Source of the DNA: an uncultured Acidimicrobiia bacterium | GTDB lineage: Bacteria; Actinomycetota; Acidimicrobiia; Acidimicrobiales; AC-14 | Length of the DNA: 64,000 nucleotides | Assembly: GCA_963790325.1 (NCBI GenBank) | Contig: CAWBNY010000004.1 | Location: forward strand, 4,210-68,209 | Reading direction: 5' to 3' | Shown: positions 1 to 64,000 of the stretch, piece after piece | How the letters are laid out: each line of letters starts with the position of its first letter | How positions within the stretch are numbered: the stretch's first letter is position 1 | The notes under the pieces: generated by a model | Told to the model about the DNA's origin: nothing | The model's database searches: none | Seen by the model: the letters and a program-made list of their open reading frames with translations, nothing else | Made by a program: the position numbers and the translations under genes

Positions 1-356
1 GTCGAACCGTTGACATCGAGCAGGCGGCACGGGTAGCGCGGGGCAGGACTGTTGCCCCCGGCGTGCGGGCGGTCATCGTGCCCGGTTCTCGGCGCGTCTC
101 CGACGAGGCGACACGACTCGGTTATCGAGCCACGCTTGAGGAGGCCGGGTTTGAGTGGCGGGAGCCGGGTTGCTCCTCGTGCGCAGCCGTGAACGGTGAC
201 ATCATCCCGCCACGGGAACGATGCATTTCCAGCACGAATCGTAACTTTGAGGGGCGCCAAGGGCCCGGTTCGATCACCCATCTCGCTAGCCCGGCCACGG
301 TGGCAGCGTCGGCCATTGTCGGACGCGTCGCCGATCCGCGGGATGTGGTGTCGTGA
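1..356 (+). CDS. aconitase-family (3-isopropylmalate dehydratase-type) large subunit, C-terminal part; 5' end outside window
   Basis: Frame 3 is open from the window edge. It contains GCSSCAAVNGD and the aconitase-family signature STNRNFEGRQG. Its stop overlaps the next start (GTGA). Confidence 0.85.
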   Translation, partial: RTVDIEQAARVARGRTVAPGVRAVIVPGSRRVSDEATRLGYRATLEEAGFEWREPGCSSCAAVNGDIIPPRERCISSTNRNFEGRQGPGSITHLASPATVAASAIVGRVADPRDVVS

Positions 357-922
357 AAACGATTGAGGGGACCGGTCTTCCATTGATGCGCGACTACGTC
401 GACACCGACATCATCGCACCAGCGACCGAGTTGCTCGTCGTAACATCCCAGGGGTTGGCTGAAATCGCCTTCAAGAACTGGCGCGTCCATGACGACGGGA
501 CTGCGCTCGACACGGTCTTCAACGACCGTAGGTATCTCTACTCAACGGTCCTTCTGGCAGGAGAGATGTTCGGCTGTGGATCGAGCCGTGAGCATGCGGT
601 CTGGGCGCTCAAGGCGTTCGGGATTCGCGTCATCGTTGCAAAAAGTTTCGGAGAGATCTTCCAGAGGAATGCGGCCAGAAACGGTATCGTTCCAGTGGTG
701 GTCTCTGACGCGACACTCCAGGCTCTTGCCGAGCGAACGCGAGTTTCCGTGCCGCCGGCCATCACTTTCCATCTCGACGCTCAGGCGGGGAGAGTAGGCG
801 ACCTCGAATTCTCCTTCGAGTTGACCGCCGAGACTGTTCGATTTGTCGTCGACGGCTACGACGAGATCGATGCAACCATGAAGCTGTTGGGACTCACAGA
901 TGAGTGCGCGATGCCAAGTTAG
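353..922 (+). CDS. aconitase-family small subunit (LeuD-like swivel domain)
   Basis: It has DTDIIAP and the FGCGSSREHAVWAL motif typical of LeuD/HacB small subunits. It is coupled to the upstream large subunit. Confidence 0.9.
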   Translation: MKTIEGTGLPLMRDYVDTDIIAPATELLVVTSQGLAEIAFKNWRVHDDGTALDTVFNDRRYLYSTVLLAGEMFGCGSSREHAVWALKAFGIRVIVAKSFGEIFQRNAARNGIVPVVVSDATLQALAERTRVSVPPAITFHLDAQAGRVGDLEFSFELTAETVRFVVDGYDEIDATMKLLGLTDECAMPS

Positions 923-965
923 TTAGGAATCAGCCAGTACCGGTCTCTCACCGTGGCCAACGGGT

Positions 966-986
966 CCGCTGATGAATCCTCAGCGG
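966..986 (+). terminator. weak hairpin downstream of the LeuD-like gene
   Basis: A 7-bp stem CCGCTGA/TCAGCGG flanks a 7-nt loop. There is no T-tract. It lies in the convergent intergenic region. Confidence 0.25.
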
Positions 987-1198
987 GAGCCTCACGGCAC
1001 CTCGCAAAGTACTGTGCAAAAACCACCCTCCATAACCAGGCTAAGCCACGCGTCGACCGGTGCGCCCTATCCCGGCCGCGGCGACAAGCGGCTCACGAGC
1101 AAGAGGTTCACGACCCGGTCCCCTGGTACCTGCACGCCCGCCAAGAAATCTTGCGAGCCTCAGCCGCCCCCTGAATAGTCACTTGAATCAACAAGATA

Positions 1199-1948
1199 CT
1201 AGTCCGTCTCGATCTTCAGGGTTTCGTGGTTGAAGTTGAGCTCGGGGAACGTCGGGTAGCGCTCCCGCATCACTTGATAGTAACGATCGACGCGCGGGTC
1301 GAGGGTCGGCAGGTACTTCTGCACCTCGATCCATGGAATGACTCCGTCTCGGCACAGGTAAGGGCGCCCGAGACTGCAATCGATTATCGTCGCCGCTTTG
1401 GTCGAGTAGGTGTCCAGCGCCTCGACTTGTGTCGGCCCCCCGTCGACGACGAGATCGACCCCAGAACCGATGTCGACGATGGCCTTCTCCAAAGAGACCC
1501 GGATCTGGCCTTGACCGGAGAGGTTCGCAGAGGTTGCGGCTACGGGACCAATGAACTTGGCTGAAACCAAGGACAAGCACTGGTCGTCGGCATGGGTGAC
1601 TGCAACAGTCATCAAACCGCAGGTCAGGCTTAGTGGGAAGTCAAGCTTCTGGGGAAAGATAAACCCGATCGGGCCGGGCAGCAAGTGTTCAAGAGCGTCG
1701 CCGGGGAACCATGCGGGGATGCGTACGTAGTCGGCGATCGCCTGGAGCGATGGAGCGACAACGGACAGGGGAGCTACACGATGGCGCTTCTTTACCTCAA
1801 ACACTCGCCGAATCGCCTCGGGATCGAGGGCGTCGCAGACCAGGACATAGTTGGTGATGGTCGGGCAGACCACAAGTCCCCCGCTACGAAGCACCTCGAC
1901 AGCAAGATCGATTCCGGCTTTGGTATTCTCTACAATCTTCGCCCCCAT
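1199..1948 (-). CDS. YrdC/Sua5-domain protein (threonylcarbamoyl-adenylate synthase-like adenylate-forming enzyme) with about 55-aa C-terminal tail
   Basis: Contains VKKRHRVAPLSVV and TSANLSGQ motifs of the YrdC/Sua5 fold. It is the last gene of the minus-strand operon. Confidence 0.8.
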   Translation of the reverse strand: MGAKIVENTKAGIDLAVEVLRSGGLVVCPTITNYVLVCDALDPEAIRRVFEVKKRHRVAPLSVVAPSLQAIADYVRIPAWFPGDALEHLLPGPIGFIFPQKLDFPLSLTCGLMTVAVTHADDQCLSLVSAKFIGPVAATSANLSGQGQIRVSLEKAIVDIGSGVDLVVDGGPTQVEALDTYSTKAATIIDCSLGRPYLCRDGVIPWIEVQKYLPTLDPRVDRYYQVMRERYPTFPELNFNHETLKIETD

Positions 1949-1951
1949 CGG

Positions 1952-3136
1952 TCACCCGCAGCGCTCGGGGTTTGCCATCAGTTGCGTGTGCAAGGACAGA
2001 AACAGCTCAGGATCGTTATACTGTGCTGGTCTGTTGCTGGCCTTGATCGCGCTGAAGACCTTGTCGACGAGTTCATCGGTGGGCGTCAGGTTGAGAGCCT
2101 CGAACTTGTCGACGACCAGTGTTCGACCCAGGCTGCCGTTGATGAGAAACTGCCAGTGCCGACCAAAAACTTCTGGCTCCACGAACTCGTAAGTGCTTCG
2201 GTCCTTCTTCATTCCATCAATGTGTATTCCGGCATAGCTCGCGAAAGCGTTGGCACCGAAGATCGGCTTGGAGCTCGATATCGGCAACTCCATTAGTTCG
2301 CGCATCCGTTCGAACACCGGTACCAGCTTGTCGAGGCGAATCCCGCACTGCTTGCCGTAGTACTTAGGCTTATAATGTAAGGCGCATGCGACCTCCTCAA
2401 TGGGCGCATTTCCGGCCCGTTCACCGATTCCACCGATGGTTCCCTGGAAGATGTCGGCGCCTGCCTTGATCGCCGCGAGTGAGTTTGCGGTAGCAAGGCC
2501 CATGTCGTTATGAACGTGGATTGCGAGCTTGGCCGCTCCGCCGACGAAGTCGCGGATCCGTGAGACGTACTCGGCACATTCCTCCGGGATGAAGGCACCG
2601 AGCGTGTCAGGAATAGCCAAGGTCGTGGCTCCCCGGGTGATACAGATCTCGATGCAGCGTTGAAGGAAGTCCAGCGAACCCCTGGACGCATCCTCGAATC
2701 CGGCCGTGATGTCTTGAATCCCGTATCTCTTGCACAGGTCGATCGCACGCTCCATCTCCTCGACGTAGGCGGCGAAGGTCATCTTCCGTTTCCGCTCAAG
2801 GTGGATCTCCGAACCAGTGAACATGAGCTGGACTTGGACGCCATCGGGGTTGACGATTGCGTCCGCCGTGCGCCGGAGATCTCTGTCGGTCGGGCGTGCT
2901 AGCATGCTCAACTTACAAGTGCGTTCCCGTGCAGTAAGCGTTTTGGTCAGTTCGAAATCGATCTCGGAGGCGGCTGGGAACCCGGTTTCGATATAGTCAA
3001 GCCCGGTATCTTCGAGCAGGTCGAACAGTTCAAGGCGCTCATCCAGACTCAGGCAAACCGGCTCGCCTTGGAGACCATCGCGAAGGGTCGTGTCGAAGAA
3101 CTCGACACGACCGAGTTGCGACGACATCGCGGTCAC
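1952..3136 (-). CDS. 2-isopropylmalate/homocitrate synthase family (HMGL-like aldolase)
   Basis: Contains FFDTTLRDGLQ, HVHNDMGLATANSLAAIKAGA and GIGERAGNAPIEEV motifs. Confidence 0.9.
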   Translation of the reverse strand: MTAMSSQLGRVEFFDTTLRDGLQGEPVCLSLDERLELFDLLEDTGLDYIETGFPAASEIDFELTKTLTARERTCKLSMLARPTDRDLRRTADAIVNPDGVQVQLMFTGSEIHLERKRKMTFAAYVEEMERAIDLCKRYGIQDITAGFEDASRGSLDFLQRCIEICITRGATTLAIPDTLGAFIPEECAEYVSRIRDFVGGAAKLAIHVHNDMGLATANSLAAIKAGADIFQGTIGGIGERAGNAPIEEVACALHYKPKYYGKQCGIRLDKLVPVFERMRELMELPISSSKPIFGANAFASYAGIHIDGMKKDRSTYEFVEPEVFGRHWQFLINGSLGRTLVVDKFEALNLTPTDELVDKVFSAIKASNRPAQYNDPELFLSLHTQLMANPERCG

Positions 3137-4236
3137 GCTTGGCCCACCGGGGCCTTGCGACCATCCAGATCGAGGGTCAGACCGTTGTCATACGGCCCAC
3201 GGACCACGACGTTCTCCACGTCGAACTGCATGAACATATAGCGACGCAGAATCGAATCCGGGATGACGTGGGACGAGTCAGTGAAGTCTCGTTGGAACGT
3301 CTGCTCGATGAAGCGGTTCCGCAACTCGTCGTCAGTTCGAAGGAGCTCGAGGAAAGCCTCGTTGTCCGACGATGAGCGGTCGCCGCTCACTCGCGGCAAT
3401 GCGTTGGTGTCAAGTAGAGAGAAGAGGTTCACCCCCTCATCGACGAGCACTCCATGAGTGTGGGAGGCGATGCGGAACACGTTGGTGGAGCGCTCCGTTG
3501 CTCGCGCTCCACCCTTTGCGCGGTCATGGGGATTCTCGAAGAACATCCGCTCAAGCAACTCGCGATCCCGCCAATCGGGGTCGTCCACGAGCACGCGTTG
3601 GGCGAATCCGACGACGACTCCCATACGTGGACCGTAGTTTCGGCCGGGGCGAGCGAAGTAGTCGATGTCCTGGAGGATGTTGCGGCCCTCAATCGGTGCG
3701 TGACGCAGAGAGGTCCCCCACCAGGCATCGAACTCACATATTCCAACGAACCCCACCAGCCGCTCCATCGGCGCGTTACCCAAGTCCGCTTCCACTCCAA
3801 TTCCGCCAGTGAACGAGATGAGCATATCCTGCATTGTCGGCTGGAGTTCCGCGTTGACGCGGAGTGTGTCCGAACCCCACCAGACTTTCCAGTCGTAGTC
3901 CGCGAGGCCAGACATTCCAATGCTATACGGAGCTACGTACTCGACTTCTGCGGGAGCTCGACCGTCGAGGAACCGCTGCTTGAGCCCGACTTTCGACACG
4001 GAGTCGCCGGCCCGTTCCAGTCCTTCAGCCGTTTGCTTCACGAAGAACCGGCCATCGACAAAGCACGAATCGGCGATATCGGCGACGTCGTCGGAAAATG
4101 AGCACACGCCCAGACCGAACCTCATTTGGCGATCGACGAAGTGATCCTTGTTGAGAAGCTTGGCGGGTTCGATGCACCCGTCGAAGACGCTCCTGATGTC
4201 ACCATAAAGATAAGCGGTGTTTCGTTGGGTTGTCAT
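3133..4236 (-). CDS. hypothetical protein (367 aa, no motif recognised)
   Basis: A long ORF with 4-nt overlaps to both neighbours and the same low-GC3 codon usage as the island. I could not recognise any family. Confidence 0.6.
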   Translation of the reverse strand: MTTQRNTAYLYGDIRSVFDGCIEPAKLLNKDHFVDRQMRFGLGVCSFSDDVADIADSCFVDGRFFVKQTAEGLERAGDSVSKVGLKQRFLDGRAPAEVEYVAPYSIGMSGLADYDWKVWWGSDTLRVNAELQPTMQDMLISFTGGIGVEADLGNAPMERLVGFVGICEFDAWWGTSLRHAPIEGRNILQDIDYFARPGRNYGPRMGVVVGFAQRVLVDDPDWRDRELLERMFFENPHDRAKGGARATERSTNVFRIASHTHGVLVDEGVNLFSLLDTNALPRVSGDRSSSDNEAFLELLRTDDELRNRFIEQTFQRDFTDSSHVIPDSILRRYMFMQFDVENVVVRGPYDNGLTLDLDGRKAPVGQA

Positions 4237-6227
4237 TCTCTTGCTCCTGCGAGTCGGCTAGTTCCGGCAAGAATTTCGCTCATTTGTTCCGCAGTCAGGC
4301 GTGGACGGCCGTTCATGGCCCGCACTGCGTTGAACCGCTCGACTCCCGGACCGAGTACCGTAGGATCGATCCGACAGTCGATAACAACCGGTTCATTGCG
4401 GTCGATCAACTCGTCTATGAACTTTTTAGTGATCATGCCGGGCTTCTCGACTACGACGCATCGTAGGCCCTGAGCCTGCGCGACCCGTTCGAGGTTGACC
4501 GGCCGCCGAAACGACAGTTCGTCAACTAAGAGCTGCTCGGAGACCGCGGCGAAACCCTGGTACACCGTCGAGAGCCGATAGTCGTTGAGGATGAAGATGA
4601 GCAACGAGCTTTCGATGTTTGAGGCCAGGCACGACAGCTCGTTGTTCATACTAACCGAACCGTCCCCGACGATACACACGGTCGGAGGAGCATCTGGACC
4701 TTCCATGTCCCGGGCTCCAAGGGTCACCCCAACCGAGGCCGCAACGGCATACCCCATCGTGTCGAAGCCACCGGGTTGGAACAGGCGCCAATCGCGCCGG
4801 AAGTGGATATAATGCGACGCGTAGAGCTTGCTTGTGCCGGTGTCGGCGACTATGTTCACTCTGGGTCGGTGGGCAAGGGCCTCGCTGAGTTCGAAGACAA
4901 CTCGCTGTCCGGTGAGTTTGGTGTCGTCACGCAAGGTCTCCTCGACCCGGTCGAGGTTGCACGGATGAAGATGGCGGAAGGTCTTTAGACGTTCCGACTG
5001 ATCGAGATGGGCGAAGCGGCGCCGGTCCTTGCGGATGACCTCAGTCAACGCAACCAGGAACGCGCGGATGTCTTGTCGACAGTACGTGCGGCGACGGCTT
5101 TCGACGCCCTTGGCCATGCCTCGACCGAAGACGTGTGGGTTTCGATCCACGTGCACGAGCTCTGGGCGCTTCAGCGCCTCGCTGAAGGAGTTGGTACCGT
5201 ATTCACCAAGCGAGGTACCCAGTGCCAGGACGAGGTCGACTGGCTCATCTTCCAGCCATTTCACTGGTCGTACATGAGGGAAGATACTGTGCTGTCCGAG
5301 AAACAGCGGCGAATCGTGGTCAGCGGCGGCGACACCCTTGGCGGTCGTGATGAGCGGAACCTGGAGCAAGTCTACGAGGGCCATCAACTCCTTCTCGGCA
5401 TTGGCCTGCGAGATTCCGTTGCCTGCGAACACAACCGGCCGTTTGGTTCTTTCCAGGAGCCGGGCCACCATGTGCGCATCTTGATCGAGGGATCCGGGCA
5501 TAGTTGTCGGTCCGGCGATCGAAAGGTCCGGCGCTGAAGTCTCGCTGCACCACCACGGCTGCTGCTTGAGGTTGATTCGAGCGCCCAGCACGTCGGTGCC
5601 GATGTGCAGATGGACCGGTCCGCGGCGTGGTTGATCGACATCGCCGACGAGGCACCGCGCTACTTCAGCGAAGCTCTCAAGGAAGTCGTCGGCGTTGCCG
5701 ACGTTCTTCTGACACACAGTGAGTCCGCGTATCACCTCAGCGATGTCACATTGGAAGCTCAGGGTGTCTTGCAACGCCCCGAGACGCTTTTTTGCTTCAG
5801 GGATCGTACCGTGCACCAAAAGCACAGCATCGTTATCCGAAGCGGCCTGCGCAAGCCCCGTCACAGCGTTCAGTGCAGCTGGGCCAGCTGTCGTCACGAC
5901 GACGCCGAACCGACGCGTAACCTGCGAATAACCCTGCGCCATGTAGGCCGCTCCGCCTTCGTGGGCGGACAGGACAAACTTTATTCCATCAGCATTGTGC
6001 GCAGCAGCCACGAAAGGGACAACATAGCCCCCTGGTATCCCGAAGACATGATGAACAGACTGAACCCTTAAGAAGTCTAACAGCGCGGTAGAAACCGTCG
6101 GCGATTCATCAGTCGATTGCACGATCACCGGGACCGTGGTCGTCCTCGCTTCGTCAATGTCCAGTTCCTGGGTCGGCATGTCGCGACTCCTCGTCACCGT
6201 TTCGACTTCCGTTCGTCGGAGGCTCAC
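4233..6227 (-). CDS. thiamine-diphosphate-dependent enzyme, acetolactate synthase large-subunit-like
   Basis: The N-terminal TPP-pyrimidine domain shows FGIPGG...HEGGAAYMAQGY...TAGPAALN, and the C-terminal TPP-binding motif is IVGDGSVSMNNELS. An alternative start lies at 6179 (MPTQEL). Confidence 0.9.
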   Translation of the reverse strand: MSLRRTEVETVTRSRDMPTQELDIDEARTTTVPVIVQSTDESPTVSTALLDFLRVQSVHHVFGIPGGYVVPFVAAAHNADGIKFVLSAHEGGAAYMAQGYSQVTRRFGVVVTTAGPAALNAVTGLAQAASDNDAVLLVHGTIPEAKKRLGALQDTLSFQCDIAEVIRGLTVCQKNVGNADDFLESFAEVARCLVGDVDQPRRGPVHLHIGTDVLGARINLKQQPWWCSETSAPDLSIAGPTTMPGSLDQDAHMVARLLERTKRPVVFAGNGISQANAEKELMALVDLLQVPLITTAKGVAAADHDSPLFLGQHSIFPHVRPVKWLEDEPVDLVLALGTSLGEYGTNSFSEALKRPELVHVDRNPHVFGRGMAKGVESRRRTYCRQDIRAFLVALTEVIRKDRRRFAHLDQSERLKTFRHLHPCNLDRVEETLRDDTKLTGQRVVFELSEALAHRPRVNIVADTGTSKLYASHYIHFRRDWRLFQPGGFDTMGYAVAASVGVTLGARDMEGPDAPPTVCIVGDGSVSMNNELSCLASNIESSLLIFILNDYRLSTVYQGFAAVSEQLLVDELSFRRPVNLERVAQAQGLRCVVVEKPGMITKKFIDELIDRNEPVVIDCRIDPTVLGPGVERFNAVRAMNGRPRLTAEQMSEILAGTSRLAGARE

Positions 6228-6779
6228 AACGCATCTTCTTCAACGCTCCTGTTCGCCCGTGCCAAGTAGATGACGGCTCGGGACGTCGTGATACAACTTT
6301 CCGCACGGAGTAGGACCCTCGTCCTGTCGCTCCACCGCATCCTGGGACGCCCCCCGCCGGGCCAAGAAATCGCGGGCACGAGGAACGACGACCGGGGTCC
6401 CGCAGGAGGAACCTCGACCGGTACCCCCCTCGCCGACATCGTCCGGAGCCTCCGCCCCAGGTCGAAACGTCCCGTAAGACCCGTCCGGTGGACAGTCCGG
6501 TGACGGAGGGCTATGCGGTGCGCGGCACCGCTGGTCAGTCGGCGCCGCGGCGAAGCCCGACGCGATTCCGGAGTGCGCCGTTCTCGCAGAAGAACCATTC
6601 ACGGGCGGCTGCCCATCTCCGCTGACCGATTGCAGACACCGCACCGAGTCGGCGGTCCGGCGCGTTGGGCCCTGGCGGCGGTGCGCGCCAGATCTTCGCG
6701 ACAGAACGTGCGGCCTTCAACCTGACGCTGGGCCTGGTCGGCTCCAGCCTCCAGGTCCCGCTCGAGCCGGAGGTGCGAC

Positions 6780-7190
6780 ATGACAACGAACAATGCGACC
6801 CCGACGACGGAGATCGCGGTCCTTGATCCGCAGTTCTCTGATGCGGAGCGCTACGCGCTCGGCGCGTTTCTGGCCGGCTACCGCAACCAGACCCGCGACG
6901 CCTACGCCTTGGATCTCCGCCAGTTCGTGGCGTCGTGTGACCAGCACGACCTGAAGCTGTTCGCCGTGCGCCGGGCAGACATCGAGTGCTTCGCCCGCGA
7001 CCTCGAGGCGCTGGGACGTGCAACTGCGACCGTCGCCCACCGTCTGTCGACGGTGGCGGGGTTCTACCGCTACGCGGACGAGGAAGGCCTGCTGTCGCCG
7101 TCGCCCGCCGCCCACGTGCGCCCGCCCGCGCATCGACTACGAGTCCCACGCCACAGGGCTCGACCGGTAGCGCCCGATATCACGTGGAAG
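6780..7190 (+). pseudogene. tyrosine recombinase/integrase, N-terminal SAM-like domain only (frameshifted and truncated)
   Basis: The sequence ERYALGAFLAGYRNQTRDAYALDLRQF...TVAHRLSTVAGFYRY is a phage-integrase N-terminal domain. Near 7125 the expected continuation (RPRIDYESHATGLDR then stop) is in another frame. The catalytic domain is absent. Confidence 0.7.
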
Positions 7191-7225
7191 CAACCTTCGA
7201 CCCAGCCGGCTCGGGTCGTGGTCGG

Positions 7226-7876
7226 TCAGCGCTCCATGCGGCCCGTCTCGTATGCCCACATGGCGATCTCGACGCGGTTCCGGGCGCCGAGCTTGTTCAT
7301 GAGGCTGGCCAGGTGGGTCTTGACCGTGCTGAGGCTGATGTAGAGCTCGTCGGCGATCTCGGCGTTAGTGCGGCCCCGGGCCACGGTGAGGACGACCTCC
7401 TCCTCCCGGGCCGTGAGCGGCTCGATGGGCTGGGCCGGCGTCGCCGCCCGCGGGGTCGAGAAGGCGGCCAGCAACCGGGCCGTCACGCTCGGGGCGATGA
7501 GGGCGTCGCCGCGGGCGGCAGCCTGGACGGCCTGCACCAGCAGCTCGGGCCCGGCGTCCTTGAGCAGGAACCCGCGGGCGCCAGCCTTGAGGGCGCCGTG
7601 CACGTATTCGTCGACGTCGAACGTGGTGATGACCACGACCGCCAGCGGATCCTCGACGTCGGGTCCGGCCAGCTGGCGGGTCGCCTCGATGCCATCGACA
7701 TCGGGCATGCGGATGTCGAACAGGCACACGTCGGGTCGCAGCCGGCGGGCCAGGGCCACCGCCTCGCGCCCGTCGGCGGCGGCGCCGACGACCTCGATGT
7801 CGGGGTGGGCGTCGAGGATCATCCGCAGCCCGGTGCGGATGATCTCCTGGTCGTCGGCGAGGAGGACGCGGATCAC
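7226..7876 (-). CDS. NarL/LuxR-family response regulator
   Basis: The receiver domain shows VLLADDQ...DVCLFDIRMPDVDG, and the LuxR HTH shows LTAREEEVVLTVARGRTNAEIADELYISLSTVKTHL. I chose the GTG at 7876 because it overlaps the kinase stop (GTGA); the ORF track extends to 7918. Confidence 0.9.
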   Translation of the reverse strand: MIRVLLADDQEIIRTGLRMILDAHPDIEVVGAAADGREAVALARRLRPDVCLFDIRMPDVDGIEATRQLAGPDVEDPLAVVVITTFDVDEYVHGALKAGARGFLLKDAGPELLVQAVQAAARGDALIAPSVTARLLAAFSTPRAATPAQPIEPLTAREEEVVLTVARGRTNAEIADELYISLSTVKTHLASLMNKLGARNRVEIAMWAYETGRMER

Positions 7877-9018
7877 GACCCGCCCCGGCCCCGGGGCAGC
7901 ACGGCCTGCACCGTCCACCCCCGGTTGCGGCTGGGGCCGGCCTCCAGGGTCCCGCCGAGCAGCTTGGCCCGCTCGGCCATGCCGAGCAGCCCGAACCCCG
8001 ACGACGAGCGAGGGTCGAACGCGCCGGCGTCCCCGTCGTCGCCCACCGTGAGCCGCACGCAGTCCTCGTCACCGTGCACGGTGACCTCGATGCGGGTGGC
8101 GTGGCGGGCGTGGCGGCGGGCGTTGGTGATCGACTCCTGGGCCAACCGGTAGAGGGTGGCGTCGACCGAGGGCCGCAGGCTGTCGAGGTCGCCCGAGAGC
8201 TCCACGTCGACGCGGGGCCCCGCGCCGCCGGTGGCGAGGCGCTCGATGTCGGCGACGCCGCGCTGCGGCGCGCGGTCGGGCTCCTCGCCCTGGCGCAGAG
8301 CACCGACCATGGCCCGCATCTCGGCCAGCGTCCGCGACGCCTCCTCCTCGATGACGGCGAGGGCGTCGAGGGCGGCGGACGGGTCGGACGCGGCGACCAC
8401 GCGGCCGGCCTGGGCCCGGATGGCGATGGCCGACACGTGGTGGGCGACGGTGTCGTGGAGCTCGCGGGCCAGCTGCTCCCGCTCGAGCAGCTTGACCTGG
8501 TCCATCCCCCGGTGGTGCTCCTTGTCCCGATAGCGGACGGCCACGCCGATGGCGGCCACCAGCAGCAGGAACACGCCGCCCAGGAACAGGTCGCTGATCG
8601 GCTGCGGGTCGCTGGCGCTGAGAAGGAGCGGGACCAGCAGGACGAGGGCCCCGAGCGTGGCCTCCCGGCCCGAACCCCATCGGTACAGCGCGTAGACGAG
8701 CAGGACCGAGAACACGCTGGTGTTCAGGCCCCGCCAATCGACGCCGGCCGCCAGCGAGACGATGTCGACGACGGCGAACGTGCCGAAGGCGGCCACCACG
8801 ACGGCAAGCGGGTGCGTGCGCCGCCAAAGCAGCGTCGGCACCAGCGCCAGCGTGATCACGACCGAGGCGGCCCGCCAGACCAGCTCGTCGGCGAGTACGC
8901 CTTCGAGCACGGCGACCGGCACCAGCCCGACGACCAGCGCCCAGTCCCGCCACACGCGCGCCGGCGGGTCCGGGGCGCGAGGCTCGGCCCACAACGAACG
9001 AGCCGCGTCTCGGAGCAC
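7873..9018 (-). CDS. sensor histidine kinase (HisKA_3 / DesK-NarX type)
   Basis: It has N-terminal transmembrane segments, the H-box LARELHDTVAHHVSAI and a C-terminal HATPase region. Confidence 0.9.
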   Translation of the reverse strand: MLRDAARSLWAEPRAPDPPARVWRDWALVVGLVPVAVLEGVLADELVWRAASVVITLALVPTLLWRRTHPLAVVVAAFGTFAVVDIVSLAAGVDWRGLNTSVFSVLLVYALYRWGSGREATLGALVLLVPLLLSASDPQPISDLFLGGVFLLLVAAIGVAVRYRDKEHHRGMDQVKLLEREQLARELHDTVAHHVSAIAIRAQAGRVVAASDPSAALDALAVIEEEASRTLAEMRAMVGALRQGEEPDRAPQRGVADIERLATGGAGPRVDVELSGDLDSLRPSVDATLYRLAQESITNARRHARHATRIEVTVHGDEDCVRLTVGDDGDAGAFDPRSSSGFGLLGMAERAKLLGGTLEAGPSRNRGWTVQAVLPRGRGGS

Positions 9019-9125
9019 GGCCCCACCCTAAGGAACGGCGGCGCCCGACGGATCGGCCGAAAGTACGGCCCGCGAATGACCGGATGCCCGATGTGGCGGC
9101 CGGCCCCGATCCGGACGATGGGTCC

Positions 9126-11444
9126 ATGCAGACATCACCCACGTTCCTCGGCCGGGTCGCCGGCTGGTGCTTCGACCACCGGGCCAAGGCGGTCGGCCTC
9201 TGGCTGGTCGCCCTCGTCACGATCCTCGCCGCGGCCGGCTCCGTCGGCTCGCGCTTCAGCGCCACGTCCGCCGTCCCCGGCTCCGGCAGCGCCGCTGGGT
9301 TCGCGGTGCTCGAGGAGCACTTCCCCGAGCTGGGCACGGGTGGGCAGGCGGGGACCATCGTTTTCCGGGCCGAACAGGGGGTCGAGGACCCCGAGGTGCG
9401 GGCCGCCATGGCGGCGCTGTTCGAGCTCGTCGATGCCGGGTTCCCCGATGTCGACGGCGTGGCCCAGCACCCCGGCGGCACCATCGTCTCGCCCTGGTCG
9501 GCGCCGGACCAGATCGCCCGCGGGGGCACGGTCGCCTATGCCCAGGTGAACCTGGCAGCCGAGGTCGACGACACCGCATCGGGGCTCCTCGGGGAGGCGA
9601 TCAGCGACCACGCCCCTGCCATCGACGGCCTCGAGGTCTTCCCCGGCGGCCAGTACCTCGCCGTGGTCGCGCCGCCCGAGTCCGAGCTGATCGGACTGGC
9701 CTTCGCCATGCTCGTGCTGATCGTCGCCTTCGGCTCGGTGCTGGCCATGGGGCTGCCCATCGCCGTCGCCCTCGGCGGTGTCGGTGCCGGCATCGGGACG
9801 ACCCTGCTGCTGAGCAACGTGTTCACGATCCCCGAGGACGCGACCCTGCTCGGGATCATGATCGGCCTCGGCGTCGGGATCGACTATGCCCTGTTCATCG
9901 TCTCCCGCTTCCGGGAGGGCCTGCACGACGGCCGCTCGCCCCGGGACGCCACCGTCGCCGCGATGGCCTCGTCCGGCCGGGCCGTGGTCTTCGCCGGCAC
10001 GACCGTGATGATCTCGATGCTCGGCCTCCTCCTCGTCGGCATCGGCTGGATCGGCGGCATGGGCATCGGCGTGTCGGCGACGGTGCTGGCCACCATGCTC
10101 ACGTCGACGACGCTCCTCCCGGCGCTGCTCGGCTTCGCCCGCGAACGAGTCGAGCTCACCCGCTGGCGGGGCCTGGTCGCCGCCGGCTTCGTCGCCGTCG
10201 CCCTCCTCGCGCTCGGCCTCGGGCTCGCCCCGCTGGCGGCGATCGGCGCCCTGCTCGCCCTGCTCGCCCTGCTCGCCAGCGTCGCCGTCCAGCCCCTGCG
10301 CCGCCCCGTCCCCCGGCGGGCGGCCACGCCGGTGCGCTCGACCTACGCCTACCGCTGGAGCCGCACCATCCAGCGCCATCCGTGGCGTTGGCTGCTCGGC
10401 GCCACCACCGTGCTGGTGCTCCTGGCCGCGCCGGTCACGAGCATCCGCCTGGGCTGGGCCGACGAGGGCAACTTCCCCGAGGGCACGCCGACCCGGCAGG
10501 CCTACGATCTCCTGGCCGAGGGCTTCGGCGCCGGGTTCAACGGGCCGTTCCTGGTCACCGTCGTCTCCGACGACGCGCCGGCCGTCCTCCGGCTGCAGCG
10601 GGCTCTGGCCCAGACACCGGGCGTCGCCGCCGTCACCCCGCCCGTCGCCGACGACCCCACCCACCCGTCGGCCTTCCTCATGCGGCTCGTGGCCACCACC
10701 GCACCCCAGGACGAGGCGACCGGCGATCTCGTCCGCCACCTGCGCGACGACGTCATCCCCGCGGCCGGCGCCGGGCTCGACGTGCAGGTCACCGGCGCCG
10801 CCGCCACCAGCATCGACATCACCGACTACCTGGCCGAGCGCACCGTCGTCTTCTTCGGGGCGGTGCTGGCCCTCTCTTTCGTGCTGCTGCTGCTGGTGTT
10901 CCGGTCGCTGCTGGTGCCGCTCAAGGCCGTGGTCATGAACGTGCTGTCGATCGGCGCCGCCTACGGCATCGTCGTCGCCGTCTTCCAGTGGGGGTGGGCC
11001 GGCTCGGTGCTCGGCATCGAGGGCGGGCCGATCAACCCGTTCATCCCGATGATGCTCTTCGCCGTCGTGTTCGGCCTCTCGATGGACTACGAGGTCTTCA
11101 TGCTCTCCCGCATCCGGGAGGAGTACGTCCGCACTGGTGACGCCACCACGTCGGTGGCCGACGGCCTGGCCTCCACGGCAAAGGTCATCACGGCCGCCGC
11201 CGCCATCATGGTCGTGGTCTTCGCCTCGTTCCTGCTCGAGGACATCCGGGAGATCAAGCTGTTCGGCCTCGGGCTTGCCGTCGCCGTCCTGCTCGACGCC
11301 ACCCTCGTCCGCATGGTGGTCGTGCCGGCCACCCTGGAGCTGCTCGGCGAGCGCAACTGGTGGCTCCCGACCTGGCTTGACCGGCTCCTGCCCCACGTCG
11401 AGATCGAACGCACCGAGCCGGTGCCCGAGCTGGTGGCGGCATGA
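9126..11444 (+). CDS. MMPL-family (RND superfamily) membrane transporter
   Basis: The protein is about 770 aa with two 6-TM bundles and the duplicated motif GLGVGIDYALFIVSRFRE / GLSMDYEVFMLSRIREE. The ORF track also allows a start at 9084. Confidence 0.9.
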   Translation: MQTSPTFLGRVAGWCFDHRAKAVGLWLVALVTILAAAGSVGSRFSATSAVPGSGSAAGFAVLEEHFPELGTGGQAGTIVFRAEQGVEDPEVRAAMAALFELVDAGFPDVDGVAQHPGGTIVSPWSAPDQIARGGTVAYAQVNLAAEVDDTASGLLGEAISDHAPAIDGLEVFPGGQYLAVVAPPESELIGLAFAMLVLIVAFGSVLAMGLPIAVALGGVGAGIGTTLLLSNVFTIPEDATLLGIMIGLGVGIDYALFIVSRFREGLHDGRSPRDATVAAMASSGRAVVFAGTTVMISMLGLLLVGIGWIGGMGIGVSATVLATMLTSTTLLPALLGFARERVELTRWRGLVAAGFVAVALLALGLGLAPLAAIGALLALLALLASVAVQPLRRPVPRRAATPVRSTYAYRWSRTIQRHPWRWLLGATTVLVLLAAPVTSIRLGWADEGNFPEGTPTRQAYDLLAEGFGAGFNGPFLVTVVSDDAPAVLRLQRALAQTPGVAAVTPPVADDPTHPSAFLMRLVATTAPQDEATGDLVRHLRDDVIPAAGAGLDVQVTGAAATSIDITDYLAERTVVFFGAVLALSFVLLLLVFRSLLVPLKAVVMNVLSIGAAYGIVVAVFQWGWAGSVLGIEGGPINPFIPMMLFAVVFGLSMDYEVFMLSRIREEYVRTGDATTSVADGLASTAKVITAAAAIMVVVFASFLLEDIREIKLFGLGLAVAVLLDATLVRMVVVPATLELLGERNWWLPTWLDRLLPHVEIERTEPVPELVAA

Positions 11445-11849
11445 AAGCCATCACCTGCCGCACCTACGGCGTCCTCCAGCTGGAGGAGGTCGTACGAGCC
11501 GGCGCCGGGCGCTGACGACGTGCTCGTCGACATGCACGCGGCGTCGGTGTTCGTCCCGGGGGGCACACTCGTGCAGGTCGGCGGCGACTCCGGCAATCGC
11601 TGGATCGGTCCCATCGGCCGGATGGTCGCCGCCGCCGGGCTCTCCCCGTTCGTCAGCCAGCGGATGACGAGCTTCGCGGTGCAGCCGAACCCGCGGGACC
11701 TCGTCCTCCTCGCCGACCTCGTCGAGCGCGGCCAGGTCGCTTTCGTGCTCGACCAGACCTTCGCCCTCGGCGAGGTCGCCGACGCCATCCGCCACGTCGA
11801 GGGTGGCCACACCCGCGGCAAGACCATCGTCACCACCACCAGGAGCTGA
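11441..11849 (+). pseudogene. zinc-type alcohol dehydrogenase/quinone oxidoreductase (MDR) remnant
   Basis: MKAITCRTYG..LQLEEV hits a stop at 11513. A second frame then reads DDVLVDMHAASV directly fused to PGGTLVQVGG...FVSQR...GHTRGKTIVT. About 170 aa of the middle of the fold are missing and there is a frameshift. Confidence 0.7.
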
Positions 11850-11852
11850 GCC

Positions 11853-12461
11853 ATGCACCCGATCCAGTTCGACGTCGACTACCCCGACGTCCCCCGCAAC
11901 CGAGCTACCGCGGCCTTCCGCCTGGTCCTCGTCATCCCGATCCTGGTCGTCCTCGGCGCGGTCGGGGCCACCGGCTTCGCCGACGACGGCACCGAGCTCG
12001 CTTGCCTCGCCGCCGGCGGGCTGTTCCTCCCGCCGCTGCTGCTGATCGTCTTCCGGCAGAAGTACCCGCGCTGGTGGTTCGACTTCAACGTCGGCTTCCT
12101 GCGGTTCGACGCCCGGGTGTTCGCCTACGCCCTGCTGCTCCGCGACGAGTACCCGTCGACCGACGAGGAGCAGGCCGTGCACCTCGAGCTGCCGTACCCC
12201 GACGTGGCCACCGACCTCAACCGCTGGCTGCCGCTGGTGAAGTGGTTCCTCGCCATCCCGCACTACGTCGTGCTGTTCGTCCTCGGCATCGGTGTCGTGC
12301 TGGCCACCATCGCCGCCTGGTTCGCCATCCTGTGCACCGGCCGCCACCCGCGACGCCTGTTCGACTTCACCGTCGGCGTCATGCGCTGGCACAACCGGGT
12401 CGCCGGCTACGCCTTCGCCCTGGTCACCGACACGTACCCGCCGTTCCGGCTGGCGGCCTGA
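11853..12461 (+). CDS. DUF4389-like membrane protein
   Basis: Two TM pairs and the motifs RFDARVFAYALLLRDEYP and FAILCTGRHPRRLFDF...YAFALVTDTYPPF are typical of DUF4389. Confidence 0.75.
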   Translation: MHPIQFDVDYPDVPRNRATAAFRLVLVIPILVVLGAVGATGFADDGTELACLAAGGLFLPPLLLIVFRQKYPRWWFDFNVGFLRFDARVFAYALLLRDEYPSTDEEQAVHLELPYPDVATDLNRWLPLVKWFLAIPHYVVLFVLGIGVVLATIAAWFAILCTGRHPRRLFDFTVGVMRWHNRVAGYAFALVTDTYPPFRLAA

Positions 12462-12485
12462 CCGTCAGCCCGCCGAGACGCTCGG

Positions 12486-12745
12486 CGGTCTGGGCTATCT
12501 CGGCCTCGTTGATTTGGTACTGCACGCGGTCAGTCGTCCTCGCCCGCTGTGATCTCGTGCGGGTCAACGACCGGGTGCTGAGTCTCGCTGGCAGGCTGCT
12601 CCCGCCCGAGCTTCGATCTCTCGTCGCCATTCATCTCGCCACCGCCGAGCGCCTTCGTGGCGAGGTCGGCGAGCTCGTCATCTACGACGAGCGCATGGCG
12701 GCCGCCGCCCGTCAGCTCGGGCACCGAGTGTTCGCGCCCGGATAG
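12486..12745 (+). pseudogene. PIN-domain (VapC-like) toxin, C-terminal remnant
   Basis: LRSLVAIHLATAERL...LVIYDERMAAAARQLGHRVFAPG matches the C-terminal half of VapC toxins. The N-terminal catalytic Asp region, a start codon and an antitoxin are all absent. Confidence 0.5.
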
Positions 12746-12888
12746 CGGAGACTCGCCACTCGCTGCCATCGGGTCACCGCGCTGCGGATCGCCCCACGCC
12801 ATCGCCCGCGCGTGCCCGTCCGGCAACGCCGGGGGTTCGATGGCTGGGAGCACCGCCGCCAGGTGGCCGCCCGGCAACGGGCAACCGC

Positions 12889-13860
12889 TCAGTCCCTTCG
12901 GCGCAGACCCGTGACCGGATCGGTGGCCAGGTCGATCACCACGGTCCCCACGCGCCGACCTCCGGCCGTCACCGACACCCGCCCGGTCCGATCCAACCCG
13001 CCCACCACCGCCGCCTCGATGCCGCGGGCGTGGAACGGGCGGAGGCAGTCGTCCTCCCGGCCGGGGGGGACGCACAGGAGGAAGGCGAAGCACGGGAAGC
13101 ACGTCAGCCACCGGGTGAGGTCCACACCGGCCGGCGCAGGCAAAAGGTCGAGGTCGACGGTGACGCCCAGGCGGTTGGCTTCCAACAGCATCCCGAGCGA
13201 CCCGAGGAGGCCGGCCATGCTCACGTCCTTGGCGGCCACGCATGACCCGTCCGCCGCGACCTGGGCGAGGAGGCGGACGTCGGCGGCCAGGCCGGTGCCC
13301 CGCTCGTCGAAGGAGCGGAAGAAAGGGAAGTCGTCCCGCATGGAGCCGGCGGTGACGGCGGCCACCACCAGGCTCTGACCGGCGGCGGCCCGGGTCATCG
13401 ACAGGGCCGGACCGCCGCCCACCAGCCGCCCCAGGCCGAACGCGGACAGCGCCGGCGGGCCGTCGTGGAGGGTGAGATGGCCGCCCACGACGGGCACGTC
13501 GTACAGCCGGCCGGCGTCGCGCATGCCCTCCAGCGCCAGGCGGGCGACCTCGGCCGAGGCCACCACCGTGTCGACGATGGCCAGCGGCACCGCCCCCATG
13601 GCGGCCAGGTCGTTGACGTTGGCCAGCACCGCGGCCACGCCCGCCCCGTAGGGATCGGCCGCCACCAAGCCGGGGAGCATCGCCTCGCCCCCCACCACCA
13701 GGTCGCCACCGACCAGAGCCCCGTCGTCGCCCGGGCCGGTGAGCCAGTCCGTTCCCCCGAAGACCTCCGACACCACCGCGATGGGCGCCTTGTTGCGCAA
13801 CCCCGGATGGGCCCGCACCGCGGCCGCCAGCGCCTCCAAATCTTGCACTAAAGTAGACAC
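12889..13860 (-). CDS. AIR synthase-related (PurM/ThiL/HypE-fold) ATP-utilising protein
   Basis: The PurM-like N domain shows GPGDDGALV...LANVNDLAAMGAVPLAIVDT, and the C domain shows KDVSMAGLLGSLGMLLE. I chose the GTG at 13860, which follows GGTAGAGAG. The longer ORF in the track is upstream read-through. Confidence 0.8.
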   Translation of the reverse strand: MSTLVQDLEALAAAVRAHPGLRNKAPIAVVSEVFGGTDWLTGPGDDGALVGGDLVVGGEAMLPGLVAADPYGAGVAAVLANVNDLAAMGAVPLAIVDTVVASAEVARLALEGMRDAGRLYDVPVVGGHLTLHDGPPALSAFGLGRLVGGGPALSMTRAAAGQSLVVAAVTAGSMRDDFPFFRSFDERGTGLAADVRLLAQVAADGSCVAAKDVSMAGLLGSLGMLLEANRLGVTVDLDLLPAPAGVDLTRWLTCFPCFAFLLCVPPGREDDCLRPFHARGIEAAVVGGLDRTGRVSVTAGGRRVGTVVIDLATDPVTGLRRRD

Positions 13861-13878
13861 CTCTCTACCATAGGATGC

Positions 13879-14658
13879 GTGGTTGCTCCGTTCCCGCTCG
13901 ATCTCCCGGAGCGGTCGACCAAGCCCCGCCGGGTGGGGCTCACCCACGTGCTCGACAAGGGTCTCACGCCCGGCCAGGTGACCGACCGGCTGGCCACGTG
14001 CGGGACCTACGTCGACGTGTGGAAGTTCGGCTGGGGCACCGCCTACGTGGACCCCATGGTGGAGGCCAAGCTCGCCGTCCTCGACCAGCACGCCGTGCTC
14101 GGCTGCCTGGGGGGCACCCTTCTCGAGGTGGCCTGGAGCCAGCGGCGGGCCGACGACCTCCTCGACTGGGCCGCCGGGGCCGGCTTCCCGTGCGTCGAGG
14201 TGTCCCGGGGGGCGGCGCCCATGAGCGTCGCCGACAAGCACGACCTCATCCGGGTGGCGGCGTCGGGGTTCACCGTGCTGTCCGAGGTGGGGGCCAAGAG
14301 CCGCACCGCCCGGATGGCGCCCGGGGACTGGGCCGACGAGGTGGCGGGCGATCTGGCCGCCGGCGCCCGGTGGGTCATCGCCGAGGGCCGGGAGAGCGGG
14401 ACGGTGGGCGTCTTCAACGACGACGGCAGCGTGCGGGAGGACGTGGTGACGGCGGTGGTGGGTGCCGCCGGCGGGGTCGAGCGGGTCGTGTTCGAAGCAC
14501 CCCGCAAGGACCAGCAGGCGTGGTTCATCCGCCGCTTCGGGAGCGAGGTCAACCTGGCCAACGTCGCCGTCACCGAGGTCATGGGCCTGGAGACGCTGCG
14601 CCTGGGGCTGCGGGCCGACACCATCGACCTGTCGGTCGGTCGCCTGCCGGTCCGCTAG
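13879..14658 (+). CDS. comA: (2R)-phospho-3-sulfolactate synthase (ComA/XcbB family)
   Basis: KPRRVGLTHVLDKG...YVDVWKFGWGTAY...GGTLLEVA...GFPCVEVSRG...VLSEVGAK follows the ComA family pattern. Confidence 0.85.
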   Translation: MVAPFPLDLPERSTKPRRVGLTHVLDKGLTPGQVTDRLATCGTYVDVWKFGWGTAYVDPMVEAKLAVLDQHAVLGCLGGTLLEVAWSQRRADDLLDWAAGAGFPCVEVSRGAAPMSVADKHDLIRVAASGFTVLSEVGAKSRTARMAPGDWADEVAGDLAAGARWVIAEGRESGTVGVFNDDGSVREDVVTAVVGAAGGVERVVFEAPRKDQQAWFIRRFGSEVNLANVAVTEVMGLETLRLGLRADTIDLSVGRLPVR

Positions 14659-14660
14659 CG

Positions 14661-15536
14661 GTGGCCAACCTCGTCCCCGGCCAGTACCGGAAGGTGTCGG
14701 TGGCGACGGTGGACGTCCCGCTGACGGTCGATGGCCTGACCAGCCACTTCCTCGGTCGGGAGGTCTACCGGGCGACCCGCTTCGTGGTGGTCCGGCGGGG
14801 GGACGACGCGGCCGTGGTCGAGGTCGATCACGCCGAGGACGGGCTGTTCGCACCGGTGAAGGCGGTGGAGGTCCTGGCCTTGCCGGCCGACTGTGACTAC
14901 GTGGTCGCGCCCGAGGTCGACACCGCCATCCCGTCGGCTCTGGCCGCCATCGCCTCCGGCGCCCGCTGCGTCGTGGTCGAGGGTCGCTACCGGCACGTGA
15001 GCTTCATCCTCGACCCCCGGCCCATCCGCATCCGGGTGGGCGACGTGGTGCCGCCGGGGCCGGCCAAGCTCCTCGACCAGGCCCGGCGGGTGCTGGCCGT
15101 GGCCGAGGACCTGCCGCCCGTCGAGCTGGTGCCGGACGTCGTCGACCTGGTCGATCTGGCCGCCGACCATCCGGCGCCGCGCTATCTCCTGCCGTGCCGA
15201 GGGTCGGGGATCGCGGTGGGGGGAGCGGCGGTCGACTTCCTCGACCAGCACCCCGAGCGGGGCGACTGGACCCTGCTCGGCTGCGCCCGGTCCCGAGCCA
15301 TCCACGAGTGGTTCTACGGCGACGTCCCGCCGACGGTGGACACCTGCCCCCGGCGCCTCTTCTCCGGCCGAGGTCTAAGCGACCGCCCGCTGCTCACCAA
15401 GTGCTGCCTGCTGGAGGACCGCAACCTCGACGAGCCGGGGGTGGCGGTGGTGCCGTGGGGCGCCTCCCTCGACCTGGTGCGGCGGGCACTGACCGCCCTG
15501 ACCACCGCCGAGGACCCGACGTGGGCGCCCGCCTGA
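14661..15536 (+). CDS. hypothetical protein (291 aa), embedded in the sulfonate operon
   Basis: It is in frame with near-saturated GC3. A GTG lies 2 nt after the comA stop, and its 3' end overlaps the next gene by 16 nt. No family was recognised. The C-terminal half is Cys-containing (CPRR...TKCC). Confidence 0.6.
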   Translation: MANLVPGQYRKVSVATVDVPLTVDGLTSHFLGREVYRATRFVVVRRGDDAAVVEVDHAEDGLFAPVKAVEVLALPADCDYVVAPEVDTAIPSALAAIASGARCVVVEGRYRHVSFILDPRPIRIRVGDVVPPGPAKLLDQARRVLAVAEDLPPVELVPDVVDLVDLAADHPAPRYLLPCRGSGIAVGGAAVDFLDQHPERGDWTLLGCARSRAIHEWFYGDVPPTVDTCPRRLFSGRGLSDRPLLTKCCLLEDRNLDEPGVAVVPWGASLDLVRRALTALTTAEDPTWAPA

Positions 15537-16882
15537 CCGACTCCGCTCTCTACGCCCACCTGTGGGGGACTGACGAGCTGCGGGCCGTGTTCGACGAACG
15601 CGCTCGGCTCCAGGGATGGCTCGACGTGGTGGCGGCGTTGGCCCGGGCCCAGGCCAAGCTCGGGATCGTCCCCCCCGAGGCGGCCGACGCCATCACCGAG
15701 CTGGCCACGGTCGACCGCCTCGACCTCGACTTCGTGGCCGCCGAGACCCGGCGCACGTCCCACTCCACCCTCGGCCTGATCCACGGCCTGCAGCGGGTGC
15801 TGCCCCCCGAGGCGGCCGGGCACGTGTACGTGGGCACCACCGTCCAGGACGTCACCGACACGTGGACGGTGCTCGCCCTGCGGGAGGTGGGGCGGGTGGC
15901 ATGGCGCGACCTGCGCATCGTCGAGGGCCTCCTCCTCGACCTGGCCGAGCGCCACCGGGACACGGTCATGGTCGGGCGGACCCACGGCCAGCCGGGGTCG
16001 CCGATCACGTTCGGGTACAAAGCCGCCTCGTGGGCGGACGAGGTCCGCCGCCACCTCGACCGGCTGGCCGAGGGCCGGCCCCGGTGGCTGGTCGGCCAGC
16101 TGGGCGGGGCCGTCGGCGTCCTCGGCTACTTCGGGGCCGACGGGCCGGCCCTTCGATCCGCCTTCTGCACCGAGCTCGATCTCGACGATCCGGCGATCTC
16201 GTGGCTGACGGCGAGGGACCGGCTGGCAGAGGCGGCGTCGGTGTTCGCCCTGGTCACGGGCACCTTGGCCCGCATCGGCAACGAGGTCCTCGAACTGCAG
16301 CGGCCCGAGATCGGCGAGCTGGCCGAGCCCACCACGGCCGACGTCGTGGGCAGCATCACCATGCCCCACAAGCGCAACCCGGAGCGCAGCGAGCACCTCG
16401 ACACCCTGGCCCGGCTGGTGCGGGCCAACGCCGCCGTCCTCGTCGAGGGCGTGGCCCAGCTCCACGAGCGGGACGGGCGGGCGTGGAAGGCGGAGTGGGT
16501 GGCGTTCCCCGAGGTGTGCCTGCTCACTGGAGTCGCCCTGCGGACCGCGATCGAGCTGCTCACCGGCCTCGAGGTCGACGGCGAGGCGATGGCCCGCCGG
16601 GTCGGGCAACGGGACGAGGCGGGCTCGGAGCGGGTGCTGGCCGTCCTCACCGCCCGCCTCGGCCGCCACCCGGCCCGGGAAGCGCTCCACCGGGCCCTCC
16701 GACCGGGCTCCGCCGGAACACCGTCTCTGGCCGACGCAGTCGTCGCCGAAGGCCTCCTCACCGCCGACGAGGTCGCCCGCCTGCTCGCCGAGCCGGCCGT
16801 CGAGGGGGCCGTGGCCATGGTCGACGAGGTCGTCCGCCGGGGTCGCGCCGCCCGGGCCGGCGACCCGTCGGCGTGGGCCTGA
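15521..16882 (+). CDS. aspartase/fumarase-superfamily lyase, adenylosuccinate lyase/CMLE-like (XcbC-like candidate)
   Basis: Contains LYAHLWGT, TVQDVTDT and the superfamily signature loop GSITMPHKRNPERSEHL. Confidence 0.85.
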   Translation: MGARLTDSALYAHLWGTDELRAVFDERARLQGWLDVVAALARAQAKLGIVPPEAADAITELATVDRLDLDFVAAETRRTSHSTLGLIHGLQRVLPPEAAGHVYVGTTVQDVTDTWTVLALREVGRVAWRDLRIVEGLLLDLAERHRDTVMVGRTHGQPGSPITFGYKAASWADEVRRHLDRLAEGRPRWLVGQLGGAVGVLGYFGADGPALRSAFCTELDLDDPAISWLTARDRLAEAASVFALVTGTLARIGNEVLELQRPEIGELAEPTTADVVGSITMPHKRNPERSEHLDTLARLVRANAAVLVEGVAQLHERDGRAWKAEWVAFPEVCLLTGVALRTAIELLTGLEVDGEAMARRVGQRDEAGSERVLAVLTARLGRHPAREALHRALRPGSAGTPSLADAVVAEGLLTADEVARLLAEPAVEGAVAMVDEVVRRGRAARAGDPSAWA

Positions 16883-16955
16883 CCCGGTGGTCCATGCGCT
16901 GGCCGTCCGGACCGGTGACACTGCGGGGGTTCACCAGTCCGAACGGAGACCTCCC

Positions 16956-17954
16956 GTGACCGTCAGCCCCGCCCTGGCCACCGCCGCTGCGCTGCCCCGA
17001 CTGCTCCTGGCCAACCTGCCCACGCCCCTCGTGGAGGCGTCGCGGCTGACCCACGCCCTCGGTGGCCCACCCATCCACGTCAAGCGCGACGACCTCGCCG
17101 GCTTCGGCCTGGCCGGCCACAAGGCCCGCCAGCTCGAGTTCCTGGTGGGGGCCGCCCTCGACCAGGGCTGCGACGTGATGGTCACCGGTGGCGGGCCCAG
17201 CTCGAACTTCTGCGCCGCGGCCGCGGCGGCGGCGTCGGCCGCCGGCCTCGACTGCCACCTCGTCCTCTACGGGGCCGAGCCGGAGCAGACCCATCCCAAC
17301 CTGGCCGTGGCCCAGGCGTGCGGAGCGGTCGTGCGCTACACCCGCGACCCGTCGCGGTCGTCGGTCGACGCCCGGGTGGTGGAGGTGGCGGAGGCGCTCA
17401 CCGCCGGCGGGCGGCAGCCCTTCGCCATGCCCCGGGGCGGCGCCACCGCCCTGGGCACGGTGGGGATGGTGCTCGGCGTGGAGGAGCTGGCCGCCCAGCT
17501 GGACGAGGCGGGCATCGAGCCGGCCATGGTGGTCATCGCCACCGGCTCCGGCGCCGCCTGCGCCGGCCTGACCCTGGGGGCGTCGCTGTGCGGGCGGTCG
17601 TGGCGGGTGGTGGGCGCCTCGGTGAGCCGGCCCGGGGAAGAGGTCGTGCAATCGGTGCAGACGCTCGCCGCCGAGTGCGCCGAGCTGCTCGGTGTCGAGA
17701 CCCCGCCCGGGCTCAGCCTGGAGCTGGCCGACGCCCGTGGTCCCGGATTCGGCGTCCCGTCGGCCGACGGCGAGTCGGCCGCCCGGGTGGCGCTGCGCAC
17801 CGAGGGCCTCGTCCTCGACCCGGTGTACACGGCCAAGGCCCTGGCCGTCCTCCTCCGCCTGCTCGACCCGGGGTCGAAGCAGCCGGTAGTTTTCTGGCAC
17901 ACCGGCGGGCTCCTGGGGGCGGCCCACCACCTGGCGGGAGGCGGCGAGGAGTGA
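16956..17954 (+). CDS. PLP-dependent enzyme of the ACC deaminase/D-cysteine desulfhydrase family (XcbE-like candidate)
   Basis: Contains PTPLVEASRL...HVKRDDLAGFGLAGHKARQLEFLV (the PLP-Lys motif) and the glycine loop TGGGPSSNF. I chose the GTG at 16956, which follows GGAGA; the ORF track start is 16887. Confidence 0.85.
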   Translation: MTVSPALATAAALPRLLLANLPTPLVEASRLTHALGGPPIHVKRDDLAGFGLAGHKARQLEFLVGAALDQGCDVMVTGGGPSSNFCAAAAAAASAAGLDCHLVLYGAEPEQTHPNLAVAQACGAVVRYTRDPSRSSVDARVVEVAEALTAGGRQPFAMPRGGATALGTVGMVLGVEELAAQLDEAGIEPAMVVIATGSGAACAGLTLGASLCGRSWRVVGASVSRPGEEVVQSVQTLAAECAELLGVETPPGLSLELADARGPGFGVPSADGESAARVALRTEGLVLDPVYTAKALAVLLRLLDPGSKQPVVFWHTGGLLGAAHHLAGGGEE

Positions 17955-17956
17955 AC

Positions 17957-18013
17957 GGTGGCGGTGGCGGGGTGGTGGTGGTGGTGGTGGTGGCGGTGGC
18001 GGTGGCGGTGGCG
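17957..18013 (+). repeat. (GGT/GGC)n trinucleotide microsatellite, A-free, in the intercistronic spacer
   Basis: The sequence ggtggcggtggcggggtggtggtggtggtggtggtggcggtggcggtggcggtggcggc fills the spacer between the stop at 17954 and the GTG at 18031. Confidence 0.95.
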
Positions 18014-18030
18014 GCCCGGCCCGGGAGCTG

Positions 18031-19464
18031 GTGGAGTCCGGCTTCACCCTGGAGAACGCCGACGCACCCCTCCTGCACCAGGGCCTCAACCTGGCCGACA
18101 TCGCCCACGTCATCGACCTCCGGGGTCGGCGGGTGGTCCCCGAGGACGCCGCCCGCCAGCTCCTCGACCTGCTGCTCGAGGTCCACGGCATGCCGGCCGA
18201 GGAGTTCCCCTACGACCCGTCCTTCGGCGAGGCCTACAACTCCCGGGAGCGGTACTTCGCCTCCCGGCTGGGCGACGTGGCCGGGTGGCTGCACGCCGGG
18301 CGGCCCCGGCGGGAGGCCACCCGCATGGCCCTGCGGCTGCTCCTCCGGCGCCAGCTGGTCGACCTGGTGGAGGACGCGGCCGGCTTCGTCGACAGCGTGG
18401 TCAGTCAGGCGGCGGCCCACCTGGGCACGCTCATGCCCGACCAGACGTACCTCCAGCAGGCCCAGCCGTCGACGTTCGGCCACTACGTCCTGTCCTTCGC
18501 CTACCCGACGGCGCGGGACGCGGCCCGCCTGGTCGACTGCATCGAGTGGGTGAACCTGTCGCCCGGCGGGGCCGGCTGCGTCAACGGGAGCCGGCTGCTG
18601 GAGGACCGGTCGGTGATCGCCGGGCTGCTGGGCTTCGGCGGGGTCATCGAGCACACCCGGGACGCGATGTGGCAGGTGGACGGCCTGATCAACATCCTGG
18701 CCACCACCGCCAGCATGCTGTCCAACCAGTCCAAGCTGGCCGAGGACCTGGAGATCTGGTCGTCGAGCGAGTTCGACTACGTCGACCTCGACGACGGTTT
18801 CACCCGGTCGAGCGTCCTCATGCCGAACAAGCGGAACCCCTACGCCCTGTCGATCGTGCGGGGGGCCTCGGGGATCCTGATCGGGCGGCTGGCGGGGTTC
18901 CTGGCCGTGGTCAAGAGCCCCTCCGCCCGCAGCGACAACCTCATCTTCGCCTACGGCGAGGTCCCCCGGGCCCTCGACCTGGCGTCGCGGACGACCCGCC
19001 TGATGGCCGGGGTGGTGCGCACCCTGCGGGTCAACCGCCAGCACATGGCCGACGCCCTGACGGCCGGCTTCACCCAGGCCACCGACCTGGCCGAGCACAT
19101 CGTCCAGGTGTGCCGCATCGACTACCGCACCGCCTACGTGATCGTGGGGGCGACGGTGCGGGCGGCGGCCGCGGTCGGGTTGCGGGGCGTCGACATCACC
19201 GGCGAGATGCTCGACAACGCGTCCGTCGAGCACCAGGGCCGGCCCCTCGGGCTGGCCGGCCACGACCTCTCGGCGGTGCTCGACCCGATGCGCATCGTGT
19301 CCAGCCGCTCGGCCACCGGCGGGGCCGCGCCCGAGGCGGTGGGGGGGATGGTGGCCACCTGCCGGGAGTCGGCGTCGTCGCTGCACGCCGAGGCCGACCG
19401 CTGGCGGGACTCGTTCGACTGCGCCGAGGCGGCGCTGCTCAAGCTGGCGGAGGAGACGGCGTGA
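18031..19464 (+). CDS. aspartase/fumarase-superfamily lyase, argininosuccinate lyase-like (XcbD-like candidate)
   Basis: Contains TYLQQAQPSTFGHY and the signature loop SSVLMPNKRNPYALS. No in-frame start exists between the stop at 17887 and 18028/18031. Confidence 0.85.
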   Translation: MESGFTLENADAPLLHQGLNLADIAHVIDLRGRRVVPEDAARQLLDLLLEVHGMPAEEFPYDPSFGEAYNSRERYFASRLGDVAGWLHAGRPRREATRMALRLLLRRQLVDLVEDAAGFVDSVVSQAAAHLGTLMPDQTYLQQAQPSTFGHYVLSFAYPTARDAARLVDCIEWVNLSPGGAGCVNGSRLLEDRSVIAGLLGFGGVIEHTRDAMWQVDGLINILATTASMLSNQSKLAEDLEIWSSSEFDYVDLDDGFTRSSVLMPNKRNPYALSIVRGASGILIGRLAGFLAVVKSPSARSDNLIFAYGEVPRALDLASRTTRLMAGVVRTLRVNRQHMADALTAGFTQATDLAEHIVQVCRIDYRTAYVIVGATVRAAAAVGLRGVDITGEMLDNASVEHQGRPLGLAGHDLSAVLDPMRIVSSRSATGGAAPEAVGGMVATCRESASSLHAEADRWRDSFDCAEAALLKLAEETA

Positions 19465-20849
19465 CCCGGGTGGAGCTGCCGACCGAGGTGTCGGTGGTCA
19501 ACCTGGGGCTGGCGCTGTTCGCCGATGCCATCCGGGACCAGGGCCGGCCCGTCCTCCATGTCGACTGGCGCATCCCGGCCGGAGGCGACCTGGCGCTGGT
19601 GGCGGCGCTGACCCGGCTGTACGGGCGGCACGGGGCGGCGGTCGACGCGGCCAATGCCGAGGTCGTGCGCCGGCTGGACACCGGGGTGCCGCGGCTGGTC
19701 GGGATCGCGCCGGCCGGCGACGTGGTGCCGGGGATGGGCGAGCGCACCATCCTCCACTGCGGGCCGGCCATCGGGTGGGACGACATGGGCGAGCCGCTGC
19801 GCAACTCGGTGCGGGCGGCGGTGCGGGCCGAGGGGTGGGACCCGGCGGGCGGCGACGACGAGGTCGACCTGGAGCCGGCCAACCACCACTCGGCGGTCGT
19901 GCCCATGGCCACCGCCATGGGGCCGTCGACGCCCGTGTTCGTGGTCGAGATGGAGGGCCTCCGCTCGTTCTCGCCCATCAACCAAGGCCCGGGCGAGGTG
20001 GCCTGGTTCGGGCGGGACACCCCGGCCGCCGTCGACCGGCTCGTCTTCCTGCGGGACGTGGCCGGCCCCCTGCTGGCCTCGGTGGTGGCGGCGGCCGGCC
20101 CGCTGGATCTGATGGCGGTGGCGGCCCAGGGCCTGCAGATGGGCGACGACCTGCACATGCGCACCCAGGCCGCCACCAACCTCCTGCTGCGGACCTGGCT
20201 CCCCCACCTCATGGGCCTGGAGCCGGCCGCCCGGTCCGAGCTCGGGGGCTTCCTCGCCGGGAACCACCTGTTCTTCCTGAACCTGGCCATGGCCGGGGCC
20301 AAGGCGCTGACCCTGTGGGCCGAGCAGGTGCCGGGCGCCAGCGTGGTCACCACCATGGCCCGCAACGGGACCGCCTACGGCGTCCGGCTGCCGGGGTCGC
20401 CGGAGTGGTTCGTGACCGGCTCGCCGCCGGTCGGCGACGCCTTGTTCCACCCCGGCCGGTCGGCCGACGACGCCGCCCCCGACATCGGCGACTCGGCGGT
20501 GCTGGAGCTGATCGGGCTGGGCGGGTGCGCGGCGGCGGGCTCGCCGGCGGTGGCGGCCTTCGTGGGGGGAACGATGGCCGACGCGGTCGCGACCACGGAG
20601 GACATGGACCGGGTGTGCGCCGGGCGGAGCAGCCGGTTCAGGCTGCCCATCCTCGACTTCCGGGGCACGCCGGTGGGCGTCGACGTGCGCAAGGTGGTCG
20701 AGCTCGGCATCACGCCCAAGGTCACCACCGGCATCCTCCACGCCGGTGACGGGGGCCAGATCGGCGCCGGGGTGGCGCACGGCCCGATCGCCTGCTTCCG
20801 CGACGCCCTCCTCGATCTCGACCGCCGCCTCGATCGCCGCCTCGGGTGA
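19461..20849 (+). CDS. DUF1116-family protein (YlbE-like)
   Basis: The GTGA overlap with the upstream stop couples the two genes. The length and the motifs HHSAVVPMA, GDDLHMRTQAAT and MARNGT...DSAV.E..GLGG resemble the YlbE/DUF1116 family. This call is from memory of the family and was not searched. Confidence 0.7.
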   Translation: MTRVELPTEVSVVNLGLALFADAIRDQGRPVLHVDWRIPAGGDLALVAALTRLYGRHGAAVDAANAEVVRRLDTGVPRLVGIAPAGDVVPGMGERTILHCGPAIGWDDMGEPLRNSVRAAVRAEGWDPAGGDDEVDLEPANHHSAVVPMATAMGPSTPVFVVEMEGLRSFSPINQGPGEVAWFGRDTPAAVDRLVFLRDVAGPLLASVVAAAGPLDLMAVAAQGLQMGDDLHMRTQAATNLLLRTWLPHLMGLEPAARSELGGFLAGNHLFFLNLAMAGAKALTLWAEQVPGASVVTTMARNGTAYGVRLPGSPEWFVTGSPPVGDALFHPGRSADDAAPDIGDSAVLELIGLGGCAAAGSPAVAAFVGGTMADAVATTEDMDRVCAGRSSRFRLPILDFRGTPVGVDVRKVVELGITPKVTTGILHAGDGGQIGAGVAHGPIACFRDALLDLDRRLDRRLG

Positions 20850-21631
20850 CCGTCGAAGTCGGCGCCGGTGCCCACCGGACGCTGGCGGTCGACGGGCGGG
20901 GGCAGGTGGTGGGCGTCTACCGCCACGCCGCCCATCTCCGCCTGCCGGCAGGGATGGTGGCGGTGGTCACGCCCCAGGTGGGGCGGGGCCCGCTCCACGT
21001 GCGCGGCCCGGTGCGGCCCGAGCTCCTCGCCCCCGGCGACCGGGTCGACGTGGTGGGCGGCGCTTCGCTGCGCGTGGCGACGGCGGTTGAGGTCGACCTG
21101 GCCGCGGCCCGGGTGTGGCGGGGGGCGCTGCCCGAGCCATCGACGTTGGCCGGTGCCGACTTGAACGTCTTCGCCGCCGCCCCTCCGTCGGCGTTGGTCG
21201 ACCCGGTCCACGCCGACCGGCTGGCGGTGGCCGTCCACCGCCTCGACCACGACGACCTGGCGGGTGCGGCCCGGGCCATCGGCGGGCTGGGTCCGGGTCT
21301 GACCCCGTCGGGCGACGACGTCCTGGCCGGGATCCTTCTCGTCCGGCGGGCGCTCCGGGGACCGGCGGCGGAGTCGGGGTTGGTCGCCGTCGCCCGCGCC
21401 GTGCGGACCACCTCGTTGTCGCGGGAGGTCCTGGTGTGGGCCGCCCGGGGCCAGGCGGTGGAGCCCGTCCACGACCTCCTGGGCTCGGTGGCGGCCGGCG
21501 ACCGGGCCGCCGCCGACACCGCCCTGGCGCACGTGGTCGCCCTCGGCCACTCGTCCGGTGCCGACCTCGCCCTCGGCCTCGCCCTCGGACTGGGACTGCG
21601 TCTCGGGGTTGCCCGAACGGGGTACCGGTGA
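20846..21631 (+). CDS. DUF2877-family protein (YlbF-like)
   Basis: It overlaps the upstream stop (GTGA). GLGPGLTPSGDDVLAGILL and the C-terminal ALGHSSGADL are characteristic DUF2877 motifs. Confidence 0.7.
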   Translation: MTVEVGAGAHRTLAVDGRGQVVGVYRHAAHLRLPAGMVAVVTPQVGRGPLHVRGPVRPELLAPGDRVDVVGGASLRVATAVEVDLAAARVWRGALPEPSTLAGADLNVFAAAPPSALVDPVHADRLAVAVHRLDHDDLAGAARAIGGLGPGLTPSGDDVLAGILLVRRALRGPAAESGLVAVARAVRTTSLSREVLVWAARGQAVEPVHDLLGSVAAGDRAAADTALAHVVALGHSSGADLALGLALGLGLRLGVARTGYR

Positions 21632-21691
21632 CGACGCTTCGGGTCCGCCTCGCCTGCCCGGTCACCTACGTTTCACCCGGCTGACCGGATT

Positions 21692-21749
21692 GTTGCACGG
21701 GGCCAGGGTGCCGGCGCCCACGTTGCACGGCCATGCAATGCTGGTGCAA
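21692..21749 (+). promoter_or_regulatory. repeated GTTGCACGG boxes plus inverted GTGCAA
   Basis: GTTGCACGG occurs at 21692-21700 and 21722-21730, exactly 30 bp apart, and GTGCAA occurs at 21744-21749. The local GC dips. The boxes lie upstream of the small CDS. Confidence 0.2.
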
Positions 21750-21828
21750 GCGTCCCGGACCATGCTGCCGGGACAGACGTGCGAGCAGGAGGCGTGCCGT
21801 GCCGAAGACCACCGCCTGTCGAGCCCGG

Positions 21829-22128
21829 GTGGCCTGCGGGTGCCGCTTCGCCCAGGGTGCGCCGCTCCACCATGACCTCCTGACCCGGGTCGACGCCGAC
21901 GTCGCCGCCGCCCTCGACCTTTTCGAGCTGGCCATCACTTGGGACGAGCTCGACTACAGCGAGCAGGCCCTCGTCCCCCCCGCCGACTGGCTCGACTTCG
22001 CCGCCGAGCACCGGTGGCACGACCCCGAGCTGGCCGAGCGCCTGTTCTCGGTGGCGGTCGACATCGCCTACCGACGGGGCACCCCCGCCGCCCCCCGCCT
22101 CCTCCGGGTCCTGACCCCCTCCGCCTGA
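21829..22128 (+). CDS. hypothetical acidic protein (about 100 aa)
   Basis: The 3' two-thirds (LLTRVDADVAAALDLFELAITWDELDYSEQ...) have saturated GC3. The start is uncertain: GTG at 21829 or 21799. The ATG at 21733 would add an implausible Cys/Arg-rich leader. Confidence 0.4.
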   Translation: MACGCRFAQGAPLHHDLLTRVDADVAAALDLFELAITWDELDYSEQALVPPADWLDFAAEHRWHDPELAERLFSVAVDIAYRRGTPAAPRLLRVLTPSA

Positions 22129-22198
22129 GCCTGCCCGGCCGGGCTTGACCAGCGCCCTGGGGCAGGGGCGCGGATGTTCGGCGCCCGGCGGTCCGCTG

Positions 22199-24832
22199 TC
22201 AGACGTCGTTGCGGCCGATGCAGACGAAGGCGGCGGCCGCCGCCCGGTCCTGACCGTCGCCGGCGCCGGCCAGGGCGAGGGCCGGGCGCTCCCCCGCCCG
22301 CAGCCGCCGGTGGAGGGCGACCATGACCGCGGTGGTGGCCACGTCGGGCACCGGCAGGAGGGGGGCGATCACGGCCCGGACGCCGAGCGATAGGAGGGCG
22401 GCGGCCGTGCCCAGGAGGTCGTCACCCTCGTGGACGGCGGCCACCGCCGCGTCGCAGGCCGAGAGCACCACCACCGACGGCGCCCGGCGGAGCCGCTCGA
22501 GGTCGTAGACGGTGAGCGGACCGTCGTGGAGGAGCACCGACGAGAAGAGGGGGCTGTCGGCCCGAAACGTCCCGTGGGCGGCCAGGTGGGCCAGATCGGC
22601 CTTCTCCAGCGCGGCCACGACACCGGCGACGGTCGCCCGCTCGCCGGTGAGCACGGTCGCCCTCGGGTAGAGGGCAGCCAGTTGACCGACCTCGGTCTCG
22701 GCCCCGGGCAGCCGGGGCCCCGCCACCAGCGCCACCCGCCGCCGCCCCCGGGAAGGCGCCGGCCGGGCCGGCCCGGCCGTCCCCGCCAGCCACACCGCGG
22801 CACTGGGAGCGACGGTGGTCGGGCGCCCCGCCAGGGTCGGCAGGGTCGACCACGGCAAACCGTGCAACTCGCCCGTGGGGACCACCACCACCGGCTGCCC
22901 GTTCGGCACGCCCAACGGAGCCAGCAAGAGCTCGTCGAGGCGGGCCGCGGTCGACGCCAGGGCCGACTCCGCCACCGCCCGCGATCCGGGCCAGAGCAGG
23001 CGCCGAAGGGCGAACATGAGGTACTGCCGCTCCCGCTCGACCTCCACCGCCGGGGCCAGGTCGTGGACCTTCACCCCTGCCCGGCGGACGGTGACGGCGT
23101 GCAGCCGCCCCTGCACCGACACGAACTCGACGAGGACGCGGTCACCCAACGCCCGCCGCAACGAGGCGACGTCGAGCCGGCCGGTGTCCGCCGCCCCGTC
23201 GTCACTCGCCCGCCGGGTGCGGTCCCGCACCCTCTCCTCCACCGCCGCCGCCTGCAGCGTCAGCGTCGGGGTCGGCCCGCCGTTGAGGGCGGCGTCCCGC
23301 AGCTCGGTCCGGATGCGGCGGAGCTGGGCCAGGTCGGCGGCCAGCTCGCCGTCGTCGGGCGGCCGCGCCGGCGGTCGCCGCAGCGCGCCCGCCCGCCCCC
23401 GCTCGACCCAGCGCAGGACCTCGGCCGGCCGCCCGCCGTCGAGGGCCAGGCGGACGCCGAGACGGGCCAGGTCGGCCGAGTGACCGGCCGCCCGGGCCCG
23501 CAGCTCCGACCCGCCGAGGGTCGCCCGGTACTCGTCGACGACGGTGATACCCCGGCCCAGGGCCCGCTTGGCGCCGGCTCGGTCGCCCTCGGCCAGGCGC
23601 AGCAGGGCGGTGGCGTGCCACGCCTGAGCCCGGCAGTCGGCGGATCCCACGGTGCGGGCGGACGCCGACTGGCCCAGCTCGGTGCGGGCGACGGCCGGCC
23701 GGCCCAGGGCCAGCGCCATCCGACCCACGAACGTGCGCACGTGGAGCGCCTCCACCGCCCACCCCTGGGACTCGAGCTCGGCCGCGATCCGCCGGCTGCG
23801 GCGGAGCAGGCCCGGTGGCGGAACCTCCTGGTCCTGGTGGGCCAGGACCGCGGCCTGGATCTCGACATACCGGGCCTGGGCCGACCACGGGAGGCGGCGG
23901 GCGGCCCGGAACTGGCGGGCGGCGAGGGCCGCCTCCGCCGCCGCCTGATCGTAGGCCCCCGCGGCCAGGAGGGACCGGGCCAGCAGGAGCCGGCACTCGT
24001 TGAGGTGGGTGAGGTCGCCCCGGGCCAGGGCGGCCACCGCCGACGCGGCTGCGGCCCGGGCCTCGCCCACCAGGCCTGCGGCCAGCAACACCTCGCTGCG
24101 GTCGGCGTCGAGCACCGCCACCAGCCGGTCCGGGTTGTCGAGGTCCTGGTAGGCCCGCTGGGCCCGGTCGAAGGCAGCCAGCGCCTCCGGCAACCTTCCC
24201 TGCCGGCAGTAGGCGAAGCCGGTGTTGTGGGCGGCCATGGCCACGATCATCGGGAGGTCCCGCTCCAAAGCGATCCGCTCCCCTTCGGCGAAGTCGGCGA
24301 GGGCGGCGTCGAGGTGGCCCTGGGCGCCGTGGAGGATGCCCCGGCACACCCGCAGCCGGGCGATCGACGCCTTGCTGCCCGTGCGGGCCAGGGAGCGGAG
24401 GGATCGTCCGTAGGCGGGCAGGGCCTGGTCGAGGTGGCCCGTCCAGTGGAGGACGACGCCGCCGAGGAGCTCCACCTCACCCCGCACCGACGTCGGAGCC
24501 ATCTCCCGGGCCCGCCCGATCTCCCGGGTGCTACCGGCGACGTCACCCACGCTGAGCAGGGAGATCGCCATGCTGGCCCGAGCCATCGCCTCCCGGTCGG
24601 GGAGGTTGTGCGCGACGCTGGTGGCCACGGCCGCCCGGTAGCGGCCGAGCGCCTCCCGGTGACGACCGAGCTCGTGGAGGGCCAGCCCGACGACCCACGA
24701 CGCGGCCGCGGAGACGCTCGGGGCGTCGGCGCCCTCGACCAGCTCGGTGGCCCGAGCCAGGACCGCAGCCGGGTCGCGATGGCGGCGATCGGCCAGCTCG
24801 GCCAGCTCGTCGAGGACCGCCCGCGACCCCAC
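22199..24832 (-). CDS. TPR-repeat protein with C-terminal CHAT (caspase-like) protease domain
   Basis: About 600 aa of TPR-like helical repeats precede a CHAT dyad context: DLAHLAAHGTF (His) and VVVLSACDAA (Cys). There is no signal peptide. Confidence 0.85.
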   Translation of the reverse strand: MGSRAVLDELAELADRRHRDPAAVLARATELVEGADAPSVSAAASWVVGLALHELGRHREALGRYRAAVATSVAHNLPDREAMARASMAISLLSVGDVAGSTREIGRAREMAPTSVRGEVELLGGVVLHWTGHLDQALPAYGRSLRSLARTGSKASIARLRVCRGILHGAQGHLDAALADFAEGERIALERDLPMIVAMAAHNTGFAYCRQGRLPEALAAFDRAQRAYQDLDNPDRLVAVLDADRSEVLLAAGLVGEARAAAASAVAALARGDLTHLNECRLLLARSLLAAGAYDQAAAEAALAARQFRAARRLPWSAQARYVEIQAAVLAHQDQEVPPPGLLRRSRRIAAELESQGWAVEALHVRTFVGRMALALGRPAVARTELGQSASARTVGSADCRAQAWHATALLRLAEGDRAGAKRALGRGITVVDEYRATLGGSELRARAAGHSADLARLGVRLALDGGRPAEVLRWVERGRAGALRRPPARPPDDGELAADLAQLRRIRTELRDAALNGGPTPTLTLQAAAVEERVRDRTRRASDDGAADTGRLDVASLRRALGDRVLVEFVSVQGRLHAVTVRRAGVKVHDLAPAVEVERERQYLMFALRRLLWPGSRAVAESALASTAARLDELLLAPLGVPNGQPVVVVPTGELHGLPWSTLPTLAGRPTTVAPSAAVWLAGTAGPARPAPSRGRRRVALVAGPRLPGAETEVGQLAALYPRATVLTGERATVAGVVAALEKADLAHLAAHGTFRADSPLFSSVLLHDGPLTVYDLERLRRAPSVVVLSACDAAVAAVHEGDDLLGTAAALLSLGVRAVIAPLLPVPDVATTAVMVALHRRLRAGERPALALAGAGDGQDRAAAAAFVCIGRNDV

Positions 24833-24881
24833 GGCTCGGAATGGTAGAGAGTCGTGTGTATCTCAGCGGCCCCTGCCGACT

Positions 24882-24895
24882 GTGAACGGTGAACG
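24882..24895 (+). promoter_or_regulatory. tandem GTGAACG GTGAACG in the CHAT/S8 divergent intergenic region
   Basis: A perfect 7-bp tandem repeat lies just upstream of the GAGGGAGG Shine-Dalgarno sequence of the S8 gene. Confidence 0.2.
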
Positions 24896-24908
24896 AGGGA
24901 GGCGGACA

Positions 24909-26438
24909 GTGACCGAGGGCGCAGCCGGACCGAGCGGCACCGGCAACGGCGACGACAGGGACGACGGCAACGACAAGGGCCACGGCGACGGCGACGGCGA
25001 CGGCGGCTACGGCGGCGAACCGGTCGTCGGCGACGGCCGGGAACGGCCCCGGGGACGATGGACGAACCGGGTGGGCTTCGCCGCCTGGCCCGGTGGCACT
25101 GTCTTCGCCTACCGGCCGGGCGAGATCCTCACCCTGCGGGGGGAGGATGCGCTGGCCACCACCCGGGAGCGAAACAACGACGTCCGGGTGCTCCAGGAGC
25201 TGGGCCAGTTCACCCGTCTCGGCGGCATCGCCGACGTCCTGGCCGAGGTCGGCGAGCTCCGCCGGCGGGGCATCCTCGCCCAACCCAACCACGTGTTCTT
25301 CGCCCACGACGGTGTCGGACCGACACCCGTGTTCCCGACACCCGTGTTCCCGACACCCGTGTTCCCGACCGGCGCCAACTGGGGCTGCAGGTGCTGCTCG
25401 CCGGGACCGTCGTGCCCGCCCCACCCCTCGAAGTCGTGCGCATGCGGTGGCGTTTTCCCCACCCCCGTCTTCCCCACCCCCGTCTTCCCCACCCCCGTGT
25501 TCCCGACGCCGGTGTTCCCGACGCCGGTGTTCCCGACGCCGGTGTTCCCCACCGAGATGAAGAGCACCGCCCGGGCGGTGCCGCCCGCCACCGACGTGTC
25601 CACCGCCACCGCCGCGCTGGCCGCGCCCATCCCCTCCGACGGGCCCCTCGTCATCGTGCTCGACACCGGCCTGGCCGCCGACGGACCGTACTTCCCGGCC
25701 GCCCTCACCTCGGCACCCGTGGCCGGCGCCACCTCCGCCGACCACGACGAGCCCGACGAGGACGGCGACGGCGGCCTCGATCCGTGTGCCGGCCACGGCA
25801 CGTTCATCGCCGGCGTCGTCGGCCAGGTCGCCCCCGGCTGCGAGGTCGTGATCCACCGGGTTTTCTCCACCTTCGCCGACTCGTCGGAGGCCGAGATCGT
25901 GGACGCCATCGCCAACCTCGACCCGGCCCGGCCCGATCGCACCATCCTCAACCTGTCCTTCGGCGGCTACACCCTCGACCTCCCTGTCGCCATGGCCATG
26001 GCCATCGCCGCCATCCAGGCCACGGGCGTCGTCGTGGTGGCATCGGCCGGAAACGACGCCACCTGCGTTCCCACCTACCCCGCCGCCTTCCCGGGCGTGG
26101 TCGCCGTGGGCGCGGTGGGCCCCACCGGCCCCGCCCCGTTCACCAACTACGGGCCGTGGGTCAGGGCGTGCGCGCCCGGCGTCGACATCGTGAGCACGTT
26201 CTTCCAGGGCTTCAACGGTTCCGAGCCGGTGCCGCCGGGTGGCGGCGGCGACCCCGACGATTTCTCCGGCTGGGCCCGGTGGAGCGGCACGTCGTTCTCC
26301 GCCCCCGTGGTCGCCGGCGCCCTGGCCCGGAGGATCCTGACCGACGGCTGCACCGCCGAGGAGGCGGTGTCGAGGGTGGTCGACGCCCCCGCCCTCATGC
26401 GGATCCCCAACCTGGGCACGGTGGTGAACGTCATCTGA
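24909..26438 (+). CDS. cytoplasmic subtilisin-like serine protease (S8) with I9-like propeptide and repeat/Cys-rich linker
   Basis: The catalytic residues are present: VIVLDTGLA (Asp), GHGTFIAG (His), ASAGND (Asn) and SGTSFSAP (Ser). I chose the GTG at 24909, which follows GAGGGAGG. The N-terminus is acidic with no hydrophobic signal. Confidence 0.85.
   Translation: MTEGAAGPSGTGNGDDRDDGNDKGHGDGDGDGGYGGEPVVGDGRERPRGRWTNRVGFAAWPGGTVFAYRPGEILTLRGEDALATTRERNNDVRVLQELGQFTRLGGIADVLAEVGELRRRGILAQPNHVFFAHDGVGPTPVFPTPVFPTPVFPTGANWGCRCCSPGPSCPPHPSKSCACGGVFPTPVFPTPVFPTPVFPTPVFPTPVFPTPVFPTEMKSTARAVPPATDVSTATAALAAPIPSDGPLVIVLDTGLAADGPYFPAALTSAPVAGATSADHDEPDEDGDGGLDPCAGHGTFIAGVVGQVAPGCEVVIHRVFSTFADSSEAEIVDAIANLDPARPDRTILNLSFGGYTLDLPVAMAMAIAAIQATGVVVVASAGNDATCVPTYPAAFPGVVAVGAVGPTGPAPFTNYGPWVRACAPGVDIVSTFFQGFNGSEPVPPGGGGDPDDFSGWARWSGTSFSAPVVAGALARRILTDGCTAEEAVSRVVDAPALMRIPNLGTVVNVI
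25320..25370 (+). repeat. 3 x 15-bp tandem repeat encoding PTPVF
   Basis: The unit ccgacacccgtgttc occurs three times, followed by a partial unit, in frame within the S8 CDS. Confidence 0.95.
25452..25553 (+). repeat. 6 x 15-bp tandem repeat encoding PTPVF (three nucleotide variants)
   Basis: The units are cccacccccgtcttc x2, cccacccccgtgttc x1 and ccgacgccggtgttc x3. All encode PTPVF. Confidence 0.95.
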
Positions 26439-26457
26439 ACGGTCCCGGGCCGGGAGC

Positions 26458-26481
26458 GGAACGCTCCTACGATGGCGCCGT
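26458..26481 (+). promoter_or_regulatory. ECF-type promoter-like motif GGAAC-N16-CGT
   Basis: GGAAC is at 26458-26462 and CGT at 26479-26481. The CGT overlaps the GTG that I assigned as the sigma factor start. Confidence 0.25.
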
Positions 26482-27076
26482 GTCGACATCCCGGGAGGAC
26501 TCGGTCGCCGACCTGGTGCTGGCGGCCAGGGCCGGCGACGCCGCCGCCTGGGACGCCCTCGTCGACCGCTTCGCCGGCCGGATCATGGCCGTCACCCGGT
26601 CCTTCCGCCTCGGGCGGGCCGACGCCGACGACGTCTTCCAGGTCACCTGGCTGCGCCTGGTCGCCAACCTCGAGAGCATCCGGGAACCCGATCGGGTCGG
26701 CGCCTGGCTGGTGACCACCGCGTCCCACGAGTGCCTGCGGCTGCTGCGCAAGGCCGGCCACCAGGCCCCGGGCGACGACGGCTGGGAGGACGGCCTGGTC
26801 GACGACGCGGCCGAGGTCGACGCGGGCGTGCTCACCACCGAGCGCGACCACGCCCTGTGGGCGGCGATGGGGATGCTTTCCGCCGCCTGCCAGCGACTCC
26901 TGCGGTTGCTGGCGGCCGACCCCGCCCCCACCTACGAAGAGGTCTCGGCGGCCCTGTCCATGCCGATCGGCAGCATCGGCCCCACCCGCCGCCGGTGCCT
27001 CGACCACCTCCGAACCCATTTCTCGCGTATCACCGGGACGCCCCAAGGCTCATCTGAGTTGGGGGAGATGCCATGA
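26480..27076 (+). CDS. ECF-family RNA polymerase sigma factor
   Basis: Region 2 shows AGDAAAWDALVDRF...DADDVFQVTWLRL, and the region 4 HTH shows YEEVSAALSMPIGSIGPTRRRCLDHLR. An alternative start is the GTG at 26516. Confidence 0.85.
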   Translation: MSTSREDSVADLVLAARAGDAAAWDALVDRFAGRIMAVTRSFRLGRADADDVFQVTWLRLVANLESIREPDRVGAWLVTTASHECLRLLRKAGHQAPGDDGWEDGLVDDAAEVDAGVLTTERDHALWAAMGMLSAACQRLLRLLAADPAPTYEEVSAALSMPIGSIGPTRRRCLDHLRTHFSRITGTPQGSSELGEMP

Positions 27077-27558
27077 CTGATCACGAAGACCGAGACGACC
27101 GAGACGACGACCTCCTGGAGGAGCTGCGAGCGATGCTGGGCCGCGTCGATCCGGTCCCGGTGGAGATGGTCGCCGCCGCCCGCGCCACCTTCATCTGGCA
27201 CACGATCGACGCCGAGCTGGCCCAGCTCACCTGCGATTCGGTCCTCGACACCGATCGCATGGCCGGCGTCCGCGGCGGGAGCACGGCGGTCGGGCCCCAG
27301 CTGCTCACCTTTTCGGCCGAAGGCCTGACGGTGGAGATCGAGGCCACCACCGGGCCGGGCGGGCTGCGCCTGCTCGGCCAGCTGGTCCCGCCCCAGCCGG
27401 GCCAGGTCGAGGTCTGCCACCCGGGGGGCACCACCACCGTCGACGTCGACGCCCTGGGCCGCTTCGCGGCCGACGGTCTGGCCCCGGGCCCGGTGAGCCT
27501 GCGCTGCCGCCCCGCGCAGGGCGGCCCCGCCGTCGGCACCGACTGGTTTCTCGCCTAG
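27073..27558 (+). CDS. sigma-coupled soluble protein (putative anti-sigma/partner), no TM segment and no zinc-finger motif
   Basis: It overlaps the sigma gene stop (ATGA). It has an acidic N-terminus (DHEDRDDRDDD) and a predicted beta-rich C-terminal half. No HxxxCxxC motif is present. Confidence 0.6.
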   Translation: MTDHEDRDDRDDDLLEELRAMLGRVDPVPVEMVAAARATFIWHTIDAELAQLTCDSVLDTDRMAGVRGGSTAVGPQLLTFSAEGLTVEIEATTGPGGLRLLGQLVPPQPGQVEVCHPGGTTTVDVDALGRFAADGLAPGPVSLRCRPAQGGPAVGTDWFLA

Positions 27559-27615
27559 GACGTATCAGGGAGCCCCGTCGGCGGCTCTCAGTGGTGAGCG
27601 ACCGAGGGAGGCGAG

Positions 27616-27831
27616 ATGGACTCGATCACGCAGAGCGACACCTGCTACCTGCTGCTGACCGGCGGGCGGGGCTCACCCCAGAGCCTGATGTTCCGGACCG
27701 AGGAGCAGGCGCAGGCCGAGTTCCGCAGGATCAGCCGGGCCCCCCGGGCGGGGACCCAGTGGATGGAGCTGTCGATGGTGGTCGGCGGCGGCCGCCTCCA
27801 CCGGCTGGCCTCCTACGCCCGACCCTCGTAG
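27616..27831 (+). CDS. small hypothetical protein (71 aa)
   Basis: The ATG is preceded by GAGGGAGGCGAG. No family was recognised. Confidence 0.5.
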   Translation: MDSITQSDTCYLLLTGGRGSPQSLMFRTEEQAQAEFRRISRAPRAGTQWMELSMVVGGGRLHRLASYARPS

Positions 27832-27919
27832 ATCCCCCCGCGGGGCCAGCGGCGAGCAGGGCGCCGGTCAACGGCGACAGGCGCCCCGCCCGTCCATCCG
27901 GGCTAGTCTCCGACGCCCG

Positions 27920-28807
27920 ATGGACCAACGGCTCGTGACACCCCAGATCCGCACCCTCTTCTGGGGCGTGGGCTGCGCCTTCTCCGGCCTGGCGGGACTG
28001 GTGCTGTTCCTCTTCCCGGAGAAGACCGACACCCTCTTCGCCTGGACGATCGCCCGGGGCGACACCGCCGCCTTCCTCGGTGCCTGCTTCCTCGGGATCA
28101 GCCTTCTCTCGTTCCTCTGCTACGGCATCACCGAGTGGCGGGGGGTCCGGTTCTGCTTCCTGGGGACGCTGGCCTTCGTCACCGCCATGACGGTGGCCAC
28201 CCTCCTCCACCTCGACCAGTTCCACTTCGGCAGCGACGAGCCCATCGCCCTGGTCACGGCCTTCGGGTGGACCATCGTCTACCTGGCCGCGCCGGTGGCC
28301 GGTTGGCTGCTGCTGTCCCGCCAGCTGCGGGAGCCGGGGTCCGACCACCGCCCGGCGACCCCCATCGTCCCCGGCCTGCGCTATCTCTACCTGGCCCAGG
28401 GCGGGCTGCTGGTGGCGGTCGGGGTCGTGCTGTTCGTGTCCCCCGGGTCGGCCGACAGCGTGTGGCCATGGCCCCTCACCCCGTTGACCGCCCGGGCGGT
28501 GGGGTCGTTCCTCATCGGATTCGGGATCATGCTCGTCGGCGTCGGTCGGGAGGACGCGACCGAGATCCTGGAGCCACCCGGCGCCGCCTGCTGGTGGACG
28601 GCGCTGCTGTCGGGGATGGCCGCCACCCGGTTCCAGGGGACTGTCGACGTCGGCTCCATCCGAGGTCTGCTGTGGTGCCTGGTGGTCGTGAGCCTCCTCC
28701 TCGGGGGCGTCGCCGGCGAGCTGGCCGCCCGCCGCCTGCGGGCCGGCCCCCGTCCACCCGGCGCACCCCGCCCGCCCCGTCCCCCACGACGACCGATCGA
28801 GGGCTAG
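27920..28807 (+). CDS. polytopic membrane protein with internal duplication and Pro/Arg-rich tail
   Basis: There are about 8 hydrophobic segments. The halves begin FPEKTDTLFAWTIARGDTAAFLG and SPGSADSVWPWPLTPLTARAVGSFLIG. Confidence 0.7.
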   Translation: MDQRLVTPQIRTLFWGVGCAFSGLAGLVLFLFPEKTDTLFAWTIARGDTAAFLGACFLGISLLSFLCYGITEWRGVRFCFLGTLAFVTAMTVATLLHLDQFHFGSDEPIALVTAFGWTIVYLAAPVAGWLLLSRQLREPGSDHRPATPIVPGLRYLYLAQGGLLVAVGVVLFVSPGSADSVWPWPLTPLTARAVGSFLIGFGIMLVGVGREDATEILEPPGAACWWTALLSGMAATRFQGTVDVGSIRGLLWCLVVVSLLLGGVAGELAARRLRAGPRPPGAPRPPRPPRRPIEG

Positions 28808-28903
28808 ACGTCCGACCGCCGTCCGCCGCCGGCACCTCAGCCTCAGCCGGGTGGCTCGACGACGACCCCGACGACGGCGAGTCCCCCGGTTGGTTGGACG
28901 GCC

Positions 28904-29845
28904 CTAGCCGCTGGCGCCCTCCGGGGACGGCTCGGGCTTGTTCCGGCCCAGGTCGCAGCCGTTCTCCTCGAGGAACGCCTGGATGGCGGCCCGCTCCTCA
29001 CGGCTGAGGCGGCGCTGGGCGCCCTGGGGCGGCTGCGGGGGGATGGGGTAGCCGAGCATCGACGCCATGACGACGACCACCCGGTCGTAGCGTCCGAGGT
29101 CGTCCACCCAGTCCTGGGCCTTCGTCTCCCAGTAGTGGTTGCGGGTGGTGGTGTAGCTGTCGAGCTCGCCCTGGATGGTGCGGGCCTGCCCGGCCAGCAG
29201 CCCGAGGTGCTTGCGCGTCTGCTCGGCGGGATCCTCCTCGTCCTCCTCCGGCTCGTCGCCGACCAGGGCGCCGGTGCCGAGGGGATCGCGTCCGGTGAGC
29301 GCCAGCAGCTCGGTCTGCCGGTCGATGGAGACCGGGACCTTCACCGCCGGTCCGAACGCCCCCGCCTCCCGCCACATGTCGGCCTGGGGGGCGAGGTACC
29401 CCAGGGCGAAGTCGACCAGGTCGGGGTCGAGGTGCTCGTCCCCGCCGGTGGCCCGGGCCAGGTCCCAGGTGTGGACGACATGGTCGGTGGTGATCTGGGC
29501 CAGGTAGTCCTCGCCGGTGATGTCGCCGAACGACACGTGCACCACCCGCAGCGGGACGTCGTCGTCGTGGCAGGCGGCGAGCGCGGCCACCGCCACGTCG
29601 GTCCAGGCCGACCACGGGTCGTCGCCGACCTGGTCGCCGTCGAACCGGTTGCCCACCTCGGCGATCGTCTCCCCCGCCAGCAGGGGCGGGACCCACTGGT
29701 TCTCGTTGACGACGTGGTTGAGCAACGCCTTCACGTCCCACTCGGCGTTGGGCGTGGGCAGCGACAGCTGGTCCTTGGACACCGCCCGCACGCGGGCGCC
29801 GAACTCGTCGACCGCCCGCCGGTACAACCCGATCACGTCGGCCAT
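28904..29845 (-). CDS. DinB/mycothiol-maleylpyruvate-isomerase N-terminal-domain protein with about 110-aa C-terminal extension
   Basis: PTPNAEWDVKALLNHVV.EN.W...ITTDHVVHTWDLARATG follows the pattern of the actinobacterial DinB-like (TIGR03086-type) family. Confidence 0.7.
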   Translation of the reverse strand: MADVIGLYRRAVDEFGARVRAVSKDQLSLPTPNAEWDVKALLNHVVNENQWVPPLLAGETIAEVGNRFDGDQVGDDPWSAWTDVAVAALAACHDDDVPLRVVHVSFGDITGEDYLAQITTDHVVHTWDLARATGGDEHLDPDLVDFALGYLAPQADMWREAGAFGPAVKVPVSIDRQTELLALTGRDPLGTGALVGDEPEEDEEDPAEQTRKHLGLLAGQARTIQGELDSYTTTRNHYWETKAQDWVDDLGRYDRVVVVMASMLGYPIPPQPPQGAQRRLSREERAAIQAFLEENGCDLGRNKPEPSPEGASG

Positions 29846-29861
29846 TGGCGACCACCTCCGC

Positions 29862-30422
29862 CTATGTGATTACCACCTCCGTGTCGCTCAACGCACGAAT
29901 CGTGTTGGAGACGTAGCAGACCCGGGACGCGTGGGCCGCCAGCTGCTCCAGCTCCTCCCGGGGATGGCCGGACGTGACCTCCACCCGGACGTGGGTGAAC
30001 CTGGGGCCGTCGTAGGTGCCCACCGCCCGCACCGCGATGTCGGGCAGCTCGATTCCCCGCTTGCGGGCCACGTGGGCCAGGGCCAGGGTGAAGCACGAGG
30101 CGAGGGAGGCGAGGAACAGCTCGGTGGGCTGGGGCCCGGTGTCGTCGCCGCCCGACTTGAGCGGCTCGTCGACCCGGATCTCGAATTCCCGGGCCCTGAC
30201 CCGGCACCGGTACCCACCGTCCCAGGTGGCCTCGACCGAGAGCTCAGCCGTGCGAGTGGTCCCCGTGGTCGTGGCCGGCCGGGCGCCGGGCCAGGCCCAT
30301 CGCCCGGTGGTCGATCTCGGCCGCCGACACCAAGCCGCCGGCGGCCAGCACCGACTCCAGCGCCGCCAGCCAGCAGTGGTAGTAGCTCCAGGGCACTGCC
30401 ACAAGGTCCGAACTGGTGACAT
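29862..30422 (-). CDS. OsmC/Ohr-family protein (start uncertain)
   Basis: The OsmC core GGDDTGPQPTELFLASLASCF...VCYVSNT begins near 30250. The only canonical in-frame starts are at 30410 and 30422, inside the upstream gene. Confidence 0.65.
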   Translation of the reverse strand: MSPVRTLWQCPGATTTAGWRRWSRCWPPAAWCRRPRSTTGRWAWPGARPATTTGTTRTAELSVEATWDGGYRCRVRAREFEIRVDEPLKSGGDDTGPQPTELFLASLASCFTLALAHVARKRGIELPDIAVRAVGTYDGPRFTHVRVEVTSGHPREELEQLAAHASRVCYVSNTIRALSDTEVVIT

Positions 30423-30654
30423 CTTCGGTCGCCGGGGCCACAGGATCTGTCACCAGTTCGGGGTCGGGCCAGCCGGCGATGGTGGCGATCAGCTCCTGGC
30501 GGAAGTCCTCCCAGTCGAACGCGCCGGCGGCGTGCAACGCCAGCGCCAGTCCGAACGCCCGGCTCTCCCAGGGCTCGGCGAAGACCAGCTCCCCGTTGCT
30601 CCGGGGGGGCGAGGCGGGGCCGTAGACGTCGAGGACGCCGACGGTCGCGCTCAC
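30244..30654 (-). CDS. nitrile hydratase accessory (activator) protein, beta-subunit-homologue type
   Basis: It overlaps the alpha subunit stop (GTGA). [18 protein letters not shown]... is the beta-like N-terminal motif. The C-terminal tail is His-rich (HDHGDHSHG). Confidence 0.8.
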
Positions 30655-31253
30655 GAGGGCGACGGCACCCGGGCCACGCCCACCATGGCGTCGCGGGTGA
30701 CGAGGGCGGCCAACTCGTCCTCGGCCAGGCCGTCGGTGCCGGCAGGGCGCTCGGGGAGCACCATGTAGCGCACCTCCGACGACGAGTCCCACACCTGGAT
30801 GTCGACGCCGGCGGGCACGTCGAGGCCCATCTCGGCCAGCAGGGTGCGGGGCTCGCGCACCATCCGCGACCGGTAGGCGGGGTCCTTGTACCAGGCCGGC
30901 GGCAGTCCGAGAACCGGCCACGGGTAGCAGGAGCACAGGGTGCACACCACCACGTGGTGGGTGCCGGGCGTCTGCTCCAGAACCACGATGTGCTCGCCCT
31001 GGGGGCCCTTGAAGCCCATCTCGGCGATGGAGCCGGTGCCGTCGGCCAGCAGGCGGGCCTTGTACTCGGGGTCGGACCAGGCGTGGGCCACGACCCTGGC
31101 CCCGTTCATGGGGCCGACGTTCTCCTCGTAGTTCTTGATGAACCCGTCCATCACCTTGGGGTCGACCAGGCCCCGCTCGACCAGGATCGACTCCAGGGCC
31201 TCGGTGCGCAGGGCGATGGGCAGGCGCTCGGCGTCGGTGTCGCTCACGCTCAT
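30651..31253 (-). CDS. nthA: nitrile hydratase alpha subunit, cobalt type
   Basis: The metal-binding motif is [15 protein letters not shown]. The Thr and Tyr variants indicate the Co type. The ATG at 31253 overlaps the beta subunit stop (ATGA). Confidence 0.92.
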
Positions 31254-31918
31254 GACGGGGCAGCCTCCAGGTAGGACTCGTACAGGTCGATGGTGACGGT
31301 GAACGGCTCGGCACCGTCGCCCCACAGCTCGGCCGAGTCAAAGACGACCGCGTACACGTGCTGGGGGTTCTCGCCCAGGAAGTGGGCGTTGGTCTCGGGC
31401 AGCACCATGGCCGGCTGGACCAGGCGGACCTCGCCCGTCCGGCCCCGCACGTACCGGGGCAGGCGGGTGTGGCCGGAGGGGTGGATGTCCTTCGCCCGCA
31501 CCCGGTCACCGGGTTCGAAGGCGGGCGGGGTTTCGACCGGGCGGATGGAGCCGGCGGCGGTGGGCTTGTAGTCGGGCTTGTTGGGCTCGGGGACGGGCGG
31601 CTCCTCCACGTCCTCCCCCCGCAGCTTCCTGGCCCGGGCGTCGACCGCCCCCGGGGCGATGATCGAGCTGTCGGTGAGCAGGTTCTCGGCCATCTTCAGC
31701 CACCGGCCGTAGTACCCGAAGGCGAGGTAGTCGATGGGGTGCTGGCGGTTGAGGGCGTGGCGGAACGAGTCGAGGTTGGTGCCCGACACCCGCATCGAGA
31801 GCAGGGCCATGGCGAAGGCCCGCCGCTCCCAGTCCTCGTGGAAGGGCGGGTCGTCGGGCGGCGTCAGCCGCACCGACCCGAAACCCTGCAGGCCGCCCAT
31901 GTCGGCGACGGTGTCCAA
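31250..31918 (-). CDS. nthB: nitrile hydratase beta subunit
   Basis: Contains GGLQGFG..., [22 protein letters not shown] and ENPQHVY.V.F. The TTG at 31918 is preceded by GGAGG plus a 6-nt spacer. Confidence 0.9.
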
Positions 31919-31991
31919 GGTTGACCTCCTCCTCGAAGGCGGAGCGCCGCGCCCGGCCGGCGGTGCCGGGCGCGGCTGCTCCAGGACTGGC

Positions 31992-32480
31992 TCAGACGGT
32001 CCAGGTGTTGATCTGGAAGGCACCCGCCCGCCAGGCGGTGAGGGCCGAGTCGAGCACGTCGAGGGGGTGGAACGGGGTGACGCCGTCGATGAGGTCGTCC
32101 TCCCGGAACCCGTAGAGGGCGCCCATGGCGAAGCGGCAGGCGTACACCTTGGCTCCCTCCCGCAGAAGGGTCTTGATCTGGTTGTTGATGGCCATGTGGC
32201 CGGGAAAGGCCTCCTGGCCGACGGCGGGGAAGCCCCGGGTGCCGGAGGCGAGGAGCACGCCCGGGCCGTAGAGGACGATGCTCACGTCGAAGCCCTTGCG
32301 CACCAGCCGGGTCGACGTCAACAGGTTCACCAGGGCCACCGACCCCTCGTAGGGGACGGTGTGGATGAAGACGAAGGCCTTCTCCCCCGGGTTGGCCTTG
32401 ATGTCCTCGAACAGCTTCTCGTCGGTGTTGAACAGGACCTCGCCGTCGGCGGGCCGCTCATTGTTGACGGTCTTCGGCAT
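31992..32480 (-). CDS. DsrE/DsrF-like small protein (assignment tentative)
   Basis: The protein is 162 aa with a strong Shine-Dalgarno sequence (GAGGAGAG). The pattern FVFIHTVPYEG...VLYGPGV...KVYACRFAMG suggests the DsrE-like fold. This is a low-certainty call made by eye. Confidence 0.55.
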   Translation of the reverse strand: MPKTVNNERPADGEVLFNTDEKLFEDIKANPGEKAFVFIHTVPYEGSVALVNLLTSTRLVRKGFDVSIVLYGPGVLLASGTRGFPAVGQEAFPGHMAINNQIKTLLREGAKVYACRFAMGALYGFREDDLIDGVTPFHPLDVLDSALTAWRAGAFQINTWTV

Positions 32481-32489
32481 CTGCTCTCC

Positions 32490-32807
32490 TCAGCTCTCAC
32501 TCGCGGGGGTCTCGGGGTCTTTGCTGTCTGACATCGGTGGTGCGACCGGCCCCACCGCGGGTGTCCCCCGCACCGGCGATCGGGTCCAGGTCTGGCGGTG
32601 GCTGCCGGGCATGAGCTGGATCGTCATCCGCCGCAGCCTCCATGGCAGCCGCCGGTAGGTCGGGGCGAACAGCCCCAGCCAGAACTGCTCGCGCCAGCCC
32701 TTCGGTGCCGACGGTGGCTCCCGGCCGTAGCGGGCGGCGACGCGCCGCTGGGCGTCGACCATGAGGTAGTGCTCCGAGTTCTGCCGCAGCCAGCGGGCGA
32801 AGCCCAT
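32490..32807 (-). CDS. small hypothetical protein (105 aa)
   Basis: It is packed tightly between its neighbours (1-nt and 9-nt gaps). The N-terminal 60 aa are Trp/Arg-rich. No family was recognised. Confidence 0.5.
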   Translation of the reverse strand: MGFARWLRQNSEHYLMVDAQRRVAARYGREPPSAPKGWREQFWLGLFAPTYRRLPWRLRRMTIQLMPGSHRQTWTRSPVRGTPAVGPVAPPMSDSKDPETPASES

Positions 32808-32808
32808 G

Positions 32809-34143
32809 TCACAGGGCCGCCAGGGCGTTCTGGGCCGCCACCGAGATGGGCTCGTTGAGGGCGCCGATCGGGGGCGAGTACACGTTCTCCATGGTGGCCA
32901 GGTCGCGCAGGGTGATCCCCGTCTTGACCGCCATGCCCAGGAAGTCGGCCCGCTCCTTGATCCCCTCGCCGCCCACCATCTGGGCCCCGATGAGGCGCAG
33001 GCTCCCCGGTTCGGCCAGCAGCTTGACCCGGATCTTCTTGACCCCCGGGTAGTAGCGGGCCCGGGAGATCCCGTTGGCCACCCCCAGCACGTGGGGGATG
33101 CCGAGGGCGGTGGCCAGGGTCTCGCCGAAGGAGACCCCGCCGATCATCCACTTGCCCGCCACCATCCCCCATGGGACGTAGACCGGCTGGTAGGCCCGCC
33201 TGCCGCCGGCGGCGTTGGTGCCCGCCACCTTGCCCTGGGCGTAGGCGTGGCTGCCGGAGAGCCCCTGGATGGGGAGGTTGCTGACCCCGTGGGGAAGCTC
33301 GGCGCAGTCGCCGGCGGCGTAGACGTCGGGGTGGGAGGTGCCCATGCGCTCGTCGACCACGATCCCGCCGGTGGAGCCGGTCCGGATGCCGGCGGACGAG
33401 GCCAGGCGGGCGTTGGGCTGCTTGTGGGTGCAGACCACGACCAGGTCGGCGGGGAGGTCGCCTCCGTCGGTCCTGACCGCCTTGACATGGCCGTCGTCGT
33501 CGCCCACGAAGGCCCGGGCGGGGGTGTTCCAGTGCATCTTCACGCCCATCTCGGCCCACGACTCCTCCACCGGGGCGGCGATGTCGGGGTCGGCCGCCTC
33601 GGCCAGGGCCCACGGCGCCTTGTCGACCAGGTGGGTCTCGATCCCCCGATGGGCGAGGGCGGTGACCATCTCCAGGCCCAGGGGCGAGGCCTCCACCACC
33701 ACCGCCACCTTGACCGTGTCGAGGACCTTGTCCCACTCCATGGCCCGGCGGATGTTCTTGACGTAGTAGAGGCCCTGGAGGTCGGTGCCGGGGACGCCGG
33801 GGTCGGCGTAGTCGAAGCCGGTGCCGAGGATCAGGCGGTCGAAGCCCTCGTCGCCCTCACCTTCGATCGTGATCCGCTTCTGGTTGACGTCGAGGCCGGT
33901 GACCCGGGTGTCGTAGTGGATGTCGATGCCGTTCTCCTGGTACGCCTCCTTGGTGGCCAGGAAGAGGCGCTCGAAGTCGGGGATCTCCTTGCCGTGGACG
34001 TAGGGGATGCCGCACGGGCTGTAGGCCGCGTCCTCGTACTCGGTGTAGACGGTGACCTGGGCGCCGCGATCGGTAGCCTTGGCCGCGCCGGCCGCTCCGA
34101 TGCCGGCGGCGCCGCCGCCCACAACCACGATCCTCTGGCCCAA
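32809..34143 (-). CDS. FAD-dependent pyridine nucleotide-disulfide oxidoreductase, single-Cys CoA-disulfide reductase/NADH oxidase type
   Basis: Contains the FAD motif VVVGGGAAG, the active-site context YSPCGIPY, a second Rossmann fold (VAVVVEASPLGLE), AAGDCA and a C-terminal dimerisation domain. The track start is a TTG; an alternative GTG at 34128 follows AGAGGA. Confidence 0.9.
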   Translation of the reverse strand: MGQRIVVVGGGAAGIGAAGAAKATDRGAQVTVYTEYEDAAYSPCGIPYVHGKEIPDFERLFLATKEAYQENGIDIHYDTRVTGLDVNQKRITIEGEGDEGFDRLILGTGFDYADPGVPGTDLQGLYYVKNIRRAMEWDKVLDTVKVAVVVEASPLGLEMVTALAHRGIETHLVDKAPWALAEAADPDIAAPVEESWAEMGVKMHWNTPARAFVGDDDGHVKAVRTDGGDLPADLVVVCTHKQPNARLASSAGIRTGSTGGIVVDERMGTSHPDVYAAGDCAELPHGVSNLPIQGLSGSHAYAQGKVAGTNAAGGRRAYQPVYVPWGMVAGKWMIGGVSFGETLATALGIPHVLGVANGISRARYYPGVKKIRVKLLAEPGSLRLIGAQMVGGEGIKERADFLGMAVKTGITLRDLATMENVYSPPIGALNEPISVAAQNALAAL

Positions 34144-34160
34144 GGCGTTTACTATACTGG

Positions 34161-34168
34161 ACGTACGT
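34161..34168. promoter_or_regulatory. ACGTACGT palindrome in AT-richer divergent promoter region
   Basis: A perfect 8-bp palindrome sits within tttactatactggacgtacgttt, between the oxidoreductase operon and the XRE-cupin gene. Confidence 0.2.
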
Positions 34169-34195
34169 TTCCCACGCTGTCAAGGAGGCGCCAAG

Positions 34196-34813
34196 TTGAC
34201 GGATCTGAGCGAGCCCATCACGGCGGAGGAAGGCGCTGGCCAGTCGTCCGTCGATCGCATCGTGGGGGCGATCGGGCCCCGGCTGCGAGAGCTGCGCCTG
34301 CAACGAGGGCTGTCGTTGCAGCAGCTGGCCGAGCGGGCCGGGGTGTCGGCGGCGGCCATCCACAAGATCGAGCGCAGCGGCATGGTCCCCACCATCACCA
34401 CCCTGCTGAAGCTGGCCGACGCCTTCGACCGCCCGGTGGGGTGGTTCGTCGACGAGGACGCGCCCACCGCCGGCCCGGTGGCCTTCACCGCGGCCGGGGC
34501 CCGGCCGCAGGCGTTCAGCCCCCAGCCGGGGGTCGAGCTGGCCACCGTCTCGGGGTCCTACGCCCGGTTCCTCCTGGACGCGGCCGTCGCCACCGTCGAG
34601 CCCGGCGCCGGCAGCGGCCCGGCCGACGACGAGCGCCAGGGTGAGGAGTTGGTCTTCGTGCTCGACGGGGTGCTCGACTTCGATGTCGACGGCCACCCGT
34701 ACCGGCTGGAGCCGGGCGACGCCCTCCACCTGCGCACCGACCGTCCCCACCGATGGGAGAACGGCGGGCACCGGCCGGCGCAGGCCCTGTGGGTGACCGT
34801 CCGCCCCCTGTAG
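34196..34813 (+). CDS. XRE-family HTH regulator with C-terminal cupin domain
   Basis: The HTH is LRLQRGLSLQQLAERAGVSAAAIHKIERS, and the cupin region is GEELVFVLDG...GDALH. The TTG start follows AAGGAGG. Confidence 0.85.
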   Translation: MTDLSEPITAEEGAGQSSVDRIVGAIGPRLRELRLQRGLSLQQLAERAGVSAAAIHKIERSGMVPTITTLLKLADAFDRPVGWFVDEDAPTAGPVAFTAAGARPQAFSPQPGVELATVSGSYARFLLDAAVATVEPGAGSGPADDERQGEELVFVLDGVLDFDVDGHPYRLEPGDALHLRTDRPHRWENGGHRPAQALWVTVRPL

Positions 34814-34886
34814 GTCAGACCGGGGCGGGGAAGATCAGCACCTCGACGTCGAGCTCGGCGACGCCCGGCCGGCGGCGGGCCTGGCG

Positions 34887-35714
34887 TCAGGCGTCGATGC
34901 CGAGGAGGCGGGCCCGGGTGACGGCCCTCGCCCCTCGTTTGAGGCCGATGATCGCCACCATCCAGGCGATGGCGCCGACGATGAGGCCGCTGCCGCTGGC
35001 GCCGAGGAGGGCGCCGGTGGACTGGCCGTAGGAGAGGATGATCAGGGGCAGGGTCACCAGGCTCGACGCCTGTTGGGCGGCGGCCGCGCTCTTGACCCGG
35101 GCCGAGAGCCGGAGGACCACCGAGAGGGTGATGGCGAGGAACGGCGGGACCACCCACAGCATGAGCACCCACCAGGCCGGGGTGGGGAAGAACCAGCCGC
35201 CCACGTTGGGGCCCACGATGAGGTTGACGGCGAGGGAGTAGATCCCGAAGCCGACGAGGGTGGTCAGGTACCCGGGGACGAGGCTGGCCACGAGCTTGCC
35301 CAGGTAGATCTCCCGCTCCGAGGCCGGCGAGTGGGCCAGGAACTCGCCCGTCCCCTTCTCCTTCTCGCCGACGACGGTGTTGGCCGCGATGGCGGTGGAG
35401 ATGGTCATGGGCACGATCACCGCGAGGGGGGCGAAGAGGTACACGGCCAGGGCGTAGGTGGTGCGGTCGGCCGCGTTGGAACCCCGGACCGCCTCCTGCG
35501 CCTGCTGGGGGAGGAGCTCGAGGGCGGCCGACACCTTGGAGATGGTGGGGACGTCGCCCAGGTTGGTGATGGTCAGCAGGAGGATCACCGGGATCACGAC
35601 GAAGAAGAGGGCGGCCAGGATCAGCATGGGCAGCCAGAAGTCGGGGCTCTTGGCCAGCTGGCGGAGGTCGTTGCGGGCGACGGCCCACATGCGGGAGCGG
35701 TTCACCCGGTTCAC
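34887..35714 (-). CDS. ABC-2-type transporter permease
   Basis: Six hydrophobic segments are present. The start overlaps the ATPase stop (GTGA). Confidence 0.8.
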   Translation of the reverse strand: MNRVNRSRMWAVARNDLRQLAKSPDFWLPMLILAALFFVVIPVILLLTITNLGDVPTISKVSAALELLPQQAQEAVRGSNAADRTTYALAVYLFAPLAVIVPMTISTAIAANTVVGEKEKGTGEFLAHSPASEREIYLGKLVASLVPGYLTTLVGFGIYSLAVNLIVGPNVGGWFFPTPAWWVLMLWVVPPFLAITLSVVLRLSARVKSAAAAQQASSLVTLPLIILSYGQSTGALLGASGSGLIVGAIAWMVAIIGLKRGARAVTRARLLGIDA

Positions 35715-36685
35715 CGGTGTCGTACCCGCAGGTAGAGCTCCTCCAGGGAGGGCTCGTGGGGGGTGACCTTGGTCAGGCGGACGCCGACCGCGGCCAGGGA
35801 GGCGACTAGGTGCGGCACCCGGGCGATGTCGTCGAGCTGGACCTCGACCTCGTCGGCGTGGCCATCGGTGGGGGCGAAGCCGACCACACCGGGCATGAGC
35901 TGGAGGCGGTCGAGGCTGCCGGGGGCCTCGGCGCCGAAGACGACCATGGGGTGGGGCCAGAACCGGCGCATGAGCTCCTCCGGGGGACCGGCCATCACCG
36001 TGGTCCCGTCCTCCAGGAGGACGACCTCGTCGGCCAGGCCCTCGGCCTCGAGCAGGAGGTGGGTGCACATGACCACCGTCTTGCCGCCGGCGGCCATGTC
36101 GTCGACGAGGGCGAGGACGGCGTGGGACGACTCGGGGTCGAGGCCCGACGTGGGCTCGTCGAGGAGGAGGAGGTCGGGGTCGTGAAGGACGGCCCTCGCC
36201 AGGGCGAGCCGGGTCTTCATGCCCGTCGAGTAGCCGCCGACCTTGCGGTCGAGGGCGTCGACGATGCCGAAGCGGTCGGCGGCGTCGGTCACCGGCGCGT
36301 TCCGTCCGAGGCCGAAGAGCTCGGCTGCGTAGGCGAGGTTGTCTCGCCCGGTGAGTCGGTCGTAGAGGGCGGGCTTGGCCGCCACCACGCCGCACCGCCG
36401 GCGGACCTGCTCGCCCTCGGGGCCGGCCGGGTCGAGTCCGAAGACGCGGGCGGTGCCGGCCTCGGTGGTCAGGGCGCCGGTGATCACCCGCAGGGCGGTC
36501 GTCTTGCCCGCGCCGTTGGGACCGACGAGGACGGTGACCGACCCCGCCGGCACGGCCAGGGTCAGGCCGGCCAGGCCGGTGGCGGGTCCGAACGTCCGCC
36601 GGACCCCCGTGAGCTCCACGACCGCCGCCGGCCGGCCGGCGTCGGCAGGCACGGCATCGTCACGGACCGGGGTTCGGGTGTGCAC
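35711..36685 (-). CDS. ABC transporter ATP-binding protein
   Basis: Contains Walker A (GPNGAGKTT), the signature YSTGMKTRL and Walker B (LLLLDEPTSGLD). The start is uncertain (GTG at 36685). Confidence 0.9.
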   Translation of the reverse strand: MHTRTPVRDDAVPADAGRPAAVVELTGVRRTFGPATGLAGLTLAVPAGSVTVLVGPNGAGKTTALRVITGALTTEAGTARVFGLDPAGPEGEQVRRRCGVVAAKPALYDRLTGRDNLAYAAELFGLGRNAPVTDAADRFGIVDALDRKVGGYSTGMKTRLALARAVLHDPDLLLLDEPTSGLDPESSHAVLALVDDMAAGGKTVVMCTHLLLEAEGLADEVVLLEDGTTVMAGPPEELMRRFWPHPMVVFGAEAPGSLDRLQLMPGVVGFAPTDGHADEVEVQLDDIARVPHLVASLAAVGVRLTKVTPHEPSLEELYLRVRHR

Positions 36686-36813
36686 TGCCCGACAACATCG
36701 GCCGCCGGGGCCCTCGCCTTGAACCGGTGACGGATTCGGGGGCCCTGCCCCCGAGAAACGACCCCGGTTCGGCGGTTCGGCGGTTCGGCGGACGAGCCCG
36801 GTTCGGCGGGCGC

Positions 36814-39800
36814 TCAGGCCCGGAGGGGGCCCGTGAGGCGGCCGTGGGTGGCGAACCGGGAGCGGATGTCGCGGGGCAGGGACGCGGCGATCGTCTGCAG
36901 GGCGTCGCGGGCCTGGCGGCCGGGGGCGACCTCGGCCAGCAGCAGGGCCGAACCGGTGGGCACGGCCACCGCCGCCGCCTCCTCCCGATGTCCCAGCCGG
37001 GCCAGGGCCAGGGCCTGGTACTTGGCCGACCCCCGCTGCCGGGCCAGCTCGAGCAACAGCTCCGCCCGCGCCGGCTCCAACCGGCTCCCGACCTCGATCA
37101 GCCGCAGCTCGGCCCGCCAGCGGAACGGCAGCCACACCCGGATCAGCGGCTCCGCCTCCGCCACCAGCGCCGCCGCCGCCCCCTCGTCCCCCTCCATCAG
37201 CCGGCACTCGGCCGCCGCCAGCAGGGCGTGCAGCTCCTGTTCGGTCTGCAGCGACCCCGCCGCCACCTCCCGGGACTGCTCGATCGCCTCGCGGGCCAGA
37301 TCCTCCGCCCGGGCCACGTCCCCCAGCTCCCGCCACACCCACGAGAGCGTGGTCGACGTCCGGGCCCGGTAGAAGTGCACGTCGTAGCGGTTGAGCAGGC
37401 CCCGCTTGCGCTCGAGCACCCGCAGCGCCCCCGCCAGGTCGCCCAGGTTGGCCCGGGCCAGGCCGGCGAAGAACAGCGTCCGCAGCAGCGCCCGGAACGA
37501 TCCCGTCTCCTCGCAGGTGGCCATCGACCGGGCCAGCACGTCCCGGGCCTCGGCGAAGCGGTCCCCGTGTTCCAGCAGCGCTCCCAGACAGCTCAACGCG
37601 GACGCCACCGTGGACGGATCCGACTCCCCGTCGGTCATGGCCTGCTCGTAGGCGGCCGACGCCCCCGCCATGTCGCCCGCCCAGTGGCGTACCCGTCCCA
37701 CCAGCACCAACGCGCTCGCCTGGGCCCCCGGCGCGGCCGCCGCGGCCTCGGCCAGCGCCGTCGCCTGCACCGCGAAGTCGGCGGCCCGGTCGACGTCGCG
37801 CCCGTAATAGGCGGTCCACCCCAGCCGCTCCAGGGCCATCGCCTCCAAGGCCGAGTCGCCCGAGGCCCGGGCCAACGCCAGGGCCCGCTGGTGGTCGTCC
37901 CGGGCGCCGGCGTACTCGGCCAGCTCCTCCCGCACCTGCCCCCGCCGCAGCGACACCCGGCCCTCGGCGGCCGAATCCCCGGCGGCCGACGCCGCCGCCA
38001 CCGCCCGCCCGAACAGCCGCTCCGCATCCCGGTTGGCGAAGCGCCGGCGGGCGTCGGCCGCGGCTGCCGTCCACGCTTCGCACGCCCGCCGCCAGTCCCC
38101 CGCCGCCTCCCGGTGGACGGCCACCAGCTCGTGACGGTCGGCCACCAGCTCCGCGATCCGCCGGTGCCGGCTGGCCCGCACCGCCGGCGCCGTCGTCTCG
38201 TACAGAACGTCCTGGATGACGCTGTTGGCGAACGCCAGGTCGCCCGCCTTGGTCACCAGCAGCCCCGCCTCCAGCGCCCGTTGGGCCAGGCGGGCGGCGA
38301 CCTCCGACGCCACCTCCTGGACCCGCGCCACCAGGTCGAGGTCGAACGACGCCCCCGCCACCACCCCCACCCGGAGGAACTCCTCCACGTCACCGCCCGC
38401 CCGCCGGACCCGCTCCGTCACCACGTCCCGCAGCGACCGGCTGACCTCCAGGGCGTCGGCCGCCCGGTCGGAGTCGGCCGCCAGGCGGAACGCCTCCACC
38501 GAGAAGAGCACGTCGCCGCCGGTGAGCTCGTACACGGGAGCCGCCAGCTCGGGCACCCCCATGGCGGCCGCCAGCTGCTCCACCGCCGCCACCGGGAGGG
38601 GGCCGAGGTGGATCTCCCGGCCCAGGTGCTCGAGCGTCTCCATCGCCTCCCGGGCCTCCTCGGGACGCAGCGTCACCACCACGAGCATCCGCGCCTGGGA
38701 CAGGCGGCCGGCCATGAACCGCAACGCCTCGAGGGTGGAGGCGCCGGCATGCTCCAGGTCGTCCAGGACCAGCAACACCGGGTGCCGTTGGGCCAGGCGG
38801 GCGAAGAGCTCGGTCACCGCCTCCAGCGACCGCCGGTGCTCCAACTCCGGACCGGCTCGCTCGTAGGCGGACGTCGCCCCCGCCAGCCCCGACGCCACCG
38901 GGAGGCCGGGCAGCAGCTCCCGCAACGTCCCCGCCCAGCTGCCGACCAGCTCCGCCGCCACCTCGGCCGAAACCCCCTCCAGGTACTTCCGGACCGACTC
39001 CACGATGGGCTGGAGGAACAGCGACCGCTCGGCCTCGTTGCACCGGGCTCGCAATGTGACGCCGCCCGCCGCCTCCGCCACCGCCGCCGCCTCCAACGCC
39101 AGCCGGGACTTGCCCGACCCCGCGGGACCGCACACGAACACGAACGCGCTCCGCCCCGCGACCGCCGCCGCCCATGCCTCCCGCAGCAGGTACAGCTCCT
39201 GGCGCCGGCCCACCAGCGGCACCGCCCGGGCGGCGGGACCACCACGGATGCCGGCGCCCGACGCCCCCCGCAGCTCGGGCTCCGGACCGCCCCCGGCGAT
39301 GGCCTCGAACAGCACGAGGGTCTCGTCGGCCGGGGCCACGCCCAGTTCGTCGTGCAGCTCCCGCTCCAGCCGCTTGAACACCACCAGGGCCGCCCCCCGG
39401 TCCCCCCGCCGGTGGTTGGCCCGCATGAGGGCCCGGTGGGCGTCCTCGTCGAAGGAGTCGGCGTCGACCGCGGCGGTGGCCGCCTCCAGGGCGGTGGCGG
39501 TGTCGCCCAGCTCCAGAGCCGCCGCCCACACGCACGCCCGGGCCCGCCGTTGCAGGCGCGCCACCCGCCGCCGCGGCCCCTGGGCCCACGGCGCGTAGGG
39601 CTCGTCCTCCAGCAGCTCGCCCGCGTCGAGGACGGCCAGCGCCCGCCGCCCGGCCGTCGCCGCCGGCCCGAACGCTCCCGCCCCCAGCCGGGACTCGGCC
39701 TCCGCCACCAGCCCCTCGGCCTCGTGGAAATCGGTCTCGAGGTCGGCCCGGTAGCCCGACCGGCCGCCTTGGATGCGGTCGCGGCCGACCAGCCGCCGCA

Positions 39801-40008
39801 GCCGGCTGACCAGTGACGCCACGTTCTGCTCGGCCTTGGCCGGTGCGCCGTCGGGCCACAGATCGTCGATGATGCGGTCGGTGGGGACGAGGTGGCCGGA
39901 CTCCACCGCCAGCATCCCCAGCAGGCTCGACGCCCGCCCCGCCGGCAGCTCGGCGACCCGCGCCCCGTCGACGAACAGGCGCAGCGGTCCCACCAGCCGG
40001 ACCCGCAC
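36814..40008 (-). CDS. SARP/AfsR-like regulator: winged-helix + BTAD + P-loop NTPase + TPR
   Basis: The N-terminus VRVRLVGPLRL is followed by a BTAD region (HRALMRANHRRGDRGAAL..F..L...L..ELGV.P), a P-loop (GPAGSGKS) and a long TPR-like C-terminus. The ORF track allows a start up to 40221. Confidence 0.85.
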   Translation of the reverse strand: MRVRLVGPLRLFVDGARVAELPAGRASSLLGMLAVESGHLVPTDRIIDDLWPDGAPAKAEQNVASLVSRLRRLVGRDRIQGGRSGYRADLETDFHEAEGLVAEAESRLGAGAFGPAATAGRRALAVLDAGELLEDEPYAPWAQGPRRRVARLQRRARACVWAAALELGDTATALEAATAAVDADSFDEDAHRALMRANHRRGDRGAALVVFKRLERELHDELGVAPADETLVLFEAIAGGGPEPELRGASGAGIRGGPAARAVPLVGRRQELYLLREAWAAAVAGRSAFVFVCGPAGSGKSRLALEAAAVAEAAGGVTLRARCNEAERSLFLQPIVESVRKYLEGVSAEVAAELVGSWAGTLRELLPGLPVASGLAGATSAYERAGPELEHRRSLEAVTELFARLAQRHPVLLVLDDLEHAGASTLEALRFMAGRLSQARMLVVVTLRPEEAREAMETLEHLGREIHLGPLPVAAVEQLAAAMGVPELAAPVYELTGGDVLFSVEAFRLAADSDRAADALEVSRSLRDVVTERVRRAGGDVEEFLRVGVVAGASFDLDLVARVQEVASEVAARLAQRALEAGLLVTKAGDLAFANSVIQDVLYETTAPAVRASRHRRIAELVADRHELVAVHREAAGDWRRACEAWTAAAADARRRFANRDAERLFGRAVAAASAAGDSAAEGRVSLRRGQVREELAEYAGARDDHQRALALARASGDSALEAMALERLGWTAYYGRDVDRAADFAVQATALAEAAAAAPGAQASALVLVGRVRHWAGDMAGASAAYEQAMTDGESDPSTVASALSCLGALLEHGDRFAEARDVLARSMATCEETGSFRALLRTLFFAGLARANLGDLAGALRVLERKRGLLNRYDVHFYRARTSTTLSWVWRELGDVARAEDLAREAIEQSREVAAGSLQTEQELHALLAAAECRLMEGDEGAAAALVAEAEPLIRVWLPFRWRAELRLIEVGSRLEPARAELLLELARQRGSAKYQALALARLGHREEAAAVAVPTGSALLLAEVAPGRQARDALQTIAASLPRDIRSRFATHGRLTGPLRA

Positions 40009-40084
40009 CGTGCCGGTCACCTGCGCCACCGGGCAGAAACTACCGGTCCACCTCCCGGACGTTGCCGCCGACAACACTGAGGCG

Positions 40085-40870
40085 ATGGGTGCCCCCCACC
40101 TCACCGCCGGCTGGGAACCCGACCTCGACGTCGGCGACACCCTGCTGCGGGCATTCGTCTTCGCCATCGCCGACCGCCTGACGACGATGGCCGACGGCGT
40201 CGGCGGCCGCCTGCGCCGCACTCCCGAGGCGGCCTACGCCGATCCCCACTCCGCCTTCGTGTTCGACAACGGGGTGGTCCTCCTCCAGCCTCCGGGCGTG
40301 ATCGACATCCACCGGGTGGTCGAGGAGGCGTTGGCCTTCTACCCGCCCGAGCGCACGTGGATCCTCTTCTCCGCCTGGCCCCTGCCCGACCTCTCCCCCG
40401 CCGGCCTCGAGCTCGTCGGCCACCCGCCGTTCCTCCTGCGGGCGCCGGCCCCCTTCACCCGGCCCGACCCGCCCGGCAGCCGCGTCGTCGAGGTCGGCAC
40501 GGCCGAGGAGCTGGCCGACTTCGAAAAGGTCCTGGTCGAGGGCTACCCCATGCCCGAGGGCGGGGCCATCATCGACCACCGCCTGCTGGGCGGCCCCGTC
40601 CGCCTGTGGGTCGGCTACGACGGCGACCGGGCCGTCGCCGTCTCCGGCGCCCACGTGGCCCACGGGGTGATCGAGGTGGACTGGGTGGCCACCCTCCCCG
40701 ACGTGCGGGGGCGGGGCTTCGGCGCCGCCCTCACCGGCCGCGCCGCCGGCTGCCGGCCGGAGCTACCCGCGGTCCTGGTGGCCAGCGACGACGGGCGGCC
40801 GATCTACGAGCGCCTCGGTTTCCTGCCCATCCACCGGTGCACCATCTGGACCCGCCCGGGACGATCCTGA
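40085..40870 (+). CDS. GNAT-family N-acetyltransferase
   Basis: The C-terminal acetyl-CoA binding context is VATLPDVRGRGFGAALT...YERLGF. Confidence 0.7.
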   Translation: MGAPHLTAGWEPDLDVGDTLLRAFVFAIADRLTTMADGVGGRLRRTPEAAYADPHSAFVFDNGVVLLQPPGVIDIHRVVEEALAFYPPERTWILFSAWPLPDLSPAGLELVGHPPFLLRAPAPFTRPDPPGSRVVEVGTAEELADFEKVLVEGYPMPEGGAIIDHRLLGGPVRLWVGYDGDRAVAVSGAHVAHGVIEVDWVATLPDVRGRGFGAALTGRAAGCRPELPAVLVASDDGRPIYERLGFLPIHRCTIWTRPGRS

Positions 40871-40896
40871 GGGTCGGCGGCGTTGCACCGGTCATC

Positions 40897-41616
40897 ATGA
40901 GAGTCGAGATCTGGTCCGACGTCGTCTGCCCCTGGTGCTACATCGGCAAGCGCCACTTCGAGTCCGCCCTCGCCCGGTTCGAGCATCGCGACCAGGTCGA
41001 GCTGGTGTGGCGGGCGTTCGAGCTCGACCCGGGTGCGCCGGTGGAGCGGACGGGCCGCTACATCGACCGGCTGGCGTCGAAGTACCGCATCCCGGAGGCG
41101 GAGGCGGAGGCCATGATCGAGCGGATGACCCGGGTCGGCGACGACGCCGGGGTCGACTTCCGCTTCGACACGTCCCGCCCGGGCAACACGTTCGACGCCC
41201 ACCGCCTCATCCACCTGGGACTGGCGCGGGGCGTGCAGGACGCGGTGAAGGAGCGGCTGATGGCGGCCACGTTCAGCGAGGGCCGGCCGACGGGTCGCCG
41301 GGAGACCTTGGTCGAGGTGGCGGCGGAGGCCGGCCTCGACACCGACGAGGTGGCGGCCGTGCTCGATGGCGACCGCTACGCCGACGAGGTGCGGGCCGAC
41401 GAGGCCACCGCCCGGGCGTTCGGGATCACCGCGGTGCCGTTCTTCGTGATCGACCGGGCCTACGGGGTGCCCGGCGCCCAGCACCCCGACGTCCTCCTCG
41501 ACGTCCTGCGCCAGGCGTGGGCGGCGAGCGAGGCGGCCGCTCCGTCGGCGCTGGTCAGCACCGGCAGCGAGGGCCGCGGCGACGAGGCGTGCGAGGACGA
41601 CAGCTGCGCCGTCTGA
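40897..41616 (+). CDS. DsbA-family thiol oxidoreductase (FrnE/HCCA isomerase-like)
   Basis: Contains the CxxC motif in VEIWSDVVCPWCYIGKRHFE, and later GITAVPFFVID. Confidence 0.9.
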   Translation: MRVEIWSDVVCPWCYIGKRHFESALARFEHRDQVELVWRAFELDPGAPVERTGRYIDRLASKYRIPEAEAEAMIERMTRVGDDAGVDFRFDTSRPGNTFDAHRLIHLGLARGVQDAVKERLMAATFSEGRPTGRRETLVEVAAEAGLDTDEVAAVLDGDRYADEVRADEATARAFGITAVPFFVIDRAYGVPGAQHPDVLLDVLRQAWAASEAAAPSALVSTGSEGRGDEACEDDSCAV

Positions 41617-42242
41617 CGGCCGCGGCCGTCGCCGCGGTCCTCCTGTTCGCCGGGTGTGGCGGGGAGCCCGGTGGCGAACCGGCCGCCGGGCCCGGACCGG
41701 CGGCGGTCGCCACGTCATTGCCCGTGGGTGTCACCGGCGCCGTCGACCTGCGCCGGCTGGTGGTGCAGCAGGCCCCCGACGACTACCAGCTCCTCGCCTC
41801 GCCCCCGTTCGGGGCGGTCGACCTCCGGCGGCTGCTGGCCGAGTTCTCCGACGCCCCCGCCGCCGACGAGGTCATCCTGGAGGACGCCGGCTTCCAGGCC
41901 GGTTACACCCGGGGCTGGCAGCGGGAGAGCCCGCGGGCCTTCCTCGGGGTGTTCGTGTTCGAGTTCGCCGACGAGGAAGGGGCCCGGTCGGCCCGGGATG
42001 GCTTCGCCGCCCAGAACGCCACCGTGAAGGGCGCCAGCCGGTTCCCGGTCGCCTCGGTGGCCGGCGCCGTCGGCGAGTCTTACACCCGGCACCTCGACGA
42101 ACGGCCGCCCGAGCGGGTCCACCTGGTCACCTTCGTCCGGGGGCCCCGGCTCTACCAGGTGGGCGGGCAGTTCGACGACCTGACCGCCACCGTCGACGAG
42201 ACCGTCCGCTTCGCCGAGGCCCAGGACCGGGTGGCCGGCTAG
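41589..42242 (+). CDS. lipoprotein, unknown function
   Basis: From the GTG start the signal peptide is RGRQLRRLTAAAVAAVLLFAGC, which includes a lipobox. Confidence 0.65.
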   Translation: MRGRQLRRLTAAAVAAVLLFAGCGGEPGGEPAAGPGPAAVATSLPVGVTGAVDLRRLVVQQAPDDYQLLASPPFGAVDLRRLLAEFSDAPAADEVILEDAGFQAGYTRGWQRESPRAFLGVFVFEFADEEGARSARDGFAAQNATVKGASRFPVASVAGAVGESYTRHLDERPPERVHLVTFVRGPRLYQVGGQFDDLTATVDETVRFAEAQDRVAG

Positions 42243-42967
42243 GTCTTCGCCAGATCCCGCAGGTCGAGCACGGTTCCGTTCTCGAGGTCGGCGTCGAGGA
42301 GGCTCCAGATGTCCCGGGCCACCGCCACGGGGTCGGCCAGCTTCCCGGCGGTGTGGAGATCGACGAACTTCTGGCGGCTGGGGAAGTCCCGCTCCGGCGT
42401 CCTGCGCATGAGGGCCTGCATGCCGGTGTCGACGGTCCCCGGGGCTACGGCCAGCACCCGCACCCCGCCCCGCTTGTCCTGCTCGGCGCCCACGTTGCGG
42501 ACCCACTGGTCGACCCCCGCCTTGGCCGCCCCGTACGACGACCACCCCGGGTAGACGCTCTTGGCCGCCCCCGAGGTCAACATGACGAGAAATCGGCGGG
42601 CGGCGACATCGCGCACCGCGGCGATGAACATGTGCCCCACGACCTGCGGCGACGCGCTGTTGAGGACGACGTTGCGGGCGTAGGTGTCTTCGTCGACCTC
42701 GCCCGCGAACCCGATGGGGTCGAGGGTGCCGGCGGCGTGGACGAAGACGACGTGGTCGCCCTCGAAGCGGGCGAGCTCGGAGCGGAAGGACTCGGCCACG
42801 GCCGGCCACGAGGCCGGGTCGGAGAGGTCGGCGGCGAGGTGGTCGACACCGTCGAGGGGGGTGCGGCTGATGCCGATGACCCTGGCGTCCGGCCACGGGA
42901 CGGTGCTGGCCAGCGCCTGACCGATACCGCCCGAGGCGCCCGAGATCCAGATCAGTGCGTTCGTCAT
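42239..42967 (-). CDS. short-chain dehydrogenase/reductase (SDR)
   Basis: Contains the TGxxxGxG-type motif ISGASGGIGQAL and the catalytic YGAAKAG. Confidence 0.9.
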   Translation of the reverse strand: MTNALIWISGASGGIGQALASTVPWPDARVIGISRTPLDGVDHLAADLSDPASWPAVAESFRSELARFEGDHVVFVHAAGTLDPIGFAGEVDEDTYARNVVLNSASPQVVGHMFIAAVRDVAARRFLVMLTSGAAKSVYPGWSSYGAAKAGVDQWVRNVGAEQDKRGGVRVLAVAPGTVDTGMQALMRRTPERDFPSRQKFVDLHTAGKLADPVAVARDIWSLLDADLENGTVLDLRDLAKT

Positions 42968-43004
42968 GGGTGCGAAGCTACCCAGGTGCCACAATGACCA
43001 TGGC

Positions 43005-43697
43005 ATGGGGCTGTTCGTGCACCTGGTGGTCCTCACCGTGCTCGACGACGAGCTCGTGGCCCTGGTCGGGGTCGAGCACCCCAACCGCCTCGTCCTGCCC
43101 GGAGGGCCCGTCGTCGACGACGAGGACCTCGTCGCCGCCGCCGACCGCCACCTGTGGGAGCTCACCGGCCTGGAGTCGGAGCGGGTGCACGTCGAGCAAC
43201 TGGCGACCTACGGCCTGCCCCGGCGGGTGACGGTTGCGTACCTGGTCGTCGTGCCCGGCCTGGCCGCGGCCGACATCACCGAGATCGACGAGCCGGGCGG
43301 CGTGGACGACGACACCCACGACACCCACGGGTCCGACGACACCGACGCGGAGTGGCTCCCCGTCGGCGAGCTGCTCGAGAACCCGGCCTGCCTGGCGTTC
43401 GACCACCACGCGGTCCTGGCCGACGGGGTGGAGCGGACCCGGTCAAAGCTCGAGTACTCGCCCCTCGGAACCGCTTTCTGCCCCGACGAGTTCACCATCG
43501 GCGACCTCCGGCGGGTGTACCAGGCGGTGTGGGACACGTCGCTCGACCCCCGCAACTTCCACCGCAAGGTGTCGGGGACGGCCGACTTCCTCGTCGAGAC
43601 GGGCCGCATCACCCATGGCGAGGCCGGCCGCCCCGCCCGCCTCTACCGGCGAGGCGACGTCGACCGCCTCCATCCCGCCTTCCTCCGGCCGACCTGA
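43005..43697 (+). CDS. Nudix-like domain + winged-helix protein (NrtR-like regulator candidate)
   Basis: The Nudix box is degenerate (LPGGPVVDDEDLVAAADRHLWELTG). The C-terminal pattern FTIGDLRRVYQAVWDTSLDPRNFHRKV is typical of NrtR-type wHTH domains. Confidence 0.65.
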   Translation: MGLFVHLVVLTVLDDELVALVGVEHPNRLVLPGGPVVDDEDLVAAADRHLWELTGLESERVHVEQLATYGLPRRVTVAYLVVVPGLAAADITEIDEPGGVDDDTHDTHGSDDTDAEWLPVGELLENPACLAFDHHAVLADGVERTRSKLEYSPLGTAFCPDEFTIGDLRRVYQAVWDTSLDPRNFHRKVSGTADFLVETGRITHGEAGRPARLYRRGDVDRLHPAFLRPT

Positions 43698-43739
43698 GGG
43701 CGCCCGCGGTGTGGGTGGCGGGTGCGGATCGCCAGCCGA

Positions 43740-44987
43740 TCACCCGGCGATACGAAACACCGCCCGCACCAGCGGCTCGAAGTGGTCGAGGGCGGGCGTG
43801 TCGTAGGCGGGGTCGAAGGACGCCTGGTCCCACTCGTCGGCGAAGACCTCGGCCTGGGCGAACCAGGGCGCGCCGCGGTGGCGCTCCCGGGCCTCGGGGT
43901 CGCCGCCCAGGTGCTCGGCGAAGTGGCGGGCCTGGAAGTCCTGGTGCCAGCGCACCAGTTGGTAGACGTCGTCGGCCACGTACGGGCGGAGGATCTCGGC
44001 CGACACCGCCCCATGGTTGGCCCATGACACCGCCTTGCCCACGTCGTGGCAGAGGGCGGCCACCACCAGCTCGGCCGACGCCCCCGCCCGCTCGGCCCGG
44101 GCCGCGGTCTGGCAGGCGTGGGTGAGCTGGTCGACGGGGAAGCCCGCCTCCAGACCGGCCATCGTCCGGAGCAGCCCCAGGACCGAGTCGGCCGCCCGGG
44201 GCCGGTCGGCGACCAGGCCCCGGTCGACCGCGGCCCACTGCCCGCCGGTGAAGGAGTCCATGGCCGTCACCGGAAGTAGGCCCGGGCGCGCCGAACCGGG
44301 ATCCATCCCGTCCAGCACCGACGCCTGCAGCCGGGAGTAGTACAGGTCGTGCAGATCGCCGTACCGGGCGGCGGCGTAGCTGAGGAACAGCTGCCGCCGG
44401 GGCCGGGCCGTGCGGTTGTCGCCGCTGCGGTGGGGCGTGAGGGAGTGGAAGGCGACCACGTCGCCGGCCCGGGTCTCGGCCAGGAACCCGGCCGCCGGCA
44501 GCGCGTCGTCGGGGATGTCGGCCGGGCGGCCCTCCTCGGTCAGCAGGCGATGGTGCAGGCCGGCGAACAGCTCCACCGCCCCATTGTCGGCTGTGGCCGC
44601 GTCCACCGCCACCACCACCGTGACCAGGGCCGATGGCGGCACCGGTAGCCAGTGCCAGTAGGCGTAGTCCTGGTGGGCGAGGTAGCCCCGGGCCCCCGGC
44701 GGCTTGAAGATGAGCTTGTCCTTGAACAGCGCCGCCTCCTCCCCGAGCAGCTCCGCCGCCAGCGACGACAGCCCCGCCGCCACCGAGGCCAGCGCCGGCG
44801 ACAGGTCGATCACCGGGTCGAGCCGATCGGGTGGCCGTCGCGAGTTGAGGACGTGGGTGCGCAGGTTGTCGGGGTGGAACACGCCCGACGCCTCCAGCCG
44901 GTCGCACTCGGCCGCCCAGGTCGCGACCTCGTCGTCCCCGAACACGGCCGGGACGACCACGAACCCGTCCTCCAGGTAGGAAGTCAC
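43740..44987 (-). CDS. fusion protein: phytanoyl-CoA dioxygenase (PhyH) family Fe/2OG oxygenase + HD-domain protein (PhnY/PhnZ-like arrangement)
   Basis: The N-terminal half has the PhyH pattern (YLEDGFVVV...GYLAHQDYAYW...AFHSLTPHRSGDN). The C-terminal half is an HD domain (QLTHACQTA...ALCHDVGK...RWHQD). The frame is continuous with no stop between them. The GTG start overlaps the upstream stop. Confidence 0.8.
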   Translation of the reverse strand: MTSYLEDGFVVVPAVFGDDEVATWAAECDRLEASGVFHPDNLRTHVLNSRRPPDRLDPVIDLSPALASVAAGLSSLAAELLGEEAALFKDKLIFKPPGARGYLAHQDYAYWHWLPVPPSALVTVVVAVDAATADNGAVELFAGLHHRLLTEEGRPADIPDDALPAAGFLAETRAGDVVAFHSLTPHRSGDNRTARPRRQLFLSYAAARYGDLHDLYYSRLQASVLDGMDPGSARPGLLPVTAMDSFTGGQWAAVDRGLVADRPRAADSVLGLLRTMAGLEAGFPVDQLTHACQTAARAERAGASAELVVAALCHDVGKAVSWANHGAVSAEILRPYVADDVYQLVRWHQDFQARHFAEHLGGDPEARERHRGAPWFAQAEVFADEWDQASFDPAYDTPALDHFEPLVRAVFRIAG

Positions 44988-45766
44988 AGTCGGAGCGACC
45001 ACTCGTACTGGCGCATCACCGGCACCATCCCCAGGTGGACGTAGACCGCCGCCCCCGGCCGTCCGTCGACGCCGAAGATGCCGGTGGCGGCCAGGCCGAG
45101 GTCGACGGCCCGCCGGGACAGGACCCGCAACGTCTCGGCGGCGATGCCCTCCCGCCGCCGGTCCGGATGGACGAAGACGTTCTTGGCCCGCAGCAGCCCG
45201 TCCTGCTCCAGGGTGGCGACGCCCCCGCACACCTCGCCGTCGACCTCGACCAGGAAGGCCTGCATCCCGCCGGCGCACTTCCGCCGCTCGAGGTCGACCC
45301 ACTCCCCGGGGACGGTGACGTGCCCGTCGGCCGCCTCCTCGGAGCCGGCGTGGAGCTTGCCCTTGGCCTCCCACCCGTCCTCGTCGACGATCTCCCGCAA
45401 CGTCACCTCCGACCGGGCCGCCGCCGTCGGCAGCGCCCCCTCCACCACGTATCCGATCTCCGCCCGGCGCCGGTAGCCGGCCCCGGCCAGCGCCCCGTCG
45501 AGGGCGGCCGCCGGTCCGTCCAGGTAGACCCGGGCCACGCTCCGACCCAGCTCCCGGAGCCGCCGGGTCACGCCGTCGACCCAAGCGGGCGGGCCGGCGC
45601 CACCGAGCTCCCCCGGCCGCACCCGGTGCACGACGCACCCCGCCGGCAACGCCGCCGTGCCCTCCATCCACGCCAGCTCGGCCCCGTCGACGGCCTCCAC
45701 CGTCGCCCCCAGCTCGAAGTAGCGCCGGTCGCTCTCGAGGAGGGCCCCCGCCAACGCGACCGTCAC
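44984..45766 (-). CDS. GNAT-family acetyltransferase
   Basis: The C-terminal context is FVHPDRRREGIAAETL. It is translationally coupled to the PhyH-HD gene. Confidence 0.65.
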   Translation of the reverse strand: MTVALAGALLESDRRYFELGATVEAVDGAELAWMEGTAALPAGCVVHRVRPGELGGAGPPAWVDGVTRRLRELGRSVARVYLDGPAAALDGALAGAGYRRRAEIGYVVEGALPTAAARSEVTLREIVDEDGWEAKGKLHAGSEEAADGHVTVPGEWVDLERRKCAGGMQAFLVEVDGEVCGGVATLEQDGLLRAKNVFVHPDRRREGIAAETLRVLSRRAVDLGLAATGIFGVDGRPGAAVYVHLGMVPVMRQYEWSLRL

Positions 45767-46102
45767 CGGCCCACCGGCGACCCGAAGTCCTCGAACCTCA
45801 CAGCCCGCTCACCCCGTGGCGCAGCAGGCGGCCGGAGGCGTCGAGCGACAGGAGCCCGATCCCGGCCGGCGCGACCTGCTGGCGGGGTTCGGGTTGGAAC
45901 GGCAGGACGAGGACGGGGGGACCCGTTCGGATCGGGCACCGCCGGCCACCGGACGTGCGGCATCATCGACCGGGGCGGCACGGCCGAAGGCTAACCGTCG
46001 AGGTCCACCCGGAAGATCTTCCCGGTCCCCCAGTCGCCGACGTCGTCGACGGGGGTGGCCTTCCACCGCGGCCCGCGGGGCCTGTAGCGGCAACTGGTGA
46101 CG

Positions 46103-46128
46103 GATCCCGGGGTCAGGACCCCGGGATC
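46103..46128 (-). terminator. strong GC hairpin immediately 3' of the lipoprotein operon
   Basis: GATCCCGGGGT-cagg-ACCCCGGGATC forms an 11-bp perfect stem with a 4-nt loop. It starts 2 nt after the stop at 46130. There is no U-tract. Confidence 0.5.
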
Positions 46129-46129
46129 G

Positions 46130-47422
46130 TCACCGATTCGCTCGTTCGACGGCCGGGTCCCGTTCGATCACCAGGTCGCCGATGCGGCGGCCCATGGCCG
46201 ACCCCTCGGTGTGGTCGCCGCGCCAGTGGATGCCGCCGTAGAGCCGGGACAGCCCCGCCTCCTCCCCCATGGCCAGGTAGCGGTCGGCCTCGTCGGGGAA
46301 CAGGTGGGCCAGCACCGTCGCCACCGCCGCCGAGTAGGTCGAGTGGCCGGACACGTAGGCCGGGAACAGCGGCGTGGTCAGCAGCGGCTTCCACTCCGGG
46401 TCGAGGAGCTCCTGGATGGCGTTCTCGGGACGGGGCGTCCACCACCTGTACTTGGCGTCCCACGCCGCCACCCCGGCGTCGGCCAGGGCGACGTTCGCCA
46501 TCGCCAGCGTCCGCACCGACCGGGCGCCGTCGGCCCCTGCGCGGGCGAGGTCGTCGAGGACGATCCGGTTCCAGATCCCGGGTGGCAGCGGCGTCCCCTG
46601 GCCTCCCTCCCAGAAGCGGGCGATGCGCTTCTCGCCGTCGGTGAGACCGGCGCCGATGTCGATCAGCTCCCGACCCTCGGCCAGCAGTTCGGTAGATCCG
46701 TAGGCGGGGGGCGGCGGGGGCCGGACGGCGTCGCCCGCCGGGAGCACCCACGTCTGCCATCGCCCCGCCAGCGGTTGGACCGGCGGCGACACCGAGCCCG
46801 GCGGCGGCTGCCAGAACCCGGGTCGGTCGGGACGGTCGGCGGGCCGGGTCCCGTCCCACACCTCCGCCGACCCGTCGGCATCGGCCCGGGCGATGACCCG
46901 CTCGGCCACCCTCCGGCCCAGGTCGAGACCGGCGCCGCCGCCCTCGCCGGGACCGGCCACCTCCTCCGCCCGCCGGTCGAGGCGGAGGGCGGGCTGCTCG
47001 GGGAACAGGTGGGCCACCACCCTCGACGCCGCCCCCGCCACCGCCGCCTCCTCCGACGGGTACGACCGCGACTCGAAGACGCCCTGCCAGTGCCGGGCGA
47101 CCACCAGGGCGTCGAAGGCGGCCACCGCCACCAGGGCGTAGTCCCGGGACGCGTTGGGCGGGTCCTTGGTCCGGGCCGACACGAACTCCATGGCCCGCTC
47201 GATCCACTCGCCGCCCAGGGGGCCCGCCCCACCCCGGGTCGCCTCCGGCCCCCGCCCGTCCCCGGCCGGGGCGACGACCGGGATCGTCGCCGGGTCGCCG
47301 ACCACCCAGGTGGTCCACCGGTGGACGTCGGGCAGCGCCGGGGGCGGCGCGGGTGGCGACGTCCGGCAGCCGGCGACGATCAGGGCGACGACCACGGCCA
47401 GGCCGGCACCGCCCGTCCTCAT
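46130..47422 (-). CDS. PAP2/vanadium-dependent haloperoxidase-like lipoprotein
   Basis: The lipobox is LIVAGC. The PAP2 motifs are KYRWWTPRP, VSGHS and SRLYGGIHWRGD. Confidence 0.8.
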   Translation of the reverse strand: MRTGGAGLAVVVALIVAGCRTSPPAPPPALPDVHRWTTWVVGDPATIPVVAPAGDGRGPEATRGGAGPLGGEWIERAMEFVSARTKDPPNASRDYALVAVAAFDALVVARHWQGVFESRSYPSEEAAVAGAASRVVAHLFPEQPALRLDRRAEEVAGPGEGGGAGLDLGRRVAERVIARADADGSAEVWDGTRPADRPDRPGFWQPPPGSVSPPVQPLAGRWQTWVLPAGDAVRPPPPPAYGSTELLAEGRELIDIGAGLTDGEKRIARFWEGGQGTPLPPGIWNRIVLDDLARAGADGARSVRTLAMANVALADAGVAAWDAKYRWWTPRPENAIQELLDPEWKPLLTTPLFPAYVSGHSTYSAAVATVLAHLFPDEADRYLAMGEEAGLSRLYGGIHWRGDHTEGSAMGRRIGDLVIERDPAVERANR

Positions 47423-48195
47423 GGCGACAGGGACGCGGCCGCGTAGGCGCTCCGCACCGGCTCGCACCACACGATCACCGACCGCACCCAGTCGAGGTCG
47501 ACGGTGTCCGGCAGGCGGTAGTTCTGGGCCCCGGCGGTGGCGGTGAGGCGGGCGACCTGGACATGGCGGCTGTCCAGCGCCTCCCGGCTCGTCCGGGGGG
47601 CGGGGGCGTCGCTCAGCCACACGAAGAGGTCCGAGTTGCGGGTGACCACGAACGGGTCGAGGCGCAGGGCCGCCTCCCCGTCGAACCGGTAGAGCGTCGC
47701 CGTCCCTGCGCCCTCCTGGTCGATCCCGTAGAGCTCCCCCGCCGCCACCCGGGCGGCGGCCGTCATCCCCGGCAGGGCGGCCTCGGCCACCGGGGTGTCG
47801 AGCTGTTGGTCGACGACGACCTCCCACGTCCCGCCGGCGACCACGTCCAGCGTGGCCGGGCCGGTGCGGATGGAGTACCCGAACGAGCTCCCCGGGCAGC
47901 CGTCCACCACGGCCAGGGCCGGCACCTCCCCGTCGAGGCCGACCCGCACCGAGCCGGCCCCGTCGCAGGCCACCGTCACCCGCCACTGCAGGGCCTCGGG
48001 CGCGACCTCGAACCGCTCGGTCACCTGGTCGCCGGAGCCGGTGAGGCGGGCCAGGCGATCCCACCGGGGTGCCACCTTCTCCTCCCGGACCGTCGTCGTG
48101 GGCGCGCTCTCGTCCCGGCTTCCCGTGGAGCAGCCCGCCACCAGCACCATCGCCGCCACCACCAGCCGAGCGGGCAGTCGCCCGCCCGTCAGCAC
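47419..48195 (-). CDS. lipoprotein with DM13-like domain
   Basis: The lipobox is MVLVAGC. The C-terminal LYRFDGEAALRLDPFVVTRNSDLFVWLSD resembles DM13. Confidence 0.65.
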   Translation of the reverse strand: MLTGGRLPARLVVAAMVLVAGCSTGSRDESAPTTTVREEKVAPRWDRLARLTGSGDQVTERFEVAPEALQWRVTVACDGAGSVRVGLDGEVPALAVVDGCPGSSFGYSIRTGPATLDVVAGGTWEVVVDQQLDTPVAEAALPGMTAAARVAAGELYGIDQEGAGTATLYRFDGEAALRLDPFVVTRNSDLFVWLSDAPAPRTSREALDSRHVQVARLTATAGAQNYRLPDTVDLDWVRSVIVWCEPVRSAYAAASLSP

Positions 48196-49547
48196 TTCTT
48201 GTCCAGGCCGATGATGTTGAGGCCGAACCTGCCCCCCCGGACGTCGCCGTCGCGGCCGTAGACGTACCGGCCCCGGGGGGCGACGAAGGCGGTGTAGGTG
48301 CCGGGCTTGGAGTACTCGTCGGTGTAGCGGTAGGCGCCGGCCAGGTCGGCCCCCAGCATCGGGAACTCCTCGCCGTCGGGCGAGGTGAGCGTGCCCATGA
48401 CGGTGCCGTCCCGGTAGACGAGGTCGAGCTTGGCCCCCTGGGCCGACGTGCCCGTGTGGCGGCGGTCGGACGCCACGTCGACCGTGTAGATCCCCGCCCC
48501 CTGGCCGCTGGGGGCGGCGAAGAACCTGCGGGGCACACCGTCGGTGAGGGTGACGTCGCCCGAGATGCCGTCGTCGGCGATGGTGCCGGCGATGGTGGCG
48601 TCGCCGCTCTTCGAGGTGAGGGAGAACGTGTCGCCCGTCACCGGCTCCGCCCACCACTGGATGTCGCCCGCCGGCTCCGGTTCCGAGTCGGACAGGTAGA
48701 CCCGCACCAGACGGGAGCCGTCGGGGTTGGGGGCCAGCTCGACGTTGAGGCGGTCGGTGGCCATCGCCACCCGCCCGTGGTAGACGCCGGCGGTCGGCGT
48801 CGCCTCCTGGGACAGGTCGAGGGCGATGACGTTGCCGTCGGGCCGGCCCCCCTTGACGTCGCCCCCCCGGCCCTGGATCTCGGTGGCCTGGCGGGTGACG
48901 ATGGCGAGGTAGGTGTCGGGGGCGCCGCCGGCGACGGAGTAGCCCAGGCGGCGGGTGAGGTCGTTGTGACGGAACGGGTAGCGCTCCCCGGCGGAGGACA
49001 CCACCGCCCCCTCCACGTAGCTGCCCGTCTGGCGGGCGGTGAGGGTGGACCCGTTGACAGACGTGCCCGTCCACCCGTCGCCGGCAACGGTGATCTCGAA
49101 CGTCCCCGCCCCGTCGCCCGCGGGCCGGGTGAAGAAGTGGCGGGCCACCCCGTCGGCCAGGGTGACCGTCCCGTCGGTCTCGAAGTCCTCGATCCGGCCC
49201 GAGATGGTGGCCCCGCCGCTGGCCGAGGTGAGGATGAAGGCCCCGCCCGGCGCCGTCCCCTCGAACCACTCGGCGGTGCCGCCCGGGACCCCGTCGGTGA
49301 CGTAGACCTTCATGCCCGCGGCGCGGTCGTCGGCCCGGGCGAAGTGGATCGACACCAGGTTGCCGGTGAACGCCACCCCGCCGACGAACACCCCTGCGCT
49401 CGACAGCTCGGCCAGGCGGTCGTCGAGCGCCGACGTCGTGGGACCGGCGGCACCGCCGCCGGTCGAGTCGGACTCGGAACCGGAGCCGCAGGCGGGGAGG
49501 ACCACCAGCATCGCAGCCAGTGGAACGAGCAGCCGGCGAAGGCTCAC
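48189..49547 (-). CDS. lipoprotein with two homologous about 190-aa repeats, unknown function
   Basis: The lipobox is VVLPAC. Repeat 1 (VYVTDGVPGG...TLADGVARHFFTRPAGDGAGTFEITVAGD) parallels repeat 2 (VYLSDSEPEP...TLTDGVPRRFFAAPSGQGAGIYTVDVASD). Confidence 0.75.
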   Translation of the reverse strand: MSLRRLLVPLAAMLVVLPACGSGSESDSTGGGAAGPTTSALDDRLAELSSAGVFVGGVAFTGNLVSIHFARADDRAAGMKVYVTDGVPGGTAEWFEGTAPGGAFILTSASGGATISGRIEDFETDGTVTLADGVARHFFTRPAGDGAGTFEITVAGDGWTGTSVNGSTLTARQTGSYVEGAVVSSAGERYPFRHNDLTRRLGYSVAGGAPDTYLAIVTRQATEIQGRGGDVKGGRPDGNVIALDLSQEATPTAGVYHGRVAMATDRLNVELAPNPDGSRLVRVYLSDSEPEPAGDIQWWAEPVTGDTFSLTSKSGDATIAGTIADDGISGDVTLTDGVPRRFFAAPSGQGAGIYTVDVASDRRHTGTSAQGAKLDLVYRDGTVMGTLTSPDGEEFPMLGADLAGAYRYTDEYSKPGTYTAFVAPRGRYVYGRDGDVRGGRFGLNIIGLDKKC

Positions 49548-49609
49548 AGCCCGAGGCTATGCCCGGCCGGCAGGAGGGTCAACGAGCGCGGCGATAGGGT
49601 GCGGACGAC

Positions 49610-49873
49610 GTGAGCGACGACCTGCCCGACCGGCCCAAACGGCCCGAAGACCTCACCGCCGACGAGCGGACCACCCTCCACCGGGCTCACCAGTGGCTGC
49701 GCAACGCGTCGTCGGCCCTGGAGGCCCTCACCGCCACCGATCCCATCCGGGGCCGGTGGACGCCGGCGCCGGCGCCCGACGAGGCCCTCGACGGGGCCCG
49801 GGCCGACCTCCGCAACGCCTACCAGGCCATCGTCCGCCACCACCACGATCTCTTCGGCTGGGACGACTCCTAG
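49610..49873 (+). CDS. small hypothetical protein (87 aa)
   Basis: It has a GTG start and high GC3. No family was recognised. Confidence 0.4.
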   Translation: MSDDLPDRPKRPEDLTADERTTLHRAHQWLRNASSALEALTATDPIRGRWTPAPAPDEALDGARADLRNAYQAIVRHHHDLFGWDDS

Positions 49874-49947
49874 CGGGAGGGAGGCAGGCCCCACCCGAGG
49901 CGGGCCGCTGTGGCACCGAGGCCGTCGGGCGGGCCAAGCCCACCCTG

Positions 49948-50283
49948 TCAGTCCTGCCGGCACTCCTCGCACGGGCACCACGACCGCAGGGTCTCCCAGG
50001 TGTAGATGCCGGTGCCGTGGCCGTCGTTCCACTCGAGGTTGAGGCCCCAGTTGCCGACCTTCTCCGCCCCCTCGACGCGCAGCGCCGCCGGCGCCCCCGG
50101 TTGCGGCCACGCCACCCCGCCCCCGGCCCGCACGTCGCGGCACTGGGCGCACGGGCACCAGGCCCGCAGCCCGTCCAACCCGAAGCGGCTGACGTGACCG
50201 TCGGCCCAGGTGACGGTCACGCCCGCCTCCCGCGCGATGTCGATGACGGTGGGCGTGGTGGCGGACTCGTCGGCGGCGGTCAT
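49948..50283 (-). CDS. DUF971 (gamma-butyrobetaine hydroxylase-like N-terminal domain) protein
   Basis: It contains a duplicated W.DGH...Y....LR..CPC..C pattern: WADGHVSRFGLDGLRAWCPCAQC and WNDGHGTGIYTWETLRSWCPCEEC. Confidence 0.8.
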   Translation of the reverse strand: MTAADESATTPTVIDIAREAGVTVTWADGHVSRFGLDGLRAWCPCAQCRDVRAGGGVAWPQPGAPAALRVEGAEKVGNWGLNLEWNDGHGTGIYTWETLRSWCPCEECRQD

Positions 50284-50325
50284 GGCCGACCGACCGTAGG
50301 CCAACGGGCGCGGCAATCTGTGGCC

Positions 50326-51135
50326 ATGGGACGATGGGCGGGGTCCGGGTTGACGGTCGGCCTGGTCCGCGGCCTCGTCGTCGGCCTGGTCGTCGTCCTC
50401 GCCCTCGCCGGCTGCCGCGACCCGGATCCCGCGGCCGTCCCGCCCCCGACCACCCGTCCCGCCCCCGGTCCGCTCGGGTTCAGCGACGCCGACGACGGAC
50501 GCATCGTCACCGCCGCCGTGGGCCAGCGGGTCACCGTGATCCTCCACAGCTCCGAGTTCGTGTTCGGCGAGCCGTCGGACCCGGCCGTGCTCCGCCCCGA
50601 TCGCCCACCCACGGTGACGCCCAGCCCCCCCACCTGCCTCGAGACCCCGACCTCGGGGTGCGGCACGATCGTGGCCAGCTTCGTCGGGCTGGCCCCGGGC
50701 GCCGCCTCGGTGACCGCCGAACGGGCGGGCTGCGTCGCGCCGGAGTGCGATCCGGCCCTCGCCCGCTGGCACCTCACCGTCCGCGTGGTCGACTCGACCA
50801 CGACCACCATGGCGCCCCGGGGTGAGGTGGTGGGCACGGTGCGCTTCGGGCCGGTGTGCCCGGTCGAGTCCGACCCGCCCGACCCCGACTGCGCCCCCCG
50901 TCCCGGTTGGGGCACGGTCGAGCTGGCCCGGGCCGACGGCATCGTCGTCGCCAGCGACCGCACCGACGACGGCGGCGCCTTCGCCATCGCCGTCCCCCCC
51001 GGCGACTACCGGGTCCTCGCCTTCCCGGCCCAGTCGGCCCTCGGCGGCGGCTGCCAGGCCGACCCGGCCCGGGTGACGGTGGCGGACGGCACGTCGACCA
51101 CCGTCGACGTCACCTGCGACACGGGCATCCGCTAG
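50326..51135 (+). CDS. lipoprotein with C-terminal carboxypeptidase-regulatory-like beta-sandwich
   Basis: The lipobox is VLALAGC. The C-terminal pattern is G.V......DG.F.I.V.PG.Y.V. Confidence 0.65.
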   Translation: MGRWAGSGLTVGLVRGLVVGLVVVLALAGCRDPDPAAVPPPTTRPAPGPLGFSDADDGRIVTAAVGQRVTVILHSSEFVFGEPSDPAVLRPDRPPTVTPSPPTCLETPTSGCGTIVASFVGLAPGAASVTAERAGCVAPECDPALARWHLTVRVVDSTTTTMAPRGEVVGTVRFGPVCPVESDPPDPDCAPRPGWGTVELARADGIVVASDRTDDGGAFAIAVPPGDYRVLAFPAQSALGGGCQADPARVTVADGTSTTVDVTCDTGIR

Positions 51136-51213
51136 GCCGTACTCCGCCGGGGGCAGGCGCGGCTGCTCCCGGCGGGGGACGACGGAGGCGGCCGCCCGGC
51201 CTACCTTGCCGGT

Positions 51214-51486
51214 ATGGGAGTGTGGCTCACCGCGGCCGGCATCGCCCTGTTCCAGGTGGTGGGGTCGTTCGGGGCGGCCGACGACCAGCCCGAGCGCAAG
51301 GCGATCGACGCCGTCGCCGTGCTCCTCGTCCTGGCCGGCCCGGCCGCCCTCGCCCGTCGCGACCGGTGGCCCCTGGCCGCGGTGGCGGTGAGCGCGGCCG
51401 CCACCGACGTCTACCTCGGCCTCGGCTACCCCTACGGGCCGGTCTTCGTGAGCGTGGCCGTCGCCCTCTTCCACGCCGTCCAGCCG
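51214..51486 (+). pseudogene. sensor histidine kinase, N-terminal membrane fragment only
   Basis: FQVVGSFGAA...AVLLVLAGPAALARR...YLGLGYPYGPVF.SVAVALF is the typical N-terminus of actinobacterial HisKA_3 kinases. The sequence loses this identity after about 51486. Confidence 0.6.
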
Positions 51487-52061
51487 CCTTCTACCCCGCC
51501 CTCACCGGCGCCCGGAACCTGGGGGTGTTCGCGACCGTCGGCGGCCACGACCCGGCCCGGATCCCCGGCCTGCTCGCCACCGTCGGCCTGGCCGACCGGC
51601 CCCACGACCGCTACCGGGGCTACTCCCTGGGGATGAAACAGCGCCTCGGGATCGCCGCCGCCCTCCTCGGCGACCCCGAGCTGCTCATCCTGGACGAGCC
51701 GGCCAACGGCCTCGACCCCCAGGGGGTCCGGGAGATGCGGGCCCTCGTCGCCGGCCTGGCCGGCTCCGGCCGCACCGTCCTCGTCTCGTCCCACGACCTG
51801 AGCGAGCTGGAGCAGGTCTGCGACTGGATGGTGCTCATCGACACCGGTCGCTCGCTCTACCAGGGCCCGACCCACGACCTCCTCCGCACCGCGGCCCGGG
51901 GTCTGGCGGTGGCCACCCCCGACCCCCCCGACCACCACGTCCTGGCCGAGGTCCTGCGCAGCCACGGCCACCGGGTCGACGACCGGACCGCCGACCACCG
52001 CCTGGTCGTCGCCGTTGACGGGGCCGACGTGGCCGACCTGGCCGCGTCCGTCACCGCCTGA
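51487..52061 (+). pseudogene. ABC transporter ATP-binding protein lacking the N-terminal about 70 aa (no Walker A)
   Basis: In a different frame it begins at FYPALTGARNL and continues with the signature YSLGMKQRL, Walker B (LLILDEPANGLD) and the H-loop (SSHDL). There is no start codon and no Walker A. Confidence 0.7.
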
Positions 52062-52091
52062 TCCGACGTTGGCTCGCCCCTTCGGCAGTCG

Positions 52092-52670
52092 TCAGACCCG
52101 GATCCAGCCGATGTCGGTGACCGGCCAGACGCGGACGATCGCCCGGCCGATGATCACCGACTCGGGGATCGGCCCGAACTGGCGGCTGTCCTCCGACACC
52201 TCCCGCCGATCGCCCATCACCCAGTACCGGCCGTCGGGGACGCGCTGCTTGGCGATGTCGGTGGTGACCGTGCCGGTGCGGAGGTAGAACTCGTCGAGCA
52301 CCTCGCCGTTGAGGTACACGATCCCGTCCCGGGCCTCGAGCTCGTCGCCGGGGCCGGCGATGACCCGCTTGACCAGGATCTCGACCTGGGTGCTACCCCC
52401 GGCGCGAGCCGGCTTGTCGAACACGACCACGTCGCCCCGCCGGGGGTCGCCCAGCCGGTACCGGAGCTTGTCGACGACGACCCTGTCGCCGCGGCTGAGG
52501 GCGGGCTCCATCGCCGGCGAGGAGATCTGGAAGGGCTCCGCCACGTAGGTCTTGACAGCCACCACCACCACCAGGGCGACGACGACCAGGGCGACCCAGC
52601 CCAGGACCGACCGTGCTGCCCGCCGCCTCCGGCTGGGCGCCTTCTCCGTCCAATCCGTCCGCTTCCCCAT
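52092..52670 (-). CDS. lepB: signal peptidase I
   Basis: A TM anchor is followed by SSPAMEP (the catalytic Ser box), VKRVIAGPGD (Lys box) and GDRREVSEDSR. Confidence 0.9.
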   Translation of the reverse strand: MGKRTDWTEKAPSRRRRAARSVLGWVALVVVALVVVVAVKTYVAEPFQISSPAMEPALSRGDRVVVDKLRYRLGDPRRGDVVVFDKPARAGGSTQVEILVKRVIAGPGDELEARDGIVYLNGEVLDEFYLRTGTVTTDIAKQRVPDGRYWVMGDRREVSEDSRQFGPIPESVIIGRAIVRVWPVTDIGWIRV

Positions 52671-52832
52671 GGTCCCCGTCCCCGATCTTGACCGACTCCT
52701 GAACTCTGTCAGAACCGGCCTGAGCACGCGGGGCCGACGGTTGGACCACACCGCAACGAGCCGTGCCCCCGCGGTCGTGGCCGGAAGTCCGAGCGCGGCC
52801 ACGGGCCGGTGGATCCGTAGGGAGAACGCCCC

Positions 52833-53915
52833 ATGACGGACGGCATCGGCGTCCCTAAGGTCGTCGCCATGAACGACAACGACCTACGGGACGCCCTCGC
52901 CGACCGGCTCTTCGAAGCCGCCGTCGGCACCCTCGAGCTGTTCAGCGTCTACCTCGGGTGGCGTCTGGGCCTGTACCGGACCCTGGCTGACAACGGCCCC
53001 CTCACCGCCCCCGAGCTGGCCGCCGCCGCCGGCATCGACGGCCGCTACGCCCGGGAGTGGCTCGAGCAGCAGGCGGTGGCCGGGTTCCTCGAAATGGCCG
53101 GTGACAGCCGCTTCACCCTCGCCCCGGCCCACGCCGAGGTCCTCGTCGACCCCGAGAGCCCGGCCCACGCGGCGCCGTTCGCACCGATGGTGGTGGGCAT
53201 CGGCGCCGCCCTATCCCGGGTCGCCGACGCCTACCGCACCGGCCGAGGTGTCCCCTACTCCGACTACGGGGCCGACTTCCGGGACGGTCAGGGGGCGATC
53301 AACCGGCCCGCCTACGTCCACGAGCTGGCCGGCTGGCTGGAGGCGGTGCCCGAGGTCCGCTCGGAGCGCGCCCGGGTGGCCGACCTCGGGTGTGGCCAGG
53401 GATGGTCGACTTTGGCCCTGGCCGCCGCCTTCCCTTCGGCCGTGGTCGACGGCTTCGACGCCGACGAGGCCTCCATCCTCGACGCCAAGGTCAACGCCGC
53501 CGCCCACCCGGCGGGCGAGCGGGTCTCGTTCGTCTGCGGCGACGCGGCCACCGTGGCCGCCGCCGGTCCCTACGACGTGCTGTGCTTCTTCGAGGCGTTG
53601 CACGACCTGTCCGACCCGGTCGGCGCGCTGGCCGCGGCCGGGGCCGCGCTCGCTCCGGGCGGGGCCGTGGTCGTGGTCGACGAACGGGTGGCCGACGCCT
53701 TCGCCGCCCCCGGCGACCTGGTCGAGCGGATGATGTACGGCTGGAGCGTGTCGCACTGCCTGCCGGCCGCTCGGGCGGAGGAACCGTCCGCCGCCTTGGG
53801 GACCGTGCTCAGGTCGGGCACCGTGCGTCACCTGGCCGAAGCCGCCGGACTGCCCCGGGTCGAGATCCCCGAGATCGAGAGCGCCTTCTTCCGGATGTAC
53901 GTGCTGCGGCCCTGA
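52833..53915 (+). CDS. class I SAM-dependent methyltransferase with N-terminal winged-helix/dimerisation domain
   Basis: Motif I is VADLGCGQGW. The acidic loop and motif II follow. An alternative start is at 52869. Confidence 0.8.
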   Translation: MTDGIGVPKVVAMNDNDLRDALADRLFEAAVGTLELFSVYLGWRLGLYRTLADNGPLTAPELAAAAGIDGRYAREWLEQQAVAGFLEMAGDSRFTLAPAHAEVLVDPESPAHAAPFAPMVVGIGAALSRVADAYRTGRGVPYSDYGADFRDGQGAINRPAYVHELAGWLEAVPEVRSERARVADLGCGQGWSTLALAAAFPSAVVDGFDADEASILDAKVNAAAHPAGERVSFVCGDAATVAAAGPYDVLCFFEALHDLSDPVGALAAAGAALAPGGAVVVVDERVADAFAAPGDLVERMMYGWSVSHCLPAARAEEPSAALGTVLRSGTVRHLAEAAGLPRVEIPEIESAFFRMYVLRP

Positions 53916-53935
53916 GGCTGGCCACACTGGAGGTG

Positions 53936-54436
53936 ATGCTCCAGTCACCCCGGACGGCCGGGCCGCGCCTGTCGCCGCTCGGGCCGGGGGGTCGCCCCTT
54001 CGCCCGCTGGCGCCCGCTCATGGCGCTGGTGGCGGTCGGCGTCGCCCTCGCCGGCGGGCTCGTCCTCATGTCCGACCGGGCTCCCGGGCTGCTCGAACGG
54101 GTCTCCCGCCGCATCGACGCCGGCTCGTCCCGGGCCGCCCAACTGGCGGCCCAGACCCGACCCCAGTCGGACTTCGAGATCCACATCGCGCTGTGGGCGA
54201 CGATCACCATCCTCGTCGGGCTGACCATGTGGTCGAACTGGTCGGTCCTCGTCTCGGCGGTGGGCGTGTTCCTGACCAGCGTGGTCGCGGAGCGGGCCCA
54301 GGAGGCGCTGACCACCGCCCGGGAGATGCAGCTGGGCGACATCGCCGGCAACCTCATCGGCGTCCTCGCCGGCCTGGGCGTGGTCTTCGGCGTCGCCGTC
54401 GTCTTCGGCTGGAGGGATCCCGGCCCAGCCCGGTAG
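53936..54436 (+). CDS. membrane protein, unknown function
   Basis: The ATG follows GGAGGTG. Four hydrophobic segments are present. Confidence 0.55.
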   Translation: MLQSPRTAGPRLSPLGPGGRPFARWRPLMALVAVGVALAGGLVLMSDRAPGLLERVSRRIDAGSSRAAQLAAQTRPQSDFEIHIALWATITILVGLTMWSNWSVLVSAVGVFLTSVVAERAQEALTTAREMQLGDIAGNLIGVLAGLGVVFGVAVVFGWRDPGPAR

Positions 54437-54462
54437 ATCTCCTTGTAGTAGTATCATGCGAC

Positions 54463-54708
54463 ATGCTTACGGTGCCAGAGGCGGCGCGGCGGGCGCTGCG
54501 CGACCCCGAGACCGTCCGCCGGTGGATCCGGTCGGGCAAGCTCCGGGCGTCGAAGGTGGGTACCCAGCACGTCATCGACGAGGCCGACCTCGACGCCTTC
54601 CTCACCGACACGTCGGTCCCGGTCCCCGACCGCTGGCAGCACTTCGACTCGGGTCGTCCCCAGCCGGACTGGGCGTCGGCCGTCGCCCGCTCTCGCCAGG
54701 AGCGCTGA
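54463..54708 (+). CDS. excisionase/MerR-type HTH antitoxin candidate
   Basis: The HTH is MLTVPEAARRALRDPETVRRWIRSGKLRASKVG. It lies directly upstream of the PIN gene. Confidence 0.65.
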   Translation: MLTVPEAARRALRDPETVRRWIRSGKLRASKVGTQHVIDEADLDAFLTDTSVPVPDRWQHFDSGRPQPDWASAVARSRQER

Positions 54709-55104
54709 GTGCTCGTCGTGGATGCGTCGGTGGCGCTCCACGCCTGCGGGGTCGAGGCAGGGTTCGACGTCCTCGGCGACCAGGACCTCGTGGCGCCGCC
54801 CATCATGTGGTCGGAGGCCCGGTCGGCGCTGCACGAGCTGCTGTGGCGGGGTGAGGTCTCGCCCGACGATGTCGACGCCACCCGGGCGCGTCTCGAAGCG
54901 TGCCCCGTCACCAGCCGGTCACCTGCCAACCTCGGACCCGAAGCGTGGCGGCTGGCCGACGAGCTCGGCTGGGCGAAGACGTACGACGCCGAGTACGTCG
55001 CCCTCGGGCTCATCCTCGGATGCCGGGTGGTCACCCTCGACGGCCGCTTCCGCCGGGGAGCCGACCGCCTCGGGTTCGTCGTCGCCCCCCACGAACTGAC
55101 GTAG
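54709..55104 (+). CDS. vapC: PIN-domain toxin (VapC-like)
   Basis: LVVDASVAL (the first acidic residue) and TYDAEYVALG are present. The GTG start immediately follows the antitoxin stop. Confidence 0.75.
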   Translation: MLVVDASVALHACGVEAGFDVLGDQDLVAPPIMWSEARSALHELLWRGEVSPDDVDATRARLEACPVTSRSPANLGPEAWRLADELGWAKTYDAEYVALGLILGCRVVTLDGRFRRGADRLGFVVAPHELT

Positions 55105-55291
55105 TCCGCGATCACCACCCCGGGTCCCCGATGATGGGGGCGTCCGCTCGGAGGTTGGCGATCGCCTCGGCCAGCGAGCCCGACCGCGCCGAGCAACGAG
55201 GCGATCAGTGGTCGTGTCACCGAGCGACGAGGTTCAAGTGGATGCCGGCGTCCCGCCGACTGAACAGTGGTTGACGAATGACCCGATGAAC

Positions 55292-55495
55292 CTACGCCCG
55301 CGCCCCGTCAGGGGTGCGGAGGTGGCGCAGCGCCCGATCGAAGCCGACGAGCACCCGCTCCAGCTCGTCGGCCTGCTCGGCGGACTGGGCGGCCAGGGCG
55401 GCCGCCGCCATGCGGGCACCGGCCACCAGCGCGGCCAGCTCCTCCACCTTGAGCGTGGCCCGGACGACCCCGGGCCGATCCCAGTCCAGGGTCAT
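55292..55495 (-). CDS. small hypothetical protein (67 aa)
   Basis: The ATG lies 1 nt after the stop of the upstream AhpD-like gene. The protein is predicted helical and Ala/Leu-rich. Confidence 0.4.
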   Translation of the reverse strand: MTLDWDRPGVVRATLKVEELAALVAGARMAAAALAAQSAEQADELERVLVGFDRALRHLRTPDGARA

Positions 55496-55496
55496 C

Positions 55497-55883
55497 TCAG
55501 GCGGCCGTGGCCTTGACGTGGTCGACGACCCGGTCGACCTGGGCCTTGAACTCGTCGTAGTCGACCTGCATCCCGTTGAGGTAGGTGCTCCATCCGCTGA
55601 CCAGCTTGGTGTAGTGCATGGCCTCCTCGACCTCGTCGTCGGTCGCACCGAACAGCTTGGCCGACTCGGTGTGGAAGAGAACGCAGTAGCGGCACCGGGT
55701 GACCGCGGCCACCGCCAGGCCGATCAGCTCCTTGAACTTGTTCGGGATGAGCGTCTCGCCGAACTGGACCCGCTTGATGAGGTCCCATTCCGCGTCGATG
55801 AACTGGTCGGGGATCAGGTCCACGAACCCGATCACCTCGCCGAACATCTCCTTCATCTCCCGCTGCACGTCGGTGCGCGCCAT
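55497..55883 (-). CDS. carboxymuconolactone decarboxylase (AhpD-like) family protein
   Basis: KELIGLAVAAVTRCRYCVLFH contains the CxxC motif of the AhpD/CMD fold. Confidence 0.85.
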   Translation of the reverse strand: MARTDVQREMKEMFGEVIGFVDLIPDQFIDAEWDLIKRVQFGETLIPNKFKELIGLAVAAVTRCRYCVLFHTESAKLFGATDDEVEEAMHYTKLVSGWSTYLNGMQVDYDEFKAQVDRVVDHVKATAA

Positions 55884-56017
55884 CTCGTTCCTCCTGTCGT
55901 TCGGGCCCCGAATCGAGCCGTTGCCGGCAACCTAGGAACGACGGGCTGCAGAACGCCTGCACCGGATGCCCGCTCGACTGCAGGCCGGCTGCAGGACCGG
56001 CGGTCCACGATCGCCCC

Positions 56018-56440
56018 ATGACCACGATCGACGGCCCCCGGACGCTCGGCCTCGCCCCCACCGTCGACAGCTTCCTCGAGGCCGTCTCCGGTGGGGCCGG
56101 CGTCCCCGCGAGCCTGTTCACGCCCGACGCCGTCCTCGACGCCACCGTCCCCGGCTGGCGCTTCGGCCGGCGGGGGGCCGACGACGTCGCCCGCCAGTAC
56201 AGCGGCTGGTTCGCCGACCCGGCCGCCTTCGAGGAGCTGGAACGGCTCGCCTTCGACGGCGGTGAGGCCGTCACCTTCCTCCTGACCTGGCTCGAGCGGG
56301 GCGTTCCCCACGCCGCCCACCACTGCCACCTGCTGCGCCTGGCGCCCGACGGTCGCATCGCCGCCGACCGGTGCTTCTGCGGAGGTCGATGGGACGCCGG
56401 CCTCCTGGCCGAGATGGCCGCCGCAGGCGATGCTGGTTGA
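56018..56440 (+). CDS. SnoaL/NTF2-like fold protein (tentative)
   Basis: The call rests on size and an alpha+beta pattern. It overlaps the next gene by 11 nt. Confidence 0.5.
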   Translation: MTTIDGPRTLGLAPTVDSFLEAVSGGAGVPASLFTPDAVLDATVPGWRFGRRGADDVARQYSGWFADPAAFEELERLAFDGGEAVTFLLTWLERGVPHAAHHCHLLRLAPDGRIAADRCFCGGRWDAGLLAEMAAAGDAG

Positions 56441-57446
56441 CGTGGCCCGACTCGCCCGTTCGGTCGACGAGCTCCTCGCCCACGTCGAGCGCCGGGAGCA
56501 GTTCGTCAACCCGGACGGACGGTCGGCGGCCGCCTTCGAGCGGGTCTGGATCGAGGGCGATCCCCATGTGGTGAAGTACGTCCACCTCGACCACGACTTC
56601 ACCATGCGGGTGTCGGGCGACGTCGGCTGCCGGCCGGTGCGGGCGTGGGCGGCGGGACTCCTCGACTCGGCGCCCGCCCTCGTCGACCACGCCATCGTGG
56701 GGGCCGCCCTCGGGCACGGACGCAACGGCTGGGGCGCGGCGCTTCTCATGCGGGACGTGTCCGGCGACCTCCTCCCCGGCGGCGACGGCCCGATCCCGGC
56801 CGACCGGCACGCCACCTACATCGACCACCTGGCCGGGTTCTGCGCCTCCACCTGGGATTGGCACGACGACCCGGGGTCCGGTCCGGGCCTGTTGCCCTAC
56901 GCCGCCCGGTGGGCGTGGTTCGGCCACGCCGCCCTCGACGGCGAGCGGGCGCTGGGCTGGCCGGAACGGGTCCCCCGGATCGCGGACGACGGCTGGCGCC
57001 AGTTCGGCGAGCAGGCCCCGGCCGGGCTCGCCCGGCTGGTCGACGACCTCCGCCGGGATCCCACCCCGCTGGCGACCGCCCTGCGCCGGACCCCTTCGTG
57101 CTTCCTCCACGGAGACGTGAAGGCGTCCAACTCGGGCGCCGCGGCCGACGGCCGCACCGTCCTCATCGACTGGGCCTACGTCGGCGAGGGACCGGCGTGT
57201 CACGAGCTGACCTGGCATCTGGCCCTCGACCGGTCCCGGCTCCCGATCACCAAGGAAGCCACCATCGACCTCTTCCGCGCCGCCCTCGAGGGCCACGGGG
57301 TGGCCACCGACGGCTGGTGGGACCGCCAGCTCGGCCTGTGCCTGCTCGGCGGGGTCGTGCAGTTCGGCTGGGAGAAGGCGCTGGGTGACGACGACGAGCT
57401 CGCCTGGTGGTGCCGCGCCGCCGAAGCCGGTGCCGCCTGGCTGTGA
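56430..57446 (+). CDS. aminoglycoside/choline kinase-like phosphotransferase family protein
   Basis: The Brenner/APH motif is FLHGDVKASN....VLIDWAY. Confidence 0.8.
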   Translation: MLVDVARLARSVDELLAHVERREQFVNPDGRSAAAFERVWIEGDPHVVKYVHLDHDFTMRVSGDVGCRPVRAWAAGLLDSAPALVDHAIVGAALGHGRNGWGAALLMRDVSGDLLPGGDGPIPADRHATYIDHLAGFCASTWDWHDDPGSGPGLLPYAARWAWFGHAALDGERALGWPERVPRIADDGWRQFGEQAPAGLARLVDDLRRDPTPLATALRRTPSCFLHGDVKASNSGAAADGRTVLIDWAYVGEGPACHELTWHLALDRSRLPITKEATIDLFRAALEGHGVATDGWWDRQLGLCLLGGVVQFGWEKALGDDDELAWWCRAAEAGAAWL

Positions 57447-58231
57447 TCGACGGCCTCACCACCGCCTACTCGGCGACGGGCGCCGCCTGGCAGCGGGGGC
57501 CGGGCCCCGTCTACGACCGCCTGGCCGAGGTGATTCTCGCCCGCTCCCCGGTGCCGATCGCCGGCGGCCGGATCCTCGACGTCGGCGCCGGCACCGGGGC
57601 CGCGTCCCGGGCGGCCCTGGCCGCCGGCGCGGCGGCCGTGATCGCGGTCGACCGGGCCGTCGGGATGCTCCGCCACGACGCGCCCCGGCGGCCGCCCGCG
57701 GTGGCCGGCGACGCCCTCGCCCTCCCGTTCCCGGCCGCCACCTTCGACGGGGCCGTGGCCGCCTTCTCCCTCAACCACCTCGACGATCCCGCCGGGGGCC
57801 TGCAGGAGATGGCCCGCGTCACCCGCCCCGGCGGCGCTCTGGTGATGGCCAGCTACGCCGCCGACGACACCCACCCGGTGAAGGCGGCGGTGGAGGCCGC
57901 CCTCGTCGCCCACGGCTGGAGAGCGGAGCCGTGGTACGTCACCATCCAGGCCACGACCGCCCGCCTGCTCGCCACCGTCGACGCCTGCGCCGCGGCCGCG
58001 GCCGCGGCCGGGCTCGAGGCGGTCGTCGAGCCGGTGCGGGTGCCCTTTCCGGAGCTGGACGCCGGCGACCTGGTCGCCTGGCGGCTGGGAATGGCCCAGC
58101 ATGCGCCGTTCCTGAGCCGCCTCCCGCCCGGCCAGCAGGGCGCGGTGGTCGCCGACGCCATCAGTCGGCTGGGCGACGACATAGAGCCGCTCGAGCGGTC
58201 GATCCTCGTGGTGACCGGGGTCAGCCCCTGA
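57443..58231 (+). CDS. class I SAM-dependent methyltransferase
   Basis: Motif I is ILDVGAGTGA, followed by LPFPAATFD and RPGGALV. The GTGA overlap couples it to the upstream gene. Confidence 0.85.
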   Translation: MIDGLTTAYSATGAAWQRGPGPVYDRLAEVILARSPVPIAGGRILDVGAGTGAASRAALAAGAAAVIAVDRAVGMLRHDAPRRPPAVAGDALALPFPAATFDGAVAAFSLNHLDDPAGGLQEMARVTRPGGALVMASYAADDTHPVKAAVEAALVAHGWRAEPWYVTIQATTARLLATVDACAAAAAAAGLEAVVEPVRVPFPELDAGDLVAWRLGMAQHAPFLSRLPPGQQGAVVADAISRLGDDIEPLERSILVVTGVSP

Positions 58232-61200
58232 GGACGCGCTCGACGAAACGGCGGCCGACGTCGCCGCCATCGCCGGCGACCACCACCGTCCCCCCCCAGC
58301 GCTCGGCCTGGCGCCGCCACCGCTCCGACCGGCGCTGCGTCGCCAACGCCGCCACCAGCGGCCAGCCGTCCAGCACCGCGCACCGCCCGAGCCCGTCGAC
58401 GACCGCCGCCAGCTCCTCGTCCGGAACCGACCGGTCGGCCAGCCCGGCGACGGCCCGGGCCAGCAGCTCGTAGCGGGCCGCGCCCCGCTGGGCGGCGTCG
58501 CCGGCGACGGCACGGGCCAGCTCGGCCGCGGCGGGCAGGTCGTCGGCCGCGATCGCCAGCCGGGCCCGCAGCAGGCCGAGCCGATGGCGCTGGTGCCAGG
58601 CCATGGTCCCGTCCCACGTGTCGACCGGCGCCAGCCGGCCGGCCAGCACCGCCGCCCCTGCCGGGTCGTCCCGCAGGAGGCAGCCGTCGGCCAGGTCGAG
58701 CAGGGCCACGTAGTAGCCCTCGGCCATGGCCTCGCCGGAGGGGCCGGCGTCGCCTCCGGCGGCCTCGACCGCCCGCCAGTTGTGGTCGTCGGCTTCCTCC
58801 ACCCGACCGGTCCAACGCCGGAGCCAGGCCCGGGAGTTGGCCGCCGGCCCGGCGAAGCGCGCCCCCATGGAGCCAGCCCGCTCGACGGCGGCATCGAGGT
58901 CGTCCGCCGCGCCGAGGGCCTCGGCCACCCGCCCGAGCTGGCCGAAGGCGAGGATGCGGCTGAACCGCAGATGGAGATGGGCCCACGGGTGGGCCAGCGA
59001 GTCGGGGTCGACCATGGGCCGGGCCAGGGTCTCGAGGGCTTCGGCCGGCCGGCCCTGATGGACCCGGGCCTGAGCCAGCCACACGTCGGCGAGGCCGCGC
59101 ACCGCCGGTGGGCCGCCGCGCACCGCGGTCAGGTGCTCGACCGCACCGGGGAGGTCACCCGCCCCGTGGCGGACCCGCCCGGCCAGGGCGAGGGCGCTGA
59201 CCAGCACCGCATCGTCGGCCGCCCGGGCCGCGGCGGCGTCGGCGTAGGCCCGGGCGTCGTCGTAGCGGCGCCGGTAGTAGGCGACCCATCCGGCCACCTC
59301 GAGGGCGGCGGCGCCCCCGCCCAGGGCGATGGCCCGCTCCGCGTCCGCCGCCGCGTCGTCGTAGGCGACCCGGCTCATGCGCAGCCGGGCCCGGACCACC
59401 AACGCGTCGGCGGTCGCCACCTGGTCGAGGGCTGCCTCCAGGTGCTCCTCGGCCGCATCCACGTCGAAGCGCCCGGCCGCCGCCAGCGCCGCCGCCACGA
59501 AGGAGGAGGAGGCCAGGGCTCGGTCGCCTCCCGCCCGGGCGTGGACGGCCACCGCCAGCGAGTCCGGATCGGGCCGGGCGGCGAGCTTCCGCGCCGCCAC
59601 CTGGTGGACGAGGGCCCGGCGGGCGGCACCGGTCGCCGTCTCCAGCGCCTCCCGCAACAGCTGATGGCGAAAGGCGAAGCCGTTCCCCCACTCCACGAGG
59701 AGGCCGGCCCGGGCCGCCGCCTCGAGGTGGGCGAGCACGTCGACCACGGGCGTCGCCGCCACCTGGGCGAGCAGCTCGAGGTCGCACTCGGGGCCGAGCA
59801 CGGCGGCCACCCGCAGGGTGGCGGCCACGTCCTGCCCCAGCCCGTCGACCCGGGACGCCACCGCTTCCCGCAGCGTGGCCGGGACCTCCTCGTCCACCGC
59901 GCCCGCCAGCGCCGCCAGCAGGAGCGGGTGACCGCCGCTGCGCTCGTAGAGCGACCCCGCCCGCTCGGCCCCGACCAGCTCGGCGACCGCGACCCGGTCC
60001 AGCGGACCCAACCTGATCGTGTTCGTCGCCTCGAGGTCCTTGGCCCCGCCGGGCCGGGTGGTGACGACCAACAGGGTGCGCCGGCAACGCCGGCCGGCGA
60101 AGGCGAGCCACGCCCGCGTCCCCCCGCCGGCCCCGTGGAGGTCCTCGATCACGACCACCACCGGACGGCCATCGCCGGCCCGGGAGACGGCTGCCGCCAG
60201 CGCCGCGAACACCCGCAGACGGGACGCGGCCGGGTCGGCGACCAGGGTCGCAGTGGCGGTGGTGCCCGAGATCGGCCCCAGCAGGGGCGCCAGGGTGGCG
60301 GCGTCGTCGCCGACGAGGGCCGCCGCCCGTTCGGCGCCGATGTCCAGGAGGTGGTCGGCGAGCGCATCCGCCACCGGCTGCAGCGGGAGGTCGCGGCCGA
60401 GCTCGTCGCACCGACCCTGGAGCACGACCGCGTCCGGGCCGATCGAGTCGCACCAACTCCGGACGAGCGTGGTCTTGCCCATCCCGGCCTCGCCCTCCAC
60501 CACGACCAGGCCCACCCCGCCTCCCGCCACCGAGGCGAGGGCGGCGTCGAGCCTCGCCAGCTCCGACGCCCGCCCGACCAGTCCCGCCGGCCCGGCGCGA
60601 GGCGGGGGAGGCGCGGAAGCGAGGTCGCCGTCCGCGGCCGCCAGCGCCTCGGCGTACAGGGCTTCCGTTCCGGACGTCGGTGGGACACCGAGGTCCTCGG
60701 CCAGTCGCTTCCTCACCCGGCTGTAGGCGGCCAGCGCCGATGCCGGCCGACCGGCAGCCAGATGCGACCGCATGAGCGCCCGGAGGACGGCCTCGTCGTA
60801 GGGATCTCGGGCCAACGACTGCTCGGCCAGGGCGGCGGCCGCCCCGTGGTCGCCCGCGGCGGCGGCGGCGTCGACCGCCAGCCGCTCGACCCCCGCCAGC
60901 GCGGCGCCGGCCGCCATTCGCTCGGCCTCGACCCACTCGCCCTCGTCGTCGGGCAGCAGCGGACCCCGCGCCAGGGCCAGGGCGGCGCCGGCTGCGGCCC
61001 GCGCCGCCCCGATCCGACCCTCGGCCAGGGCGGTCGACGCGGTCGCGGCCAGTTCCGAGAGCTCGTCGACGTCCAGCCAGTCGGTCGCCAGCAGGTAGCC
61101 GGAGTCCCGGCGGAGGATCCGGTCCGCGCCCAGGACGCGGCGTAGTCGGGACACGAGCACACCGACCTGGTCGGCCGGACGGGACGGTTGGGCGTCGCCC

Positions 61201-61346
61201 CAGAGAGCGTCGGCGATCCGGTCCACCGACACCGGCTTGCCGCGAGCGACCGCCAGGACCTTCAACAGCACCCGCCCCTTGCGACTGCCGAGATCGTGTT
61301 CGTGCCTGCCCTCGATCTCGAACCCCCCGAGCAGGCGGACACGCAT
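58221..61346 (-). CDS. SARP/AfsR-like regulator: winged-helix + BTAD + P-loop NTPase + TPR (paralogue of 36814-40008)
   Basis: The N-terminus MRVRLLGGFEI is followed by a BTAD region (LRALMRSHLAAGRPASALAAYSRVRKRLAEDLGV.P), a P-loop (GEAGMGKTT) and a TPR-like tail. The sequence upstream of the ATG at 61346 in the ORF track is read-through into the tRNA fragment. Confidence 0.85.
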   Translation of the reverse strand: MRVRLLGGFEIEGRHEHDLGSRKGRVLLKVLAVARGKPVSVDRIADALWGDAQPSRPADQVGVLVSRLRRVLGADRILRRDSGYLLATDWLDVDELSELAATASTALAEGRIGAARAAAGAALALARGPLLPDDEGEWVEAERMAAGAALAGVERLAVDAAAAAGDHGAAAALAEQSLARDPYDEAVLRALMRSHLAAGRPASALAAYSRVRKRLAEDLGVPPTSGTEALYAEALAAADGDLASAPPPPRAGPAGLVGRASELARLDAALASVAGGGVGLVVVEGEAGMGKTTLVRSWCDSIGPDAVVLQGRCDELGRDLPLQPVADALADHLLDIGAERAAALVGDDAATLAPLLGPISGTTATATLVADPAASRLRVFAALAAAVSRAGDGRPVVVVIEDLHGAGGGTRAWLAFAGRRCRRTLLVVTTRPGGAKDLEATNTIRLGPLDRVAVAELVGAERAGSLYERSGGHPLLLAALAGAVDEEVPATLREAVASRVDGLGQDVAATLRVAAVLGPECDLELLAQVAATPVVDVLAHLEAAARAGLLVEWGNGFAFRHQLLREALETATGAARRALVHQVAARKLAARPDPDSLAVAVHARAGGDRALASSSFVAAALAAAGRFDVDAAEEHLEAALDQVATADALVVRARLRMSRVAYDDAAADAERAIALGGGAAALEVAGWVAYYRRRYDDARAYADAAAARAADDAVLVSALALAGRVRHGAGDLPGAVEHLTAVRGGPPAVRGLADVWLAQARVHQGRPAEALETLARPMVDPDSLAHPWAHLHLRFSRILAFGQLGRVAEALGAADDLDAAVERAGSMGARFAGPAANSRAWLRRWTGRVEEADDHNWRAVEAAGGDAGPSGEAMAEGYYVALLDLADGCLLRDDPAGAAVLAGRLAPVDTWDGTMAWHQRHRLGLLRARLAIAADDLPAAAELARAVAGDAAQRGAARYELLARAVAGLADRSVPDEELAAVVDGLGRCAVLDGWPLVAALATQRRSERWRRQAERWGGTVVVAGDGGDVGRRFVERVLRG

Positions 61347-61600
61347 GGCGCCATTCTCCGCCACCCTTGCCGCCGACGCGGCGACCCCGCCCCCCGATGT
61401 GCTCGATGTGCTCCAGCCTGGCGTCGAGCAGCCCGGCACCGTGACCTCTTCGGTAGAGCGAGGCCGCAGTGATCCCGGGTGACGAGCGCGACCGAGGCGT
61501 TCTGCGCCTTCGCTTGCTCCCTCGAACCCTTGGGTCCGGTGTTGCTCAGCCCCGTGACGGCGTCGGTACCCCGAACACCCCCAGCCGGTCGAGTTGCTTG

Positions 61601-61645
61601 TGGTGCCCCCGGCAGGATTCGAACCTGCGACACACGGTTTAGGAA
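61601..61645 (-). other. 3' fragment of a tRNA-Arg(CCU)-like gene (anticodon loop to CCA), att-site-like
   Basis: The minus strand reads ttCCTaa-accgt-gtgtc-GCAGGTTCGAATCCTGC-cgggggc-a-cca. Anticodon loop, 3' anticodon stem, variable loop, T-arm, 3' acceptor strand and CCA are all present. The 5' acceptor, D-arm and 5' anticodon stem are absent. Confidence 0.8.
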
Positions 61646-61795
61646 TTGGGCCAAATTGGGGCTTATTTAGGCTAATTCGGTGCCTGTCGGACGGATAATA
61701 GCAGGTGATAGCCCTACGCATCGGAAATAGCGAGTCCGTGTTGACCCGTTCAGAACCAATGCAAACTGGCCGATACCGGGGCGTCCGGGGGCGAA

Positions 61796-61818
61796 AGATG
61801 GCCCACTGGATGGCCCAC
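61796..61818 (+). repeat. tandem direct repeat GATGGCCCACT x2 (12-bp period)
   Basis: The two copies are at 61796-61806 and 61808-61818, in the non-coding leader of the element. Confidence 0.9.
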
Positions 61819-61998
61819 TTTCTACCGTCCCTGAGGTCCGCCCGGCACGTCTCGGCGGCTGCGTCGCCGGCGGGGCTTCTGGAGCGCTACGGCGTCGCCG
61901 TCCGGCCCACGCAGCGAGGCAGATGGTCAACCCGGTTGGATTGGCATCGTTCCCCGACTCCTCTGCTATCCTGACAGGAGGTATCAGGAGGTTCGCCA

Positions 61999-62586
61999 AT
62001 GGCCATGCCGCTGCACGAGGTTCTCGAGCGCAGGTTCGGGGTTGACGAGGACGACTTCACTGCCGCATTGGTGGACTTCGCCGACCGTGCCGGGCCGTTG
62101 GCGCTCGTCGAGCTCAACCCGAAGGACTACTTCGGCGCGGGTCAGCTGTCGGCTCTCCGCAAGCTCGGCGCGTCCCTCGACCCTCTTCGAGCGGATGACC
62201 TCGGCCCGGTCGCCGGCTTTGCTGCGGCACACGCCGAGCTGGTGGCTCACTCGCTCTCGGTCGCAGAAACGGCCAAGCGTCTCGGTGTCGACACGAGTCG
62301 CGTCCGGCAGCGGATCTACGCCCGATCGCTCTATGCCTTCAAGTACCAGGGCGGCTGGCTGATCCCGGCGTTCCAGCTTCGGCAGCGGAAGCTGCTCTCC
62401 GGGCTCAACGCCGTCGTGTCGGCCCTGGCTCCCCTGCTTCCGCCAGTCGTCGTCAGCCGGTGGTTCACGACGCCGAACGCCGACCTCGTGGTCGATGACG
62501 CGCCGGTCTCGCCGATCGAGTGGCTCGAAGCCGGCGGCCCGTCAGAGACCGTCACCGCGCTCGCAGAGGCGATCGACCAGCTGTAG
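61999..62586 (+). CDS. Xre/ParS/MbcA-type antitoxin (HTH + C-terminal toxin-binding DUF2384-like domain)
   Basis: The HTH is LSVAETAKRLGVDTSRVRQRIYA. The C-terminal WFTTPNADL...SPIEWLEAGG....V follows the DUF2384 pattern. A doubled CAGGAGG lies upstream. Confidence 0.75.
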   Translation: MAMPLHEVLERRFGVDEDDFTAALVDFADRAGPLALVELNPKDYFGAGQLSALRKLGASLDPLRADDLGPVAGFAAAHAELVAHSLSVAETAKRLGVDTSRVRQRIYARSLYAFKYQGGWLIPAFQLRQRKLLSGLNAVVSALAPLLPPVVVSRWFTTPNADLVVDDAPVSPIEWLEAGGPSETVTALAEAIDQL

Positions 62587-63204
62587 TGGCCAAGTTCCCG
62601 GGGCCGCCCTCGGTCGACGACCTGCGGGCGGTTCGACCGGAGATCCACACCCTGCGCTCGGGAACGACGGTCGCTCGCATCTATGCCAAAAGCGGCCGGT
62701 ATCCGGCGGCCTGGGACGACTTCCGCTTCGTCGGTCCAGTTCCGACCGCGCGCTTCGACCACCACGCCGATGGCGAACAACGCGGGGTCCTCTACGGCGC
62801 GCTCTCGCTCACCACCTGTGTGGCCGAGGTGTTCCAAAGCACCCGGGTCGTCGATCGATCAACCGACGACCGCTGCCTGGCCGCCCTTCGCCTCGCCCGG
62901 GCGGTCCGTCTCCTCGACCTCGCTGGCGAATGGCCGACGCGCGCTGGTGCGAGCCAGGCGATCAGCGTCGGGCCCTCGCACCAGGGCGCAGGCATGGGCG
63001 CGCACCATCTACGAGGCCCATCCGGGAATCGAGGGGCTCTGGTACCCCTCTTCGATGCACGGCGGCCATACCGCCGTCGTTCTGTTCGAGCGCGCCGCCG
63101 ACGCCCTGCCTGCCGATCCCGACATCGACGTCCCGCTGTCGCATCCCGGCCTGCTGCCGGACCTCGTCCGTGCCGCCGACGCGCTCGGCTACCTCATCCG
63201 GTGA
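62586..63204 (+). pseudogene. RES-domain toxin, interrupted by a frameshift near 62950-62990
   Basis: Frame A carries the R and E motifs (ARFDHH...LYGALSLTTCVAEVF). Frame B carries QAWARTIYEAHPGIEGLWYPSSMHGG (the S motif) through to the stop at 63204. The start overlaps the antitoxin stop. Confidence 0.75.
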
Positions 63205-63220
63205 GAACCAGCGGCGCCCG

Positions 63221-63242
63221 GCCTGAGTTGGCCGTCTCAGGC
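63221..63242. terminator. hairpin between convergent genes
   Basis: A 7-bp stem GCCTGAG/CTCAGGC flanks an 8-nt loop. Confidence 0.25.
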
Positions 63243-63459
63243 GGGGGCCGGTTTGGGGATGAGCGAACAGCGGCACGACTGGGCGTGCGAACCCGAACCC
63301 GACCTCCCGCGATAGATGGCGACGATGGGCTGTACGTGGATCTCACTCGCTGGAGCGGCCGTGCGGACGACCCGTTCGATCACCTCCGCCTCGCGCCGCG
63401 CCTGGTCGACGACGGCATCCATCGCCCGCCGCGTGCCTGCGCCCTTGGCAGGATCGACC

Positions 63460-63840
63460 TCATGGACGTTCCGCCTCCAGGTGCCTGTTCGCGGCAGCAG
63501 CGAGCGCCTTGAGATCCCCGGGGTCGGAGCTGATCACGAGGTCGCGGCGACGCAGCGCCCCTTCGGTGACGCAGGCGTCGACGACGTCGGTCGTTCCGGC
63601 CTTCGCTGCCAGCGCGCCCGTTGCCCGGGCAAGTCCGTCGTCGAGCGCCTCGATGTCGCAGCCTCGCAGGAGCCGGGCCAACAAAGCCTGCCGCCCGCCT
63701 CCCCGCCACGCCTGAGCGACCACGGGAGCGGGTGCGGTCGGAGGGATCCGAGCTGTCAGCAGCGCTCGGTGACGGGCCCAGATCCTGCGCTCGCCGCGAT
63801 CGGCGGCGACGAGCGCACCGGTGTCGTAGGTGACGCCCAT
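63460..63840 (-). CDS. vapC: PIN-domain toxin (VapC-like)
   Basis: Contains MGVTYDTGALVAADRGE and DVVDACV..GA......V.SSDPGDL. The ATG at 63840 overlaps the upstream stop. Confidence 0.8.
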   Translation of the reverse strand: MGVTYDTGALVAADRGERRIWARHRALLTARIPPTAPAPVVAQAWRGGGRQALLARLLRGCDIEALDDGLARATGALAAKAGTTDVVDACVTEGALRRRDLVISSDPGDLKALAAAANRHLEAERP

Positions 63841-64000
63841 CAGGCGCTCTGACGTGGACGACTCCCGCTTCGGCGCGATCGGCGGATGGCGTCGCCCGCC
63901 CACGCCTCGGCTTCGGCCAGCTCCGCATCGCTGAACGCTCCGTGCTCCCGCTCGAACTCGGCGACGCCCGCAAGTCCGTCCCGGATCAGGAACTCCTTGC
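63840..64000 (-). CDS. antitoxin candidate (VapB-like), 5' end outside window
   Basis: A minus-strand frame is open from the window edge and reads ...KEFLIRDGLAGVAEFEREHGAFSDAELAEAEAWAGDAIRRSRRSGSRPRQSA. Its stop shares one nucleotide with the vapC ATG. It is absent from the ORF track because no start lies in the window. Confidence 0.5.
   Translation of the reverse strand, partial: KEFLIRDGLAGVAEFEREHGAFSDAELAEAEAWAGDAIRRSRRSGSRPRQSA

Follow-up and report, generated by a model that had tools for sequence, protein, structure and literature searches.

Bacterial coenzyme M (CoM) is made by five enzymes, XcbA-E, and in vitro work on those of Xanthobacter settled the pathway chemistry (PMC9457059). 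Wherever a bacterial use of CoM has been shown by experiment, it belongs to alkene or epoxide metabolism (PMC9457059; PMC11507031). In E. coli, AllFGH and carbamate kinase form a self-sufficient oxalurate module (PMC11326118), while in M. smegmatis nitrogen starvation switches on the gpr/Nit1C operon, which makes the cells resistant to peroxide and increases NADPH/NADP (PMC6039565). The 64-kb stretch of DNA analyzed here (the window) carries genes of all three kinds.

GC3 frame analysis and the ORF listing revealed eight tightly packed genes across positions 12889-21631. Seven are co-directional on the + strand (13879-21631), and a PurM-like gene alone occupies the - strand. xcbB and xcbA are separated by 2 nt (14658/14661), xcbA and xcbD overlap by 16 nt (15521/15536), and the spacings from xcbD to xcbE and from xcbE to xcbC are 4 nt and 76 nt. 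GTGA stop/start overlaps join xcbC to allG (19461-19464) and allG to allH (20846-20849), and the divergent spacer between the PurM-like gene and xcbB is 18 bp (13861-13878). The co-directional run, the 2-nt gap, the 16-nt and both GTGA overlaps and the 18-bp divergence are exactly as given in a preliminary description of the locus, and the motifs GSITMPHKRNPE, GHKARQLEF and SSVLMPNKRNPY are all found in the translated genes. The arrangement is far beyond chance: the gene order recurs in about 80 loci of other genomes, the 16-nt xcbA/xcbD overlap is retained in 57 of 66 loci, the GTGA overlap is the commonest form of the xcbC-allG junction (23 of 55), and a 4-nt overlap is the commonest junction type at other gene borders among related loci. 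A putative AT-richer divergent control region (13838-13878), located by reading the sequence, contains TTGCAC, 17 nt, TACCAT and a further 7 nt before the GTG of xcbB. A consensus scan returned no sigma-70 match, and the spacing is compatible with a leaderless or short-leader xcbB transcript.

Judged by homology, the core is a complete and ordinary five-gene xcb set in the actinobacterial order xcbB-A-D-E-C. xcbB (13879-14658, +) encodes a predicted ComA-type phosphosulfolactate synthase (PEP + sulfite), which matches Pfam ComA over its full length (260 bits) and TIGR03849 at 240 bits, below the cut-off of 280, and shares 49% and 37% identity with XcbB of Nocardioides JS614 and Xanthobacter Py2, respectively. 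xcbA (14661-15536, +) belongs to the [2Fe-2S] thioaldehyde reductase family, with 301 bits to Pfam DUF7714 and 338 bits to NF052538, the NCBIfam XcbA family (cut-off 150). Identity is 42% with the Xanthobacter protein and 49% with that of JS614, and five cysteines, C179, C208, C229, C248 and C249, do not vary among 17 relatives and are also kept in Py2 and JS614. This 291-aa gene had been taken for an inserted orphan, which the family matches and identities reject; with its identity as XcbA and the JS614-type order, the core becomes complete.

xcbD (15521-16882, +; Lyase_1) encodes an adenylosuccinate-lyase-like 3-sulfopropionylcysteine synthase homolog, which scores 571 bits with NF052536 (missing the cut-off of 600) versus 249 bits with purB; its GSITMPHK.NPE loop is common to Py2 and JS614, with 42-51% identity to those two. 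xcbE (16887-17954, +; PALP) encodes a PLP enzyme of the D-cysteine desulfhydrase/ACC deaminase fold, which scores 304 bits with NF052537 (cut-off 450, missed) versus 219 for CuyA and 202 for ACC_deam_rel of the D-cysteine desulfhydrase family. It keeps the PLP lysine of the G(H/N)K.R motif and is 44-46% identical to JS614 and Py2; its start is uncertain since the first ~30 codons lack a counterpart in homologs. xcbC (18031-19464, +; Lyase_1) encodes an argininosuccinate-lyase-like phosphosulfolactate phosphate-eliminating enzyme homolog, with 423 bits to NF052535 (cut-off 575, missed) versus 272 to argH, a loop S.(L/I)(M/L)P(N/Q)KRNPYAL kept with Py2 and JS614, and 37-47% identity to those two. 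As a set, XcbA-E are 37-46% identical to Py2 and 44-51% to JS614, the best NCBIfam model for each gene is the corresponding Xcb family, by a wide margin over housekeeping models, and all five catalytic signatures are intact. These scores bear out the preliminary family calls (ComA, Lyase_1 twice, PALP) and the xcb-like character of the locus. The labels of the last three genes had been exchanged and are set right above, the pathway had been counted as four families rather than five, and the supposedly novel order B-orphan-C-E-D is in fact B-A-D-E-C.

Homology to the enzymes reconstituted from Xanthobacter suggests the following steps: XcbB would add sulfite to PEP, XcbC would eliminate phosphate to give sulfoacrylate, XcbD would add cysteine, XcbE (PLP) would release sulfoethanethioaldehyde, and XcbA ([2Fe-2S]) would reduce it to 2-mercaptoethanesulfonate. 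Chromosomal actinobacterial Xcb copies are ~42-57% identical to the validated plasmid copies and, by identity, look like a separate group, so that the product could differ.

The PurM-fold (AIR-synthase-like) protein of Nit1C type (12889-13860, -), divergent from xcbB, matches Pfam AIRS (65 bits) and AIRS_C (50 bits). Its top NCBIfam model is TIGR04049 (sll0787 family; 226 bits, below the cut-off of 321), followed by methanogenesis marker 2 (147 bits) and MSMEG_0567_Cter (143 bits), and translation might instead begin at 13848 or 13839. DUF1116 and DUF2877, now renamed AllG and AllH in Pfam, are found at 19461-20849 (+; AllG, 206 bits) and 20846-21631 (+; AllH, 86 bits), as the preliminary description had called all three families. 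Across 406 residues the AllG-like subunit shares 37% identity with E. coli YlbE/AllG, and it matches PDB 3clq, a structure of unknown function (E = 1e-64). Its residues 6-56 resemble the C-terminal tail of FdrA/AllF; this shift of the FdrA tail to the AllG N-terminus speaks for a retained AllF/AllG partnership. The AllH-like subunit shares 38% identity with E. coli YlbF along the C-terminal 112 residues. Its AF2 model (pLDDT 95.7) contains an N-terminal OB-like barrel and an all-alpha domain that bears invariant GxGxGLTPxGDD and GHSSGAD motifs, with no significant fold match in the PDB. Translational coupling ties the xcb genes to those for AllG/AllH-type subunits of a phosphorolytic carbamoyltransferase, and divergent pairing to that for a PurM-like ATP enzyme of Nit1C type. 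After allH, a small conserved ORF of 99 aa (21829-22128, +) matches nothing in Pfam or NCBIfam; its homologs hold the equivalent position in 10-11 loci, mainly of Acidimicrobiia, and also in one Pseudonocardia locus.

Scanning 185,579 species genomes on the basis of XcbA yielded 155 loci, of which 80, nearly all from Actinomycetota, were kept. Conservation of the gene set as a unit in relatives, a test set beforehand, was found: nearly all kept loci repeat the PurM-like gene followed by xcbBADEC-allG(-allH). The three additional families are attached to the core, as the preliminary description had said, and are conserved with it; they are not loose add-ons, being pieces of a neighbourhood of ~20 genes that recurs throughout Actinomycetota and has the whole unit at its core. 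This neighbourhood comprises Nit1C/gpr-type nitrogen-starvation genes, FdrA/AllF with carbamate kinase, cobalt-type nitrile hydratase genes together with one for the accessory protein, a single-cysteine flavoprotein of the CoA-disulfide-reductase type, an OsmC peroxidase and a cupin-HTH regulator. Among 41 loci with full 10-kb flanks, XcbB and XcbD occur in 40, XcbC in 39 and XcbE in 34 (undetected in ~7); AllG in 38, PurM-like in 36, FdrA in 34 and carbamate kinase in 33; OsmC in 33, glycosyltransferase in 32, radical SAM and GNAT in 31 each; DsrE-like in 27, flavoprotein in 24, nitrile hydratase in 20 and the HTH_3 + cupin regulator in 19. The Nit1C identity of the neighbourhood follows from four NCBIfam models that pass their cut-offs (in brackets): MSMEG_0565 glycosyltransferase at 369 bits (260), MSMEG_0568 radical SAM at 381 (304), MSMEG_0567 GNAT at 94 (68) and the MSMEG_0572 family at 210 (110).

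Part of this neighbourhood lies 8-13 kb downstream of the block. An OsmC/Ohr-type thiol peroxidase (29862-30404, -; Pfam OsmC, 72 bits), whose true start is probably downstream of the ORF start, has two cysteines conserved in 31 family members. The nitrile hydratase accessory protein (30244-30654, -; TIGR03889, 66 bits, cut-off 46), alpha subunit (30651-31253, -; TIGR01323, 294 bits, cut-off 250) and beta subunit (31250-31918, -; TIGR03888, 195 bits, cut-off 152) are adjacent. The alpha subunit scores 193 bits with the thiocyanate hydrolase gamma model, below the cut-off of 291, and its metal site is VCTLCSCY, which we take to be that of a cobalt-type nitrile hydratase. Upstream of these lies the Nit1C/gpr hallmark, a DsrE-like nitrogen-starvation protein of the MSMEG_0572/Sll0783 family (31992-32480, -; TIGR04044) with one conserved cysteine (YACRF). 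The CoA-disulfide-reductase-type flavoprotein (32809-34143, -; Pyr_redox_2, 165 bits; top NCBIfam model CoA-disulfide reductase, 244 bits, below its cut-off) has a single redox cysteine in YSPCGIP, found in 25 of 25 complete copies, and is 32% identical to an FAD oxidoreductase encoded divergently from xcbB on plasmid pNOCA01 of JS614. Divergent from its gene is the HTH_3 + cupin regulator (34196-34813, +; Pfam HTH_3 and Cupin_2), which is 58% identical to its homolog in a relative locus (L014). FdrA, carbamate kinase, radical SAM, GNAT and glycosyltransferase occur nowhere in the window, where synteny with the closest relatives breaks off precisely where the PurM-like gene has its 3' end.

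The nitrogen-starvation, nitrile and carbamoyl context across the cluster, with no alkene genes, points to a role for CoM other than alkene degradation. We consider CoM or a near analogue the probable product of the locus, a dedicated thiol that would serve nitrile/carbamoyl nitrogen salvage and redox defence, not epoxides; the product and each link between thiol and neighbouring enzyme are what we infer. The missed cut-offs of XcbC, XcbD and XcbE, the apparent separate grouping of the chromosomal Xcb copies, the five families absent from the window, the loci in which XcbE was undetected and the presence of nitrile hydratase within 10 kb in only half of the loci count against this reading. The open-access papers searched gave no description of such a role. 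That CoM synthesis, AllFGH/carbamate kinase ureide catabolism and nitrile hydratase are merely co-resident on a genomic island is quite improbable. Such coincidence would agree with the self-sufficiency of the E. coli module, the variable module order and orientation, nitrile hydratase near only half of the loci, and the loss of one module from the window itself. However, in the commonest arrangement allG and allH stand apart from allF, downstream of xcbC and with overlapping stop/start, the association spans Acidimicrobiia to Streptosporangiales and one Dormibacteria MAG, and the conserved families include no allantoin-pathway genes.

It is rather unlikely, yet worth weighing, that the xcb product is a sulfonate or thiol building block that does not serve as free CoM, and from which the glycosyltransferase, the GNAT, the radical SAM protein and the PurM-like enzyme would build a new low-molecular-weight thiol or other small molecule, in the mode of mycothiol or bacillithiol, with the flavoprotein as its reductase and OsmC as its peroxidase. 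MshA, BshA and SenB are among the secondary NCBIfam matches of the glycosyltransferase, the conserved GNAT beside it recalls MshD, and the sub-cut-off, divergent Xcb enzymes, the conserved single-cysteine and OsmC motifs, and the redox effects of gpr would all fit. Canonical Nit1C clusters argue against it: they combine a glycosyltransferase, a GNAT, a radical SAM protein and a PurM-like protein, as the names of the matched NCBIfam families also suggest, and are not known to carry xcb genes, so that these enzymes would need no CoM-like substrate. The window, moreover, keeps xcb, allGH, nitrile hydratase and flavoprotein while lacking three of the proposed elaborating enzymes, and all five Xcb signatures are intact.

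The least probable reading, to which we give very little weight, is an ordinary supply of CoM to a CoM-dependent pathway for alkenes, epoxides or other hydrocarbons, with its genes at another site in the genome. It would follow the known uses of CoM, and plasmid pNOCA01 of the ethene oxidiser JS614 has the same xcbB-A-D-E-C order as the window. In contrast, the pNOCA01 set adjoins etnE and alkene monooxygenase, and the window has neither, as the preliminary description had stated; EaCoMT, alkene monooxygenase and 2-KPCC homologs are absent from the window and from the 10-kb flanks of the 80 loci. In known CoM users such genes cluster with xcb, whereas the conserved partners here are nitrogen and redox genes. 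The novelty of this soil actinobacterial locus resides in its genomic context, a nitrogen-stress neighbourhood, rather than in its xcb core.

The window has a G+C content of ~73% and its ORF lists are crowded with shadow frames; coding frames were therefore chosen by third-position GC (GC3). Eight genes are each supported by their GC3 frame and a Pfam family. Gene 1, which encodes a PurM-like protein (AIRS/AIRS_C), lies on the minus strand (12889-13860). The plus strand carries xcbB (13879-14658; ComA), xcbA (14661-15536; DUF7714), xcbD (15521-16882; Lyase_1), xcbE (16887-17954; PALP), xcbC (18031-19464; Lyase_1), allG (19461-20849; DUF1116, renamed AllG in Pfam) and allH (20846-21631; DUF2877, renamed AllH in Pfam). 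The junctions reported in the preliminary description, namely a 2-nt gap, a 16-nt overlap, two GTGA overlaps and an 18-bp divergent spacer, are all exact, the three motifs that it quoted are found in the sequence, and Pfam supports its calls of ComA, two Lyase_1 proteins, PALP, AIRS/AIRS_C, DUF1116 and DUF2877. A scan for consensus promoters and terminators returned 0 promoter-like sites and 1 terminator-like site, which is not above shuffled sequences. The xcbA/xcbD overlap (15521-15536) has the same exact length of 16 nt in 57 of 66 loci, across classes of Actinomycetota, and is unusually rigid for a gene junction. Overlaps of 4 nt are the most frequent junction at B/A, D/E, E/C, C/allG (23 of 55 loci) and allG/allH.

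The coenzyme M (CoM) pathway of Xanthobacter autotrophicus Py2 consists of five enzymes, XcbA-E: XcbB combines PEP with sulfite, XcbC removes phosphate, leaving sulfoacrylate, XcbD attaches cysteine, the PLP enzyme XcbE forms sulfoethanethioaldehyde, and the [2Fe-2S] protein XcbA reduces this product to CoM (Wu et al., 2022; PMC9457059). The locus had been described as an xcb-like operon extended by further families, including a 291-aa orphan. The xcb assignment holds, as all five Xcb families are present; the extension does not, as the published pathway has five enzymes and the core is complete. The supposed orphan is XcbA, which matches DUF7714 with 301 bits in Pfam and NF052538 with 338 bits (cut-off 150) in NCBIfam. 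Nor is the gene order, previously listed as a departure from the known operon, a novelty, because B-A-D-E-C already occurs on plasmid pNOCA01 of the ethene oxidiser Nocardioides sp. JS614.

XcbB matches ComA over its full length (260 bits, cut-off 25) and shares 49% identity with JS614 XcbB; it scores 240 bits against the archaeal equivalog TIGR03849, which is under the cut-off of 280. The best NCBIfam matches of the other three proteins are XcbD (571 bits, cut-off of 600 not reached) versus 249 bits for purB, XcbE (304 bits, cut-off of 450 not reached) versus 202 bits for the D-cysteine desulfhydrase family, and XcbC (423 bits, cut-off of 575 not reached) versus 272 bits for argH. An identity as housekeeping PurB, ArgH or DcyD is rejected on these profile-score margins. 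Compared with reference xcb clusters taken from a plasmid collection, the window proteins share 37-46% identity with Py2 XcbA-E over nearly the full length and 44-51% with the JS614 set. The XcbD loop GSITMPHK.NPE, the XcbC loop KRNPYAL and the XcbE PLP lysine are kept relative to both references, and five cysteines of XcbA are conserved with them. Judged by these comparisons, the xcb core corresponds to the known pathway in full, with neither an extension nor an orphan, and its five enzymes would convert PEP, sulfite and cysteine to CoM or a close analogue. The Xcb proteins encoded on actinobacterial chromosomes are distinct from the validated ones (42-57% identity). The XcbA family is small: clustering at 50% identity gives 460 clusters, and fragments make up many of these.

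An alignment of XcbA homologs was used as the query on one genome per species (185,579 species). The scan yielded 155 relatives, so that the complete xcb set is counted in at least 155 species-level genomes; 80 loci, almost all from Actinomycetota, were kept and inspected. These span Acidimicrobiia, Nocardioidaceae, Jiangellaceae, Streptosporangiales, Pseudonocardia, Planosporangium and others, together with one Dormibacteria MAG, and the relatives include cultured carriers in Nocardioides, Pseudonocardia, Planosporangium, Nonomuraea and Streptosporangium. Mapping with tblastn and locally built HMMs shows that the eight-gene set is conserved as a unit: the arrangement of a minus-strand PurM-like gene followed by xcbB-A-D-E-C, allG and, optionally, allH recurs in nearly all 80 loci. 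The three extra families of the preliminary description are indeed attached to the xcb genes, and they prove to be conserved partners within a larger neighbourhood. The eight genes also occur together, between different flanks, in a relative with an AllG of 72% identity. A coincidental genomic island is decidedly unlikely. In variant loci that do not contain xcbB and xcbE (the type of L015, L046 and L058 in our collection), the flanks hold PadR, phosphoribosyltransferase, GT87 and ABC transporter families by Pfam, and nothing informative.

Searches by tblastn with Py2 and JS614 queries found no match to epoxyalkane:CoM transferase (EaCoMT/EtnE), 2-KPCC or alkene monooxygenase in the window or in the 80 loci with 10-kb flanks. 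The earlier observation that the 64 kb holds no CoM-dependent partner genes is thus confirmed, and such genes are likewise absent from the 80 related loci. The xcb genes may instead supply CoM to an alkene pathway encoded elsewhere in the genome, a client known from Py2 and JS614; with no such partner beside any of these loci, we consider this very improbable.

All proteins called in the loci were clustered, and the conserved families were scanned against Pfam and NCBIfam. In most relatives, the region upstream of the PurM-like gene encodes an MSMEG_0565 family glycosyltransferase (369 bits, cut-off 260), an FdrA/AllF homolog (384 bits; 36% identity to E. coli FdrA), a carbamate kinase (345 bits), an MSMEG_0568-family radical SAM protein (381 bits, cut-off 304) and an MSMEG_0567/Sll0786-family GNAT protein (94 bits, cut-off 68). 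The downstream region in most relatives encodes OsmC, the alpha, beta and accessory proteins of nitrile hydratase, a DsrE-like protein of the MSMEG_0572/Sll0783 family, a flavoprotein of the CoA-disulfide-reductase type and a cupin-HTH regulator. Families of this kind are hallmarks of the Nit1C/gpr cluster. Among the 41 loci with full 10-kb flanks, the radical SAM, GNAT and glycosyltransferase genes are each found in 31-32, all three above their cut-offs in relatives, while FdrA/AllF (34 of 41) and carbamate kinase (33 of 41) lie across the cluster from allG/allH. The Candidatus Dormibacteria MAG (L065) has the arrangement glycosyltransferase, FdrA, carbamate kinase, radical SAM, GNAT and xcbBADE, which thus also occurs outside Actinomycetota.

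The nitrile hydratase alpha subunit carries the metal-site motif VCTLCSCY, which we take to be that of a cobalt-type enzyme. The single-cysteine motif YSPCGIP of the flavoprotein is present in 25 of 25 complete copies; two cysteines are conserved in OsmC and one in the DsrE-like protein. On pNOCA01, an FAD-dependent oxidoreductase gene (locus L083, 9666-11033) diverges from xcbB, and its product is 32% identical to the flavoprotein of the window and has homologs in 28-29 loci. Flavoproteins of this kind may thus be companions of CoM genes on the ethene-oxidiser plasmid as well as in the neighbourhood described here. The best match of the PurM-like protein is TIGR04049, the sll0787 family (226 bits, E = 7.5e-67; cut-off 321). 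Its second-best NCBIfam match, over the full length, is methanogenesis marker protein 2 (147 bits), a family that marks methanogens, which also make CoM. This similarity may be a coincidence or a hint that PurM-like proteins of this sort act on CoM-related substrates.

The window carries the system only in part. The downstream module lies at 29862-34813, with the MSMEG_0572/Sll0783 family protein at 31992-32480 (TIGR04044, 210 bits, cut-off 110). The upstream module, comprising the glycosyltransferase, FdrA, carbamate kinase, radical SAM and GNAT genes, is absent across the whole 64 kb. Synteny with the four closest relatives sets in precisely where the PurM-like gene has its 3´ end, near 12.9 kb (region ~11520-12970), which together with the missing module indicates that this lineage lost or moved the upstream module. 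In its place are a DUF4389 gene, a 109-aa alcohol-dehydrogenase fragment (ADH_zinc_N_2; 11520-11849) that is probably a gene remnant, an MMPL transporter and a two-component system. The region immediately after the operon (22199-27558) encodes an 877-aa TPR-CHAT protein on the minus strand and also contains a subtilase gene, a gene for an ECF-type sigma factor and a small ORF of unknown family; the TPR-CHAT protein is common to the closest relatives only. Two large BTAD-AAA_16-TPR (SARP/LAL-like) regulators are encoded on the minus strand at 36814-40029 and 58221-61364, and among the called genes scanned across the rest of the window Pfam shows regulators, transporters and unrelated enzymes.

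The left end of the window (1-6600) has ~59% G+C. It contains a LeuD-like small subunit gene on the plus strand (353-922) and a minus-strand operon for a Sua5/TsaC-like protein (1199-1948), a 394-aa protein with an isopropylmalate/homocitrate-synthase catalytic domain (1952-3136), a protein without a family (3133-4236), an acetolactate-synthase-like TPP enzyme (4233-6227) and a small protein without a family (6224-6598). This segment looks like a horizontally acquired small-molecule cassette of the 2-oxoacid-elongation type. An rRNA operon as the source of the low G+C is ruled out, since Rfam found nothing in the window.

In E. coli, the oxamic transcarbamylase AllFGH, a phosphorolytic carbamoyltransferase, converts oxalurate and Pi to oxamate and carbamoyl phosphate (Kim and Kim, 2024; PMC11326118). 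The AllG and AllH subunits encoded here match their Pfam families with 206 and 86 bits and share 37% and 38% identity with E. coli YlbE and YlbF, respectively. Residues 6-56 of AllG (19476-19628) match the ~45 residues at the extreme C-terminus of E. coli FdrA/AllF (NF004760 positions 507-554; PDB 3dmy residues 428-476). The FdrA-like protein of the relatives does not have this C-terminal tail, so the segment has apparently moved between subunits, which suggests that AllF and AllG still act together. An AlphaFold2 model of AllH (59 homologs; pLDDT 95.7) shows an N-terminal OB-like barrel and a C-terminal all-alpha domain, and the helical domain holds the invariant motifs GxGxGLTPxGDD and GHSSGAD. 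Foldseek against the PDB returned no significant match for AllH (best E = 0.03, TM <= 0.16; weak OB matches including HypC); the predicted helical-domain fold is thus missing among solved structures. The model and the Foldseek search rule out GLTPSGDD as a mark of a ribokinase/YjeF-like nucleotide-binding fold. Sequence searches of the PDB were empty for AllH and gave only 3clq, of unknown function, for AllG.

Homology, gene order, coupling and conservation are directly seen. From the five Xcb enzymes and the conserved context of their genes, we infer with moderate confidence that CoM or a close analogue is made and that this thiol serves the neighbouring nitrogen, nitrile and carbamoyl enzymes. 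The glycosyltransferase and GNAT genes of most relatives would fit a more elaborate thiol built with these two enzymes, both of which are missing from the window; such a product is possible, if doubtful. The replacement of nitrilase by nitrile hydratase, AllFGH and carbamate kinase is chemically sensible only when the hydratase product is a carbamoyl-X compound, a condition that leads to a speculative route from CoM-S-CN through S-carbamoyl-CoM to carbamoyl phosphate. Oxidised CoM would trap cyanide or a cyano donor in the form of a thiocyanate ester, CoM-S-CN, nitrile hydratase would hydrate the ester to S-carbamoyl-CoM, and the AllFGH-type enzyme would phosphorolyse the latter to CoM and carbamoyl phosphate, from which carbamate kinase would yield ATP, NH3 and CO2. 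The PurM-like protein is a candidate HypE-type dehydratase for the reverse step from thiocarbamate to thiocyanate, and the flavoprotein and OsmC could cycle CoM between thiol and disulfide. That CoM carries a one-carbon C-N unit in this way is rather unlikely. If true, it would account for the exchange of nitrilase for nitrile hydratase, AllFGH and carbamate kinase, for a thiol pathway embedded in the cluster, and for the ties of Nit1C-type clusters to cyanide assimilation, nitrogen starvation and NADPH/peroxide phenotypes.

According to a 2024 paper, genes for CoM biosynthesis are known solely from methanogenic archaea and from aerobic bacteria that use alkenes (PMC11507031). In the open-access literature searched, we found no description of xcb genes outside alkene oxidisers, and CoM genes are nowhere linked to Nit1C, nitrile hydratase or AllFGH. 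The XcbA family has already been defined by curators (NCBIfam, Pfam DUF7714), so the novelty lies not in the family but in the conserved composite neighbourhood and what it implies. The finding is real: xcb partnered with genes of nitrogen-stress, nitrile and carbamoyl functions forms a conserved, undescribed variant. Should CoM indeed be produced, common soil bacteria would use it for a physiological function that has gone unrecognised. This partnership would also provide a concrete chemical handle on the Nit1C/gpr cluster, which has clear phenotypes in cyanide assimilation, nitrogen starvation and peroxide resistance, and would suggest a non-ureide substrate for AllFGH-type enzymes; because cultured carriers exist, it is directly testable.

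Compared with Py2 xcbABCDE, all five families are intact in the window, with signature loops, PLP lysine and XcbA cysteines retained. However, the Py2 order is A-B-C-D-E rather than B-A-D-E-C, and the window locus is chromosomal, does not adjoin xec/aam genes and is coupled to allG/allH and the PurM-like gene; pXAUT01 has neither allG/allH nor the PurM-like gene. JS614 pNOCA01 has the identical order xcbB-A-D-E-C, but its xcb genes adjoin etnE and alkene monooxygenase and are not accompanied by allG/allH or a PurM-like gene. The plasmid of Mycolicibacterium chubuense NBB4, an ethene/vinyl chloride oxidiser, is known here as an XcbA match alone.

Relative to E. coli AllFGH and the carbamate kinase AllK, identities are 37% for AllG, 38% for AllH (C-terminal domain) and 36% for the FdrA-like protein of relatives, where the carbamate kinase gene also adjoins FdrA. 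In contrast to E. coli, allG/allH are split from allF and the carbamate kinase gene and joined into the xcb operon, the FdrA tail sits on AllG, and FdrA and carbamate kinase are missing from the window. The context is not that of an allantoin pathway, none of whose enzymes is found among the families conserved in at least 10 loci.

The Nit1C/gpr cluster (MSMEG_0565-0572; sll0783-sll0787) is tied to cyanide assimilation in pseudomonads; in M. smegmatis it is induced by nitrogen starvation and results in peroxide resistance (PMC6039565). It differs from the system described here in several respects. The Nit1C (sll0784-type) nitrilase is absent from the conserved families, and a cobalt nitrile hydratase (alpha, beta and accessory proteins) takes its place; genes for xcb, AllFGH, carbamate kinase and OsmC are interspersed; the flavoprotein is of the CoA-disulfide-reductase type; and the window itself is without the radical SAM, GNAT and glycosyltransferase genes. 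Common to both are the DsrE-like MSMEG_0572 family, which is present in the window, and the PurM-like sll0787-type protein, a call that falls under the TIGR04049 cut-off, and the relatives further share the MSMEG_0565 glycosyltransferase, the MSMEG_0568 radical SAM protein and the MSMEG_0567 GNAT protein with Nit1C/gpr.

Follow-up and report, generated by a model that had tools for sequence, protein, structure and literature searches.

We asked whether a TPR-CHAT protease, an S8 protease, an ECF sigma factor and a small soluble protein encoded side by side form a switch in which proteolysis frees the sigma factor. The original prediction had described such a stand-alone module, like the CRISPR-associated Craspase, with CHAT and/or S8 as the gate. 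We analysed the whole stretch of 64,000 nucleotides (the window; GC ~74%) and found all five genes that had been described, at the coordinates given below. None of the five products, the TPR-CHAT protein included, has a signal peptide or a transmembrane helix, and the catalytic residues of both proteases are intact. We conclude that the cassette is a real candidate for a protease-controlled gene switch, and not a new kind of system.

The TPR-CHAT protease (877 aa; 22199..24832, minus strand) matched Pfam CHAT (E=7e-36), TPR_12 and TPR_MalT. A TPR/MalT-like superhelix covers approximately aa 1-600, and the caspase-like CHAT domain covers aa 628-857. The expected His/Cys dyad was present (His753/Cys793) and is kept in 43 of the 44 homologues, the other one having an alignment gap at this point.

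The S8 protease (509 aa; 24909..26438, plus strand; Pfam Peptidase_S8, E=1e-23) is predicted to be a cytoplasmic pro-subtilase whose prodomain is I9-like and whose linker is rich in repeats. Its open reading frame was listed from 24747; the GC3-based gene call starts at GTG 24909, with GGGAGG 5' of the GTG. As had been claimed, the catalytic triad is complete (D252/H296/S462, with N382; all invariant in 47/47 homologues) and the N-terminus lacks a hydrophobic segment; a signal peptide is missing from 46/47 homologues. A Gly/Asp-rich disordered N-terminus (aa 1-48) is followed by an alpha/beta domain that resembles a prodomain (aa 50-131; nt 25056-25301) and ends in QPNHVFF; its F131 is invariant. 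Next come a disordered linker rich in Pro and Cys, with tandem PTPVF repeats (aa 135-215; nt 25311-25553), and the catalytic domain (aa 220-509). In the AF2 model (pLDDT 79, pTM 0.80), a confident N-terminal alpha/beta domain packs on the catalytic domain. Foldseek searches with this model returned subtilisins, and the longest alignments were with unprocessed pro-subtilisin E and PCSK9.

The ECF sigma factor expected in the same operon (~198 aa; 26480..27076, plus strand) matched Sigma70_r2 (4.5e-13) and scored above the cut-off for TIGR02937. Its start is approximate (~GTG 26480); the gene is in the frame of a long open reading frame, 25058-27076. The protein has only sigma2 and sigma4 domains, and the linker between them and the tails are poorly conserved. 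The best match to the family profile was E. coli RpoE (1.7e-16). A PDB chain deposited as "RpoE" (9n9q_C), a candidate Craspase sigma, was no closer (9e-6).

The 161-aa acidic protein (27073..27558, plus strand) looks like a soluble partner of sigma, coupled to it in translation. The ATG of its gene and the sigma TGA overlap (ATGA), and the protein has neither a transmembrane helix (maximum KD19 0.88) nor the HxxxCxxC motif, all in agreement with the original prediction. The public annotation starts 20 codons later (141 aa); the 161-aa form is favored because invariant L18 and near-invariant R19 lie 5' of that start. Searches of Pfam, NCBIfam and PADLOC gave no match at E<=0.01. All 476 homologues are labelled hypothetical, and the family comprises 3610 representative clusters of uniform length (150-170 aa); none of the top 150 is a fusion. 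The AF2 model (pLDDT 83) contains a helical hairpin (aa 7-25 and 30-63) with the near-invariant motif (W)RTIDAELAxL..DS, a disordered linker (aa 63-71) with near-invariant V66-R67-G68, and a seven-stranded beta-sandwich (aa 76-147). Conservation is strongest in helix 2 and at linker residue R67. Weak matches to CarboxypepD_reg were found in 14/22 family members, and similarity to known anti-sigma domains was not detectable by sequence or fold. We propose that this protein is an anti-sigma factor and a protease substrate.

The four genes are a truly co-conserved module that has survived repeated rearrangement. We compared loci from 80 genomes, using the 161-aa partner as anchor, and with the window there were 81. 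The recurrent families were the partner (75 loci), sigma (63), CHAT (56) and S8 (55); every other family occurred in 12 or fewer. The association is far beyond chance; only these four families recur in the 80 related loci. Conservation of the neighborhood had been chosen beforehand as a possible refutation, and the outcome does not refute the prediction: 39/52 well-flanked loci contained all four genes, and 5 further loci contained sigma and CHAT. The TPR-CHAT gene was present in 44/52. There were at least six gene orders among the related loci, yet sigma was directly 5' of the partner in every one in which both were called, and 24 pairs share the ATGA overlap. The distance matrices of the four core proteins correlated with one another (r=0.84-0.93), and the module extends over three classes of Actinomycetota (Acidimicrobiia, Actinomycetes and Thermoleophilia). 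Approximately 10% of well-flanked loci had sigma and partner but lacked any protease within 10 kb, indicating that the proteases are not always needed in cis. Three well-flanked loci had the partner alone.

The gene set matches the published genomic context of ECF54, an assignment that rests on context. ECF54 is an actinobacterial group with no canonical anti-sigma factor and with subtilase, CHAT and carboxypeptidase-domain neighbors (PMC8999054, citing Huang 2015 and Casas-Pastor 2021). Proteolytic control has been proposed for this group, no member of which has been characterized experimentally (PMC8999054); its model protein is SFT86700.1 from Geodermatophilus amargosae. Both ECF54 and the sigma factor described here have sigma2 and sigma4 only, lack a zinc or membrane anti-sigma factor, and neighbor genes for subtilase, CHAT and carboxypeptidase(-regulatory-like) domains. 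Casas-Pastor et al. stress a 4Fe-4S protein for ECF54, which was not seen at this module. The claim of novelty therefore falls, since the context and the proposal of proteolytic control were already published; the analogy to Craspase is legitimate in the sense of "works like". Our analysis adds to the ECF54 picture the architectures of the partner and of the S8 pro-subtilase, and a promoter-like motif that spares CHAT. We found none of these, nor the internal partner promoter, in the accessible ECF54 literature.

The conserved promoter-like motif, GTATCA-N16-GGCTCT, lies 5' of the S8, sigma, partner and 71-aa genes and almost never 5' of CHAT. A regular expression matched 146 times in the loci, compared to ~40 times in shuffles. 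There were 66 unique sites, in 54/81 loci, before S8, sigma, the partner or the 71-aa gene; the site listing had 1/57 before CHAT. With a position weight matrix (PWM; 95th percentile of control genes, 6.4), match rates were 55% for S8, 39.5% for the partner, 27% for sigma, 1.8% (1/55) for CHAT and 5.1% for control genes. Where CHAT is directly 5' of sigma on the same strand, the motif is between the two. In the window, GTATC-N15-GACTGT (24858..24883, plus strand; PWM 16.6) is 51 nt before the S8 GTG, in the 76-nt region between the divergent S8 and CHAT genes (24833-24908). The closest relatives, L005-L007, have GTATCA...GACTCT at the equivalent position. A second site, GTATCA-N15-GGCTCA (27027..27052, plus strand; PWM 20.3), is inside the 3' end of sigma, 46 nt before the partner ATG. 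Its equivalents in 17 loci fall in two codon phases, span the stop codon or lie in an intergenic spacer, indicating conservation as DNA and not as protein. From the usual logic of ECF autoregulation, we infer that the module's own sigma factor reads this motif. With GTATCA as its -35 element, the motif departs from the common GGAAC.

The motif pattern suggests that CHAT is a constitutive input and that S8 depends on sigma, as an output or amplifier. The original prediction left the gate as CHAT and/or S8. CHAT is the plausible gate. With the motif before S8 in 55% of cases and nearly absent before CHAT, S8 is more likely downstream of sigma than a gate. CHAT lies within 60 nt 3' of a same-strand partner or S8 gene in 3/57 cases and would be co-transcribed there.

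Several known systems resemble this locus. In Craspase (type III-E; Cas7-11, Csx29, Csx30, Csx31 and CASP-sigma), the TPR-CHAT protease Csx29 cleaves the sigma inhibitor Csx30 (PMC10028731). There, as here, a TPR-CHAT gene adjoins genes for an ECF-type sigma and a soluble partner, a sigma-binding inhibitor in Craspase, and sigma-type motifs lie inside the locus (binding motifs in Craspase, putative here). Cleavage in a flexible loop relieves inhibition in Craspase, whereas cleavage of the partner is proposed here. The locus described here differs in having no cas genes or CRISPR context, no Csx31, and an extra S8 pro-protease. Csx30 (565 aa) is unrelated to the 161-aa partner, and the Craspase trigger, target RNA on Cas7-11, cannot be the signal. 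The absence of cas and gasdermin-like genes had been noted originally, and a Pfam scan that covered most called genes at 383-49511 and 58221-61364 found neither. In type III-B systems, CalpL cleaves the putative anti-sigma factor CalpT and releases a sigma-containing subcomplex (bioRxiv 10.1101/2023.06.23.546230); the likeness is a soluble protease acting on a putative anti-sigma factor. SAVED-CHAT activates a second protease, PCaspase, and its locus also encodes a sigma factor, PCc-sigma (same source), giving a two-tier cascade of CHAT and a second protease. Both respond to cyclic oligoadenylate through SAVED; here a TPR array would do the sensing, and a subtilase takes the place of a caspase or Lon as second protease. 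The DdvA-DdvS system of Myxococcus xanthus (PMC11506125) likewise has a TPR-CHAT in an anti-sigma system that controls an ECF sigma. However, DdvA is a transmembrane zinc anti-sigma factor with a periplasmic CHAT whose active site is incomplete, and intramembrane proteolysis of the RseP type is invoked for it. The module described here is wholly cytoplasmic, has an intact CHAT dyad, and encodes its candidate anti-sigma factor as a small protein of its own. Regulated proteolysis of the classical kind (DegS/RseP/ClpXP on RseA; RsiW) follows the same logic, in which a protease destroys the anti-sigma factor and an autoregulated ECF sigma is released, but here there is no membrane step and no site-1 or site-2 protease, and the partner does not resemble class I anti-sigma domains.

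We tentatively suggest, at a likelihood a little short of even, an ECF54-type actinobacterial module in which a cytoplasmic sigma/anti-sigma pair is wired to two proteases. The two conserved N-terminal helices of the 161-aa protein would hold the sigma factor. CHAT, the proposed constitutive sensor protease, would be transcribed independently of sigma and so be present beforehand; its TPR superhelix would receive the signal and activate the caspase-like domain. CHAT would then cut the partner, most plausibly at the V-R-G of the linker, and the freed sigma would transcribe from the motif promoters. The promoter before the S8-sigma-partner operon would give autoregulation and make S8 an induced output; in this clade the 71-aa gene would also be a target. 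The promoter within sigma would supply fresh anti-sigma factor and thus negative feedback. The prodomain should keep S8 latent until cutting after Phe131 and loss of the prodomain, possibly through CHAT, and S8 would then act as an executioner or amplifier protease.

It is also conceivable, though fairly unlikely, that both proteases are outputs: the 161-aa anti-sigma factor would answer another cue, such as a ligand of its beta-sandwich, and sigma would start a proteolytic program. Most loci do have a putative sigma-dependent promoter before S8, and Casas-Pastor et al. point out that genes in the context of an ECF may be its targets and not its regulators. The strong motif sites in the 64-kb window are all inside the module, which suggests that its own genes are the main output. 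CHAT, however, has the motif less often (1/55 to 1/57) than control genes do (5%), even when directly 5' of sigma on the same strand. A gene that stays with the module but is left out of its regulon makes better sense as an input. That the genes are chance or local-synteny neighbors with no functional link is effectively refuted: the 71-aa, 295-aa and MDMPI genes are kept only through synteny with close relatives, so some neighbors are incidental, but the core four stayed together through these rearrangements and classes while the flanking families changed.

An anti-phage or abortive-infection role, in which CHAT would detect infection and the induced subtilase would then kill the cell or arrest it, would be compatible with the switch that we favor and seems unlikely. 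Craspase, CalpL-CalpT-CalpS, SAVED-CHAT/PCaspase and DdvA-DdvS are mechanistic precedents; the CHAT domain weakly matches PADLOC BovA (E=4.5e-9), and S8 matches a PADLOC subtilase model. These matches, though, do not extend beyond the catalytic domains. The cassette is flanked by metabolic genes (AllG/AllH, lyases, nitrile hydratase and an ABC transporter), with no defense or mobile-element genes among those scanned, and a plasmid search matched only a mislabelled chromosome. Joint divergence of four proteins in three classes looks like long-term co-inheritance, not island hopping. It is distinctly unlikely that the proteases degrade sigma itself, as ClpXP does AntA, with the 161-aa protein as adaptor, protector or chaperone. 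Sigma-induced S8 could provide negative feedback in that case, but the sigma2-sigma4 linker and the tails of sigma are poorly conserved, unlike the partner's disordered linker with its near-invariant Arg. A sigma gene always followed directly by its partner, with ATGA coupling, is also the arrangement classic for sigma/anti-sigma pairs.

The remaining genes belong to the closest clade. The 71-aa soluble protein (27616..27831, plus strand), with a strong Shine-Dalgarno sequence (GAGGGAGG), had been predicted as part of the operon. Its conservation in the closest relatives indicates a real gene, but it is outside the conserved core: homologues occur in 5 loci including the window. All five have the motif, which precedes the homologues in L005, L006, L007 and L009 and in the window (GTATCA-N16-GGCTCT; 27562..27588, plus strand; PWM 24.3) lies 54 nt 5' of the gene. 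Because the same motif precedes it, the gene is probably a local regulon member. The next gene encodes a 295-aa protein (27920..28807, plus strand) that is kept only in L005-L009-type relatives. It had no Pfam match and no motif of its own (PWM -10.3). Judged by eye from its hydrophobic translation, it is likely a polytopic membrane protein, and its gene is possibly co-transcribed with the 71-aa gene.

We placed the genes of the module using a list of ORFs and GC3-guided gene calling with suffix-sum choice of start codons (GC content of the window is ~74%, the first 6 kb excepted). The TPR-CHAT protease (22199-24832, minus strand; 877 aa; CHAT, 7e-36, and TPRs by Pfam) is divergent from the S8 protease (24909-26438, plus strand; 509 aa; Peptidase_S8, 1e-23, by Pfam), with a spacer of 76 nt. 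The S8 gene starts at the GTG at 24909, which is preceded by GGGAGG; the first start of its ORF (24747) is not used. The ORF of the ECF sigma factor runs 5' across the S8 gene, and the sigma gene itself occupies ~26480-27076 (plus strand; ~198 aa; Sigma70_r2 and a sigma70-ECF model by Pfam and NCBIfam). The latter model, TIGR02937, covers aa 33-189 with a score over its cut-off, and a profile of the sigma family matched ECF sigma structures. The sigma TGA and the ATG of the partner gene (27073-27558, plus strand; 161 aa) share the sequence ATGA. Downstream are p71 (27616-27831, plus strand; 71 aa) and p295 (27920-28807, plus strand; 295 aa), the latter of which looks like a membrane protein, judging by its hydrophobic translation. 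The partner, p71 and p295 had no match in Pfam, NCBIfam or PADLOC. The original prediction had described the core genes, their domains and the ATGA overlap accurately.

Two cysteines in region 4 of the sigma factor, C137 and C173 (nt ~26888 and ~26996; in CQRLLRLL and RRCL), are kept in 90% or more of family members. Such conserved region-4 cysteines are unusual among ECF sigma factors and might make the protein sensitive to redox state or metals.

We found that the four core genes are co-inherited. Partner homologues (n=476) were all unnamed and all from Actinomycetota, and an exhaustive profile search gave 3,610 representative clusters. Nearly all of the best 150 of these clusters were 140-215 aa, with no fusion among them. 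With the partner family as anchor, we fetched 80 related loci from species-representative genomes of Acidimicrobiia, Actinomycetes (Streptosporangium, Nonomuraea, Catenulispora, Acidothermus, Thermopolyspora) and Thermoleophilia; all of the loci that named a phylum were from Actinomycetota. When the genes called in the 80 loci and the window (81 loci) were clustered all against all, exactly four families recurred: the partner (75/81), sigma (63/81), CHAT (56/81) and S8 (55/81). The next commonest family was present in 12/81. There were 52 well-flanked loci (at least 6 kb on either side), in which gene presence was determined by tblastn. The full set of four was found in 39, and sigma and CHAT in 5 more, where the S8 of sister strains scores just under the threshold. 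Five had sigma and partner only, and three had the partner alone. Co-conservation had been set beforehand as a test that could refute the original prediction, and these counts do not refute it. An association of these genes by chance is extremely improbable.

There are at least six arrangements of these genes. That of the window is CHAT< S8> Sig> P> (Sig, sigma; P, partner), and the others are S8< CHAT> Sig> P>, S8> Sig> P> CHAT>, S8> CHAT> Sig> P>, Sig> P> S8< CHAT> and S8< Sig> P> CHAT>. In every locus in which both were called, sigma is immediately 5' of the partner. The two are translationally coupled, with a 4-nt overlap in 24 pairs. Pairwise distance matrices of the four proteins were correlated (r=0.84-0.93). 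Downstream, p71, p295 and an MDMPI gene are kept only in the closest relatives; their conservation is plain synteny.

The active sites of both proteases are conserved. The original prediction had described an intact His/Cys dyad in CHAT and a full set of catalytic residues in S8. S8 residues D252, H296, N382 and S462 are invariant (47/47 homologues), and CHAT residues H753 and C793 are kept in 43/44 homologues, the remaining one being gapped there. Hydropathy gives the module a cytoplasmic location. CHAT, sigma and the partner have no signal peptide or transmembrane segment by this measure, and S8 lacks a signal peptide, as had been predicted, together with 46/47 homologues; the single exception is a second, unrelated-looking subtilase in locus L063. 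Judged by sequence, CHAT and S8 both look active and cytoplasmic. As a single sequence, CHAT had no match in the PDB at E<=0.01. A profile of its family had a sole CHAT match, 8rot_B (5e-7), among the 60 matches listed.

S8 has the predicted architecture of a pro-subtilase. In the AlphaFold2 model (pLDDT 79, pTM 0.80), a disordered, Gly/Asp-rich N-terminus is followed by a confident alpha/beta domain (aa 50-131) that ends in QPNHVFF, a disordered linker of 80 residues and a standard subtilisin core. F131 is invariant. The longest Foldseek alignments were to unprocessed pro-subtilisin E and PCSK9, which fits an I9-like inhibitory prodomain. The linker (nt 25311-25553) contains perfect PTPVF tandem repeats, three and then about six, with a 15-nt period in the DNA, flanking a Cys-rich patch (GCRCCSPGPSCPPHPSKSCACGG). 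Other repeat units (INPAS, nine copies; NPTYLG, seven copies) are at the same position in the S8 genes that we examined in L009 and L057, and PVY "extensin-like" repeats are in the linkers of about a quarter of the homologues. Linkers of the close clade have the motif HCxCCPPHPAxxCG in common, which could bind metal. The 5' end of the S8 gene (24941-25037) is a degenerate (CGGCGA)n repeat that encodes the Gly/Asp-rich, predicted-disordered N-terminal tail (GNGDDRDDGNDKGHGDGDGDGG).

The partner does not belong to the class I zinc (ZAS) or membrane anti-sigma factors. It was predicted to have neither a transmembrane helix nor the zinc anti-sigma motif, and we confirmed both by hydropathy and by reading the sequence directly for HxxxCxxC, respectively. 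Pfam and NCBIfam gave no match to an anti-sigma domain. The AlphaFold2 model (mean pLDDT 83) has two helices (aa 7-25 and 30-63), a low-confidence linker (aa 63-71) and a confident seven-stranded beta-sandwich (aa 76-147). Conservation is highest in helix 2, (W)RTIDAELAxL..DS, and at V66-R67-G68 within the disordered linker. The sandwich weakly matched CarboxypepD_reg in 14 of 22 family members, which explains the label "carboxypeptidase" in the literature. Comparison with solved structures by sequence profile and fold search gave no informative link, only generic beta-sandwiches. The public annotation of the identical protein is 141 aa, with a start 20 codons 3' (region 27073-27132). The invariant L18 and near-invariant R19 precede that start, which speaks for the longer, 161-aa protein and its ATGA overlap.

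We found a conserved bipartite DNA motif in the module. Enumeration of bipartite k-mers over upstream regions showed that GTATC...CTCT is enriched 5' of S8 genes, and 66 unique sites gave the consensus (T/G)GTATCA-N16-G(G/A)CTCT, with 17 or 18 nt from GTATC to CTC. The simple pattern occurred 146 times in the 80 loci, compared to ~40 times in shuffles. In 54/81 loci, a site is no more than 270 nt 5' of an S8, sigma or partner gene, and the same holds for only 1/57 CHAT genes. When a PWM was used, with its cut-off at the 95th percentile of scores for 871 control genes, matches were upstream of 55% of S8, 39.5% of partner, 27% of sigma and 1.8% of CHAT genes (5.1% of controls). The partner-upstream sites sit in the final ~50 nt of the sigma gene. 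Their placement varies: they are found in two different codon phases, spanning the stop codon, or within the spacer. Because the codon phase varies, the motif is conserved as DNA and not as peptide. A conserved C-terminal sigma peptide as the cause of the internal motif was ruled out by the two phases and by the sites that span stop codons.

The window has three sites: 24858-24883 upstream of S8 (-10 element GACTGT; PWM 16.6), 27027-27052 within the sigma 3' end (PWM 20.3) and 27562-27588 upstream of p71 (PWM 24.3). The upstream region of CHAT scored -6.5. Homologues of p71 in L005-L007 and L009 have the same motif upstream. ECF sigma factors generally autoregulate, and by analogy we infer that the motif is an autoregulated promoter read by the sigma of the module. 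The regulon would then comprise S8, sigma, the partner and, in this clade, p71, with CHAT retained beside the module but outside the regulon. Other genes preceded by the motif in related loci (FtsH-like, LuxR/LAL regulators, a PEP-utilising enzyme and others) are heterogeneous, and we took them to be chance matches. An Rfam scan of the whole window gave no match.

The module resembles ECF54, a published group of ECF sigma factors with a model protein from Geodermatophilus (SFT86700.1). A review that cites Huang et al. 2015 and Casas-Pastor et al. 2021 files this group under "Proteolysis" and gives its neighbours as proteins with subtilase, CHAT and carboxypeptidase(-regulatory-like) domains (PMC8999054). 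It is actinobacterial, with no putative anti-sigma factor and no clear regulator; a 4Fe-4S cluster protein is a frequent neighbour and not a defining trait (Casas-Pastor et al. 2021). Likewise, the window sigma is of the ECF type with sigma2 and sigma4 only, the related loci are actinobacterial throughout, and Peptidase_S8, CHAT and weak CarboxypepD_reg neighbours co-occur in 39 of the 52 well-flanked loci, in a context without zinc or transmembrane anti-sigma factors. No 4Fe-4S domain was found by Pfam in the scanned flanking genes of the window, and across the 80 loci no family recurred beyond the four. Geodermatophilus was absent from the top 120 matches of a sigma search seeded with Catenulispora. 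The module agrees with ECF54 in every contextual trait that defines the group. Judged by gene context, it is a member of an already described, experimentally untouched kind. Because no member has been studied experimentally, the mode of regulation of ECF54 is a guess.

The original prediction likened the module to type III-E CRISPR systems (Craspase, PMC10028731). These are associated with Cas7-11 (gRAMP) and a CRISPR array, and in them the TPR-CHAT protease Csx29 cuts Csx30, an inhibitor that binds CASP-sigma. CHAT of the window is likewise a TPR-CHAT protease with a His/Cys dyad, though not a close relative. In contrast, we found no homologue of Csx30 or Csx31; the partner is 161 aa and Csx30 is 565 aa. 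The partner profile matched nothing at E<=10 except an irrelevant coiled coil, in a PDB set that may lack Csx30 chains. The sigma family profile matched E. coli RpoE at 1.7e-16, versus 9e-6 for 9n9q_C (an "RpoE" PDB chain), which we take to be a Craspase-type sigma. Pfam found no cas domains in the scanned genes, which were most of those called at 383-49511 together with 58221-61364, and the prediction of no cas gene holds for these. No gasdermin domain was found by Pfam in the scanned flanking genes, in agreement with the prediction, and related loci had no extra recurrent family. PADLOC matched CHAT aa 764-844 to positions 523-599 of the 720-position profile of BovA (Borvo; E=4.5e-9), the catalytic core alone, whereas a full-length match would be expected of the single-gene BovA model. 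Its subtilase match to S8 was also to the catalytic core only. CalpL-CalpT-CalpS and the SAVED-CHAT to PCaspase cascade with PCc-sigma (bioRxiv 10.1101/2023.06.23.546230), and DdvA-DdvS (PMC11506125), are functional analogues. We exclude membership of the module in any of these systems because there is no cas domain in the scanned regions, the partner is unrelated to Csx30, no solved structure is closely related to CHAT, E. coli RpoE is a better match to sigma than 9n9q_C is, and the PADLOC matches are to catalytic cores only.

The functional idea of the original prediction is reasonable, and proteolysis probably controls the sigma-partner pair. More specifically, the partner would be a soluble anti-sigma factor. 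TPR-CHAT, made independently of sigma, would sense a signal through a TPR/MalT-like superhelix (it has a TPR_MalT match) and cut the partner, for which the conserved Arg of the flexible linker is the most plausible site. The freed sigma would raise transcription of S8, sigma and the partner, drive extra partner from the internal promoter as a reset and, in this clade, drive p71 and perhaps p295. The induced S8 would be a latent pro-enzyme whose prodomain must be processed, possibly by CHAT, and the processed S8 may be an executioner or an amplifier. We give this whole order of events, from CHAT input through partner cleavage and sigma to S8, slightly less than an even chance.

Our results might also indicate other arrangements. 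Casas-Pastor et al. (2021) cautioned that context genes of ECF54 may be targets. Both proteases of the module might be outputs of the sigma factor, which is unlikely; the motif is common upstream of S8 genes and nearly absent upstream of CHAT genes. Degradation of sigma itself by the proteases is very unlikely. A role in phage defence, compatible with the other readings, seems quite unlikely; the scanned flanks contain no defence island or mobile element, and the only match in a plasmid search was an unannotated Nonomuraea chromosome filed as a plasmid. Returning to partner cleavage by CHAT, a broader version is less likely than not: the small soluble proteins of the partner family (~3,600 representative clusters, no Pfam entry) may form a new anti-sigma class, cut at the linker Arg by a stand-alone, caspase-like TPR-CHAT, after which sigma would induce a latent cytoplasmic pro-subtilase. 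This would be a CRISPR-independent, two-tier cell-fate circuit (death, dormancy or development) across Actinomycetota.

The ECF groups for which Casas-Pastor et al. found no link to a canonical regulator include ECF54. A widespread, CRISPR-free TPR-CHAT/sigma module gains interest because the CRISPR-linked Csx29 and CalpL were found to release sigma factors, and it could place caspase-like control of transcription within ordinary bacterial signalling, beyond a defence oddity. Our analysis adds the quantified co-conservation, the architectures of the partner and S8, and the promoter motif with its asymmetry between the two proteases. The vague idea of "proteolysis" is thereby resolved into testable parts. 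These are a candidate anti-sigma factor that may be cleaved at V66-R67-G68, a promoter motif that is defined in sequence and present three times in the window locus, and a predicted sequence of steps in which CHAT is the input and S8 the pro-enzyme that is induced. The module, if the scheme is confirmed, would offer synthetic biology an orthogonal, protease-gated sigma switch.

Several loci depart from the common pattern. Partner paralogues without adjoining sigma or proteases are found in L014, L038 and L069, and those of L038 and L069 keep GTATCA...GCTCC ~220 nt upstream. In L027-L030 and L039, the sigma-partner pair has no adjoining proteases. Two MAGs have the module or the partner twice (L008 with L014; L033 with L054). 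L001 and L002 are from two assemblies of one species; TPR-CHAT is three ORFs (136, 279 and 283 aa) in one, a long-read assembly, and an intact 933 aa in the other. The split probably reflects assembly frameshifts and not pseudogenisation.

The flanks of the module in the window encode ordinary metabolism and regulation, by Pfam in the scanned genes: AllG/AllH, lyases, a PLP enzyme, ComA, nitrile hydratase, DsrE, an ABC exporter, a two-component system, an MMPL transporter and a SARP/STAND regulator. The last (58221-61364, minus strand; 1047 aa) is SARP/AfsR-like (Trans_reg_C, BTAD, AAA_16/NACHT and TPR) and apparently unrelated to the module. A stand-alone TPR protein (36814-37956, minus strand; 380 aa) adjoins a 567-aa ORF (38113-39816, plus strand) with a weak coding signal and no Pfam match, and neither is conserved with the module. 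Positions 1-6000 are 59-60% GC, versus 70-78% in the remainder of the window, and encode a C-terminal fragment of aconitase, a Sua5/YrdC-like protein, a homocitrate-synthase-like HMGL enzyme, a protein with no Pfam match and a TPP enzyme, all on the minus strand except the aconitase fragment. This block may have been acquired horizontally.

Follow-up and report, generated by a model that had tools for sequence, protein, structure and literature searches.

The PTPVF repeats and cysteine-rich block encoded within a subtilisin-family (S8) protease gene of the window, by which we mean the whole 64,000-nt stretch of DNA analysed, are one version of a junction module that defines a family of cytoplasmic pro-subtilases. 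A tandem array was found at the same position in 252 of 272 distinct full-length relatives. Because such linkers occur in hundreds of pro-enzymes, each encoded beside a TPR-containing signalling protein, the linker probably controls when the protease switches on. As to how, we tentatively favor a reading that is possible rather than probable, in which the TPR array of the partner protein reads the linker array as a multivalent docking tether, and a metal-binding gate sits where autoprocessing takes place.

Five genes were annotated at the locus:

22199-24832, minus strand: TPR-CHAT protein, 877 aa (Pfam CHAT 7e-36, aa 628-857; TPR_12, TPR_2, TPR_MalT)
24909-26438, plus strand: S8 subtilisin-family pro-enzyme P0001, 509 aa (Pfam Peptidase_S8 8e-24)
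26480-27076, plus strand: ECF sigma factor, 198 aa (Pfam Sigma70_r2 4e-13; NCBIfam TIGR02937)
27073-27558, plus strand: small protein, 161 aa, with an ATG that overlaps the sigma stop codon
27920-28807, plus strand: multi-pass membrane protein, 295 aa (46 hydrophobic windows)

The protease gene starts with a GTG at 24909, has a ribosome-binding site (GAGGGAGG) upstream and shows a GC3 of 0.91. Its product scored 84.9 bits against PF00082 (cutoff 21.8; aa 244-474), and the catalytic residues D252, H296 and S462 and the oxyanion residue N382 were invariant among 60 homologues, with the D-T/S-G, H-G-T and G-T-S motifs present. No signal peptide or transmembrane segment was found in P0001, whose sole hydrophobic maximum lies in the catalytic core, and the enzyme is predicted to be cytoplasmic. 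Assignment as a mycosin of type VII secretion was not supported (TIGR03921, 69 bits, below the cutoff of 279), and a weak match to a PatA/PatG-family NCBIfam model (34 bits against a cutoff of 421) reflects the common S8 fold and nothing more. The window holds no second S8 paralogue.

The divergently transcribed TPR-CHAT protein carries its TPR array at the N-terminus. It is a caspase-like protease, and both candidate catalytic motifs, AAHG and LSAC, are present. On the other side, the sigma gene begins 41 nt past the S8 stop codon. The 161-aa protein that follows is helical and acidic at its N-terminus and rich in beta structure at its C-terminus, which makes up a candidate for a partner of the sigma factor or an anti-sigma factor; its homologues come after the sigma gene in 16 loci, and the small protein of locus L001 has a weak CarboxypepD_reg match. 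Homologues of the membrane protein (63-66% identity) occur downstream of the sigma and small-protein genes in loci L003 and L009 only, and in this sub-lineage it possibly belongs to the operon or regulon of the sigma factor. A scan for sigma-70-type promoters over 24600-28000 found nothing. In PADLOC, the matches were limited to a generic one for the subtilase (1e-13) and a weak one of the CHAT domain to BovA (4e-9), with zero matches for the sigma factor, the small protein or the STAND partner described below; no known anti-phage defence system was matched by its specific component models.

Within the pro-enzyme, the repeat/Cys segment is located after an N-terminal domain whose last residues are PNHVFFAH (up to aa 133) and before the catalytic Asp252:

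25026-25307, plus strand: prodomain-like N-terminal domain, aa 40-133, beta-alpha-beta-beta-alpha-beta, last strand ILAQPNHVFFAH
25320-25370, plus strand: repeat block A, PTPVF three times and then PT; three identical 15-mers CCGACACCCGTGTTC at 25320-25364
25371-25451, plus strand: Cys/His block GANWGCRCCSPGPSCPPHPSKSCACGG, six Cys and one His
25452-25553, plus strand: repeat block B, VF, PTPVF six times and PT; the six units at 25458-25547
25554-25583, plus strand: EMKSTARAVP, the window version of the conserved (R)RSSARP motif, about 33 residues ahead of the catalytic Asp
25566-26438, plus strand: catalytic subtilase domain, with Asp252 at 25662-25664, His296 at 25794-25796 and Ser462 at 26292-26294

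The frame reads AQPNHVFFAH-DGVG-(PTPVF)x3-PT-GANWGCRCCSPGPSCPPHPSKSCACGG-VF-(PTPVF)x6-PT-EMKSTARAVP, which bears out base for base the three and six PTPVF copies around a six-Cys block described in an earlier note on this DNA. The four 15-mers that it had listed for this one peptide were recovered exactly: CCGACACCCGTGTTC makes up block A, ending in the partial unit CCGACC, and three synonymous types make up block B, namely CCCACCCCCGTCTTC (two copies), CCCACCCCCGTGTTC (one) and CCGACGCCGGTGTTC (three), with the partial units GTTTTC before and CCCACC after them. Tandem Repeats Finder picked up both arrays with a period of 15, one of 3.3 copies (100% match) and the other of 6.9 copies (92% match). 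All differences among the four types are synonymous and fall at the third codon position. They involve four variable sites and require at least five substitutions; as 13 of the 45 single-base changes per unit are synonymous, five out of five would be so by chance with a probability of about 0.002 (our own arithmetic). Adjacent identical units nevertheless occur in runs of 3, 2 and 3, so that the array appears old and selected, yet with some slippage by recent local duplication. The claim that the repeats are not a recent slippage product thus holds for their synonymous divergence and fails for these runs and for the copy number, which varies between 3 and 14 in enzymes that share 88% identity or more.

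Examining the relatives, which come from Acidimicrobiia, Thermoleophilia, Actinomycetes and some Chloroflexota, revealed a common order: the prodomain up to PNHVFFAH, a C-x-CC-PPHP-x3-C motif, the pentapeptide array, (R)RSSARP and the catalytic domain. The family falls into 388 clusters at 50% identity, and relatives occur in 554 stretches matched in GTDB species genomes. A five-residue period was seen in 229 arrays, which hold 2-18 copies with the consensus [S/T/N]-P-[V/A/F/L/M]-[Y/F/H]-[A/G]. Position 2 of the unit, the central Pro, is invariant (229/229); position 4 is Tyr in 155 of the 229 and otherwise, by frequency, Phe, His or Arg; positions 1 and 5 are small or polar (S/N/T and A/G). 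The majority type, with Ala or Gly after the aromatic residue, is exemplified by SPVYA, TPVYA and NPLYG, and some units (NPASI, NPATI, NPAVG) have no aromatic residue. The Cys motif is present in 152 of 226 relatives, mostly immediately after PNHVFFAH, and 39 of the 272 relatives have no Cys at all. What had been called a Cys insert is therefore the window's copy of a family-conserved motif, a putative metal-binding knuckle, placed here about 25 residues off the prodomain junction. A lineage-specific insert was rejected in view of the spread of the module across the whole family; only the bracketing by the first repeat block, also present in the closest relative (P0002), is lineage-specific.

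An artefact of assembly or annotation, or chance low-complexity sequence, is a negligible prospect: mis-assembly of repeats does happen, and frame breaks or masked bases do occur in the arrays of a few long-read MAG copies (L015, L039, L046 and L084), but the window arrays measure only 51 and 102 bp, are in frame and vary only synonymously, and the same architecture recurs in hundreds of independent assemblies from several sources.

Purifying selection acts strongly on every array copy to keep the peptide the same. The peptide-level conservation that had been proposed for the window is seen between the units of block B (pS 0.585, pN 0) and over 53 arrays (pS 0.46, pN 0.021; pN/pS 0.046), and at one locus (L002) 13 PVYPS copies are encoded by 11 distinct 15-mers that use both Ser codon families. 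Whatever their mechanism, arrays that are near synonymous saturation yet identical in peptide make a clean case of selection on a repeat. Units switch across whole arrays (PVYAS, PVYAT and PIYAS at about 92% catalytic-domain identity), and these lineage-specific units and whole-array switches, together with the variable copy number, suggest a co-evolving reader that tolerates variable valency. The protease's own substrate cleft is unlikely to be that reader, because its LSFGG and SAGND motifs are nearly invariant while the units vary.

The same data bear on two alternatives. The segment could be a passive spacer, a Pro-stiffened, protease-resistant loop that, like IS1 in Tk-subtilisin, gives the prodomain tail enough slack to enter the active site with the mature N-terminus still docked; no specific reader would be involved. 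Its predicted disorder, the IS1 insertion carried by its best structural match, its free variation in copy number among close relatives and its periodic Pro, typical of linkers, would all fit. A spacer, however, should show conservative substitutions, not identical peptides at near-saturated synonymous divergence, nor units that switch together across whole arrays, nor a consensus specific at 5/5 positions, and we consider it unlikely. Self-association, by which aromatics spaced every five residues would cluster or condense zymogens for proximity-induced trans-activation, agrees with the sticker-and-spacer composition (Tyr at position 4, small or polar residues at positions 1 and 5) and with variable valency; non-aromatic units such as NPASI, NPATI and NPAVG do not fit, and homotypic stickiness explains neither the exact peptide identity nor the obligate TPR partner, which makes this possibility very improbable.

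In the AlphaFold model of P0001, the N-terminal domain is predicted with a pLDDT of 74-98 (strands 56-59, 65-76, 93-98, 101-105 and 124-132; helices 78-86 and 110-119), the Cys block with 56-66 and the repeats with less than 50, order returning at about aa 220; the pentapeptide array is thus predicted to be disordered. A Foldseek search with the full-length model gave its best full-length match to 3whi, unautoprocessed pro-subtilisin E with the IS1 insertion, aligned over 475-485 columns, and also retrieved PCSK9 and fervidolysin. The model thereby points to a pro-subtilisin-like zymogen, with an intact Asp/His/Ser triad, and the segment does lie at the prodomain/catalytic-domain junction, as had been stated. 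The description of the prodomain as I9-like stands at the level of the predicted fold and not at that of sequence: no match to I9 (PF05922) was found in Pfam at E values up to 10 with five N-terminal domains searched, a PDB profile search with this domain gave only chance matches (E about 1), and membership of I9 by sequence was set aside as unsupported. The EMKSTARAVP site occupies what we take, from the sequence of subtilisin BPN', to be the position of the mature N-terminus (AQSVP) of classical subtilisins.

The linker might also act as a pseudosubstrate plug, in which units that cannot be cut occupy the S8 cleft and many tethered copies auto-inhibit the enzyme until the linker is removed or pulled away. 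To our knowledge, subtilisins do not cleave X-Pro bonds, and V-F-P-T, formed across the unit boundary in the window, and V-Y-P-S in PVYPS are hydrophobic-aromatic-Pro sequences that resemble the LIPY/F motif of intracellular subtilisins. Tight latency, as a cytoplasmic protein requires, and selection on all unit positions would likewise be accounted for. Yet in most units (SPVYA, TPVYA, NPLYG) the aromatic residue is followed by Ala or Gly rather than Pro, in NPASI and NPAVG it is missing, and the cleft motifs are invariant against varying units. In addition, the folded prodomain already supplies a classical inhibitor, and AlphaFold docked no unit in the cleft. On balance a plug is unlikely.

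A TPR protein is encoded directly upstream of the S8 gene in 76/76 informative loci, as TPR-CHAT in 36, where the two genes are arranged head-to-head as in the window, and as cyclase-STAND-TPR in 40. The latter loci have neither a CHAT domain nor a sigma factor, yet carry the same subtilase family, and the (R)RSSARP motif is conserved with both types of partner. The TPR array is the sole element common to the two (hhalign probability 84.5%). TPR-CHAT loci also carry an ECF54-type sigma factor where their flanks extend far enough, and a sigma factor adjoins the CHAT gene in 24 loci. The window and loci L001-L004 share the same four genes, encoding the sigma factor, the subtilase, the CHAT protein and a CarboxypepD_reg-like small protein, and with no anti-sigma factor they form an ECF54-type module by gene context, the profile match of the sigma factor being to the generic TIGR02937 only.

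Cleavage of the linker by the neighbouring CHAT protease, at the repeats or at the K/R-S-S/T-A-R motif, was one role suggested earlier, and would free active S8. The head-to-head genes in 36 loci and the accessibility of a disordered linker favor it, as does a precedent in type III CRISPR accessory modules, where CHAT reportedly initiates proteolytic signalling to ECF sigma factors. This cannot be the general role, because the identical module, RRSSARP included, occurs in the 40 loci whose cyclase-STAND-TPR partner has no protease domain; cleavage of the tether alone would, moreover, leave the prodomain non-covalently bound. CHAT was accordingly rejected as the general reader or cutter, and cleavage by it is a quite improbable explanation of the linker.

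The conserved neighbours of the S8 gene are only the TPR partner, with or without the sigma factor and small protein. No modifying enzyme, transporter, exporter or immunity gene is conserved by the S8/partner pair, and the flanks differ at every locus. This leaves unsupported the earlier suggestion of an excised Cys-rich peptide, and equally the release of pentapeptides to serve as signals or RiPP-like products. Subtilisin-like enzymes do process multi-core precursors, and the tandem identical units recall the cores of cyanobactin and fungal repeat precursors. A RiPP precursor, however, has conserved modifying enzymes or an exporter beside its gene; here there is also no signal peptide, the bond after Phe in the window is Phe-Pro, which subtilisins would not cut, and the unit was absent from the neighbouring ORFs of all loci searched (0/63). 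We regard released peptides as a highly improbable explanation. The same count, with no further copy in the window, led us to reject a unit shared with a neighbour as a substrate mimic or an amyloid-like signalling motif.

Under our favored reading, the docking tether, the array would act as a string of identical short linear motifs bound by a lineage-specific reader. The most plausible reader is the TPR solenoid of the neighbouring partner, which is TPR-CHAT here and cyclase-STAND-TPR elsewhere. TPR binding would hold the latent protease docked on, or clustered at, its sensor, and the long flexible tether would allow the prodomain tail to sit in the active site of an enzyme whose mature N-terminus (SSARP) is already placed. 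The Cys/His knuckle normally starts at P1' of the site where autoprocessing is predicted (FAH|C). It probably binds a metal, by which it may gate cleavage or prodomain release. A metal or redox gate is a plausible role for this block, neither essential nor strictly positional, because 39 relatives lack Cys and the window block is displaced. At the window locus, the CHAT and S8 proteases might relay a signal to the co-transcribed ECF sigma factor and the small protein that partners it, an order of events suggested by gene neighbourhood. Two observations count against docking: the TPR-to-TPR similarity across partner types is generic, and the AlphaFold model leaves the array unplaced. Exploratory covariation of unit distance with TPR distance, controlled for the other domains, gave partial r values of opposite sign (-0.15 for CHAT, n = 14; +0.34 for STAND, n = 18) in small samples that are not phylogenetically independent, and points neither way.

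A more specific and rather doubtful form of this proposal is that the array serves as a novel adaptor code recruiting the latent subtilase to the TPR of an NLR-like (cyclase-STAND-TPR) or caspase-like (TPR-CHAT) sensor, with unit sequence insulating parallel systems, copy number setting avidity and the knuckle at the scissile bond providing a second input. If so, bacteria would have a counterpart to death-fold-mediated zymogen recruitment, with a disordered repeat in place of the folded domain. A protease inside the cell has to be kept inactive until it is signalled to act, and the known latches are folded prodomains, short plugs and recruitment domains. The present family, large and widespread, has a different element at the decisive position: a disordered array with a Cys/His motif, always paired with a TPR sensor. 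Were the array the sensor's handle on the zymogen, this would explain the control of ECF54-type sigma factors without an anti-sigma factor, establish a new mode of recruitment in bacterial NLR-like and caspase-like systems, and offer synthetic biology a simple, tunable pair of peptide and TPR.

The linker module looks like a previously undescribed variant of a known zymogen type. A literature search on the repeat strings found no papers, and the accessible portions of two ECF54 accounts (PMC8999054 and PMC7826278) make no mention of the array or the Cys motif of the subtilase. With the pro-subtilisins (E/BPN', Tk-subtilisin with its IS1, and 3whi) the enzyme shares, according to the model, a beta-alpha-beta-beta-alpha-beta prodomain and an intact triad, and the C-terminal strand of the prodomain, PNHVFFAH here and EEDHVAHAY there, precedes the catalytic domain in both. 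It differs in that the junction is longer by 80-170 residues, made up of the Cys/His motif and the pentapeptide array, that the S8 protein has a predicted cytoplasmic location and a genetic link to a TPR sensor, and that an I9 sequence match is lacking. Intracellular subtilisins are similar in that they are S8 enzymes of the cytoplasm whose latency depends on an N-terminal motif of Pro plus an aromatic residue, [LVI]-[IFLV]-P-[YFH], which holds an X-Pro bond beyond the reach of the catalytic Ser (PMC6220982), and V-F-P of the window fits its [LVI]-[IFLV]-P part. Theirs, however, is a single motif in an 18-residue extension without a folded prodomain (PMC6220982), whereas here tandem copies follow a folded prodomain and most units fall outside that pattern.

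In the ECF54 group (Huang et al. 2015; Casas-Pastor et al. 2021), as far as the accessible text of a review goes (PMC8999054), the sigma factor is encoded beside a subtilase, a CHAT protein and a carboxypeptidase-regulatory-like protein, a recognisable anti-sigma factor is absent and proteolytic regulation is proposed. To that extent the window, with its sigma, subtilase, CHAT and CarboxypepD_reg-like genes, has the same neighbourhood, but its subtilase family pairs in addition with cyclase-STAND-TPR proteins in loci where the sigma factor is absent. Pentapeptide-repeat proteins (PF00805, A[D/N]LXX, Rfr beta-helix) have the same five-residue period, with position 1 often N/S/T after A; they have a central Leu or Phe instead of the invariant Pro, of which the window unit has two per five residues. 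A classical pentapeptide-repeat beta-helix was rejected on the central Pro, the modelled disorder and the lack of a Pfam match. Eukaryotic Pro/Tyr repeats (plant PPVYK proline-rich proteins, extensins, the RNA polymerase II CTD, NPxY) share the head-to-tail Ser/Asn-Pro-x-Tyr pattern and offer an analogy for a scaffold or docking role, and many relatives carry precomputed Pfam Extensin_1 matches. The bacterial proteins, in contrast, are predicted to be cytoplasmic and have no signal peptide; the resemblance is compositional, not homologous, and does not evidently extend to hydroxylation, cross-linking or phosphorylation. Lastly, type III CRISPR accessory modules are said to combine the TPR-CHAT protein Csx29 with Csx30, Csx31 and RpoE, or to form SAVED-CHAT cascades, with a proteolytic relay proposed. 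The window locus likewise encodes a TPR-CHAT protease with an ECF sigma factor and a small partner protein, but it has no CRISPR genes and adds an S8 zymogen.

The PTPVF repeats lie in an open reading frame on the + strand (24747-26438) whose likely start is the GTG at 24909, with GAGGGAGG just 5' of it. In this frame the junction reads ...AQPNHVFFAH-DGVG-(PTPVF)3-PT-GANWGCRCCSPGPSCPPHPSKSCACGG-VF-(PTPVF)6-PT-EMKSTARAVP..., in which the first array (block A) consists of three identical copies of CCGACACCCGTGTTC and the second (block B) of two copies of CCCACCCCCGTCTTC, one of CCCACCCCCGTGTTC and three of CCGACGCCGGTGTTC. Every difference among these 15-mers is synonymous and falls at a third codon position, and both arrays were picked up by Tandem Repeats Finder, so that the description of the repeats in the earlier note proved exact. 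Its further claim, that they are not a recent slippage product, holds for an array that is old and selected but not for its runs of 3, 2 and 3 identical adjacent units, which mark recent local duplication; turnover of the array continues. A second, imperfect tandem repeat in the same gene (24941-25037, + strand; period 6/9/18, unit GGCGAC) gives the disordered N-terminus an acidic tract rich in Gly and Asp (DDRDDGNDKGHGDGDGDGG), and similar low-complexity N-termini occur in some related S8 proteins (P0047, P0072, P0083).

The encoded pro-enzyme, P0001 (509 aa), carries a Peptidase_S8 domain, and none of the 60 homologues compared departs from its Asp252, His296, Ser462 or oxyanion Asn382; a scan for a signal peptide and a membrane segment found neither. 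Its neighbours in the window are as follows.

15194-21631, + strand: Lyase_1 enzyme, PLP-dependent enzyme, 963-aa AllG-like protein, AllH-like protein (metabolic, upstream flank)
22199-24832, upstream of and divergent from the S8 gene: TPR-CHAT protein, 877 aa, by domain matches
26480-27076, 41 nt downstream of the S8 gene: ECF sigma factor
27073-27558, + strand: small protein, 161 aa, its start overlapping the sigma stop codon
27920-28807, + strand: multi-pass membrane protein, 295 aa, no Pfam match
30651-32023, - strand: nitrile hydratase alpha and beta subunits (metabolic, downstream flank)

The flanking metabolic genes, including those for the AllG-like and AllH-like proteins (oxamate carbamoyltransferase subunits), are unrelated to the module. 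Homologues of the membrane protein (63-66% identity) lie just 3' of the sigma and small-protein genes in two loci from other genomes (L003, L009), where gene order relative to S8 differs and the membrane gene is still beside those two; the gene may be part of the sigma operon or regulon. The N-terminus of the 161-aa protein is conserved, acidic and helical (DD..LL..L...DPVP....A), and its beta-rich C-terminus closes with TPWITR or TDWFLA. One candidate role for it is that of an anti-sigma factor. Another, on the model of IPI, the Ig-fold inhibitor of Bacillus ISP (PMC3901451), would be to inhibit a protease.

A database search for S8 relatives returned 1470 matches at E <= 1e-10, and an exhaustive search of cluster representatives 388 clusters (50% identity) at E <= 1e-30. 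When each GTDB species was represented by a single genome, the scan yielded 554 matched stretches with an encoded relative. The best 80 of these 554 come mostly from Acidimicrobiia, with Solirubrobacterales, other Actinomycetota and three Chloroflexota MAGs (L036, L044, L048) also represented. Nearly all full-length members share one layout from PNHVFFAH to the catalytic DTG: a Cys/His motif, typically C-x(1-3)-CC-[PG][PG]-HP-x3-C and beginning directly after the conserved His in 152/226; a tandem array; and a conserved (R)RSSARP about 33 residues N-terminal to the catalytic Asp. The array was found in 252 of the 272 distinct full-length sequences. In 229 its period is five, with about 2 to 18 copies (median 7); Pro is invariant at the second position, the first holds S, N or T, the third V, A, F, L or M, the fourth Tyr in 155 and otherwise mostly F, H or R, and the fifth A or G. 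In this register the window unit reads T-P-V-F-P.

Variants of the layout include 6-residue units, Cys-free arrays (39/272), arrays in two or three blocks split by Cys clusters (P0073, P0078, P0079), and 10-residue QSVHPTP[FY]G[AG] units interleaved with (GC)n clusters. The last replace the pentapeptide in one sub-clade (P0039, P0046, P0047, P0057, P0072, P0081), whose linkers hold up to three such clusters (e.g., GGCGCGCGCGCGG) and 10-13 Cys, and look like a strongly expanded, putatively metal-binding version of the module. The bracketing of the window's Cys block is a sub-lineage rearrangement of the canonical order, since the closest relative, P0002 (61% identity; PVFPT unit as in the window), also places its first block before the Cys motif. 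As to whether repeats and insert are conserved or lineage-specific, a question raised earlier, array and Cys motif are family-wide and only the bracketing is confined to a sub-lineage. In several MAG assemblies the frame is broken upstream of or within the array (S8 ORFs of L015, L046 and L084; array of L039), giving an Arg/Pro-rich out-of-frame product or masked bases; L046 has four in-frame copies vs nine in P0077, at 98% identity in the catalytic domain. These are either error-prone arrays (assembly or frameshift) or pseudogene copies.

Between-unit differences over 53 arrays amounted to 0.46 per synonymous and 0.021 per non-synonymous site (ratio 0.046), and within block B to 0.585 and 0, bearing out the earlier claim that the repeats are conserved at the protein level. 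Thirteen PVYPS copies in L002 are encoded by 11 distinct 15-mers, with Ser specified by both TCN and AGC codons; 10 NPASI copies in L003 by 7, and 14 PVYGS copies in L004 by 8. In contrast, the 11 copies in L001 are all identical, and that array is a recent expansion. This in-frame synonymous pattern, together with hundreds of independent assemblies, excludes an artefact. Gene conversion as the source of unit uniformity was ruled out, because it would homogenise synonymous sites too, and these stay diverged. Where catalytic domains are about 92% identical, the unit can be PVYAS in one enzyme and PVYAT or PIYAS in another, in each case throughout the array; and of 57 pairs at >= 88% identity, 31 differ in copy number by one unit or more (e.g., 10 vs 3). 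Every position of the unit is constrained, identically in all copies and differently between lineages. A mere spacer would not give such a pattern, and the reading of the array as a passive IS1-like spacer is contradicted by both the strength and the pattern of selection. Constraint of this kind, combined with variable copy number, points to a specific reader that would co-evolve with the unit and tolerate variable valency.

In an AlphaFold model of P0001 built with a 60-sequence alignment (mean pLDDT 81.9, pTM 0.83), residues 40-133 form a confident beta-alpha-beta-beta-alpha-beta domain with ILAQPNHVFFAH as its last strand, residues 135-215 are disordered (pLDDT 56-66 at the Cys block, <50 at the repeats), and the catalytic domain is confident from about residue 220. 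In Foldseek the whole model aligned (475-485 columns) with 3whi, the IS1-inserted, unautoprocessed form of pro-subtilisin E, as well as with PCSK9 and fervidolysin, zymogens that consist of a prodomain and a catalytic domain. The term 'I9-like' used earlier for the prodomain is therefore a statement of fold only, as Pfam and PDB profile searches detected no sequence relationship of the N-domain to I9. By position in the BPN' sequence, the subtilisin propeptide's tail, EEDHVAHAY, presumably has its counterpart in PNHVFFAH and the mature N-terminus AQSVP, we assume, in SSARP; from this match, autoprocessing is predicted after His133, with the first Cys of canonical members at P1'.

The window's proteins served as queries against 84 loci, and all neighbouring ORFs there were grouped into clusters. 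In 36 loci a TPR-CHAT gene lies head-to-head with S8, accompanied where flanks allow by the sigma and small-protein genes, and these CHAT-type loci are linked to the ECF sigma factor (24/36, where flanks allow). In 40 loci S8 directly follows a gene on its own strand, whose stop codon often overlaps the S8 start; the product is a protein of about 870 aa that has an adenylate/guanylate-cyclase-like domain at its N-terminus, a STAND/NB-ARC-type NTPase, and TPRs at its C-terminus; the neighbouring ORFs of these loci include neither a sigma factor nor a CHAT gene. This second partner is encoded in L025, L029, L030, L034-L039, L043, L048, L054-L067, L071-L078 and L084 (e.g., L054, 3410-5950). Since the remaining eight loci are uninformative (contig end <1.5 kb upstream), a TPR protein accompanies the repeat-bearing zymogen in 76/76 informative loci, and linkage of the pro-subtilase to a TPR sensor is obligatory. 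The TPRs are the only element common to both partner types, and their similarity between types (profile-profile probability 84.5% over 188 columns) is that of generic TPRs.

Array, Cys motif and RRSSARP occur with both partners, so that a tether cut by the CHAT protease, one role suggested earlier, cannot be general. Nor was the excision of peptides, suggested earlier for the Cys-rich piece, borne out: no biosynthetic context is conserved, neighbouring ORFs do not contain the unit, and the S8 protein is a cytoplasmic one. The protease's own cleft might be the reader, as in an ISP-like pseudosubstrate plug whose units block it; the window's V-F-P resembles the [LVI][IFLV]P of the LIPY/F motif (PMC6220982), and a Phe-Pro bond is not cleavable, but most units lack this pattern. 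The near-invariance of the cleft motifs LSFGG and SAGND across units as unlike as SPVYA, NPASI and QSVHPTPFGA likewise argues against a co-evolving cleft. Self-association of the units through aromatic stickers is a further rival.

These enzymes are cytoplasmic pro-subtilases with a conserved, selected and disordered junction module. The reading we favour, tentatively and with less than even confidence, is that the TPR solenoid of the partner binds the array as a multivalent string of short linear motifs. In an exploratory covariation test of unit distance against distance in the partner's TPR region, the correlation was negative for CHAT-type partners (partial r -0.15, n = 14) and positive for STAND-type ones (+0.34, n = 18). 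On the favoured reading the zymogen would be held or clustered on its sensor, the tether would be long enough for prodomain tail and mature N-terminus to dock simultaneously, and the Cys/His knuckle at the scissile bond may act as a putative metal or redox gate.

Several known identities were rejected for P0001 and its locus: mycosin (it falls short of the NCBIfam model), a classical pentapeptide-repeat protein (no Pfam match, disordered model, Pro-centred consensus), a true extensin (no signal peptide; Extensin_1 matches in relatives are weak and compositional) and a recognised defence system (PADLOC search). The searchable, incomplete literature yielded no account of the array or of how it is selected, nor of the CCPPHP motif or the alternative cyclase-STAND-TPR pairing. 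P0001 belongs to family S8 and functions like a zymogen latched by its prodomain. A review (PMC8999054; see also PMC7826278) gives the conserved context of ECF group ECF54 as sigma factor, carboxypeptidase-regulatory-like protein, subtilase and CHAT, and describes the group as without an anti-sigma factor, with proteolysis proposed as regulation. The same four genes surround four homologues in the neighbourhoods examined, in varying order and with unrelated flanks. An ECF54-type neighbourhood fits the window locus and the other CHAT-type loci, and the module is relevant to protease latency, ECF sigma regulation and bacterial NLR-like or caspase-like signalling.
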